From contig NIVC01002848.1 in the NCBI GenBank assembly GCA_002269645.1, positions 1 to 64,000 of the forward strand: a DNA stretch of 64,000 bases, read 5' to 3'. How positions within the stretch are numbered: position 1 is the first letter of the stretch; each line of letters opens with the position of its first letter. Of this stretch, positions 1-64,000 are shown piece by piece. The notes beneath the pieces were generated by a model. It made no database searches, was not told where the DNA came from, and worked only from the letters and a program-made list of their open reading frames with translations. The translations under genes and the position numbers were made by a program. Source of the DNA: Macrostomum lignano (Eukaryota).

Positions 1-630
1 TGTCAGATCTGATTGTTTTGGGATGTCAGATCTGATTGTTTTGGGGTGTCAGATCTGATTGTTTGGGGCTGTCAGATCTGATTGTTTTGGGGTGTCAGAT
101 CTGATCGTTTTGGGGTGTCAGATCTGATCGTTTTGGGGTGTCAGATCTGATTGTTATGGGTGTCAGATCTGATTGTTTTGGGGTGTCAGATCTGATTGTT
201 TTGGGGTGTCAGATCTGATTGTTTTGGGGTGTCAGATATGTTTGTTTTGGGGTGTCAGATCTGAATGTTTTGGGGTGTCAGATCTGATTGTTTTGGGGTG
301 TCAGATGATTGTTTTGGGGTGTCAGATATGTTTGTTTGGGGTGTTCAGATTTGATTGTTTTGGATGTCAGATCTGATTGTTTTGGGGTGTCAGATCTGAT
401 TGTTTTGGGGTGTCAGATCTGAATGTTTTGGGGTGTCAGATCTGATTGTTTTGGGGTGTCAGATCTGATTGTTTTGGGGTGTCAGATCTGATTGTTTTGG
501 GTGTCAGATCTGTTTGTTTTGGGGTGTCAGATCTGATTGTTTTGGGGTGTCAGATCTGATTGTTTTGGTGTGTCAGATCTGATTGTTTTAGGGTGTCAGA
601 TCTGATTGTTTTAGGGTGTCAGATAAGATT
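1..630. repeat. Minisatellite, 23-bp unit TGTCAGATCTGATTGTTTTGGGG, about 27 copies, runs off the window start
   Basis: Unit recurs at 1, 24, 47 and onward. ORF 173..376 is a translation of the repeat. Confidence 0.97.
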
Positions 631-1479
631 TTGGGTGTAATAACAGATCATAGTAAATGTGCAATATTTATTTAATAATTCTTTCTTTATTAGCATATGT
701 ACAGACTGTATCGTGCAATTTATGCGTCAAAAATTGCTAATTTTATTGCTAATTTGTTTAGAAATAAATTTCGTACTTCAACTCACTGCTGATATTGAAC
801 TGCAGTTGCTTAATTACTGTCGTTTTTTACCCATTTTTGCACTTTTTATAACTCAAAACTGAAGTGCTACTGAAAGTAGTTATACGGATTGTTTGCTTTT
901 AAAAATAATTAATTAATCTTTTGATACTAAGATTGGCGTGCCTTTTCGATAATTATTCACCTATTTAGTTGATTATACAATTATATGAACTGATTATTTA
1001 GGCTCAATTGTCTTCCTGCAAAAGTTACAAATTTGTATTTTAAAAAACTTGGTCGAGTTGCAATATAAATTTCGCCATTTTTAGCGTCGCATCTTTAAAC
1101 GGACCATGTTTTTTTGTTATTCGATTGTTTCAGCAGCTCAAATTGCATGCTAATTAATATTGTATGCAAGTAAATAATCATTTGAGTTTTATTTCTTCAT
1201 AATGCAATTTTAGTTGTACCTTTTGGTATAGTTTTTTTTCTAATCGCAGCCTCTTGCAATCTCTTTTATACTCTAGACCGATGGTTTTACCTTCCCCTGT
1301 GCTGTATACGGTTCGTGTGCTAATTAAAATTGCAAATATATTTGTAACAGTTGAAGTCGTACTCCCTAATCGGTAGGTTATTTATTTATTTATGTGTTTA
1401 CCGTTCAACAAAAACAAAAAACAATTTTCCATCTTTAAACTTTTTGGCAACTTTTTCTTGTTTCTGTGTATAAAAAACT

Positions 1480-2533
1480 GTGTTTATTGGCAGGTAGATC
1501 AGAATCTTCCCATGTAGATCTGTGTGTTGATTGGCAGGTAGATCAGAATCTTCCCATGTAGATCGGTGTGTTAATTAATTGGCAGGTAGATCAGAATCTG
1601 CCCATGTAGATCGGTGTGTTAATTGGCAGGTAGATCAGAATCTTCCCATGTAGATCGGTGTGTTAATTAATTGGCAGGTAGATCAGAATCTGCCCATGTA
1701 GATCGGTGTGTTAATTGGCAGGTAGATCAGAATCTGCCCATGTAGATCTGTGTGTTAATTAATTGGCAGGTAGATCAGAATCTGCCCATGTAGATCTGTG
1801 TGTAATTGGCAGGTAGATCAGAATCTGCCCGTGTAGATCTGTGTGTTAATTAGCAGGTAAGATCAGAATCTGCCCATGTAGATCGGTGTGTTAGTTAGCA
1901 GGTAAGATCAGAATCTGTCCATGTAGATCTGTGTGTAATTAGCAGGTAAGATCAGAATCTGTCCATGTAGATCTGTGTGTAATTAGCAGATAAGATCAGA
2001 ATCTGCCCATGTAGATCTGTGTGTAATTAGCAGTTAAGATCAGAATCTGCCCATGTAGATCTGTGTGTAATTAGCAGATAAGATCAGAATCTGCCCATGT
2101 AGATCTGTGTGTAATTAGCAGTTAAGATCAGAATCTGTCCATGTAGATCTGTGTGTAATTAGCAGATAAGATCAGAATCTGCCCATGTAGATCTGTGTGT
2201 AATTAGCAGTTAAGATCAGAATCTTCCCATGTAGATCTGTGTGTTAATTGGCAGGTAGATCAGAATCTGCCCATGTAGATCAGTGTGTTAATTGGCAGGT
2301 AGATCAGAATCTGCCCATGTAGATCTGTGTGTTTATTGGCAGGTAGATCAGAATCTGCCCATGTAGATCAGTGTGTTAATTGGCAGGTAGATCAGAATCT
2401 TCCCATGTAGATCGGTGTGTTAATTAATTGGCAGGTAGATCAGAATCTGCCCATGTAGATCTGTGTGTTTATTGGCAGGTAGATCAGAATCTGCCCATGT
2501 AGATCTGTGTGTTGATTGGCAGGTAGATCAGAA
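1480..2533. repeat. Minisatellite, ~44-48-bp unit TTGGCAGGTAGATCAGAATCTGCCCATGTAGATCTGTGTGTTAA, upstream of the FKBPL-like ATG
   Basis: Directly visible. Almost every unit carries CAG|GTAG or CAG|GTAAG on the + strand. Confidence 0.96.
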
Positions 2534-2588
2534 TGTACGAGTACCTGTGTATTCTAACTGTAGCCATTTGATTGACAGCTTAGTAACT

Positions 2589-4404
2589 ATGCTCAAACGG
2601 ATGATAATAAAATGCATGGCCGATAGTCACCTGCGCTGGTTTAACCAGCTCGGTTCTGAGGTCAAGCGAGACTCTGACGCTGTCACAGCTAATAACTTCG
2701 AATGCCTTCAAGATAGGGACACCTGTCGGGTGCTAATTAAAGAATGGCAGTGCGCCACAGTCGAATCTCCGATAGAAATCGGATTAGAATCCGAAATTGT
2801 GATTGGATCAAACCTGGGTGATCTGGCGTGGGATCTGTTGTACAGCTGCGTGCTCGGTGCCCGAGTTGGTCACACCTGTGAAGTTGATTGGCAGCCAGAT
2901 TATGCTGATAGCCACATTGGATCGCCTCCTGTTGAACGGTTTCGAGCTGAAATTCTGGTAAGTTTACCCCTTTTTTAGTTCCATTGGCACCAGGCACCAC
3001 CTTATATAGAAGTCATGCAGAATCACGCTGCAAACTCGTGGGCCTTCTAGAATAAGCCGCCTGTGTACTTTCGTTACTGTCTTAGTCGTTTCTTTAGTTC
3101 ATCTGCCCTCCTCTCTGTTTACTCCGTTTTCTCTCCCTCTGTCTAGTTCAGTCTTGTTATTTTTATCTCTCTCCCTAGCTGCCTTCTGATTGGCTCTTCA
3201 ATCTCGCCTCTTTCCGCAGTCGCGCACTCCACACCCCTCGTTTTCTTATCAGCACCCAACTCAACCCCCCCCCCCCTAATTAATCAATATAATTGCATGG
3301 GTTTGCGCCCCACTCACAGATTCTTGTTTAATGTATTATAACAAAATTCAATGCTTTTTTCTTATTCTTATCAGCGTAATCGTATCAATTTTTATGAACC
3401 CGATCTCATTTGAATTTGGAAACCTGAATCAATCTCTCTTAATAATCGTGGCTCATAAATAAATTTTACTATTAAACCTGATATGGTCAGATATTAAGTT
3501 TCTCTTTCTGGATTATATCGCTATTCATACAGTCTGGGCCCGTCTATCTTTATCTGTCTGTCTACTCGTGAATGTGCCTGTCTGTGTGTTTGTCTGTCTG
3601 TCTGTCTGACTGTCTGTCTGTCTGTCTGTGTGTCTGTCTGTCTTAGTGTCTATCTGACTCTATGACTCTATCTGTGTCTATCTCTCTCCCTCTCTTCCCT
3701 ATGTACCTCTTTCCTCTCTCTTGTTGCTTAAATGCTTCCACTCTTCCTTTTCTCCAAAGCTCACCTTACTTTATCAACAAGTACGGAATTAACTCCCTCT
3801 ATATAATTAATAATAAACCTTGTAGGTGACTTGTCTAGTTTCCATGGCAACTAGCTACGCCGAGCTCGACCCCGACAGCCGACTGCAACTAGCCGAACTG
3901 CACAAAACTCGCGGCAATAATTATTTTCGTTCCGGCCAGCTCGGAGCCGCTATCTTAAACTATAACCGAGCCCTAGCTTACTGCCTATTGCCCGGCAGTC
4001 TGGCGACCACCCCAGCCTCCTCCGTCTCTGATTGGTCGGCCGATTCTCGCCTGCGCAGCCTGTCCCGCCTAATCCGTCAAAACATGGCCGGTCTGCAGTT
4101 GGCTGCTAAGCCTAATTGCAATCCGGAATTCGTTATAGCCAATTGCGACGCCGCGCTAGTTAAGGCCATAGACGATGCCGATCCAGCCGATATGCTCGCT
4201 AAACGATTTTATCGGCGCGGTTGTGCCCAACTGGCGTTGGGTCAGCTAGATCTGGCGCAGACTAATCTGGCGCGAGCGGCTAGTCTTGCGCCAACTGACC
4301 GGGCTGTGTCAGCGCGACTGGCTGAAGTTGAAGCCGGTTTGAAGAGATCCGAGGCAAGGCTGGCTAGCGGGATGAAGGCGATGTTCTCGCCGGGGAAGCG
4401 TTGA
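2589..4404 (+). CDS. FKBPL: FKBP-like (degenerate PPIase) plus TPR co-chaperone, FKBPL-like; exons 2589-2957 and 3826-4404, ~315 aa (start codon tentative)
   Basis: Phase-0 join CTG|gtaagt...tgtag|GTG. Exon 1 EIVIG..DLLYSCVLGARVGHTCEV..SPPVERF resembles the FKBPL FKBP-like domain. Exon 2 has three TPR-type helical repeats (LHKTRGNNYFRSGQLGAAILNYNRAL; KRFYRRGCAQLALGQLDLAQTNLARAASLAP). Confidence 0.75.
3540..3730. repeat. (CTGT)n and CT-rich simple repeat in the FKBPL-like intron
   Basis: Directly visible. Confidence 0.85.
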
Positions 4405-4504
4405 GCATGAGGCTTTCATTTATAGTGATTCTGTTTTGTTTGGTCCTTACTGAATTCTCAATTGTGGTTTATCAATGGTCTGAATTCCCTTTCGTAGTTT
4501 TTGA

Positions 4505-5265
4505 GAGCTGATGTCTGAATCCCCCCGTAGTTTTTTAAGAGCTGATGTCTGAATTCCCCCCGTAGTTTAAGGAGCTGATGTCTGAATTCCCCCTGTACTG
4601 TTCGAGGGCTGATGTCTGAATTCCCCCCGTAGTCTTCGAGAGCTGATGTCTGAATTCCCCCTGTAGTTTTTGAGGGCTGATGTCTGAATTCTCACCGTAG
4701 TTTTTTAAGAGCTGATGTCTGAATTCCCCCGTAGTTTAAAGAGCTGATGTCTGAATTCCCCCTGTACTGTTCGAGGGCTGATGTCTGAATTCTCCCCGTA
4801 GTCTTCGAGGGCTGATGTCTGAATTCCCCCTGTAGTTTTCGAGGGCTGATGTCTGAATTCTCACCGTAGTTTTTTAAGAGCTGATGTCTGAATTCCCCCG
4901 TAGTTTAAAGAGCTGATGTCTGAATTCCCCCTGTACTGTTCGAGGGCTGATGTCTGAATTCTCCCCGTAGTCTTCGAGGGCTGATGTCTGAATTCCCCCT
5001 GTAGTTTTCGAGGGCTGATGTCTGAATTCCCCCTGTAGTTTTCGAGGGCTGATGTCTGAATTCCCCTTGTAGTTTTCAAGGGCTGATGTCTGAATTCCCC
5101 CTGTAGTTTTCGAGGGCTGATGTCTGAATTCCCCCCGTAGTTTTTGAGGGCCGGTGTCTGAATTCCCCCCCCCATAGTTTTTGAGGGCCGGTGTCTGAAT
5201 TCCCCCCCATTGTTTTTGAGGGCCGGTGTCTGAATTCCCCCCCCCCCATAGTTTTTGAGGACCGG
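4505..5265. repeat. Minisatellite, ~35-bp unit GAGGGCTGATGTCTGAATTCCCCCTGTAGTTTTC
   Basis: Directly visible tandem copies. ORF 4861..5175 is its translation. Confidence 0.95.
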
Positions 5266-5589
5266 TGTTTAAATTCCCTTTTTTAATGTCTGTCAGTAAA
5301 TAAAACTACTTTTTGCAACCTTTATGACTGCTTGGTTTCCATCAATATTTAACTTTTTACATTTCAATGTGACCGCAGACTCCAGTAAAATGTTTTTGTT
5401 GAATTCCATCTGGCACAAGTTAATACGGTGCATTTATTTTTGTTTATGAAAAACTGGCTATCTTTGCCTCAAAATGATATGTAGATTCTGCCTATTGTTG
5501 CTAAATACATAGTAACTAATCGTTTTTATAAAAACTTTCATTGTGATGTGTACTTATTGTCTTTACTTTTTGTAAGTAGAACATATCAA

Positions 5590-6830
5590 GAGCCGCCTTT
5601 TAGATTAGCTATCCTAAGAGTCGCCTTCAAACTACATTAAGAATTGCCCTTAAGCTGCCTCAAGAATCGCTCTTTAACTACCTCAAGAATCGCTCTTAAA
5701 CTACCTCAAGAATCGCCTTTAAACTGCCTCTAAACTGCCTCAACAATCGCTCTTTAACTACCTCAAGAATCGCTCTTAAACTACCTCAAGAATCGCTCTT
5801 AAACTACCTCAAGAATCGCCCTTAAACTGCCTCTAAACTACCTCAAGAATCGCTCTTAAACTGCCTCTAAACTACCTCAAGAATCGCTCTTAAACTACCT
5901 CAAGAATCGCCCTTAAACTGCCTTAACAATCGCTCTTAAACTACCTTTAGAATCGCTCTTTAACTGCCTCTAAACTACCTCAAGAATCGCCCTTAAACTG
6001 CCTTAAAATTGCCCTTAAACTGCCTTAACAATCGCTCTTAAATTACCTTTAGAATCGCTCCTAAACTGCCTGTAAACTACCTCAAGAATCGCCCTTAAAC
6101 TGCCTTGAAAATTGCCCTTAAACTGCCTTCACAATCGCTCTTAAACTACCTTTAGAATCGCTCCTAAACTGCCTCTAAACTACCTCAAGAATCGCCCTTA
6201 AACTGCCCTAAAAATCGCCCTTAAACTGCCTTAACAATCGCTCTTAAACCACCTTAAGAATCGCTCTTAAACTACCTCAAGAATCGCTCTTAAACTACCT
6301 CAAGAATCGCCCTTAAACAGCCCCAAGAATCGCTCTTAAACCACCTTAAGAATCGCTCTTAAACTACCTCAAGAATCGCTCTTAAACTACCCCAAGAATC
6401 GCCCTTAAACAGCCCCAAGAATCGCTCTTAAACCACCTCAAGAATCGCCCTTAAACTGCCTTAAAATTGCCCTTAAACTGCCTTAACAATCGCTCTTAAA
6501 TTACCTTTAGAATCGCTCCTAAACTGCCTGTAAACTACCTCAAGAATCGCCCTTAAACTGCCTTGAAAATTGCCCTTAAACTGCCTTCACAATCGCTCTT
6601 AAACTACCTTTAGAATCGCTCCTAAACTGCCTCTAAACTACCTCAAGAATCGCCCTTAAACTGCCCTAAAAATCGCCCTTAAACTGCCTTAACAATCGCT
6701 CTTAAACCACCTTAAGAATCGCTCTTAAACTACCTCAAGAATCGCTCTTAAACTACCCCAAGAATCGCCCTTAAACAGCCCCAAGAATCGCTCTTAAACC
6801 ACCTTAAGAATCGCCTTTAAACTACCTGAA
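5590..6830. repeat. Minisatellite, ~23-bp unit AAGAATCGCYCTTAAACTRCCTC with higher-order variants
   Basis: Directly visible. Confidence 0.95.
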
Positions 6831-7299
6831 AGATTGTTCCTTAGCTTTTCTTATTTGGCTGATTTTTTCTGGGACAGAACATTTCCTGTTATTTAGGCCT
6901 GATTTGCATTTTATTAGTTTGCACCTTAAATGACAGAAAGCTGAAAACATTATTTGCATTTTCCATGCCCTTTTAGTTGTGCTGCTAGTTGTTATGATTT
7001 CACGGCGTATGAATTTTTATTAATAATTGTGTTCAAATATTTGTTTATTGAAACATAACAGTTTTTTCAATTATTGATGTCAATACCAAAATTGATTAAT
7101 GGTTTTCATACAGAATGCTGGTTAACACGCAAGATGGAAAATAATTAATTTGTGACGGTCGAAACTATGAATTATATCAATGCCATTGAAGAATGTATCA
7201 ATATTTATAATGTAATGGGAGTAAAATAAACTTATAAGAATATGATAGGCAAGCATTATGTGACTAGGAATGTTGTTAAAACTCTAAACGAAGATTATT

Positions 7300-7700
7300 A
7301 GTCACCCTTCTATCACACCTGTGTCACCCTTGTATCTCACCTGTGTCACCCTTCTATCACACCTGTGTCACCCTTCTATCTCACCAATGTCACCCTTTTA
7401 TCTCACATGTGTCACCCTTGTATCTCACCTGTGTCACCCTTCTATCACACCTGTGTCACCCTTCTATCTCACCAATGTCACCCTTTTATCTCACATGTGT
7501 CACCCTTGTATCTCACCTGTGTCACCCTTGTATTTCACATGTGTCACCCTTTTATCTCACCTGTGTCACCTTTGTATCTCACCTGTGTCACCCTTGTATC
7601 TCATCTGTGTCACCCTTGTATCTCATCTGTGTCACCCTTCTATCTCACCTGTGTCACTTTTGTATCTCACCTGTGTCACCCTTCTGTCTCACCTGTCACC
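7300..7700. repeat. Minisatellite, 22-bp unit CTGTGTCACCCTTGTATCTCAC
   Basis: Directly visible. Overlapping + strand ORFs 7321, 7343 and 7365 are repeat translations. Confidence 0.95.
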
Positions 7701-7788
7701 GTCATTTTTCATTAACCAAAGAGACCTCACTGCTCACGCAAAAGTCTTAAGATATTTTGTCAGTGGAATATTCACAATGCCGAATTGT

Positions 7789-8181
7789 TCAATGCATAGA
7801 ATTGCATCTGTGCCTGAGCTTCAAGTGCCAGCCGTCATCGACCACAACGGCAGCGGCAACTGCGACAGCCGCCGCCGAGCCCTGACGCTTGCGAGCAGTC
7901 AGCAGATCCCACTGATCGTGTCGGATATTTTTCAATCTTTGTTGAAACTCCTTTTCTAACGCTCGTTGAGTCTCTTTCAATCGGGCACGCTCAACAATGT
8001 TCATTGACTTGACTTGACGTCCGCGGTCGCGATCCTGAATGCAGGTCTCCCAGACCAGCTCCTCTCGTTTGTCATTCTTTCTCCGTTGTACAGCTTCGTA
8101 GTAGTCTTTAGCGCTCTGAGGCCTGTCATAGTTTGTAATTGTTGACTGAATGGGTTGCTGCTGAGTTAGAATGATGCTCAT
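7789..8181 (-). CDS. Intronless 130-aa protein of unknown function with a central charged coiled coil
   Basis: Non-repetitive ORF with AAAAGC-ATG context and a heptad-like segment ERARLKETQRALEKEFQQRLKNIRHDQWDLL. Its poly-Ala run is like those in the other genuine exons here, and a TATA box lies upstream. Confidence 0.65.
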   Translation of the reverse strand: MSIILTQQQPIQSTITNYDRPQSAKDYYEAVQRRKNDKREELVWETCIQDRDRGRQVKSMNIVERARLKETQRALEKEFQQRLKNIRHDQWDLLTARKRQGSAAAVAVAAAVVVDDGWHLKLRHRCNSMH

Positions 8182-8265
8182 GCTTTTGTTTCAACTTGTT
8201 GGTCAGCTAGTGTAACTAGTTGGAAAAGTGTCTGTCCTTCCTTACACTAAAAGCGTAGGCGGTCT

Positions 8266-8274
8266 CTTTATATA
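8266..8274 (-). promoter_or_regulatory. TATA box (TATATAAAG) upstream of the 130-aa gene
   Basis: Minus strand reads CC-TATATAAAG, with an initiator-like TTAGT ~26 nt downstream and the ATG ~85 nt downstream. Confidence 0.55.
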
Positions 8275-8809
8275 GGCGCGAACGCAAGTGTTGATAATTT
8301 ATTCAAATTAATTCTGGAACTTTCTTAGCGTTGTACGATAAGCAGCGAGCTGAAATTGTTTTGTTATTGTTTTTTGGCACGATTTTCTTAATGCCATCAT
8401 TTCCTTTGGTTTGTTATTGTAGCTATGGTTGCTATGCTAATACTGATCACGCTGGTTCTGAGTGCTGCTATAATGGGACAACTACGAGTAATATGCTAGA
8501 TTTCGCTGCAAAATGCATTAGCATTTAGGAAGTATTCTGTTTTGCTTAGCTCTAATTTATCAATATTTCACAGCAAGAGTCTCATAGTTTCGCCGGAACT
8601 CTGCTTGCTTGCTTAGCAGTTCATGAAATAGCTATAGCTTTGATTAATTTGTGGCTGCACCTCTGACAAAATGCATGCTTCATTTGGAATTCGGAAGTCC
8701 CGAATATGGTGGGGCATCTTTAGAATCTTTCTCTTTTAAATTAAAAAAAATAAATAAGCGTATGTACTCTACAAGTTTACTCTAAGTAGTCAAATTCGCT
8801 TATTTCTGC

Positions 8810-10073
8810 ATGGCCTCAAAACTCATCGTCGGCAAACTCGTCTATCCAGTTTGCCTGGAAACGGAAATCGGATTCGAGTCAGACTACTTTGAGTAGCACT
8901 GTGCGGTCTGGTCTCTCTGACCGGAAAAATGTCTTTGATCGCTTGGATAACAACGACGATTGCAGTTTGTTGCCATTGACAACCATTAAAAGGCCGCGTA
9001 CATGTGTGACAGAGACCAATAAGCGATCGATTGCTCAGAAGAGGCAATTACTAATTGATGCCGGAAGTGCATCAGCGGAATCTGGGGACTGGGCTAGCGC
9101 TTTGGTTAGCTTTCGCAAAGCGCTGAGTCTGGATAGGTAAGATCGACAAACGTGTTAATAATTACTTGTACCTTTTGAAGCACTTCTCAATAGTCAATAG
9201 TCAATTAATCCTGAACAAGCGCAATTTTTTAAAATCCGTTTACGATTTTACTCCGATCGCTCCAAAGAATGACCCCTCTAGCTAATTTCCCGAAAAATCG
9301 CCCTAATCTTTCTAAAGAATCGCCCCTGATCTCCCTAAAGAATCGCTCCTGATCTCCCTAAAGAATCGCCCCTGATCTCCCTAAAGAATCGCCCCTGACC
9401 TCCCTAAAGAATCGCCCCGGATCTCCCTAAAGAATCGCTCCTGATCTCCCTAAAGAATCGCCCCTGATCTCCCTAAAGAATCGCCCCTGATCTCCCTAAA
9501 GAATCGCCCCTGACCTCCCTAAAGAATCGCTCCTGATCTCCCTAAAGAATCGCCCCTGATCTCCCTAAAGAATCGCCCCTGACCTCCCTAAAGAATCGCC
9601 CCGGATCTCCCTAAAGAATCGCCCCTGATCTCCCTAAAGAATCGCCCCTGACCTCCCTAAAGAATCGCCCCGATCCACACACCCAAGATAGTAACATCCA
9701 TTCTATCTTGGTTATCCATATTTTCAGCGCAGAAACTTCCGACCAATCGCAGCAGCGCGCCCGCCTACTAGAAATGGCCGCTCAGGCGCACTTGGCGCTT
9801 GGCGAATTCTGCGCCGGCGCCGGATTGGCCACTGAGGCGGTCAGCTTGGCGCCAAACTGGGCGCCGGCTCGCCAAACTCTCGGCCGGTGTCAGGTGAGCG
9901 CCGGGCTGACCAGACAAGCCTTGAAGTCGTTCGCCTACGCGTGCTTCTTGGACCCCACCGAGCCGGATATCTGGCACAAAGACCTGCTGTGGACTTGGGA
10001 TCTGTGCCGCGCTGAGAACCAAGGACACAAAGGCGGCGAGGATCACGGGGAGACTCGCGGGAAAATTCCCTAA
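8810..10073 (+). CDS. TTC33: Tetratricopeptide repeat protein 33; exons 8810-9136 and 9728-10073, ~223 aa after correcting one extra base at 8818-8821
   Basis: QFAWKRK matches the TTC33 N-terminal FGWKRK. Exon 2 LLEMAAQAHLALGE..APNWAPARQTLGRCQ..P.EPDIWHKDLLW matches the TTC33 TPR region. Phase-2 join AG|gtaag...tttcag|C. Confidence 0.9.
9290..9675. repeat. Minisatellite, 23-bp unit AAAGAATCGCCCCTGATCTCCCT in the TTC33 intron
   Basis: Directly visible. Confidence 0.95.
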
Positions 10074-10431
10074 TCGTGTAGAAAACTATCTAGATGTGAA
10101 AAATTCAATGTTGTCTTTCTGCGTATTTATGTGTTTAGCTGAATTTTTTGTTTAAACTTTTGTCAAAATGTATCAAAATATATGTTTAACGTATGAATGT
10201 CTTATTTATTCTAATAGGATTTGTGTGGTTAACTTTGGAGCTTCTTAAACTTTCAATCTAGATTTAAAAGTTTATGTATTAGTTGTCGTCTTAGTAGAGA
10301 TTTGCTAAGACTCTAAATGTGTCATTCTAGTTTATCAACTAATTTCATATTTGCATGCTCTGCTCAAGCTCAAAGTATTCGTTATATTAAAGAATTAAAG
10401 TCAAATCATATCAAAAGAATTTGAGCACACC

Positions 10432-10662
10432 ATGGGCTCCCTGTGCTGCTGTTTTGGCGGCGACTCTGACGAGCATCGGCATGTGAACCAGCCCAGCCCG
10501 GAGACTCGCCGGCGACAGTTGGCAGAAGCGGCCGAAAATCGTCTCTCGTCCAGAGGGCCAAGCGAAGAGGCGGCCAGAAGGCAGAAACGACAGGACGAAG
10601 CTGACAGGATCAATATGGAGAAGGGTCGGGATAACACCGGGCTCAGTTGGCGGGTGGACTGA
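10432..10662 (+). CDS. SVIP: Small VCP/p97-interacting protein, 76 aa, intronless
   Basis: N-terminal MGxxCCCF (myristoyl/palmitoyl type), VIM-like RRRQLAEAAENR, and C-terminal GLSWRVD matching the SVIP GLRWTVS pattern. Confidence 0.9.
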   Translation: MGSLCCCFGGDSDEHRHVNQPSPETRRRQLAEAAENRLSSRGPSEEAARRQKRQDEADRINMEKGRDNTGLSWRVD

Positions 10663-10759
10663 TTGAAAAGCGGATCGATTGATTATTTGTTTCATAGTTA
10701 TTATTCCTGTAATTTGCAAGAAAATTTATTTTTAAATGTTGTTTGAAGATATTGAAACC

Positions 10760-12890
10760 AAATTCGTAGGCTTCAGGAACAGTTTCCCACTGGGGGCAGT
10801 CTGCTAATCCACATATACTAAATGCGTAGGCTTCAGGACCTGTTTCCCACTGGGGGCAGTCTGCTAGTCCACATATACTAAATGCGTAGGCTTCAGGACC
10901 TGTTTCCCACTGGGGGCAGTCTGCTAGTCCACATATACTAAATGCGTAGGCTTCAGGACCTGTTTCCCACTGGGGGCAGTCTGCTAGTCCACATATACTA
11001 AATGCGTAGGCTTCAGGAACAGTTTCCCACTGGGGGCAGTCTGCTAGTCCACATATACTAAATGCGTAGGCTTCAGGAACAGTTTCCCACTGGGGGCAGT
11101 CTGCTAGTCCACATATACTAAATGCGTAGGCTTCAGGAACAGTTTCCCACTGGGGCAGTCTGCTAGTCCACAAATACTAAATGCGTAGGCTTCAGGAACA
11201 GTTTCCCACTGGGGGCAGTCTGCTAGTCCACATATACTAAATGCGTAGGCTTCAGGAACAGTTTCCCACTGGGGGCAGTCTGCTAGTCCACATATACTAA
11301 ATGCGTAGGCTTCAGGAACAGTTTCCCACTGGGGGCAGTCTGCTAGTCCACATATACTAAATGCGTAGGCTTCAGGAACAGTTTCCCACTGGGGGCAGTC
11401 TGCTAGTCCACATATACTAAATTCGTAGGCTTCAGGAACAGTTTCCCACTGGGGGCAGTCTGCTAGTCCACATATACTAAATGCGTAGGCTTCAGGAACA
11501 GTTTCCCACTGGGGGGCTAGTCTGCTAGTCCACATATACTAAATGCGTAGGCTTCAGGAACAGTTTCCCACTGGGGGCAGTCTGCTACCATATGTACTAA
11601 ATGCGTAGGCTTCAGGAACAGTTTCCCACTGGGGGCAGTCTGCTACCATATGTACTAAATGCGTAGGCTTCAGGAACAGTTTCCCACTTGGGGGGCTAGT
11701 CTGCTAGTCCACATATACTAAATGCGTAGGCTTCAGGAACAGTTTCCCACTTGGGGGGCTAGTCTGCTAGTCCACATATACTAAATGCGTAGGCTTCAGG
11801 AACAGTTTCCCACTGGGGGGGCTAGTCTGCTAGTCCACATATACTAAATGCGTAGGCTTCAGGAACAGTTTCCCACTGGGGGCAGTCTGCTAGTCTACAT
11901 ATACTAAATGCGTAGGCTTCAGGAACAGTTTCCCACTGGGGGCAGTCTGCTAGTCCACATATACTAAATGCGTAGGCTTCAGGAACAGTTTCCCACTGGG
12001 GGCAGTCTGCTAGTCCACATATACTAAATGCGTAGGCTTCAGGAACAGTTTCCCACTGGGGCAGTCTGCTAGTCCACAAATACTAAATGCGTAGGCTTCA
12101 GGAACAGTTTCCCACTGGGGGCAGTCTGCTAGTCCACATATACTAAATGCGTAGGCTTCAGGAACAGTTTCCCACTGGGAATCCGCTAGTCTGCTAGTCC
12201 ACATATACTAAATGCATAGGCTTCAGGAACAGTTTCCCACTTGGGGGGCTAGTCTGCTAGTCCACATATACTAAATGCGTAGGCTTCAGGACCTGTTTCC
12301 CACTTGGGGGGGGGGGGGCTAGTCTGCTAGTCCACATATACTAAATGCGTAGGCTTCAGGAACGGTTTCCCACTGGGGGCAGTCTGCTAGTCCACATATA
12401 CTAAATGCGTAGGCTTCAGGAACAGTTTCCCACTGGGGGCAGTCTGCTAGTCCACATATACTAAATGCGTAGGCTTCAGGAACAGTTTCCCACTGGGGGC
12501 AGTCTGCTAGTCCACAAATACTAAATGCGTAGGCTTCAGGAACAGTTTCCCACTGGGGGCAGTCTGCTAGTCCACATATACTAAATGCGTAGGCTTCAGG
12601 AACAGTTTCCCACTGGGAATCCGCTAGTCTGCTAGTCCACATATACTAAATGCGTAGGCTTCAGGAACAGTTTCCCACTTGGGGGGCTAGTCTGCTAGTC
12701 CACGTATACTAAATGCGTAGGCTTCAGGAACAGTTTCCCACTTGGGGGGCTAGTCTGCTAGTCCACATATACTAAATGCGTAGGCTTCAGGACCTGTTTC
12801 CCACTTGGGGGGGGGGGGGGCTAGTCTGCTAGTCCACATATACTAAATGCGTAGGCTTCAGGAACAGTTTCCCACTGGGAATCCGCTAGT
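10760..12890. repeat. Highly homogeneous 60-bp satellite (GTAGGCTTCAGGAACAGTTTCCCACTGGGGGCAGTCTGCTAGTCCACATATACTAAATGC), about 35 copies
   Basis: Directly visible. Variation lies mainly in the G-run. There are no unique spacers. Confidence 0.98.
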
Positions 12891-13444
12891 CTACAGACAC
12901 GCTCGTATTGTACTAAATTGTAACATTGAAATTCTAAGTGCTAGCTAGGAAGACGATAAAATGCTAATTTATGCGCTTACAGTTGGCAATTAACGGGCTT
13001 AACCTTCTCTTCTGAATGGCTCTAATTGATTGAAGGGTCAATACGCATGTCCTCTGTAAATCTCCTCCCAGAAGTTTCGATCAAATCAAGCCTATTATAT
13101 TTTATTTATCACAAAAGCTGCTATCGCTGCGAAAATTCATAGTACGCTTACATTTGAATTTTTGTTCCAATCGTTAAACAAAAGCTGTATTGATATTGTT
13201 GTCATGTGCGTCTTAAACTATTTTTTACTCAAGGTTATTCTTGTCGCGTCCTTTAATATAAAACTACGAGTACATGGCTGACACCAATTCTATCGTGCAT
13301 TTTGCACAGAATTCATTTTGTCTCTGGCAAATTAACAAAAAATCGAGCATAACTGCGTTTTGTTTTTTAATATATATTTTATGATCTACTGTACATTGAT
13401 GGCCTCTGAACAGTTTCAGTGAAATACGAAACTTTGGCATCTTA

Positions 13445-13625
13445 GCAACTCGATCCCATTGAGCCAATTGGCATCTCAGCAACTCCCCATTGAGTCAATT
13501 GGCATCTCAGCAACTCTTCATTGAGCCATGGCATCTCAGCAACTCCCCATTAAGCCATGGCATCTCAGCAACTCCCCATTAAGCCATGGCATCTCAGCAA
13601 CTCCCCATTGAGCCATGGTATCTCG
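13445..13625. repeat. Short ~30-bp tandem repeat GCCATGGCATCTCAGCAACTCCCCATTGA
   Basis: About six copies visible. Confidence 0.85.
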
Positions 13626-13785
13626 ACAACACCGATCACTCAATACTTGGCACTAAGTCAGGTGCTATGTATCTTAGTTAAATGTGTTATGTCAATAATT
13701 TATACACAGATTTAGTCTTTTCGACCGTATATTTGTAATCGATCGAGAGCGCCTTTGACTACTCAAAGTACAAGTAATTTTAGAA

Positions 13786-16700
13786 TTAACTGTCAGACTC
13801 GTCATCCAAACAGACGCCGCAGCCAAAGCATCCAGCCACATGTTGACTGACAAATTCAATGAGCACAGCTGGCAGTCTTCCAGCAGCAGTCAACTGCCAG
13901 GCTCTCTGACGGCCCAGCAACTCGGCTGCTAGGCATCGAAGACTGTCTCTGCAGCAGCTGCAAAATTTTTGTTTACAAGTTTGTTTTTTCTCGTTTTTTG
14001 AAACGGTAAGTTTGGTGAACCCCACTGTATCGTAGCTGATTACCCCCACTGTCTCACAGCTGATTACCCCACTGTTTCACAGCTGATTACCCCACTGTCT
14101 CACAGCTGATTACCCCACTGTTTCACAGCTGATTACCCCACTGTCTCACAGCTGATTACCCCACTGTCTCACAGCTGATTACCCCCACTGTCTCACAGCT
14201 GATTACCCCACTGTTTCACAGCTGATTACCCCACTGTCTCACAGCTGATTACCCCACTGTCTCACAGCTGATTACCCCACTGTCTCACAGCTGATTACCC
14301 CACTGTCTCACAGCTGATTACCCCACTGTCTCACAGCTGATTACCCCACTGTCTCACAGCTGATTACCCCACTGTCTCACAGCTGATTACCCCACTGTCT
14401 CACAGCTGATTACCCCACTGTCTCACAGCTGATTACCCCCACTGTCTCAAAGCTGATAACCCCCACTGTTTCACAGCTGATTACCCCACTGTCTCACAGC
14501 TGATTACCCCACTGTCTCACAGCTGATTACCCCACTGTCTCACAGCTGATTACCCCACTGTCTCACAGCTGATTACCCCACTGTCTCACAGCTGATTACC
14601 CCCACTGTCTCACAGCTGATTACCCCCACTGTCTCAAAGCTGATAACCCCCACTGTTTCACAGCTGATTACCCCACTGTCTCAGCTGATGACCCCACTGT
14701 CTTATAGCTGATGACCCCACTGTCTCAGCTGATGACCCCACTGTCTCAGCTGATGACCCCACTGTCTCAGCTGATTACCCCACTGTCTCAAAGCTGATTA
14801 CATCACTGTTTCACAGCTGATTACCCCCACTGTTTCACAGCTGATTACATCACTGTAAGAGTTACTCACTTCATTTTTAGCGACTCTTCAAAGAACTTTT
14901 TGTGCTGATATCTGAAAAAAACAAGCGATACTACATTATAAAGCCTTCTTATATTGCTAACAAAGAAGTAAGTTTGCTGTGTATTGCTAAATTTTAAGAA
15001 GCATCTTAGTATTAAAATAGGACTCTATAAAATTTCCTTGAAAATATTCTAATGATGTTTGATAACAGGATTGTTAGAATATATGCATATTCTTCTGACT
15101 GCGATTATAGGAATTAGAGGTTAATTCTGTAAATTTTCTGTAAATTCATATATTTTTGAAGCATCGATATAACCTTCTGCAACTTCTGCGGGTCTTTTAT
15201 TTGATTTTGAACTTTTTCACTATACAGGATGCCAGCTGCAGAATCCCGGTTTTCAACTTGGCATCCTGGATTCGGATCCATCATGATGTCAACCCCTCCC
15301 CCCCAGGCTCACGGCAGCAACAGAGCGACTAGCTCGTGATTTCTCGCTTCCACAGCCAGCCTCAACGGTGTCACTTGCGCCAGGCAAGAACTGCTGTTGT
15401 CCCAGTCGGCACCTCCGGACAGCAACGATCTAGCTGCCAACGTCGCTTCCGCCGTCGTCATGCCAGTCGTCGCGAGCAGCATCAACGGTGTTCGATTGTC
15501 CTCGTCTACAGCGTTGACTGGAGCTCCGAGATCCAGCAGGATAGCCAGGCTAGACGGCGGAGCCCCGGCGCTGGCGGCCCGATGCAGACAGCTGACGCCC
15601 CAGACGTTTGAACAGGACACGTCGGCGAGGTCGGCCAGGCGTTGCAGCACCGCCGTTGGACAGGCGGCCGACTTGAAGGCGCGCATCGCCGGTGTCCAGC
15701 CGTCGCGGTCGGGCAAGTCGCAGTTGACCCGATTGGCGTCTTCGAGGAGGCCGGACCAGTTTGAGGACTCAATTAGCTGCTCAAGATGGTCGCGCATGTC
15801 CATCTCCTGGAGCAGTTTGCAGGAGGTGGATTGATCATCTTGATGGTGGCGTCTAATACTCATTCTGATCTTGGCGCCTAACGTTCATCTTGATCTTGGC
15901 GCCTAATGTTCATCTTGATCTTGGCGTCTATGTTCATCTTGATCTTGGCGCTTAATGCTCATCCTGATCTTGGCGCTTAATGCTCATCTTGATCTTGGCG
16001 CTTAATGCTCATCCTGATCTTGGCGCTTAATGCTCATCCTGATCTTGGCGCTTAATGCTCATCTTGATCTTGGCGCCTAATGTTCATTCTGATCTTGGCG
16101 CTTAATGTTCATCTTGATCTTGGCGCCTATAATGCTCATCTTGATCTTGGCGCCTAATGTTCATCTTGATCTTGGCGCCTAATATGCTCATCTTGATCTT
16201 GGCGCCTAATGTTCATCTTGATCTTGGCGCCTAATATGCTCATCTTGATCTTGGCGCCTAATATGCTCATCTTGATCTTGGCGCCTAATATGCTCATCTG
16301 GATCTTGGCGCCTAATGTTCATCTGGATCTTGGCGCCTAATGTTCATCCTGATCTTGGCGCTTAATGCTCATCTTGATCTTGGCGCCTAATGCTCATCTT
16401 GATCTTGGCGCTTAATGCTCATCTTGATCTTGGCGCCTATAATGTTCATCTTGATCTTGGCGCCTATAATGTTCATCTTGATCTTGGCGCCTAATGTTCA
16501 TCCTGATCTTGGCGCCTAATGCTCATCTTGATCTTTGCGCCAAATGATAATCTTAGCATTTTGAGCATCTTCATTTGACTTTTTTCTTGTTCCTTAAAAT
16601 GATTAATTGAAGGGAATATAATTCGCAGACACACTACTTACAGTAGACGACAGGCCTTTGATAGAACCCGCGCCGTTGAATGAGACAACTAGACGACGCT

Positions 16701-17759
16701 CTCTGTAGATTTATCGAATTAAGTTTGTTTTTTCATTTGTTAAGGCTGTATCCTGTATTTTAAAGTAGCATCAGGGAAGGCCCTTCCACCCGACGACAAT
16801 GTACATTCTGATAAAAGCAGCCCCTCCAATCCGCTTGGCATGTGTACATTCAATCCCCACTTGACTGCTATATATACATGTGTATTTCTATCCCCTGAGG
16901 AGTAAAGTCTAACCCCAATGTACATCGAACTATTTCGCCATTAATACCTCACCCTTAGGTCTGTACATTCAGGCTTCAGCCTCAGCGGTAATTAAATTAA
17001 CTTTCTTCATGAAATGTTTTCAAAACATGTAAATGGAAAATTCCCTAAAATCTAATCTCTAATTGGTCTTGAAACTTTATTTCAAGATTATTCGTGCACA
17101 AGCCATAAATTAATGTGTCAGCGCACGGGATTGAGCCAACGGTCGTGGCGTGGCCCCTGACGAAACACCTTTATATAGATACTGCACCCTCACCTCTCAA
17201 TAATCCTAGCTAGTTCAAAGTGCCCAGAGTCAGTTGCCAAGTCCTGTGCAGTCCGACCCGATTCGTCCTGCATCTTCAGCAACTCGACACGACCTCTGCT
17301 GCCGTATCTGCCGCCTCCCCTGCCGCCTCTGCTGACCTGAACAAACTTGGCCTGTCTAAGCAGGTGCAACAGGTGCTTGGCACACCGCCAACAGCCAGAC
17401 TTAGCCGCCTCCATTAGCGGGGTCCGGCTGGACTCGTTCACCTGCCATTTGGCCCGGAACGGCAGCAGGGCCAACACTCGCAGGTGATCCCGTCGGGCTG
17501 CCATATGAGCCGCCGTGTCGCCTGACGACAATTCGACGGCTTGCGGTTCGGCGCCGAGGTTTAAAAAGTACTCGATGCACTTGCCAGTCTGAGGCGGAGT
17601 CCAGTCGGTATCGGCAGTCAGCATGATTATGGTGCGATTGAGCTCGTCTCGGGCTTTCACGAGACCTGAGGTTGCGAGACGGCGGACTTCATCAAAGTCA
17701 CCTCGTATGGCCACTTTGGCAAGCAGTTGCAGAGCCTGAAGTACAGGTTGGACAGGCAT
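13786..17759 (-). CDS. Ankyrin-repeat protein with a C-terminal BC-box/cullin-box-like tail; proposed exons 17759-17194, 16702-16642, 15806-15313, 13957-13786 (~430 aa; may instead be two genes)
   Basis: Ankyrin motifs GDTAAHMAA, RTPLMEAA, GRTAQDLA, GWTPAMRA, GVSCLHRAA, RTPLMLLA and VTPLRLAV. All junctions are GT-AG and phase-compatible (2, 0, 2). The last exon reads SLRCLAAELL...LPAVLIEFVSQH. Confidence 0.7.
14030..14855. repeat. Minisatellite, 23-bp unit CAGCTGATTACCCCACTGTCTCA, intronic
   Basis: Directly visible. Confidence 0.96.
15866..16540. repeat. Minisatellite, 25-bp unit GATCTTGGCGCCTAATGTTCATCTT, intronic
   Basis: Directly visible. The unit resembles the adjacent unique sequence 15835-15866. 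Confidence 0.96.
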
Positions 17760-19190
17760 AAATATACTGATTACCGATCATGTGATAATTTTGTGCCAAT
17801 TGCCAAAGCCTTGCGATAGCCTTGATAATCTAGAAAGTTTAAACAAAAGTGTTTTTTATAAAGCAAATTAATCAGGGCACAATTGTTTGACTGGAACTAA
17901 AAACTGTATTTTTTAAACAAAGTATAAGTTAAAACGTATCCTTTTTGGACAAATTTTTTATTGGTTCAGATAAATTATTTTTATTTTTAACAATAAGCTT
18001 AGATAACCCAATAAGGTGAGCACTCGCCAGAAATTATAGTCTATAAAAACTTAGCATAAAATATGGCTGGATATTATAGTATTACAATGTATTTATAATA
18101 ATCAGTATAATAGCCAGTATGATTCTAGAATTTTAGTCAAGTGCTATTAAATTTAAAGGTTTTGCTTAATATAGAACATGGAATAAACTATATTCATTGG
18201 TCCAGAGTAATGCAACGAAATATTATAACGTTGCATAAATGCACTAAGTTAATAAGAAACACAAAAAAGTTATAAAAATTGGAATTAGCTACACAAATAA
18301 ACATGAATTTTTTTTAATGTATGTCATTGAATTTGTTAGACAATTTGATATGCATATTAATTATAGTTATAAAAAATCGATCGATGTGCACATATGTGGA
18401 AAATTGCAAAAATAATTTTGCGAGCCCTGTTGTTAGTTTAAAGGTTGATATACGGCAAACATCATCGAGGGGCGAGGGCACTCTATGTGTTTCGAAGAAT
18501 ATTAGTAATTTAAATTTATGCCTCAGTTTCCATAGACGCGCTTGTGTCCACCAAATTGATTAATTACAAGGGCTAGGCTATGTGCTTCTGCTTTAAGATC
18601 AACTTTGCGACTCTTAAGTTTTATTCTTTAAAATAAAATATTTAATTTAATTGTCAGCTAGAGGTTCTAAGAACGGTGGGGGACAGAGCATAAAACATAA
18701 GCCCCAAAGCTACAAATGTCGCGACGACAAACTAAACTTATGCTAGTCATCATGGATACTCTAGTTGTCCATGCATGGATAGCAAACAGCTCACAGAAAA
18801 TTCAATGAGCCAAAGCAGATCTTTTTTCCAAAAAATCAATAAAGTGAGCCGCTGTTGATTTGGATTTTGGATAGAAGATTTTTTTATTTTGATAAGCTGA
18901 ACTTGCCAAAAAACTCCGAGTTTTAACACAGCCATTTAAAACAAATGTTTTTCTTTTAAACTATAGCAATATAAGCAAAATTTTATCACACGTTAAATTA
19001 GTGATAAGACACTGCAGTACAATATTTATCAGTATTATCTTTAAGATTTTTTTATTACCACCCACCAACTCTGTTTATGTACACTGGGGCTGGATAATTA
19101 TGATTTTCTAGATACGAAGTGTTTTAGAGCTAGCCGCTTAGCTAAAAAGTTTTGCTTACGAGAAAATTCATTGCACCTCACGGCTCCATT

Positions 19191-25763
<6,573 letters not shown>

Positions 25764-26009
25764 AAGTTTGCTTTTTGAAGGCCTATTCTGTTCAGGTATA
25801 CTGCGCTTGCATGTACAGGTCGAGTACCAGTTTGAAGTTCTGTAAGATCTAAGAGCTTTGATAAAGAGGAATATATGCTCGCAGGTGACTGGTGAATGGA
25901 AGCCCTAAAGTACATTGGTGCCCTAGATAAAGACATTAGACGACATTAAGTACATTAAATTTTTTAGATAGACCCTAATATCACAAAGTACGTGTAAATT
26001 AGAGCCCAT

Positions 26010-26710
26010 AGATGAAGACCATAGACACCATAAAGTACACCGGAACCGTTAGATAAAAACCATAGACACCATAAAGTACACTGGAACCGCTAGATAAAGA
26101 GCATAGACACCATAAAATACACTGGAACCGCTAGATAAAGAGCATAGACACCATAAAGTACACTGGAACCGCTAGATAAAGAGCATAGACACCATAAAGT
26201 ACACTGGAACCACTAGATAAAGAGCATAGACACCATAAAGTACACTGAAACCGCTAGATAAAGAGCATAGACACCATAAAGTACACTGGAACCGCTAGAT
26301 AAAGAGCATAGACACCATAAAATACACTGGAACCGCTAGATAAAGAGCATAGACACCATAAAGTACACTGGAACCGCTAGATAAAGAGCATAGACACCAT
26401 AAAGTACACTGGAACCGCTAGATAAAGAGCATAGACACCATAAAGTACACTGGAACCGCTAGATAAAGAGCATAGACACCATAAAGTACACTGGAACCGC
26501 TAGATAAAGAGCATAGACACCATAAAATACACTGGAACCGCTAGATAAAGAGCATAGACACCATAAAGTACACTGGAACCGCTAGATAAAGAGCATAGAC
26601 ACCATAAAGTACACTGGAACCGCTAGATAAAGAGCATAGACACCATAAAGTACACTGAAACCTCTACTAGATAAAGGCCACAGACACCATAAAGTACACT
26701 GGAACCACGA
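26010..26710. repeat. Minisatellite, 41-bp unit AGACACCATAAAGTACACTGGAACCGCTAGATAAAGAGCAT
   Basis: Directly visible. Confidence 0.96.
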
Positions 26711-27369
26711 GGTTAGGTATCCGAGAACACCGAGAATAGTTCAGTAAATACATTGTAATCCCTTGGACACCCATAAGATTTACGATAGTCGAGTTTTAAA
26801 AAAAACATTTTATCGGCCTTTAAAAAACATTGAACCTTTTTTACGCAACTTCTTGGCGATGCCACTACTTAAATCACTGTGATTTTACTACTGACTTAGT
26901 AGTAGTAATTGGCTTATAGCGGCAAAAAGCGCTGTTACTTCAAAAAATGATATTTATTCAATTTTAATTTTCTCTCGCCCTATTAACCTAATTAAATTAT
27001 ATTTATGACGAGAACTTTTTAAGATCATGTAAATTTATACATTTTGTAGTAAAAAGTCTACAATACTTTTTTTCCAATGAAATAATGTGCCATGCCATAT
27101 TCAATAAATAATCTTATAAAATACGAGTGTAAAACTTTTCTCACTTCTTCCATTCAAGGCTCGTACATTTTACTATAAGTAGCAAAGTGAACAAATTTGC
27201 TGCTATAATTATATTTACTTCTTTTATTAAGTGGCCTTCACATAGCATATAATATATATATTATAAATAAATAAAACCTGCTCAAATCAAGGTCTGCAAT
27301 GGCCTCCTTGACCATTTTTGCTAAATTATTTTGTTACAACTTGCTTTTCCAGCTGAAGCTGAAATGCAA

Positions 27370-27600
27370 CTATCCATCTACTCACCCACCCACCCATCTA
27401 CCCACCCACCCACCTACTCACCCACCCATCTACCCACCCACCTACTCACCCACCCACCCATCTACCCAGCCATCACCCATCTACCCAGCCATCACCCATC
27501 TACCCAGCCACCCATCTACTAAACCACCCACTAATACATCTACACAGCCACCCATCTGTCTACCCAGCCACCCATCTGTCTACCTACCCACCTACCCAGC
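27370..27600. repeat. Degenerate CACC/CATCTACC simple repeat
   Basis: Directly visible. Confidence 0.85.
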
Positions 27601-28504
27601 CATGAAGAGGCATGGAAATGAGCTGAATCCGACAAATATCCAACAAAGCAGTTTTAGATGTCAAGCATTAACTCAGAGCTCAGAGCCGGCATTGCACTCA
27701 AAGCTCATGTGCAGAACAACAGCAAATAATGTGTTAGTAAGTATATTTTAACTGAATTTCTTTTACAGAGTTGAGAAGCTGTGAATAGAATTGACTCATA
27801 TTGCAATACGGACTGAAGCATATCAGTAATAAACACAGGTAAAGCTTACTTATCATTAAAACAGAAGTTGCTCAAATCCTAGGCCATTTAGAAGCGTTAT
27901 ATGAAGGACAAAAACTTGTAAATTAGTTGGATCTCGCTAAGAAAATGCAGACAAACAAAATAAAATCAGATTGACTTCAGAGAACGCGCAGGGCATGCGA
28001 GAAGTTAGTCATGTTATACAAGAAATTCCAAGTGTTACACACTCGCATAATACTACTAAAAGCATTATTACAGGTGCAATAAGTAGTTAATAATAATAAT
28101 ATTAATTATTTTATTTATCATTACGACAGGCGAGCAAATTAAAAGCCAGTAAAAACACCAAATACTTGAAGCAGTTAATAAACTTGTGTAATAATTAAAT
28201 TGAATAAACAACAGTAAACCCATGCATATAACTTATTAATTGAAACAATAGCAAAGTGCCGACTTCGTGAAAGCATCGAGAACAATTTAGTGTGAACAAC
28301 CTTTTTCCTGCCTAGAATCAAATAGACGCAGAGAATGAAAATACAAATTTATTAATTATTATTGCAATATAACGAGTGTCGTTTCTTTATTTTGCTTAAT
28401 AAAGTGCTCACAGCATCCAGATAAAATATGAATTGAAATTAAATTACAAACACAATGTCACATTAATAAGCATAAGTAGGATCCGACAGAGTTAAAAACA
28501 TATA

Positions 28505-29270
28505 CAGGGGCGACTTTTACAGATCAAGGGGCGATTCTTACAGATCTCTAGGGCGATTCTTACAGATCAATGGGCGATTCTTACAGATCAATGGGCGATT
28601 CTTACAGATCTCTAGGGCGATTCTTACAGATCAATGGGCGATTCTTACAGATCAATGGGCGATTCTTACAGATCTAGGGGGCGATTCTTACAGATCAATG
28701 GGCGATTCTTACAGATCAATGGGCGATTCTTACAGATCAATGGGCGATTCTTACAGATCAATGGGCGATTCTTACAGATCTAGGGGACGATTCTTACAGA
28801 TCAATGGGCGATTCTTACAGATCTAGGGGGCGATTCTTACAGATCAATGGGCGATTCTTACAGATCAATGGGCGATTCTTACAGATCTAGGGGACGATTC
28901 TTACAGATCAATGGGCGATTCTTACAGATCTAGGGGGCGATTATTACAGATCAATGGGCGATTCTTACAGATCTAGGGGGCGATTCTTACCGATCTAGGG
29001 GGCGATTATTACAGATCTAGGGGGCGATTCTTACAGATCTAGGGGGCGATTATTACAGATCCAGGGGGCGATTCTTACAGATCTAGAGGGCGATTCTTAC
29101 AGATCTAGGGGGCGATTCTTACAGATCTAGGGGGCGATTATTACAGATCCAGGGGGCGATTCTTACAGATCTAGAGGGCGATTATTACAGATCTAGGGGG
29201 GCGATTCTTACAGATCTAGGGGGCGATTATTACAGATCCAGGGGGCGACTTTTATAGATCAAAGGGCGAT
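28505..29270. repeat. Minisatellite, 21-bp unit GGGCGATTCTTACAGATCAAT
   Basis: Directly visible. Confidence 0.96.
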
Positions 29271-29487
29271 TCTGAATAGAAGACGCTAACAAGCAATTAT
29301 CAAATATTTGTTAAAACAGATTCTCACAGTTCAGGGGAGAACTATTCGACAAGATTTTAATAAGATTTGTAGTAGGCAATTATCATCGTTTAAAAGCGAG
29401 TTCAGAGAGCCAAGTTAAAAAGCTAGCAGTTTCGGGAGCAAATGTACTTGTAAATAAATATTTCATGCAGACTTCACCCCGAAAAGT

Positions 29488-32400
29488 TCATCGCTTGCGT
29501 TTCTTTAGGCTGAATTTGCTGAACAATCTGCTGCCGGGGCGCTCTTGCTGCGTCTGTTGCTGCTGTTGCTGCTTCTGCTGACTCTGACGGACCATCTGGC
29601 CGAAGACATCGTCATCTGGCACAGTCGGAGCAATGGGATTCGACGAGGCCGCTTGCGGCAACGCCGTTCGCTGCTCGTCCAGCCTGGTTGCCTGGCAACG
29701 CATCAGCATGTCGAAGAAGGCGTCGTCGGGCAGGACGTTTTCTTTGTCGGCGTTTCTACTAGAAGACGAAGCCGCGGCGGCTGCTGCGGCGGCTGCTGCT
29801 GCTGCGGCGGCGGCTGCCGCTGAAGTAACATCCGGTTGCGACGGGCGAAGCCCGGGAAATGTTGGCAGACTGGCGCGCTGGTCGTTCATGCGGGAGCCTT
29901 GAACTCCTGGCGATTGGTTAGGAGTTGGGGACGGGGTCAACTGAGGTCACGGTGAAGGGGGCCGATTATGCAGGTTGGGTATAGAGGCTTTAGAGGCGAA
30001 GCTTTATATCAGATCTAGAGGCTTTAGAGACGAAGCTCTATATCAGATCTAGAGTCTTTAGAGGCGAAGCTCTATATCAGATCTAGAGGCTTTAGAGACG
30101 AAGCTCTATATCAGATCTAGAGTCTTTAGAGGCGAAGCTCTATATCAGATCTAGAGGCTTTAGAGGCGAAGCTCTATATCAGATCTAGAGTCTTTAGAGG
30201 CGAAGCTCTATATCAGATCTAGAGGCTTTAGAGGCGAAGCTCTAGACCATATCTAGAGGCTTTAAATACGGTTTTATAGATCAGATCTAGAGGCTTTAAA
30301 TATAGTTTCCCAGATCAGATCTAGAGGCTTTAGATATAGTTTCCCAGATCAGATCTAGAGGCTTTAGATATAGTTTCCCAGATCAGATCTAGAGGCTTTA
30401 GATACGGTTTTCTAGACCAGATCCAGAGGCTTCAAAGCGATGATATCCTACAGCATATCTAGAGGCTTTTTTAAAGACTAATCCATAGCACTAATGAATC
30501 AAAAAGCCACCAAGCCACAATTAGTTACCCACCGGCCAGCATATCCAAAAAGGCTTCCTCCATCTGCTGCTGCTGCTGTTGCTGCTGTTGTTGGCGACGT
30601 TGAATCGCCGAAGCTGCGGCGGCGGCTGCCGCAGCGCGCGGAGCAGCGGCCAATACGGGAGCCGAGCACCGCTGTTCGTCCATACGCCGACCCTGACAGC
30701 GGGAGATCAGGTCCAGGAAAAGGTCCTGGTTGTCGTGCGCCGCCTCCCCGGCAGCACCGGCGCCGTCGTCCAAGCCGCTGTTGTCCGAGCCGACTCGCAT
30801 CAGCAGGCGTCGCCCATCGTCGTTGCTGTCGCCGTCTACGTCGCGCCGATCGAACATCAAACCGTCGTCATCATCGTCGTTTTTGCCGACAGGTCGGGCG
30901 ACGGCGGCGGCGGTTGTTGAGGAAGCTGCACTTCGAGCCGCCGCACTGTCGACTTCGTGGTCGTCAGGCGACAAGCCGAGCAGCTGTCGAAGGTCGGCGA
31001 GGTTGAGCCGGGCAGCCGAAGCTCCAATATCGTCGCCGAGCTGCTCAGACAGAGCCAGGTGCCGAGCCGCATAGTCTAGAGCTTTAGCATTTTCGCCTAC
31101 GGCGGCGTGTGCGTTGCCTAGCGACCAGCAGGCGCGAGCCTCGCCAACTCGATCACCCAGCTGTTCGGCTATGCGCATGTGTCTGGCGTGATAGTCTATG
31201 GCCTGGAGTGGTTGGTTGGTTGGTGGCACCAATTAGCGGGTTGGATCTATAGTCTATGGCCTAGAGTGGTTGGTTGGTGGCACCAATTGCAGGATGGATC
31301 TATAGTCTATGGCCCAGAGTGGTTGGTGGCACCAATTAGCGGGATGGATCTATAGTCTATGGCCTAGAGTGGTTGGTTGGTGGCACCAATTGCAGGATGG
31401 ATCTATAGTCTATGGCCCAGAGTGGTTGGTGGCACCAATTAGCGGGATGGATCTATAGTCTATGGCCTAGAGTGGTTGGTTGGTGGCACCAATTAGCTGG
31501 ATGATCTAGTCTATGGCCTGGAGTGGTTGGTAGCACCAATTAGCCGGATGGATCTATAGTCTATGGCCTTGAGTGGTTGCATTGGTGGCACCAATTAGCA
31601 GGATGGGTCTATAGTCTATGGCCTGGAGTGGTTGGTGGCACCAATTAGCGGGATGGATCTATAGTCTATGGCCTAGAGTGGTTGGTTGGTGGCACCAATT
31701 GCAGGATGGATCTATAGTCTATGGCCCAGAGTGGTTGGTGGCACCAATTAGCGGGATGGATCTATAGTCTATGGCCTAGAGTGGTTGGTTGGTGGCACCA
31801 ATTGCAGGATGGATCTATAGTCTATGGCCCAGAGTGGTTGGTGGCACCAATTAGCGGGATGGATCTATAGTCTATGGCCTAGAGTGGTTGGTTGGTGGCA
31901 CCAATTAGCTGGATGATCTAGTCTATGGCCTGGAGTGGTTGGTAGCACCAATTAGCCGGATGGATCTATAGTCTATGGCCTTGAGTGGTTGCATTGGTGG
32001 CACCAATTAGCAGGATGGGTCTATAGTCTATGGCCTGGAGTGGTTGGTGGCACCAATTAGCGGGATGGATCTATAGTCTATGGCCTAGAGTGGTTGGTTG
32101 GTGGCACCAATTAGCTGGATGATCTAGTCTATGGCCTAGAGTGGTTGGTGGCACCAATTAGCAGGATGGGTCTTATAGTCTATGGCCTTGAGTGGTTGCA
32201 TTGGTGGCACCAATTAGCAGGATGGGTCTTATAGTCTATGGCCTAGAATTTCAAAATATAGTACAATCTGTCGCTCACGCTCACCTGTCTATAGTCTCTC
32301 ATAAGAGTGCAAGTGTTGCCCAGAGAATAGCAAGCCTGAGCCTCCAAAGCCGGTTCGCCCAGCTGTTTAGCCAGAGCCAAGCAACGCCTATAGTGATCCG

Positions 32401-35400
32401 CAGCCGTGTCCAATTCGCCCAAGAGTATATGAGCATTGCCCAGATTGCTATGAGCCCGACGCTCAGCACCCCTGTCGCCGAATTCCTTAGCAATAGCCAG
32501 ACGCTCGGTGTGATAACGGATAGCCTCGTGAAAGTTGCCTAATAAGTAGTGCGTGTTGCCAAGATTGCCGCAGGCGCGACCAACGCCGGCTCGATCGCCT
32601 AGCTCGCGTACTATAGCCAAATTCTGTGCGTAGTAGTCGGCTGCCCGACGGAGGGCCTGTCGAACAGGACTGGCCAGAGAGGCGTCTCCGACGTCAGCAA
32701 CTGCCACGGCTGAGGCGCCAGCGGCGACGTCGTCGGCTGCTGATGCTGCTGCTTGATCGGCGGCGCTGGACGCCGACGATGACGACGATCGACCGGCGTG
32801 TTTGCCGTGCGCGTGGTGCACGTTGCCGAGATTGTAGAGGGCGCGCGCTTCGCCCATCTGAAGGAGAGAAGGTTTGAGCGGCGTTCGTTGCGGCGTGGGG
32901 CTGGTGGTTGAATGTACATCGAAGGCGGGAGGTAGGTGGCTAAATGTACATTGGGAGGGGGTTTGGTGGCTAAATTTACATTAAGAGCCGGTTTGGTGGC
33001 TGAACGTACATTGAGAGCAGGTTTGGTGGCTGAACGTACCGTACATTGAGTGCAGGGGGTTGGTGGCTAAATTTACATTGAAGGGGGAAGGGGGTTGGTG
33101 GCTAAATGTACATTGAGAGCAGGGGTTGGTAGCTGATTGTACATTGAGAAGGGTTTGTTGACTGAATGTACATTGAGAAGGGTTTGCTGACTAAATGTAC
33201 ATTGAGAGGGGGTTGGTGGCAGAATGTACATTGAGAGGGGGTTGGTGGCTGTTTGTACATTGAGAGGGGGTTGGTGGCTGAATGTACATTGAGAGGGGGT
33301 TGGTGGCTGATTGTACATTGAGGGGGAGGGGGTTGGTGACTAAATGTACATTAAGAGCGGGGGTTGGTGGCTGAATTTACATTGAGAGCGGGGGTTGGTG
33401 GCTGAATTTACATTGAGAGCGGTGGTTGGTGGCTGATTGTACATTGAGTGCAGGGGTTGGTGGATAATTTACATTGAGGGGGAGGGGGTTGGTGACTAAA
33501 TGTACATTAAGAGCGGGGGTTGGTGGCTGAATGTACATTGAGGGGGTTGGTGGCTGAATGTACATTGAAAGGGAGGGGGGTTGGTGGCTAAATGTACATT
33601 AAGAGCGGGGGTTGGTGGCTGAATGTACACTGATGGCGTGAGGTTGGTTACGACTGCAAATGAATACTTTGGCGCCAGAGCAAAATTAAATAAAAATACG
33701 GAGTTGATACTTGATAGAATGCACTAGCACTAATCAGTAGCAATATGAGTTATATACGATCAAAACATACATTATTTCAATTATTCCAACAAGTTATGGA
33801 AATATCATAGCTGTACGCTCGTACATATCGCTTTATTACGACTCGTAACGAGATGTATCGTTTCATTAGAACTACGAAGATTTCGAAAAAAAACGCCACA
33901 CCATAAAATCCCACTCACTCATTCGATTTTCAGTTTTTTATTCGAACAAAAGTCTCAACTAAAGTACTGCAGCACTAACAAAGTTTTATTGTGCGACATA
34001 ATCTGATTGTCCCAGAATCTGGTCCGTTGTGAAAATGCGCGATATGAATCTATTAACTAGGGCAAATTATTCCAGATTCTACCTACAATTCACCCCAGAT
34101 TCTACTTACCCTTCACCCCAGATTCTACCTACAATTCACCCCAGATTCTACTTACCCTTCACCCCAGATTCTACCTACAATTTACCACAGATTCTACCTA
34201 CAATTTACCCCAGATTCTACCTACAATTTACCTCGGATTCTACCAACCATTTACCCCAGACAGTTAGATAACGAAGTTTCTCACCCGGTCGCCCAGTTCT
34301 CTAGTCAGCTCCAGATGCCGCATGCAGCACATGGCCGCTTCCTCAAATTTGCCCAGCACTTTAAGCGTGTTGCCAAGGTTACCAGACGCTTTTGCTTCGC
34401 CGGCTTTGTCGTCCATTGTTCTGTATGTTGAGTTTGATGGAGATTGTCAGGTAGAGTTAGAGGGAGATTCTCAGGTAGAGTTAGAGGGAGATTCTCAGGT
34501 AGAGTTAAAGGGAGATTTTCAGGTAGAGTTTGAGGGAGATTCTCAGGTAGAGTTTGAGGGAGATTCTCAGGTAGAGTTTGAGGGAGATTCTCAGGTAGAG
34601 TTTGAGGGAGATTGTCAGGTAGAGTTTGAGGGAGATTGTCAGGTAGAGTTTGAGGGAGATTCTCAGGTAGAGTTAGAGGGAGATTCTCAGGTAGAGTTAA
34701 AGGGAGATTTTCAGGTAGAGTTTGAGGGAGATTCTCAGGTAGAGTTTGAGGGAGATTCTCAGGTAGAGTTTGAGGGAGATTCTCAGGTAGAGTTTGAGGG
34801 AGATTGTCAGGTAGAGTTTGAGGGAGATTGTCAGGTAGAGTTTGAGGGAGATTTTCAGGTAGAGTTTGAGGGAGATTCTCAGGTAGAGTTAGAGGGAGAT
34901 TCTCAGGTAGAGTTTGAGGGAGATCCTTGGGTAGAGTTTGGGGGAGAGTCTCAGGTAGAGTTGGAGGGAGATCATGGTAAAGGCTACTAAGACTCGGGTT
35001 TATCTAGTAACTGAGATCCGTACCTGGCCAGACTCAAATCCAGTGTATGATAATCCAAAGCCTTGGCATAATCCTGCAGGTAGAAATGTGCATTGCCCAG
35101 CTGGCTGTACACGGCCGATAAGATTTTCAAATCGTCCGTGCCAACTTGCACCGCGGCCTCGAGAAACTGCACCCCGAGGCGACATTCACCACCTTTGCAA
35201 AGGCGCTCGCCTTCCAGGGCCAGCTCCAGACAGGTGGACTCGTCACCGGGCGCTAAGCCGGAGTTATTAGCTGCGGTCGAGGCTGACGGAGCCAGGTAAT
35301 GATGCGATCGACCGCTAATTGGCATTGCTGTTTTCTCTGCTGCTGCTGCTTCTTGCTGTTGTCGCTGATTAAAAACAGCGTTTGCTGCTGCAAAACACAT

Positions 35401-36359
35401 TTTTACATACAATCATAAATTTTTTTAATTTTATTCAACTCGTGATGATTGTGAAAATATGAGTTCCCTTAAGTGACTGGGTGACTGTTTTCGCCTTTAC
35501 TGAAGGTCAAACCTGAAGGGTCACGAAGCCTTTACTGAAGGTCAAACCTGAGGGTCACGAAGCCTTTACTGAAGGTCAAACCTGAAGGGTCACGAAGCCT
35601 TTACTGAAGGTCAAACCTGAGGGTCACGTGGCCTTTAATGAAGGTCAAACCTGAAGGGTCACGGGGCCTTTAATGAAGGTCAAACCTGAAGGGCCACGGG
35701 CCTTTAATTAAGGTCAAACCTGAAGGGTAGTGGGGCCTTTACTGAAGGTCAAACCTGAAGGGTAGTGGTGCCTTTACTGAAGGTCAAACCTGAAGGGTAG
35801 CAGCGCCTTTACTGAAGGTCAAACCTGAAGGGTCACGGGCCTTTAATAAAGGTCAAACCTGAAGGGTAGTGGGGCCTTTACTGAAGGTCAAACCTGAAGG
35901 GTAGTGGTGCCTTTACTGAAGGTCAAACCTGAAGGGTAGCAGCGCCTTTACTGAAGGTCAAACCTGAAGGGTCACGAAGCCTTTACTGAAGGTCAAACCT
36001 GAAGGGTCACGAAGCCTTTACTGAAGGTCAAACCTGAAGGGTCACGAAGCCTTTACTGAAGGTCAAACCTGAAGGGTCACGAAGCCTTTACTCAAGGTCA
36101 AACCTGAAGGGTCACGAAGCCTTCACTGAAGGTCAAATCACGGGGCCTTTAATGAAGGTCAAACCTGAAGGGTAGTGGGGCCTTTACTGAAGGTCAAACC
36201 AAATATAATTAAGAGTGACATTTAAGAAAAAAATAATTTACCACCACGGGAGCGCGACGTTAGCGTCAAACTACCAGACGTGATTGTGGCGGAACTATTC
36301 GTAGCAGTAGTATTATTAGTATTAGTAGTAGTAGTTGAATCGTAGTAAAACTCCGGCAT
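29488..36359 (-). CDS. GPSM2: G-protein signaling modulator (LGN/AGS3/Pins): TPR array plus GoLoco motifs; exons 36359-36242, 35387-35024, 34420-34285, 32857-32285, 31202-30533, 29906-29488; ~759 aa
   Basis: CLELALEGERLCKGG, LSAVYSQLGNAHFYL, GEAKASGNLGNTLKVLG and GEARALYNLGNVHH are LGN/Pins TPR hallmarks. GoLoco motifs: DLFLDLISRCQGRRMDEQR, EAFLDMLAGVQGSRMNDQR, DAFFDMLMRCQATRLDEQR. All joins are in phase (1, 2, 0, 0, 1). GPSM1 versus GPSM2 cannot be resolved; this is probably the single invertebrate orthologue. Confidence 0.93.
29990..30470. repeat. Minisatellite, ~34-bp unit AGAGGCGAAGCTCTATATCAGATCTAGAGGCTTT, GPSM2 intron 5
   Basis: Directly visible. Confidence 0.93.
31203..32245. repeat. 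Minisatellite, ~48-58-bp unit containing the exon-5 acceptor and first exon bases, GPSM2 intron 4
   Basis: Minus-strand unit ...GCTAATTGGTGCCACCAACCAACCACTCYAG|GCCATAGACTA, about 20 copies. Confidence 0.95.
32920..33630. repeat. Minisatellite, ~30-bp unit GGGGGTTGGTGGCTGAATGTACATTGAGAG, GPSM2 intron 3
   Basis: Directly visible. Confidence 0.93.
34070..34260. repeat. Short ~23-bp tandem repeat CCCCAGATTCTACCTACAATTCA
   Basis: Directly visible. Confidence 0.85.
34435..34970. repeat. Minisatellite, 24-bp unit GGGAGATTCTCAGGTAGAGTTTGA, GPSM2 intron 2
   Basis: Directly visible. The EGDSQVEF ORF is its antisense translation. Confidence 0.95.
35495..36200. repeat. Minisatellite, ~35-bp unit GCCTTTACTGAAGGTCAAACCTGAAGGGTCACGAA, GPSM2 intron 1
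   Basis: Directly visible. Confidence 0.95.
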
Positions 36360-36526
36360 ATCTGCCACTTAAATAATCTAGACTATTAATAAAAACACTA
36401 TTTTCAACTTCATAAAAGTTAATACTCATATAAGAGAGTGAAACCGAAGTTAGGTGAAACTTTATAAAGATTTCTTCGCCGAATGAAAGACACAGAACGG
36501 GATCTAAGCAGAGACGCGATAGGGCT

Positions 36527-36600
<74 letters not shown>
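36527..36600. repeat. (GA)n microsatellite
   Basis: Directly visible. Confidence 0.97.
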
Positions 36601-36604
<4 letters not shown>

Positions 36605-37404
36605 AGGAGGGGAAGAACGGGCGGCGAAAACGGTGCGAAAAGCCGTACTAAAAAGTCAGCCTTTAAGAATGCGAGAGAGAGAAGTTAGTATTATAGTAAT
36701 ACAGACAGAAAACGGCGGACTGAGGGAAGTGAAAAGTTCTAAAAGTATAATAATATTTTTACCTATATATATACACACACACCGGCGGGAATAGACAGGG
36801 AGAGGAAGGACACAGAAGGGACAGAAGACACAAACGCAGCGGGGGGGAATGAAGCAGTGGAAAGTGGGGGAAAGGCGTAGCCTTTGCGCTTGCGCGAATA
36901 TCTTTATGGCAGAGTGTGCGGCAGATAGATAGATCCATATGCATAATCCTCGAGAGGTCGTAATCAGCCTTCTTAACCATTGGGACGAATATCTGTCGAG
37001 AGAATGTGCAATAAAGATAAGGCGGGATTGATGCTAATACAAAACTGTACAATTCGAATTTGTTCGTCTTGGGAAGATCGTAAATCTTGTAATAAAGATT
37101 TTCATTCTTATTTTTATGCTTCAGGATTATCGGGAGCTGTTCAACAAAAGGGGGAAAGGAAAAGAGAAGGTCAAGAGATAGGAAGTTATCTGTAGTAAGT
37201 CTGACAGTCAACATTACAAAAATAATGTTCTTGGAAGAACTCCATGTTTTCGATATACTTTACTACTAGCTACTACTCGTGTTGCATTTATACTAATTCT
37301 AGTAGCATCTTATAAATTTATACCGCTGCTAAAGCTATTGGTTACTGTAAAGTGTAAAGATGGAACTCTGTTGCCATTACTATACCTACTGCAACTACAA
37401 TACT

Positions 37405-37408
37405 ACAA

Positions 37409-37491
<83 letters not shown>

Positions 37492-37530
37492 ATACTACTT
37501 TCACTACTACTTCCACAGATACTACTACTG
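37405..37530. repeat. (ACT)n microsatellite
   Basis: Directly visible. Confidence 0.97.
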
Positions 37531-37859
37531 CTAGCACTACTTTCTTCCTCTACTTTCTACTATTACAAGCTGTTGAAACCCGCGGATTTTGAACCCGGGG
37601 AATTCCAATCCCCGGAACCATTTTTGCATGTATTTTAAAATCTAAAGTCATACTCAAACAAAAACTTGTTAATAGTTAGGGTAAAGGTAAACATAAAATG
37701 TAGCACATTCGTGTAAAATTAGAATTTGAGGCAAACATTGATCTTGTTGGCTGGGGTACTGCGCAGAATGTCAGGCAATGTCTGTCTGACTCTATAACAT
37801 GTATTGGCAAACTCTGGTCTCTGCCTCTGACTCTCCCTACGTCCCTTGGATCCTTTGAA

Positions 37860-38560
37860 ACTTCTATCTTCTCTTCTGTTTCCTCTCTTCTCTCTCGTCC
37901 CTCGTCTCTCATCTCTCCTCTCGTCTCTGTAATCACTTCTGCCTTATCTCTCCTCTGTTCTCTCTACTCTCCCATCTTTCATCTGTTTACTCTCGTCTCT
38001 GCTCTCTCATCCCCCTTTTTCATCTGGCATCGTTACTGTCTTATATGTTCTCTCACCTCTCTCCTATGTGAGAGTGTTCTTTCCACTCTTTTGATTCCTC
38101 ACTTTTCTTTTTCCTTTCTTATTTTCTCTTCTCTTCCCTCTTCTATACTCTCTCCCTCTCTTGTCTCCTCTCTTCTCTCTCCTCCATTATCTCTCATCTC
38201 TCATTTCCCATCTTTCCTTACACCTCTCTCATCTCTACAATCTTAGAGATGTAGAGATGTATCTTTATCTCTTCTCTCTTTCCTTTACTCTCTCATCTCT
38301 TCTTTCACCTCTTTCCTCTCTGCTCTCCTCTCTGCTGTCTCCTCTCTCCTCTCATCTGCAGCTCTCTGCTCTCTCATCTCTTCTCTCTCCTCTCTTCTCG
38401 CTCCTCTCTTATCTCGCTTTTTCTCTCTCCCCTCTTCTCCCCCTCTCTCTCATCTTCCTCACCCCCTATCTCTCCTATTACCTTCTATCTTTTCTCTTGG
38501 CCCCTCTCTCGCCTCTCCTCTCTTCGAATCGTCTATTCCTTCTTCTTTCCACTTTCATCG
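37860..38560. repeat. CT-rich low-complexity tract
   Basis: Directly visible. Confidence 0.9.
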
Positions 38561-38578
38561 GCCTCTCAGCCATGAGCT

Positions 38579-38622
38579 GGATTCTTTATCTGGCCTTTGA
38601 GGTAAAAGTCTGCCCATCCCTG
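38579..38622 (-). mobile_element. Single hAT/Charlie-like transposon terminus
   Basis: Minus strand reads CAGGGATGGGCAGACTTTTACCTCAAAGGCCAGATA, resembling Charlie-type ends (CAGGGGTCGGCAAACTTTT...AAAGGGCCAGATA). No partner end was found. Confidence 0.4.
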
Positions 38623-39399
38623 TTTGGAAAGCCAGTTTGTGGGACGTAGTACTCTCATGGTTGTTCTTATGCTTTGATCATGTCATCTTTCATGCCAATT
38701 TGCAGCCCTGAAACGAATTTGTGTATCTTCAGTTCCACTGCAGTCTGCATCAGTCTAACAACGAAGTAAATACGCATTTCTTAGGAAACAAGTAAAATTT
38801 TCATGGTGTGCCTGATTTGTAGAATAGTAGGGTTGTATTAAATTGCATCGCCTTTTCATAAATCTTTTGCTTTTACAAACCTGGATTCCCTCGATTTGCC
38901 AATTGCCATCCACAGTTAAACTGCTGTAGAGTTTGCCTATACAGAGGGCAGTGGTTGGAATTTCTCACTTTCAGGGCTTACTGTCAGGTCTAAACGTAGC
39001 CTCTCCACTCTCGGGGTGCAGAGAAGGCTATAAATAAAGTTATTCCAAAACACTGTACATTTGCTATGTACATTCAGCCCTATCGCTGACGGGAATGAGT
39101 GAGTGGCACAAACAGAAAAAGCAGACCAACTTCATATGCTTACAGTTTCTGTTCTGATTGTTACAGAGTTGTAACTTTACATTTAGACAGAGAATGAGTC
39201 AATGAAGAATTGTGTCAAGTTTAAAGTCAATCACTTTACGTGGAGCAAACTTATGGCAGCCGAAAGTTGGTCAATTTTACAACCCCTTTTCCACATCTGG
39301 GCCCAGATCGGGAAAGAGAGGCAGGCGGGCGGAGGTTGGGGTGGCTGCTTTGCTGAAAAAAGCAGCCTAACTTTAAAAGTGCACAGCGCTGTTCAGGAT

Positions 39400-39917
39400 T
39401 AACTTTGAGACTCGAAATTTTACACGATTGTGTCAAAATAGTTAAAGATTGATTGTGTCAAATTTGAAGAGAATCAGTAAAAGTGGAACGGCGCTATGGA
39501 GGATTAAGTGAAAAAATCGCGCATTTTGAGCAGTTTTTTGTACTTTTAGGTAGGAAGACTTGAGTCTAGGAAATTAAAAGGTAGCCTAAGACATTCTCCG
39601 TAGTAAGTTTAGGGTGGGTGTAAAGTTTGGTGTAATTTGGTTGAGCGGTTTGGGAGTCCATAGCCATCAAAATTGTCCACAGACACATAGACACACAGAC
39701 ACACACATGCTTGGGCGCAACCTAGGGATTCACCCGGCCGTTTCTATTGGCAACACACACATGTAAGTCGCTATTGGACAGAATAGTAGTCACGTGAATG
39801 CTCTCAGCCAATAGCGACTTACATGTGTGTGTTGCCAATAGAAACGGCCGGGTGAATCCCTAGGTTGCGCATGTATGGACACACAGACAGAGTTTTGATT
39901 TTTATATGTGGAGATTA
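39400..39917 (+). mobile_element. Non-autonomous Helitron/Helentron (HINE)-like element
   Basis: AAAGTTTGGTGTAATTTGGTTGAGCGGTTT, then ACAGACACAC-type microsatellite, then TTTTATATGTGGAGAT. This is the usual 3' layout of invertebrate HINE/DINE-like repeats. Boundaries are approximate. Confidence 0.5.
39715..39870. repeat. Perfect 63-bp inverted repeat with 30-nt spacer (foldback element)
   Basis: Arm 39715-39777 is the exact reverse complement of 39808-39870. Confidence 0.95.
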
Positions 39918-42222
39918 CTATAGCAATTAATATAAAATGCTACTACTGATACTTAGGAACAATAAAATATTCTGAATGATAATAACAAAAGATATTACTA
40001 GAAAACTAAAATTATTTAAAATAAATTTTAAGAAAAAATCCAATTGTTTTATACCATAAAAGGCTTTTTTTATAACAAAGCATTAACTATTGAGAAAATC
40101 ATGCTTCTTGAAATGTTATTTATATCTATAAGCCAAAGTCCTAAAATTTTTTAGAGGCATTTATATTTTTCAATAACTTTTATAGCCTAACTAAACCTGA
40201 TTCCTATTTTTGCACTGATTTTCTGCTTTGATTTTTTAGAACTTCTACTATGTCATTTTAGCTTTAGAAATTTTGGCTTTGAATAGAAAAAATTAGTCCT
40301 TTAAAATTTAATTGTATTGTATATTTTAATTATTACTTAAACCAAAAAAACTTGGCTACAAAAATCTGCTAACAAAATAAGTGTATTTTTGTGCTTTACA
40401 AATTTAAACTTGTTTAGCAGCTAGGCTAAGAAAGTATTGTCATATCATGCTTATAGCTTAGATATTTCTTCTTTTTTATCCCTATCAACTTTTATGCATT
40501 CATTGTAAAAACAACCATTTTGTTATTTATCCAATCATTGTACCAATAACAACTGCCTTTCCATTTATGGTTTTGGCCATAGAATAGCCAACAAGGCCTA
40601 GCTACATATTGTCATTGCCATAGGCCCCCCTATCTTAAATTTATATAAGTTTTAGTATTTGTTTGTAGTAATTACTAGGCCTAAGGCAGTCATTGTCATT
40701 GTCTTTTATAAAATAATTAAATATGCAAAACTTAGTCTTAGGATTGCTAGCTATGTAAAAAATAGGCAAATACTATTGAAGGTTTTCAACTTATATTATC
40801 TAAATACTTAGCCTTTGCTTTTGCTACAACCTGTAAGCCCTAGTATTTTAAAGGCTAAACTCATTGCACAAATGCTAAGGCCTTTTCATATTACCAATTC
40901 CAGAACCAGAATTGGTTCGGAATTCCAAGAAAAACAGCAGTATAACTATTAAACTCTATTAATATTTGACTGCCTTAACAACCTAACTTAGCACAATTTT
41001 TCACTTTCTTCTTGGCAATTGTCATTCAATAATAAAAACTTTATAGCACATATCTCCCCCTAGTTATGGAGACAAAAAGTTATACTTCACAAATTGGTTC
41101 TGGTTCTGGAACCAGAACAAGCAACTAGATTAGACTGCAAAAGGTATAGGTCTATTTTGTCATTAGTTTGTTTTAATATTAATAAACTGTGTGATTAATG
41201 TTGATAACAAGAACTACTAAGAAATAACCATTGTATAAGGCTTAATGTATTAAAAGCATATAATTCTTCCAAAATTTAAAAACCATTTGTAATTTACACT
41301 CTATAGATAGGGCCTATTACAGTATTAGGCCCTAGTTATTAAATTTGAATGATATTTGTTTAAATTGTTTTTACTTTTATGTTGATTATAAAAATAGGGG
41401 GCCTAACTAACCTAACCATTTTGCTATTTATACAGTCACTGTAACAATAACTGCCAAATAGAAAAGAAGAGGTGGCCTAAGAGGGACTAGGATAGAATTA
41501 GCGGAATTAGGCCTAGGCCTATAAAAAACTTTCTTTCTTGCCTTGTTAGAAATCATGGTTGATGTGCTGCAAGCTGCAGCATCAAAAAGTATTATTTGTT
41601 TGGCCCTGTTTGACATACATTTGGACAATTTATGTAGCATCATTAGGGGCCTACCATTTGTGCAATATCTTTGCAACATTCTTTTCTGGGTAGCACCGTA
41701 GCACACTATGTCTAGGCCTATGACTATTTCGTACGTCTAAATCTGACCAATAGATATTAGTGTTATGTCCATCATCTCTCTATTTTTTGTTGGTTGTTAC
41801 TTAAGCCTAAGGGGCTAAGGCAGCAGGGCTATTGTTTTTATTATATTTCACTTCCAATTCCAATTAAAATATATTGTCAGGTCAGAGAATTGTCAAGTAG
41901 CGTCCCCGCAGCGCTACACATTAAAGCAAATTGGACTATAACTGAAGACATTTTAAAATGCGTTTTTTGTTAAGCTTCAGGTTTTTATCAAATTTAGTTT
42001 TTTTCTTTGAAATATAAAATTCGGTGAAAAAAAAGTGATATCAATAATATTAATATAAATAAAATAATAATATAATTTAATAATGAAAACGAGAATATGA
42101 AAATAATAATAATACTTAAAATATTAACTAAAGTTATTTATTTCATTACTCTTACAACAAATAGTTTTCTCTGCAATCAAATACTGCATTGACAAAAATG
42201 TTATAATGTGTAGCGGTTCGGG

Positions 42223-44997
42223 TGTTGTACTTTGAGGCAGCGTGGCCAATTGAATACGATGCGAGAAGCAATTGCAGGGTAGAAAAAGCTTGCTTTGAAA
42301 AAGATTTTCTCCTTATCTGTTGGCGGCTCCTTCCAGTTGGCTTGCAGCTTTGCGGCGACACTGCGAATGAGCGGATCGGCCTGCGAGTGCTTGTCCAGCA
42401 GCTCGGCCGATAGAATCCCGTCTAGCACCTGGTGGATGTCGGCCATCTCGTCGTCGTCGTCGCCGCTGTCTGTCGACTCAGATGGTCGCTCGAAACGGGA
42501 CAGGAAGTCTGGCACAATTTTGTCTTGACTCTTTTCCAGGCTTATACTCGACGTTGAAGTTGTACTGCAGGAGCCGGTCGTTCCATCGGTGGATGCGCAG
42601 CGGCTTGTGCCCGGTGCCTTGGGTACACAGCAGTGCCTTGAGAGCCGAATGGTCAGTGCGTAAAGTCAGCCGTCTGCCGTAGGTGTAGATGTGCCAGCGC
42701 TCGAGAGCCCAGATGCACGCCAGAGCCTCTTTCTCACGTTGGTGTCAGTGCTCGCGAGGCGTAGGCCACCAGCTTCTCTGACTCGCCTACGCGTTGAAGC
42801 AGCACCGCGCCAAGCGCGAAGTCAGACGCGTCGCACTCGACGATGGTGTCAGCGTTGCAGTCGAAGTGGCTTAGCACCGGCGGACTCGTCAGCTGTTGCT
42901 TGAGCTCGGCGAAAGCAGCGTTGCATTCGCTCGTCCAGTGGAAGACGGTGTCCTTCTTGAGCAGCTCTCGCAGTGGTCTCGCCGTCTTGGCGAAGTCGGG
43001 TATGAACTTGGCGAAGTAGTTGACGGTTGCCAGGAATGACGAGACGCCCCGCGCTGTCGTCGGTGCCGGGATGCGGAGCACATCTTTATGTTAGACTTGG
43101 ACGGTCGAACTCCATCGGCTGAGATCCTGCAGCCCAAGAACACGATCTCCGGGGACGCCGATCTGGCATTTCTCCTTGTTCAGCGTCAGCCCGGTTTCGC
43201 TGAGACGTTCGAGTACTGCCTGAAGCCGCTTGCCGTGCTCGTCAGAGTTGACGCCGAGAATGACGATGTCGTCCACTGAGTGCCGGACACCATTGATGTC
43301 GGCCAGAACGGTTGACAGGATTTTCTGGAAACAGGCACAAGAACTGGACATGCCAAACGGGACCCTCGTGAACTGGTAGAGCCCGCAGTGAGTGATGAAC
43401 GCGGTCAGCTGCCTACTGCCGGGGTGCAGTGGGATCTGCAGGTAGCTTTGCTTCAGGTCCAGCTTGCTGAAGATCTGCGCGCCTGCAAACTCTGCGGCCA
43501 GCTCCTCCTGGGTCGGCACGGGAAACTTATCCGGGTTGATCCCTTGGTTGCAGTTGCGCAGGTCAACGCACAGTCGCAGGTCGCCATTCTTCTTCTTGGA
43601 TACGACTAGATTGGACACCTAGGGAGAGGCATCAATCTTCTCGATGACACCTGCGGCCTCCATCTTACTTAGCTCGTCCTTCACGCGGTCCTGAAGTGCC
43701 AGCGGCACCCGGCGCAGCGGCTGAACTGTCGGTGTCGCATCTTGGCGCAGCTGTGGTCGATGGCAAAACTTCTTGGCCATACCGATGCCGTCGAAGATTC
43801 CCGGGAACTCTCCAGCGATTGATCGATGTTGTTGATTGCGTTGACTCGGATTGAGAATCCCAGCTTGTCCATGCCGTCCAGACCAAGGATGTTAGCACCT
43901 CGTCGTGCGATGAAGAAGCGGCAGATGGCGGACTTGCCGCAGTGCACAACGCACAGCTCTGCGGTCCCGAGCACGTCAATTGCAGAGCCTGTGTACGAGA
44001 ACAGCTGCTTCGGAGTCGGCGTGATGACCGGTTGCTTCGGCAGGCGTTTCACGGTCTTCTCGTTGATGATGTTGACTCTTGAGCCCGTGTCCAATAGGAG
44101 ACTGACGTCGATGTCAGCGATGCTGCACGTCGCGAAGTTAAGGAGCGACGCTTCATATTCTACCGCAGATACTACGAATGGCTCGTCGCCTTCGTCCTTT
44201 ACGGTGCGAACCTGGCGTCGCTGTCGGCAGCAAGCTTTGAAGTGTCCGACCTTGTGGCAGTGCAAGCAGGTCTCTCCATAAGCAGTCGCTCTCGAATGCG
44301 CGGCGAATGGGTCTTCTCGATGATCTGGTCCCGGATCATCTGATCACGGAGAGCCCCGTATTCGCAGTCTGCCGCGAGTTCTCGGAGGGCGTCGACGAAC
44401 TGGCTGACTGGCTCGCCTGGCATCTGGGCGCGCGACTTGAACTTTTAGCGGTTTCTGATTGTGCTGTGCGACTGACCGAAGATCGTTTTCAGTGCAGCCA
44501 CCAGCTTGTTAAACGTATCAACGCTCGTTGTTGGGCAGATTCCTCAGCGCGTAGACTCTCTGGCCTTCCTCGCCTATAGTAGATGAAGATGAACGAGAAT
44601 CGCCTTCTTGCGTGCATCCGATGCTTCATTTAGGTCCAAGGCCTCCAGATAAATCTTGAATCCTTCGATCCAAAGATTCCAAGGCGTGTGTGGCTGTCCT
44701 GGGTGGGCGAGAAACACGCGTGGCTCGGAAATGCTCAGACTCGTCGCCATGTTGTATTTTAAGAGGCAGCGTGGCCAAATGAATAAGATGCGAGAAGCGA
44801 TTGCAGGGTAGAAAAGTCACAAAGGCTTAAAAGGCCGGTGCGCACTTATATTATAGTTAAACTACTAACCAGCATGATTCAGCAGACATCAAACCCCCCA
44901 CCCGGCCTAGCTAGGCCGGTCTGGGCAGACAGACGAACCCTCTCCCCCCAATCAGAACGCAAGAGCCCTAACCGGTGTACAAGCCGCATACACAACA
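42223..44997 (-). mobile_element. Gypsy (Mag-like) LTR retrotransposon, frameshifted, with integrase deleted
   Basis: 5' LTR 44997-44750 (TGTTG...CAACA) and PBS-like TGGCGACGAG at 44749-44740. Gag PWNLWIEGFKIY, zinc knuckle CLHCHKVGHFKACC, protease LLDTGSRVNII, RT FSKLDLKQSYLQIPL and SVDD, RNase H CDASDFALGAVLLQ and TDHSAL. A 65-bp 3' LTR remnant lies at 42223-42287. Confidence 0.93.
44750..44997 (-). repeat. 5' LTR of the Gypsy element (~248 bp)
   Basis: Terminal inverted repeat TGTTGTGT/ATACAACA. Its last ~65 nt are repeated at 42223-42287 with roughly 10% divergence. Confidence 0.8.
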
Positions 44998-46394
44998 CAG
45001 GGTGGTGCGTTGCGTGTTTTAGGGAGATCCTTCATACCGTACTGCTTGTTATTTTTTAATTTATTTTAACAATATTCTATACGCATTAATTATCGCGCTT
45101 ATGTTACTGTTAAATGTTTAGTTTTTTGTAGCCTCGTATGTATTTATTTTATTATTTGTATTTCATTCCATCGTTATTATTTCTCGTAAAGTAGTTCTAT
45201 CTATGTACATGTACGGTCGTTATGTTATTCTTGCACGATATATTTTATCGATTACATTGCGCGTGGGGGTCCGGCTTTTGGATTAGGGGTGTTGTTATCT
45301 GTTTAGCTACCAATCAAATATACACTTGCAGTCAGCGGCCGCTCTCTCCCTTCGCTCCCTCGTTGCTTCGCTTCTCGCTCTAGGCTCGCGAACCCCTTAG
45401 CTATCCGGCCTCCTTGCCTCAACTCTCCTGCCGCCTACCTCGGCCCAACAGCCAATCAACTGAATCCCGATCTTTGCAAGGCATAACGCTTCAAAGTAAC
45501 GCTAAGGGTGAAAGCGGCTTGCCGATCTGCTAAATCTAAATAGTGAACTATCCAATTAACCGCTAAACAAACCGTCTTCCTGCCTTTATTCGTCACATGG
45601 GGGTTTATATATTCGGATCCAGGTAAGCTCGTCAACTTTTTATTCGTCAACTGTGTTGACGAGTTTACCACGGTTTGCATAGCGCGTAACTGATATGCAG
45701 TATAACAAAAGTGTATAGAAGTAAGAGATGGAAACAGAAGCATATGGTAGACTGCTGGGTGCTGCAGTGCGCTGCTGTCTCTTATCCAGTCAATCTAGCA
45801 AAAAGACATTCCGCGGCGATAGATGATCTGCCGATCTGGCGACAGTAAAGGCTAGGCAGGCATTGTCACGATTGACAAATTGTCATGTCCTATGCCTAAA
45901 AACCAGCATTACCATGACACGGCTCGGCTCATTGTTTTTACGCCACACTTAGAGACTCGGCGGCCGTGTCTATAATGCAGAAACTTATAGACACGGCGGC
46001 CGTGTCTCCAATAGTGACTAGGTCCATACTTGGGTCATGGGTCAGAGACAAGGACAGGAAAAAGATCTTGATACGTGCGGCTTCAACAATCTAGATCAGA
46101 TTTTGATTTAATGAAACAGTTTGCAGTAAGGTGGAGCAATGGATGTGCATTTAAAATTACTGGAGACTTACAACTGATTGCTGAGTTAAGAAAGCCATAT
46201 GGAGTTCGGCAATCCATAACTTGACAACTAGAAGTACATGTAAGTTTATGCACTATAGATAGGCAGTACACTCCTAGAAAACAAGACAAAGCGCCGGCTT
46301 CAAAACAAGAGGGTTTGAATTGACATTGAATTACCGCGTACGAATATAGCTCGTACAGCAGTAACATTTTATATTATGGATGGACGGATTTAGC

Positions 46395-47050
46395 TCAACA
46401 ACAACATCAACAAGGTACTGCTCCCGCCGGCCACGCAGTAGCCAGAAAGGGGGGAGCAGTCAGAAAGCGCGTCTCTGGGCCATTGCCCTCAGGAAGTCGC
46501 ATCCCCCTGCTTGGTCCGGGGCGCCAGCGTCACTCAGAAGTCGGTCAGGGTATCGCACCGTTCGCCCTTGGCCTCACCTCCGCGGTCCCTGCAGCTTGAG
46601 CAGCAGCACGTCGTGTAGCGGCTCAGGACAGCGGGCCTCCGACCGGATGACGTGGCCAGCCAGTCGAAGTCGCCGCCCGCGCAGCAGGTCAGAAGGCCGC
46701 GTCAGGCGCGCCCTAGTGTAGAGCGCGGCATTGGTCTCGCTGCCTGGGCCGCTGCGCACTCCGAAAGCCGCACGCAGCATAGCCGCATGCGCAGCGTCCA
46801 GCTGCCTCTCCAAGGCGTCCGTCAGGGTCCAAGTCTCGGCGTTGTACAACAGGACAGTCTCGACGACTGCCTGAAACAGCCGAGCCTTGAGCCCGTCGTC
46901 CAGGGCCTCAGATTGGAGCACGGAGCGCACAGATCGAAATGCGGCCCAGGCCAGTCCTCGTCGTCTCTTCAGGTCGTCGGCAACGTCCGGCACGGAACCG
47001 CCGAGGTACACAAAGCGCTCGCAGCGGGTAAGCATAAATGCATTCCCGGC
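46395..47050 (-). mobile_element. 5'-truncated RTE-clade non-LTR retrotransposon (C-terminal RT region plus 3' UTR)
   Basis: FVYLGG..DLKRRRGLAWAAF..KARLFQAVVETVLLYNAETWTLT..RRLRLAGHVIR is the typical post-RT region of RTE LINEs. It ends in a (TTG)n tail near 46395-46412. Confidence 0.85.
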
Positions 47051-47911
47051 AGCGTCTCGGTAATTAATCTCGGCCGGCTAAGTCGGAGGGCACCGTGAAC
47101 ACTACCGTCTTCTATATTTAGCTATATTACCATTAAAACTAGACTGTTTCAGAGTGCATTGCGTTTAGTTAGTTTGCATCACATATATAGTCTGATTGCG
47201 GATATTTATTTGCTGAGAATTAATACTCCTGGTACTACTTTTTGCGCCAATAATTAGCCTAATATATACATTCAAGTGTCGGATTTACTCGTATCTACCC
47301 AGATAATAATTTACGTAAACTACGAACAACATGTATAAGATAAGCATGTGGGGACAAGAACGACATTTACTTTATGAATTATTGTGTACGACTGAGTAGG
47401 ATAACCTTGAGCTCAATTTTCTACATATATCCAATTCATACAAACCCATTCGACTCGAGTAAATAAGACAAACAGACAAAAACATCGTAAATTGGTTTAA
47501 AGCATTTTACACAGCTAAAAGCAACAAAAACATTTAAAAAAGTTGAATAGTGTATTTTTGCACATGATTACTCTTCCATATAGTAGTTCCGGATGACACA
47601 AGTAACTGCACAAAAGTAACAATATACAAATAGTAATATATTTGCGCCATAGAAAACCGCTGACGACAACAAATATGCTAAAAATCTACAGTGTACTATA
47701 TTTGTTGACAAAAAAATCACAAAAATATTGAACGATAAACTCAGGAGAGTACGAGTATGTAAATTTCATGAAAGTAGACTTTTGTAGATAGAAAAAAATG
47801 CGTTCAACAAAAACAACAATGACTTATTCGGTCTGTTTACCAATGAAAACGAGATTAAGCGAGAATTTGTAGTACATTATACAAGTCGACCATAACAAGT
47901 CGTCATCGCGC

Positions 47912-51388
<3,477 letters not shown>

Positions 51389-51589
51389 TTTGCTTTTCGT
51401 ACGTTGGTATTATAATTATAACTAATATTAATAACGCTTAGTTGCGTTGTTTAACGGAGAATCTAGCAGCTGGTTCATTGAACTTTTTTGTCTCGCGACT
51501 GCAGAGTTCAAGGCTTCAAGTGCTGCAATTGAGAAGTAAGATTATGCAAAATTATACATAAAGAGTATCTGGAGTAGCAAAAAAGTTAT

Positions 51590-53140
51590 AGGCAGATAGC
51601 CCTAACTGGTGACAGGGAAGATAGTCAGTCTTACTTGAATACAGGGGAGATAGCCCTACCTGGTGTCAGGGGAGATAGCCCTACCTGGTGTCAGGGGAGA
51701 TAGCCCTACCTGGTGTCAGGGGAGATAGCCCTACCTGGTGTCAGGGGAGATAGCCCTACCTGGTGTCAGGGGAGATAGCCCTACCTGGTGTCAGGGGAGA
51801 TAGCCCTACCTGGTGTCAGGGGAGATAGCCCTACCTGGTGACAGGGGAGATAGCCCTACCTGGTGACAGGGAAGATAGTCAGTCTTACTTAAATACAGGG
51901 GAGATAGCCCTACCTGGTGTCAGGGGAGATAGCCCTACCTGGTGTCAGGGGAGATAGCCCTACCTGGTGTCAGGGGAGATAGCCCTACCTGGTGACAGGG
52001 GAGATAGCCCTACCTGGTGTCAGGGGAGATAGCCCTACCTGGTGACAGGGGAGATAGCCCTACCTGGTGACAGGGGAGATAGCCCTACCTGGTGTCAGGG
52101 GAGATAGCCCTACCTGGTGTCAGGGGAGATAGCCCTACCTGGTGACAGGGGAGATAGCCCTACCTGGTGACAGGGGAGATAGCCCTACCTGGTGTCAGGG
52201 GAGATAGCCCTACCTGGTGACAGGGGAGATAGCCCTACCTGGTGTCAGGGGAGATAGCCCTACCTGGTGACAGGGGAGACAGCCCTACCTGGTGTCAGGG
52301 GAGATAGCCCTACCTGGTGACAGGAAAGATAACCATCCCTACCTGGTGACAGGGGATATAGCCCTACCTGGTGTCAGGGGAGATAGCCCTACCTGGTGAC
52401 AGGGAAGATAACCATCCCTACCTGGTGACAGGGGATATAGCCCTACCTGGTGTCAGGGGAGATAGCCCTACCTGATGACAGGAAAGATAACCATCCCTAC
52501 CTGGTGACAGGGGATATAGCCCTACCTGGTGTCAGGGGAGATAGCCATACCTGGTGACAGGGAAGATAGCTCTACCTGGTGACAGGGAGATAGCCCTACC
52601 TGGTGTCAGGGGAGATAACCATCCCTACCTGGTGACAGGGGAGATAGCCTACCTGGTGACAGGGGAGATAGCTCTACCTGGTGACAGGGGAGATAACCCT
52701 ACCTGGTGACAGGGGAGATAGCCCTACCTGGTGACAGGGGAGATAGCCTACCTGGTGACAGGGGAGATAGCTACCTGGTGACAGGGGAGATAGCCCTACC
52801 TGGTGACAGGGGAGATAGCCTACCTGGTGACAGGGGAGATAGCCGTACCTGGTGACAGGGGAGATAGCCGTACCTGGTGACAGGGGAGATAGCCCTACCT
52901 GGTGACAGGGTAGATAGCCCTACCTGGTGACAGGGGAGATAACCCTACCTGGTGTCAGGGGAGATAGCCCTACCTGGTGACAGGGGAGATAGCCGCACCT
53001 GGTGACAGGGGAGATAGCCCTACCTGGTGACAGGGGAGATAGCCGCACCTGGTGACAGGGGAGATAGCCCTACCTGGTGACAGGGGAGATAGCCCTACCT
53101 GGTGACAGGGGAGATAGCCCTACCTGGTGACAGGGGAGAT
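51590..53140. repeat. Minisatellite, 25-bp unit GGGGAGATAGCCCTACCTGGTG(T/A)CA, ~60 copies, between KIF23 and CRBN
   Basis: Directly visible. The minus strand carries CCAG|GTAGG in each unit. Confidence 0.97.
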
Positions 53141-53676
53141 ATTCTAATCGCAACAAATAAGGCAGAGCAATAGACCGACATAAGTACGCGAAACGCCATC
53201 TGCGGGTAAAAGTTGCATGTAAAAGCACAATTAGCTATATGAATGGTGACTGCTCGATTACTTATAAAAGGTACCAACGATTGATTGAAGCAATGTATCA
53301 ATGCATAAACAGAACTGATAGGCAGCGTATTAACTAATAAATTAATTAATTTACATTTGCAGAGTAAATTGCAGACCAAGAAAAATGCAAATATGTATAA
53401 TTTTTAGCACCAGAAATATAAGCACGAAGACTGTCTGGGAGGATTCTTAAAACAATGACAATAGATTCGGAAAGTTATATATTTTACTATACTATACAAT
53501 ACTATAAAATAAACAAATGCAACATTATAACAAAAAGTATGGGATACACCGTCACAAAATTATTATAAAAATAGGGCAGCTATACTAGTAGATTTGTGCG
53601 AAACTAAATTATAAAATAATTGATTCACTTATATAATAAAAATTGCTTTATTTCCGCCTCAAATTGGGGCGGAACT

Positions 53677-54145
53677 GTTGGGAATCCCCTGTCAAGGTCA
53701 GACCAATTTTTTCACAAATCACGAGACAATCGCGTGACTTCTAAATGACATTAGGGACTTTCTAACTGACATACTTTTAACACTGTTTAATTAAGACAAG
53801 TCTTTAAATGACTCAATGGCGTGATTTCAATATGACCTTGAGTGATTTTCAGCAGCCAATAGAATACGTACAATATTTAGTGACCTTGAAAATCAACTAG
53901 CAGCAATTGCGCACCTCGGGCAACAGAACTTTTTCAATGCACTCCTTCCCACTAGGCAAGTGGCGTGATTTTTAAATGACCTTGAGGGATTTCCTATAGG
54001 ACACATTATACAAATGATATTGTGACCTTGAAAATATCGCTATTGGCTGAAAGAGGAGTAACGTGACAGCAGTTATTCTCTAATGGATTTATTTACACGA
54101 GAGAATAGCGTGGCTTTGAATGGTGACCTTGAGGGAATTCCCAAC
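53677..54145. mobile_element. MITE-like element with ~22-bp TIRs and internal TGACCTTGA repeats
   Basis: Left GTTGGGAATCCCCTGTCAAGGTCA (53677-53700) is nearly the reverse complement of right TGACCTTGAGGGAATTCCCAAC (54124-54145). Confidence 0.75.
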
Positions 54146-54217
54146 TCTGAACGCCTCACAACTTCTTTGACTATACATTAGAAAATGTACGGAACAACAG
54201 ACAAAAGCTACTACTGA

Positions 54218-56501
54218 CTAGTCTTCGTCAGTAGACATCAGACTAGCGCCAGAATTATCCTCATCCTCGTCATTATTAATGTCGTCGGGCGACTCAGTTA
54301 AATGCAAAGGTCTCAGCTGTGTGCGCGGCGGCCCGTCGGCACCGCCGCCCGATGCTTTTCGTTTCCTGCCGCTGCCGCCGGTTAACCAGGAGCCGTCGCT
54401 GATACCGACTCTGGTTGGCGACATCTGGTATTGACATTAGTTTGGATGCATTGAAATTAGAATAAAAATTCAATCATTGTTACTCTCCGTATGGGATATA
54501 AATAGAGTGCAAATCTCAGATAATATTAGAAAGATTAATTTAAAGGAATTTTGAATTTAAACCGAGCCCTATCTTCATTGTGCAAAGAACACACAGACCT
54601 ACCTGTTCAAGCCTTTCAACATCGTTAAATCGCACAGCGGAGCCGCCACCAGCGGTGGGGGTGACGGAGCCCTTGTACACCTCAGTGCGCAGGCCGCCGC
54701 TGCCGTCGGCAGTCTGGTGCGTCAGCACATAGTCCGTGGCCTTGCGAATGTCCCGAACCTCCAGTTTGGTGACGGATTTCCGCTTGCCTGGCACCTTGGT
54801 GCACAACACAGTGCCGCTGGGTGTCTCGTGCTTGGCGTGGTGGTCCACCACCAGCTGCCCGGCGCTGCGGGACCTTCGGCGGTAGCGAGGATTCGACGGT
54901 GGCGGCGGCAGCTCTTGTGGCTGCGGCGGCGGTGCCTTCTGGCCGCTGGCGCCCGGGCTGAAGCGGCAGCGCAGGCGGCTGACGAGGCCTGGCGTTGGCG
55001 CGGCGGCTGCATCGGCGTTGAGCTGCTCCTGCGAGCGGCTGCGGCGGAGGCGCGGGCGGACCGCCGACTTCTGCACCGCGTCCTGCGGGGAGGGCGGGTG
55101 GAGCTTGAGATGCTGCATCACACATGCCTCATCTCTGCTGCCCCAGCATCCTCCATGCCTCATCTCTGCTGCCCCAGCATCTTCCAAGCATCATTTCTGC
55201 TGCCCCAGCATCTTCCATGCCTCATCTCTGTTGCCCCAGCATCTTCCATGCCTCATCTCTGCTGCCCCAGCATCCTCCGTACCTCATCTCTGCTGCCCCA
55301 GCATCTTCCATGCCTCATCTCTGCTGCCCCAGCATCTTCCATGCCTCATCTCTGCTGCCCAGCATCTTCCATGCCTCATCTCTGCTGCCCCAGCATCCTC
55401 CGTGCCTCATCTTTACTGCTCCAGCATCCCCAGCTTCATCAGTGCTCACCATGCGGTACTTGAACTGGTCTCGCAGCCTCTCCTTGTCAGCCCGCTCCTC
55501 CTTAGCTGGTTCTCCTGGCCCTCCAGTCTGCTCAGCAGTTCTTTCTTCCCCGTGTCCGCAGCTGCCCTGTCTTTGCACAGCCGCATCTCCGCGTTCCTCA
55601 GCCGCTTCTCCAGCCTCGCCTTCTCCGCCCGGTGCGCCGCCTGCAGCCGCTGCACCTCTTCGAGGAGGTCGCCGCTGCCGCTGCCGCCGTCCCAGACGGC
55701 GTCCAGCTCGGCCCTGAAGAGCCGCGCCCGCTGCTCCAGAGCTCCCACTGCGACTCCCGCAGCGAGCCGCCAGCTGCCGCGGTCGCCGAGTCCGGCGCTG
55801 ACGGAGACACCGGCAGGATGCTGTCGAACTGCCACATGCGGCCGCCGCTGCCGTCCTCCGCCGACTCCGACGACGATGGCGGCGCCGACGGCACCTGCGG
55901 CGCGCGGCGTTGCGGCCTGCCAGCGGGCGTCTGCGGCACCTTGGAGCGGACGACCTGCGGGGATTGCGGAAGATGGGCTTATGATGGGGATCAGCGATGA
56001 GGATCAGTGATGGGGATAAGTGTTGGGGATAAGTGAAGGGGATCAGTGATGAGGATCAGTAATGAGAACCAGAATAAACTTAGATGGAGATGACAGGTTA
56101 TTAATGGGAAAAACAAGACAGAAGCTGATCAGCACCCACCTGCACTTCGGAGGCCATCTCAGCGAACTTCAGGACGTTCGCCGTCTCCTCGACCTCCTCG
56201 GCGTTGCGGTTGACGCAGAGGACCATCTTGACGGAGCCGTCACCGTCAAAGAAGTTCTTGAACAGCTGCGTCATCTTGCTCTCCCGGTACGGGACAATCT
56301 TAGTGGCGGCGTTGGCGCCCCGGCGCTCACAGCTCGCTGGTTCTCCCTCAGAGCCTCGATGCACCGCTTCAGCACCAGCAGCGAGTTGTTGATGTTGGAC
56401 GCCTCCCGCAGGCGGCTGCCCGCGTTGCCCGTGCGGAGCGACCGCTCGGAGCCCGCGAGGTCCACCAGGCAGAGCTGGCTGACGTGGAGGAGGCTCTTGT
56501 C
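54218..56501 (-). CDS. KIF23: Kinesin-6 MKLP1/Pavarotti, 3' half; exons 56501-56140, 55954-55450, 55082-54603, 54424-54218; three apparent 1-nt deletions; 5' exons absent
   Basis: [26 protein letters not shown] and [29 protein letters not shown] are the kinesin-6 motor end. A coiled coil follows, then [37 protein letters not shown] (MKLP1 Arf6-binding tail) and GSGRKRKAS. Confidence 0.9.
55125..55440. repeat. Minisatellite, 31-bp unit CATGCCTCATCTCTGCTGCCCCAGCATCTTC, KIF23 intron
   Basis: Directly visible. Confidence 0.93.
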
Positions 56502-56514
56502 CTGCAGGACGGAG

Positions 56515-56770
56515 TGTACTTTTATAATCACCAATGGTTTCAGGGTGTACTTTTATAATCACCAATGGGTTCAGGGTGTACTTTTATAATCACGAATGGG
56601 TTCGGGTGTACTTTTATAATCACGAATGGGTTCAGGGTGTACTTTTATAATCACCAATGGGTTCAGGGTGTACTTTTATAATCACAATGGGTTCATGGTG
56701 TACTTTTATAATCACCAATGGGTTCGGGGTGTACTTTTATAATCACTGATGGGTTCAGGATGTACTTTTT
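56515..56770. repeat. Minisatellite, 31-bp unit GGGTGTACTTTTATAATCACCAATGGGTTCA running into the gap
   Basis: Directly visible. Confidence 0.93.
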
Positions 56771-57048
56771 NNNNNNNNNNNNNNNNNNNNNNNNNNNNNN
56801 NNNNNNNNNNNNNNNNNNNNNNNNNNNNNNNNNNNNNNNNNNNNNNNNNNNNNNNNNNNNNNNNNNNNNNNNNNNNNNNNNNNNNNNNNNNNNNNNNNNN
56901 NNNNNNNNNNNNNNNNNNNNNNNNNNNNNNNNNNNNNNNNNNNNNNNNNNNNNNNNNNNNNNNNNNNNNNNNNNNNNNNNNNNNNNNNNNNNNNNNNNNN
57001 NNNNNNNNNNNNNNNNNNNNNNNNNNNNNNNNNNNNNNNNNNNNNNNN
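56771..57048. other. Assembly gap (278 N)
   Basis: Run of N. Confidence 1.
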
Positions 57049-57912
57049 AGAAATATTTATCTATTAAACTCTAATAGGGGCCTACTAAATTCTAAAGGCT
57101 AGGCCTAACTAGGTATAAAGCTTAAACCAAAGCTAAATAAACCAATATCTAAAATGAAGTTAAAAGAGAGACTTTAGTTAGTGTGTAATATAGGTCTAAC
57201 TTTCTGATAGGCTTTATACATATATAAAAAAAGCAAATTTGAATAAAAGCTATTATATGAAATAAAAAGCAATATAAATAATTTGGAAGGAAAAAGTAGA
57301 CCCTAATATGCCTAGGGCCTAGGCCTACTTTTTCATAGGCCCTAGGAAAAAACAATGTATAAATAAATATATAATCTAGCTTTAAGTTTAATTGAGATAA
57401 TAACAAACTATCATCTTTTAAAATAAAAATAGTTTTTTAAAATCTGTGAAAAAAAGTAAACACTGTCAATAATAGAATAAAACATATGAAAATATTTTCT
57501 TTTTTTAATCTCATACAGTCATAGGAGTCTTAGGCAGGGTAGCAATATCAGCCTAGGCACTTTTACTATAATAAATAAATTTAAAAGGAGATCTATTATT
57601 AAAGGCACCAATTAATAGGCCTAATAAAGAATATGAATAATGATGACAATGCAACATACTAGTAGTAATTAAAACTAAAAGCTAATTCAGCTTTTTCAGC
57701 CTCTTAGTCTTTCTTAGTCTTAGAAGTTTTTAGGCCTACAAGCTACAACTACAACTTATATAAATCACATTAGTCCTATAGGGCTACTGACTGATTAGGT
57801 TTATTTAGTGTCTTAAAATGTCACTTGTCACAGGTCTGTGCCTAGGCGGCTAGGCCTATCCTATGGTTATCCTGTGGCTGTGCACATGACACATTATTTT
57901 TTATTATAAATT

Positions 57913-58261
57913 ACGTAAGCGACTTTGGTTCCGCGCGGTAAAAACCGCGTCGAATTCCGCGTTGATGTGTTGCACATTTCAACGCGGAATTTTAATGCGG
58001 GATTCAATGCGCGATTTTCCGCGAAAACTAATCGAGCGTTAACGAATACATTCTAAACAAAGTTCACCGAATCTTTTTTACTTTAAGTATTGATAATTAA
58101 TATTCTTCAGCCTATTCAATGCGGAATTCAATGCGAGATTCAATGCGGGATTTCCCGCACTAAATTCAACTTGAGTTCTTAAGCTTATTCACTGCGGGAT
58201 TCAATGCAATTTTTTATCTATCTATCCATGATTTCCGCGCGGTAACCAAAGTCGCATACGT
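57913..58261. mobile_element. MITE-like element with ~27-bp imperfect TIRs and internal TTCAATGCGGGA subrepeats
   Basis: Left ACGTAAGCGACTTTGGTTCCGCGCGG versus reverse complement of right ACGTATGCGACTTTGGTTACCGCGCGG. Confidence 0.75.
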
Positions 58262-59859
58262 TATAAATTTTAGCTTTGCTCTGGCATTTATTCAGTATAA
58301 GTGTGCCACTTCTACTTCTTCTAGTCTTAAGAAGTTTGAATAAATAAACCCAATTTTCATATCTTTTAAAAGTACATTCAGAACCCAATAATCGCATAGC
58401 ACAAAACACACCATTAATTAAACAAGTGTCCATCGCTGCTGGCTGCCTAGATAAGAGAAATTTTAAATTTTAAAATAGAAAACGCTCACAAATACGATTT
58501 GAACAAACCAAAAATTAAAATTGCGACGAAAAAGAAAAATATTAAAAGAATTGAACTAAGGCTACAACAAGATAAAACTGAATTAATGGCAGCATACCCA
58601 CGGCGTGATTCTGCAGCATCCAGCTCTCGGTACTTCATCCATTTTGTTCGCCTCAGGAAGATTTGCAATCTGCTGCTTGCTCTAAGAAGAAAAGAAGGGT
58701 TGGAATTAGTGGCTGCATTGACCTGGCCATCAGGATCGACATGTCATACATGTGCATTCTATATATGCTATAAGAACGTACAAGTGGCGGGAGTTGTTTA
58801 TCTTTACATATAATTATGTACCAGGCGCGGTCATGGATGGTATATCGTACATGTTGATAAATAGCATTAAGCGCATGGATTGACGACCGAAGACAGCAAA
58901 TTCCCAGTGTGACCAAAAGAACCACTTTATATACATAGAATTGTTACCCACATAAACGCCAATTGAGGCTAACGTCAACTGATCCTCAGCAGTCGTATCT
59001 TCTTCTTCGTAGTACGTAGCAATTATTTAGTACCATAAATCGATCTATAACTGAAATTTTATAAAAACTAAGATACATGTACAACGATATCTTCTAGTGG
59101 TCCTGTGTTATACGTGCGACGTGAGCCTCGACAGAGTCCCGGAAGAAACAATCGTATATTATTGTCACTATACTGGGTCTTATGAGACCTGCAGTAAAAA
59201 CCCGAAGTTATAAAATAGTTCCTGGGCCTGGTCAACTCAAGGACCACTGGTACTGCAGAGGTCCTTGCTCTGTCCTTCTGCTAGCAACAAGTCCAGCTGC
59301 AAGAAGTGCTGGCCAACTGCAAAATCAAGACTTAAATTACGATGCCTTGCTGGCCTGCACCGACGGGGATTGCATTTTGATAGCCGAGCTGTCAGACATA
59401 GTACATATGCACGTACAGCAATCCGATTTCGGAAACAGAGGATATGTACTTTTACATTATATCGACGGATAAGAGTAAATATTTGTTAGTGATGTCGATA
59501 GAACGTCGGAAACGTCAAAAGACGTCGCAGACGTCGAATTGATCTACTATATATATACAAGATGGGGATCCTTAAATGACAAGTCGAGGTCATGCAAAGG
59601 AGTATATGCTGATTGCTACTCCATGGCAACAACGTCAATCGAGGGAATTACAGCCTAAGGGTGACGGCGGCCTGGATTCTAGCTCTACTCGTACACAGCT
59701 TCTGCCGCGTGAGCAAGGGTCAGGTTTAAGCTGATGACGAAAGGAACTGCGTCATATAACTTTCAGGAATAGCTGGGAGAAGGAGACTGAGAAGCTAGAG
59801 CAGTAGCAAGTCAACTTTAAATTAAAAGGCATGAGTTTTACATTAAAATATCGATCGGA

Positions 59860-60300
59860 GGCTAAGGCTATCACAGACGCTGATGTCACACCAATTGGAT
59901 CTGAGACGAAGGACGCCAAAGGATGCGCGGTGGTGTTGCCATTTTCAGAAACAATGGTAGCAGCACAGCGATTGGCACCTGCTGCACTGCGGCGGGCAAG
60001 TTGAATTGTACACCAATATATGCTGGGAGGTGTAAGCTATGGCTCGAAAAGATCAGGAAAAGTTGCGCTTCTGGTTACGAACAGAATTTTAGCTTGCAAG
60101 CACTGACTGAGAGCTGGAAAGGCATGGAAACCCGCGTTTGATGCGGCCGCGCCATTTTGGGACATGCTGGACGAGCTTCGAGAAGGTTCATATACTGCTC
60201 AATGCTCATGGGTGCCCAACCACTGTGGTATCCAGGGCAACGAGGTGGCGGATCGATAATCCTGGCGAGCAAAAACTAAGCAAGCGAATCAGTGCGCAAG
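59860..60300 (+). mobile_element. Degenerate RNase H domain of an I-group non-LTR retrotransposon
   Basis: A frame from ~60170 reads QCSWVPNHCGIQGNEVADR*, the WVPxHxGIxGNExAD motif. Upstream GGVAIF..AAGKL resembles the start of that RNase H. Broken by stops and frameshifts. Confidence 0.65.
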
Positions 60301-61017
60301 ATGATGTGAGAACACTGGCTAGCGTGGAGGCTGGGCCGGTGTGGGTAGCACTAAGGAGTAGGAGAAGTGCACCAATAAACGCACATATCTACTGCCATGC
60401 ACCATGCAGTGCACCATGCATGTACATGCAGGTATATGGCCATGTAGCAACTGCTGGTCTACCAGTTCATTGATAGAATTGTATGAGGCGACCAGCTTCA
60501 GGGCGCAATGTGCTGGCTGGCCTCCGTGTGGCCTGTAGGTTGAACCAGTTGAGCACGTACATACATGAAGCTGCCGCAGTATGATCACCCCATTTACTTT
60601 TTAGAGGATCTGATGACCAATTTTTTAACTGACACCCACCAGCCTTTCAGAATTAGTTTTTCCGATCGTAATCAGACAAAGAAAGCTGTACATTCTAAAT
60701 CAATTGCAATTATGGCTATATCTGTATAGCGTTACATGTACAGTAGTTGCGTGACAGCATGACCACGTTTACGAAATTTCACTGATGATTCGCCAACAAT
60801 TCACTGCAGCAAATAAAACGAATTATCATTCGTCATCCAGACACAGCGAGGCTGCAGCTTCTACATCCCGTGGCCAATGGTAGGTGCCGCATGGTCATCG
60901 TGCTTAGACTGTGAGATCCTACTTAAGGGACTGATCAATTACAGAAATGCTCAGCTGCAGAGTTTTCTAGCGGTCGGAAACACTATTCCGTTGATGAGAT
61001 TAACAAACAGGTTTCAG

Positions 61018-61943
61018 ATGTCAATCAGAGGTGCAGCCGGCCTTATTCTGGCGTTGGCTTGTCTCGGAATTGCTTCGTTCAATCCTGCCGCGGTCGATGC
61101 TCTCGAAGGTACACTGCGTAGCTCCCGATCGTAGTAGCTGCGTTAATATTTTTTTTCGGTAGAATTTCAGAAGCATGAGCATAATATTATATATTATAAT
61201 CCAAATTTTCAGATACGGAACCAAATGCGGCCATTCAAAGCTTGGATGGACTCCCATTGAACCAAGTGAAGATTCCTGAAAGCGGAAAGCTGTTTGATCC
61301 AGACGAGAAGTCTTCTCTTCAGTGGGCCAGTGACAGCAAGAGAGGCCAGATCAACAACAAGAACGTGTTCAGGTGGGGCAAGAGAGACCGGACCAACAAC
61401 AAGAACGTGTTCAGGTGGGGCAAGAGAGACCGGACCAACAACAAGAACGTGTTCAGGTGGGGCAAGAGAGGCCGGACCAACAACAAGAACGTGTTCAGAT
61501 GGGGCAAGAGAGGCCGGACCAACAACAAGAACGTGTTCAGATGGGGCAAGAGAGGCCGGACCAACAACAAGAACGTGTTCAGGTGGGGCAAGAGAGGCCG
61601 GACCAACAACAAGAACGTGTTCAGATGGGGCAAGAGAGGCCGGACCAACAACAAGAACGTGTTCAGGTGGGGCAAGAGAGGCCGGACCAACAACAAGAAC
61701 GTGTTCAGGTGGGGCAAGAGAGGCCGGACCAACAACAAGAACGTGTTCAGGTGGGGCAAGAGAGGCCGGACCAACAACAAGAACGTGTTCAGGTGGGGCA
61801 AGAGAGACCGGACCAACAACAAGAACGTGTTCAGGTGGGGCAAGCGAGACCGGACCAACAACAAGAACGTGTTCAGGTGGGGCAAGAGAGGTCGGACCAA
61901 CAACAAGAACGTGTTCAAATGGGGCAAGCGAGGATCTATTTAA
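61018..61943 (+). CDS. Neuropeptide precursor: signal peptide plus 14 tandem amidated peptides (G/D)RTNNKNVFRW-amide; exons 61018-61108 and 61213-61943; 273 aa
   Basis: Hydrophobic N-terminus MSIRGAAGLILALACLGIASFNPAAVDA. Phase-1 join G|gtacac...ttttcag|AT. Fourteen 14-aa units each end in G-KR (amidation Gly plus dibasic cleavage). AATAAA at ~61972. Confidence 0.93.
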
Positions 61944-63469
61944 ATCATAACTTCAGGTTAATATTTCGGTAAATAAATTCCAACGAACTATTGAGTAAAT
62001 CTAAAGAAGAAAAGCTCCCATGCAGGATTGATCAAGACGAGAGTAAATCTCGCGCAAAGAATGTACGCCTATGACTTTTCACATTTCATTTCACGCCTAA
62101 AAGGATGCTCCTTTAATCAGATGGCCGTGTAAATCGAGTCTTTAGGGTATATCTTCAAAATATGTTTGCATGTAGTTCAGTATAAGCTATAAAAAGTGAT
62201 TTCGAGGAAGGAATTAGAAACGAGTACACAGTAAACTAGCTATCCATCCATTAAATGCCATACACTGTCATATTTCGTCACAAAAACACTGCATAACAAT
62301 CGAGCATGATGCGATGGAATTTGATGAATTCCATATCGCTGAATGGCAATTAACTTCTCGCGTCGCTTTTGAACAGTCGGAAAAAACCCCAACTGTAACG
62401 ACAGATTTGCATAGAAATCGATATTTTACGATGGCAGTTTACATATTTATTGACACACGTGGAGTCTAAAATAGGACTATTTTACTGCTTACAGCCGTTC
62501 CTGGATCGTACCAGTTATAAATGAAAGAAAATATCCGTGATGCAACGCACTATATAGAAGCATCAAAGAAGCAAAATTCATAATTCATCTGGAGTCTTTT
62601 TTGTAAAACCTGATATTTGCAAACTATGCTACTATTATGAGAACCTATAGATATACATCTAGATGAAGACAGATATAATTTAAAGTTTAATCATCTGCAG
62701 AGGGCCTGAGCCTATCTACACATGCATGGTCAAAACTCGATTAGCTACGGTACGATACAGCGCCTTACCTCCATGGGTGCGCTCAGCTGGCGTACTAACC
62801 GCAGTGAAGTTAGTCTACATTTGAATTGTTTAGCTACTACACTAGCTACAATGCGGTATTTCGTGTTTAGTAGACAAAATGAAAATCAACTAGCTTATGG
62901 CTGCAATGCTATGACAACTGTAATTTCAGAATCAATCTTTTTTAATTAAAGAATCCTTGATGCTGTTAGCTCGTACAATTAGGCTATAGCTAAACCTCTC
63001 GTTTGTGGTCATAAAAACGTGCGTGAATTTACAATTACAGGACTTCTGTGTATTCAAGTTACACGAAGTTTCTGGCGCCTATAGCAATTTGATTGCCTAC
63101 AAACAAAAGCGAAAGGAAATTAAAATTGCCTACACTATCTATGAAGCTGTGGTTATGATTTTAAGTTTAAAGAGAGACTTTAAGAGAGAGAGAGAGAGAA
63201 ACAGCCTCAAATAATTGTATGCTCTGTGTGACCGATTAAAATGCGTACATTAAAACAGAAAACCAAGCATATTGGATGCACGTCGCATGTACGTCGTATA
63301 TACATGTAGTAAAAATCAATTGTGATGCAAGCACTAGACAGCAGGCGCCTACAATTCTCCCCAACCAGAGAGATCCCCAGGGGATAAAAAACAAGTTCAG
63401 TTACTCAGTTATCAGCTCAAATACCCCAGAGCAATCAAAATGGCCCGTCCGCGCACGAAACCCCTAGGA

Positions 63470-64000
63470 TCACAATTTGTAGCTGAGCACTCTGTTACTG
63501 GCAGCTCTTGGATGTTCTCGCGTGGCGATGCTACCGCTGGGTAGGCCGGCGGGCTCTCCGGCAGGTTGGCCAGCGGGCTCTCCGGCAGGTTGGCCAGCGG
63601 GCTCTCCGGCAGGTTGGCCAGCGGGCTCTCCGGCAGGTTGGCCAGCGGGCTCTCCGGCAGGTTGGCCAGCGGGCTCTCCGGCAGGTTGGCCAGCGGGCTT
63701 TCCGGCAGGGTCGCCGGCGGGCTCTCCGGCAGGTTGGCCAGCGGGCTTTCCGGCAGGGTCGCCGGCGGGCTCTCCGGCAGGTTGGCCGGTGGCTCTCCGG
63801 CAGGTTGGCCGGTGGCTCTCCGGCAGGTTGGCCGGTGGCTCTCCGGCAGGTTGGCCGGCCGGTGCAGCAGCAGCAGGTTCAACCAGGGGCCGCAGCTGTG
63901 AGAGGTGCCGCATGCAAGACTGTTCGCCACCACCTTCGTCACCTTCGCCACCACCACCGTTGTCGTTGACCACCTTCTTCTTCTTCTTCCATTCGGGCGC
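63470..64000 (-). CDS. Possible 3' end of a gene entering from beyond the window, with (PAGE/PAGQ)n repeat encoded by a 24-bp minisatellite
   Basis: Open frame from the window edge (APEWKKKKVVNDNGGGG...EPAAAAPAGQPAGEP...). GC-rich and poly-Ala like real exons here, but no recognisable domain. Confidence 0.4.
   Translation of the reverse strand, partial: APEWKKKKKVVNDNGGGGEGDEGGGEQSCMRHLSQLRPLVEPAAAAPAGQPAGEPPANLPESHRPTCRRATGQPAGEPAGDPAGKPAGQPAGEPAGDPAGKPAGQPAGEPAGQPAGEPAGQPAGEPAGQPAGEPAGQPAGEPAGQPAGEPAGLPSGSIATREHPRAASNRVLSYKL

Follow-up and report, generated by a model that had tools for sequence, protein, structure and literature searches.

Among the tandem repeats in a 64-kb window of the Macrostomum lignano genome (the window being the whole stretch of DNA analyzed here), one array of near-identical 42-bp units can be read as a series of short peptides separated by amidation and cleavage signals, which raises the question of whether this array belongs to a genuine neuropeptide gene and, if so, with which of the described peptide families its product should be grouped.

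Predicted gene structure and peptide array

The gene that we predict occupies positions 61018-61943 of the plus strand and consists of two exons, with a spliced coding sequence of 822 nt that translates into a protein of 273 amino acids. Exon 1 (61018..61108, 91 nt) opens with the ATG at 61018 and encodes the putative signal peptide MSIRGAAGLILALACLGIA, followed by Ser and the first propeptide residues; its last base is base 1 of codon 31. A heuristic check of the spliced model revealed a basic n-region (MSIR) and a hydrophobic core spanning residues 5-19 (Kyte-Doolittle 11-mer maximum of 2.88), with sites fitting the -3/-1 rule after A19, S20 and A28. A phase 1 intron of 104 nt (61109..61212) with GT..AG boundaries (GTACAC...TTTTCAG) precedes exon 2 (61213-61943), the first part of which (61213..61343) encodes the acidic spacer DTEPNAAIQSLDGLPLNQVKIPESGKLFDPDEKSSLQWASDS, about 50 residues in length with 10 acidic and 5 basic residues, and ends with the first KR cleavage site. 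The spacer is followed by 14 head-to-tail 42-bp units (61344..61931), each encoding an 11-residue peptide, a Gly that would serve as the amide donor and a Lys-Arg convertase site, and finally by a C-terminal tail of Gly-Ser-Ile and the TAA stop codon (61932..61943). The translation contains no Cys past residue 15 of the 273 residues. Translation and hydrophobicity analysis thus recovered, at these coordinates, every element of the two-exon secreted precursor with a signal peptide and an acidic spacer that the earlier note had proposed.

The intron differs from the flanking coding sequence in GC content (34% vs 51-54%), and its junctions read AAG/GTACAC at the donor and TTTTCAG/AT at the acceptor. 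Read-through of the unspliced sequence meets a stop codon at 61132-61134 and the exon 2 frame has no ATG, so that splicing would be required for any Met-initiated product. The 61109/61212 pair shows the best signals among 37 frame-keeping GT..AG pairs; an alternative pair, 61117/61213, also keeps the frame and adds three amino acids, and the donor GTACAC does not conform to GT[G/A]AG, the consensus in M. lignano (PMC8629364). We infer, accordingly, a two-exon structure with a splice joining 61108 to 61213, of which the exact donor may differ. Directly upstream of the ATG, a motif scan identified TTTCAG (61012..61017, plus strand), which fits the M. lignano trans-splice acceptor motif for the spliced leader (SL), [T/C]TNCAG, and might be an SL addition site; the SL sequence itself ends in ATG (PMC8629364). 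An ATG donated by the SL would be in frame and yield a product starting with MMSIRG. No M. lignano SL RNA gene was found within the 64-kb window. Additional in-frame ATGs are located upstream at 60994 and 60877, with no stop codon in between. On the other side of the gene, a putative AATAAA polyadenylation signal (61972..61977, plus strand) starts 29 nt past the stop codon.

Tandem Repeats Finder delineates a single array at 61336-61933 with a period of 42, 14.2 copies, 97% matches, no indels and a score of 1098, in agreement with the near-identity of the units that had been pointed out previously. The 14 in-register units encode GQINNKNVFRW (one copy, unit 1), DRTNNKNVFRW (four copies), GRTNNKNVFRW (eight copies) and GRTNNKNVFKW (one copy, unit 14), exactly the counts given in the earlier note, and all 14 are closed by G-K-R, the canonical processing and amidation signal, with an additional K-R preceding unit 1. 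Only 7 of the 42 unit positions are variable (sites 2, 3, 5, 8, 29, 30 and 40). The amino-acid core NNKNVFRWGKR is constant in all units except the last one, which carries an Arg to Lys replacement; apart from this replacement, the variation is restricted to synonymous sites (AGG/AGA, AGA/CGA and GGC/GGT) and the peptide N-terminus. The unit variants are grouped in blocks along the array (D,D, then AGA,AGA, and so on up to a terminal D,D). The computed [M+H]+ values are 1390.745 for GRTNNKNVFRW-NH2, 1448.751 for DRTNNKNVFRW-NH2, 1374.739 for GQINNKNVFRW-NH2, 1362.739 for GRTNNKNVFKW-NH2 and 1177.623 for TNNKNVFRW-NH2.

Minisatellite, known peptide or redundant copy

Tandem repeats, in 34 arrays, make up about 33% of the window, the GC content of which (46%) matches that of the M. 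lignano genome. Simple and tandem repeats account for 15% of that genome (PMC5730564). Against this background, the array might be a non-coding minisatellite with a coincidentally prohormone-like translation and no gene at all. All three plus-strand frames and one minus-strand frame stay open across the array, so that an open frame alone proves nothing, and a second minisatellite of the window, at 48785-49401 on the minus strand with a 22-bp period, happens to spell IFSGKR. The minus-strand ORF that covers the array (61319-61927) has neither start context nor homologues and was rejected as a by-product of the stop-free repeat. Nevertheless, we consider the absence of a gene very improbable because an in-frame signal-peptide exon, a low-GC GT..AG intron, homologous precursors in annelids (see below) and a published peptide, which stems from a transcript-based gene model, are found in combination; the downstream AATAAA speaks against coincidence as well, as does the variation, which affects only synonymous positions and the N-terminal end of the peptide.

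The published peptide in question is GRTNNKNVFRWamide, predicted from the M. lignano propeptide Mlig032062.g1, synthesized and assayed by Dandamudi, Hausen and Lynagh (2022, J Biol Chem; PMC9234716). It is identical to the commonest unit of the array, and in both cases the peptide is flanked by dibasic sites and amidated via Gly. The earlier note did not recognize the exact peptide, and its suggestion of novelty does not stand: the peptide has been known as a predicted product since 2022, and the gene, although real, cannot count as new. The note's choice of flatworm transcriptomes for a search, which implied a flatworm source, agrees with the origin of the published peptide. In the published work, initial peptide screens were performed at 100 uM, and GRTNNKNVFRWamide elicited no response on three M. 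lignano DEG/ENaC channels (Mlig049925.g2, Mlig051885.g1 and Mlig041003.g1); the text covers neither the architecture and copy number of the precursor nor its expression or family (PMC9234716).

The same study assigns a second peptide, AYGSMPWa, to the propeptide that yields GRTNNKNVFRWa (PMC9234716), whereas the 64-kb window does not encode AYGSMPW; a search for this peptide and for other Wamide or G-KR peptides elsewhere in the window returned nothing except the chance IFSGKR. Therefore, the copy described here may be a paralogue, or else the discrepancy may lie in the attribution or the gene model as published. This conflict would be compatible with a real but redundant member of the family, that is, a paralogous or haplotype copy of the duplicated DV1 genome, a mis-assembled array of 14 copies or a non-expressed copy. 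The DV1 assembly contains 180-312 Mb of duplicated sequence (PMC5730564), an assembly gap is located 4 kb upstream (56771-57048), and perfect 42-bp repeats are difficult to assemble. However, the reading frame is unbroken across its 822 nt, with the splice, stop and poly(A) signals all intact, and the block order of the unit variants is that expected of a real rather than a collapsed array, so we regard redundancy as improbable. Taken together, we consider that the locus is very probably a functional M. lignano neuropeptide gene that either matches Mlig032062.g1 or is its paralogue. The GC content and repeat fraction of the window and the SL acceptor motif beside the ATG all fit this species. 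In protein searches, a GPSM/LGN exon reached 75% partial identity at best and a retrotransposon RT ORF 60% at best, and the 233-aa ORF matched no recorded protein. As a neuropeptide gene with many amidated copies, the locus is authentic but unremarkable, and it is functionally an orphan.

Relationship to FRWamide, sNPF and MIP/Wamide precursors

Of all real precursors, those of the annelid FRWamides scored highest in both the HMMER and the BLOSUM comparisons. The sequence matched the FRWamide of Urechis unicinctus (GenBank MT162138, PMC7737342; E = 6e-10), Capitella teleta CAPTEDRAFT_185359 (E = 2e-6) and multi-copy xFRWGKR proteins from ENA/Logan (E down to 8e-16), which were recovered again by exhaustive HMMER search; against precursors P0001-P0006, HMMER gave E-values between 2.5e-16 and 1e-6, for which the motif is responsible. 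The exhaustive search ranked long low-complexity proteins rich in Asn, Lys and Arg first, and these were disregarded as composition artefacts. When peptides were aligned at their right ends, the best and median scores were 34 and 24 for the FRWamide type, 26 and 14 for the RYamide (sNPF) type, and 20 and 9.5-11 for myoinhibitory peptides (MIPs). Like the M. lignano protein, the annelid FRWamide precursors consist of a signal peptide followed by multiple copies of [VIL]FRW-Gly-Lys-Arg (here, 13 VFRWGKR and one VFKWGKR), with peptides of 4-19 residues, and one copy in P0002, ...APKNVFRWGKR, shares nine consecutive residues with the units described here.

The similarity, as seen in both HMMER matches and alignment, is limited to [VIL]FRWGKR: with the exception of the initiator Met, the invariant columns of alignment A1 all lie within or beside F-R-W-G-K-R units, and no homology extends to the spacer or the N-terminal region. 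The organization differs as well. The annelid precursors contain 5-8 divergent copies with acidic spacers in between, whereas the 14 near-identical copies of M. lignano abut each other; in the annelid proteins, the signal peptide is followed by a CxxxC...CxC motif (P0001, P0002, P0003, P0005 and P0006, and in part P0004) that is absent from the protein encoded in the window; and the P0001 and P0002 loci are each called as a single ORF with no interruption, in contrast to the gene with an intron after the signal peptide predicted here. Pfam contains no family or model for this precursor, nor for the Urechis FRWamide, and a check of the text portions of the Collins 2010 prohormone lists for Schmidtea and Schistosoma turned up no multi-copy FRW-GKR precursor. 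Expression of the Urechis gene has been localized to the apical organ and the ciliary bands of the larva (PMC7737342). As judged by these comparisons, the nearest affiliation of the precursor among described families is with the annelid FRWamide precursors. The Urechis FRWamide, which had been published as species-specific, accordingly has relatives in Capitella and other assemblies.

The earlier note had interpreted the Trp-amide peptides as possible ligands of the sNPF type. According to this interpretation, the precursor would give rise to a flatworm sNPF-type (LFRFamide/RYamide-type) ligand in which Trp-amide replaces Phe- or Tyr-amide and which acts on an sNPF/PrRP-type receptor. Lophotrochozoan sNPF-type precursors (mollusc LFRFamide and annelid RYamide/LFRYamide, for example, Paralvinella palmiformis KAK2159535.1) are also multi-copy, with peptides ending in xFR[F/Y/W]-amide. 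The annelid RYamide precursors P0007, P0008, P0159, P0179, P0199 and P0215 contain copies with the same C-terminus as here (VFRW, LFRW or IFRW followed by GKR; VFRWGKR is a minor copy in P0008), and annelid RYamide precursors match the query in HMMER searches with E = 2e-11 to 3e-7. Reviews assign the genes for LFRWamide of Capitella and RYamide of Platynereis to the sNPF type (PMC6389622, PMC8557429), and a platyhelminth has been reported to possess sNPF-type receptors (PMC7314547). However, the common motif spans only 4-7 residues, the FRW copies are a minority within the RYamide precursors, and the best matches of the M. lignano protein are to FRWamide. The window protein, ending in ...GKRGSI, lacks the conserved PHVPFRFG-type tail that all six of these annelid precursors carry. 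Furthermore, Urechis possesses both an LFRYamide precursor and a separate FRWamide precursor, which implies that these are distinct annelid genes. The usual last residue of lophotrochozoan sNPF-type peptides is Tyr or Phe. Because lophotrochozoan sNPFs are 4-6 residues in length (PMC8557429), compared with 11 residues here (or 9 if trimmed after Arg2), an sNPF-type identity is possible, but we consider it unlikely.

The family options put forward in the earlier note left out MIP (allatostatin-B)/Wamide, which is the apparent grouping of the authors of PMC9234716: their test peptides were taken from RFamide, FVRIamide and Wamide (MIP) propeptides (text and Fig. S2 legend), and GRTNNKNVFRWa was paired with AYGSMPWa. 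If the gene were a Macrostomum member of this family, its peptides would signal through a MIP-type GPCR. A Trp-amide closes each of the 14 units of this multi-copy precursor, as in the Platynereis MIPs (AWNKNNIAWa and AWNKNSMRVWa), which are 9-11 residues long with an Asn/Lys-rich N-K-N middle; TNNKNVFRWa and Platynereis MIP1, AWNKNNIAWa, share the spacing N-K-N-x3-W-amide (PMC4307165; score of 20), and HMMER also retrieved a precursor of the MIP type, P0236 (E = 1.6e-6). Against this assignment, the N-terminal Trp that defines the family (W-X5-8-W-amide) is lacking: position 2 is Arg or Asn, and the final Trp is the sole Trp of each unit. The residues preceding it, F-R, are RFamide-like rather than MIP-like, MIPs ending in RVW, IAW or SAW (PMC4307165), and the MIPs gave a low median peptide score (see above). 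In addition, platyhelminth Wamides were reported absent in transcriptome surveys (PMC7270403), and the companion peptide AYGSMPW is not encoded in the window. On balance, MIP membership also seems unlikely.

Two other families could be discarded by architecture. In luqin precursors, a single peptide adjoins the signal peptide and a pair of Cys residues lies in the C-terminal part. In the M. lignano precursor, 14 copies follow a spacer of about 50 residues instead of a single peptide placed beside the signal peptide, no C-terminal Cys pair is present and there is no Cys after the signal peptide; moreover, no luqin-like precursor was detected among the matches, including those from HMMER. A luqin-type (RWamide/RFamide) precursor, which the earlier note had named as an alternative and which has in its favor one feature, the Arg-Trp-amide ending common to some luqin-type peptides (PMC7270403), is therefore rejected as extremely improbable. 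NPF/NPY peptides are 36-40 residues long, end in RPRF/Y-amide and are encoded with an intron that interrupts the Arg codon of the C-terminal RF/RY (PMC7314547); with peptides of 11 residues and an only intron located after the signal peptide, this family is ruled out as well.

Among FRWamide, sNPF and MIP/Wamide, the sequence cannot settle the family. It is possible, if quite tentative, that FRWamide constitutes an overlooked spiralian family distinct from both sNPF and MIP, with a receptor of its own and representatives in annelids (Urechis, Capitella and at least four more taxa) and macrostomid flatworms, or that the precursor is the 'missing' flatworm Wamide minus its N-terminal Trp.

Proposed maturation and implications

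The exons, the spacer and the 14 units were read directly from the DNA, and we infer the processing steps from the established secretory-peptide pathway. A signal peptidase would remove about 19-20 residues, after which prohormone convertases of the PC2 type would cut after every Lys-Arg, a carboxypeptidase E-type enzyme would trim off the basic pair, and peptidylglycine alpha-amidating monooxygenase would convert the exposed Gly into the C-terminal amide. Each precursor would thus release 13 xxxNNKNVFRW-amides and one ...FKW-amide, and an extra cut after Arg2 could leave most copies as TNNKNVFRW-amide. In a genome prone to minisatellites, recent gene conversion or unequal crossing-over would account for the near-identity of the units, and the high copy number would provide more peptide per transcript. 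The receptor is most likely a rhodopsin-type GPCR of the group activated by RFamides and Wamides.

Specialists will not be surprised by the gene itself, given that amidated precursors with many copies, the units of which evolve in concert, are commonplace. For genome annotation, it provides a clean and complete neuropeptide gene of a transgenic flatworm model, with coordinates, copy number and predicted masses. The lone published functional test, on three candidate peptide-gated channels, was negative. If either the existence of a separate FRWamide family or the identity of the precursor as a Wamide without the N-terminal Trp proves true, the map of the ancient peptide systems retained by flatworms would be revised.

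Gene structure and the encoded precursor

Reading and translation of positions 60700-62300 yielded a two-exon gene on the forward strand, in which exon 1 (91 nt, 61018-61108), opening with the ATG at 61018, is separated by a phase 1 intron of 104 nt (61109-61212, AAG/GTACAC ... TTTTCAG/AT) from exon 2 (61213-61943), which ends in TAA. The predicted spliced coding sequence of 822 nt translates into 273 aa. Unspliced read-through meets a stop at 61132-61134 and the frame of exon 2 lacks any ATG; therefore, a Met-initiated product needs splicing, which joins the signal peptide in frame to the repeat units. The GC content of the intron is 34% compared to 51-54% in the coding sequence. Among the GT..AG pairs, 37 preserve the frame and the one chosen in the earlier note has the best signals; a 61117/61213 pair, adding three residues, is a possible alternative to the 61109/61212 model. 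In-frame ATGs are also present upstream, at 60994 and 60877, with no stop up to 61018. The hexamer TTTCAG (61012-61017) that abuts ATG 61018 fits the acceptor motif [T/C]TNCAG of the M. lignano spliced leader, which itself ends in ATG (PMC8629364), and an ATG so contributed would share the frame of ATG 61018. AATAAA starts 29 nt beyond the stop codon.

The precursor begins with a basic n-region followed by a 15-residue hydrophobic core (Kyte-Doolittle maximum 2.88), with small-residue -3/-1 sites after residues 19 and 20, and its spacer contains 10 acidic versus 5 basic residues. Tandem Repeats Finder delineates a single array at 61336-61933 (period 42, 14.2 copies, 97% matches, no indels, score 1098) with 14 in-register units (61344-61931) that encode GQINNKNVFRW once, DRTNNKNVFRW four times, GRTNNKNVFRW eight times and GRTNNKNVFKW once, exactly the counts reported previously; every unit is followed by Gly-Lys-Arg, and the last one additionally by Gly-Ser-Ile and the stop. 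Together with the gene model and the signal-peptide features, the 14 G-K-R units bear out the earlier proposal of a secreted, multi-copy precursor of amidated neuropeptides in a flatworm, and this coding architecture is directly readable in the DNA. Only 7 of the 42 unit positions vary: the synonymous differences are AGG/AGA, AGA/CGA and GGC/GGT, and the amino acid replacements are confined to peptide residues 1-3, save for R>K in the final copy. The units are almost identical and their variants are arranged in blocks (D,D / AGA,AGA / ... / D,D), a pattern that suggests recent unequal exchange or conversion, in a genome where minisatellites tend to expand.

On the model of the established regulated-secretory pathway, signal peptidase would cut at about residue 19 or 20 and prohormone convertase on the C-terminal side of each Lys-Arg, a carboxypeptidase would take off the basic pair and an amidating enzyme would convert Gly to the amide, to yield 14 amidated peptides per precursor. 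An extra monobasic cut at the K-R-G/D-R-T junction could give TNNKNVFRW-amide. The most likely receptor would be a rhodopsin-type GPCR from the group activated by RFamides/Wamides.

Tandem repeats and neighboring genes

The GC content of the window (46%) agrees with that of the M. lignano genome. Minisatellites take up about 33% of the 64 kb, in 34 arrays mostly with periods of 20-60 bp; simple and tandem repeats are reported to make up 15% of the M. lignano genome (PMC5730564). The neuropeptide array is free of stops in all three forward frames and in one reverse frame. A 22-bp minisatellite at 48785-49401 (-) translates as ...RDRIFSGKRW... in two ORFs that are interrupted by stops and contain 5+5 G-K-R motifs; this is a chance prohormone look-alike and a useful negative control. 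Because the window is so rich in minisatellites and harbors such an array, an open frame and a G-KR motif count for little on their own. The case that the neuropeptide array is more than a chance repeat is carried by the required in-frame splice, the low-GC intron, AATAAA, the xFRW-GKR precursors of other animals and the published peptide. Many of the arrays give rise to long, spurious multi-frame ORFs (e.g., 7321-7959, 10643-11535, 21148-22386, 34322-34990 and 50585-51388). Downstream of the neuropeptide gene, at a distance of 1.6 kb, a 24-bp tandem repeat (63540-63856; 13.3 copies, 93% matches) has several open frames, on both strands, and no coding evidence was found for it.

Among the other genes of the window, a GPSM/LGN/Pins-type gene (29488-35412, -) consists of TPR exons (34987-35412, 32243-32857 and 30525-31232) and a GoLoco-like exon (29488-29940); Ala/Ser/Gln-rich low-complexity inserts break its exons, minisatellites fill its introns, and its top database identity is only 50-75%. 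An RCC1-repeat gene (19488-22386, +; Pfam RCC1, RCC1_2) contains a 615-bp (GTCT)n microsatellite (21154-21768) between RCC1-like exons. Two ankyrin-repeat ORFs at 15309-17759 (-; Pfam Ank_2, E = 1e-12 each) are probably exons of one gene, and a TPR-repeat ORF at 3826-4404 (+; Pfam TPR_2, E = 1.5e-8) probably belongs to an unrelated gene as one of its exons. Next to a 278-N assembly gap (56771-57048), which a 31-bp minisatellite flanks, lies the C-terminal end of a kinesin motor domain (56101-56565, -; Pfam Kinesin, E = 2.5e-13). A decayed LTR-retrotransposon-like pol region spans three ORFs at 42734-44265 (-), encoding a zinc-knuckle and DTG protease-like segment (43681-44265), a reverse transcriptase (43091-43618; RVT_1, E = 2e-25) and, after it, an RT-connection/RNase H-like segment (42734-43081); its nearest proteins are only 45-60% identical. 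In a collection of 5.8 billion proteins, the neuropeptide-array ORF has no record, and neither the reverse transcriptase ORF nor a GPSM/LGN exon has a close relative.

The published peptide

Full-text search with the peptide string retrieved a single work, by Dandamudi, Hausen & Lynagh (2022, J Biol Chem; PMC9234716), in which the M. lignano peptide GRTNNKNVFRWamide matches the unit peptide exactly over 11 residues. By this match the window very probably derives from M. lignano or at least a close relative, and its GC content, its heavy tandem-repeat load and the TTTCAG hexamer before the ATG are in line with this. Hence the peptide, unrecognized in the earlier note, is already known, having been predicted and synthesized (PMC9234716). 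The sole experiment on record gave a negative result with three DEG/ENaC channels, the initial peptide screens of that study being performed at 100 uM (PMC9234716). The same propeptide, Mlig032062.g1, was also assigned the peptide AYGSMPWa (PMC9234716), and AYGSMPW is absent from every frame across the whole 64-kb window. In the DV1 genome 180-312 Mb of sequence is duplicated; moreover, transcripts are clustered under one Mlig name at 95% identity, and some transcriptional units code for several proteins (PMC5730564). Therefore, the gene described here may be paralogous to the published one, the published model may reach past the window or reflect a transcriptional unit that was left uncut, or AYGSMPWa may have been attributed loosely.

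Relatives in other animals and family assignment

A word-indexed search and an exhaustive HMMER search were concordant after removal of long low-complexity proteins. Both retrieved six FRWamide precursors (E from 8e-16 to 3e-6 and from 2.5e-16 to 1e-6, respectively), namely Urechis unicinctus 'FRWamide' (P0003, GenBank MT162138), Capitella teleta CAPTEDRAFT_185359 (P0005) and four proteins from ENA/Logan assemblies (P0001, P0002, P0004, P0006). HMMER additionally detected annelid RYamide (sNPF-type) precursors (P0159, P0179, P0199 and P0215 [Paralvinella palmiformis KAK2159535.1]; E from 2e-11 to 3e-7) and a MIP-type precursor (P0236, E = 1.6e-6), with FMRFamide-like precursors ranking below the latter; two RYamide-like precursors (P0007, P0008; E from 5e-5 to 6e-5) appeared in the word-indexed search only. 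The Urechis precursor (202 aa, seven copies), which is expressed in the apical organ and ciliary bands of the larva, has been regarded as unique to Urechis, with no orthologue elsewhere (PMC7737342). However, the matches share the CxxxC...CxC motif and FRWGKR copies, and thus show, at the sequence level, that it has clear relatives in C. teleta and the four ENA/Logan assemblies. The loci of P0001 and P0002 (L001 3804-4475 and L002 10001-10765) were each called as one uninterrupted ORF. The annelid proteins carry CxxxC...CxC after the signal peptide and acidic spacers between copies, whereas the M. lignano protein has neither and, in our alignment with FRWamide-type precursors, resembles them, the initiator Met aside, only in F-R-W-G-K-R; one copy in P0002 (...APKNVFRWGKR) is identical to it over nine consecutive residues. 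Pfam has no model for either the M. lignano protein or Urechis FRWamide, and the accessible text of planarian and schistosome prohormone lists contains no multi-copy FRW-GKR precursor.

We scored the last 9-11 residues, right-aligned with BLOSUM62, against peptides from the matches and the literature, a measure that gauges resemblance rather than homology: the best and median scores were 34 and 23-24 for the FRWamide type, 26 (for the bare tetrapeptide VFRW) and 14 for the RYa (sNPF) type, and 20 (for Platynereis MIP1 AWNKNNIAWa) and 9.5-11 for MIP. Assignment to the sNPF type, as conjectured in the earlier note, is in part sustained by the xFR[F/Y/W]-amide ending and by reviews that class annelid LFRWamide and RYamide genes as sNPF-type (PMC6389622; PMC8557429), but it is unproven, the peptide being 11 residues long versus 4-6, the PHVPFRFG tail missing and the Urechis LFRYamide and FRWamide precursors being separate. 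In favor of the MIP/Wamide reading are the Trp-amide end, the NKN core, with MIP1 (Platynereis sequences from PMC4307165) and TNNKNVFRWa having N-K-N-x3-W-amide spacing in common, and what appears to be the grouping of the 2022 authors, whose test peptides were drawn from RFamide, FVRIamide and Wamide propeptides and whose Fig. S2 colors Wamide (MIP) peptides (PMC9234716); against it, the second Trp, the hallmark of W-Xn-W-amides, is not present, and surveys report platyhelminths to be without Wamides (PMC7270403). The luqin alternative is excluded because the precursor has 14 copies and lacks a Cys pair, and NPF is ruled out by peptide length and intron position (PMC7314547). Sequence alone does not settle the family. 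The interest that remains is modest and lies in an orphan peptide and in a possible link between the annelid 'FRWamide' and the flatworm gene.
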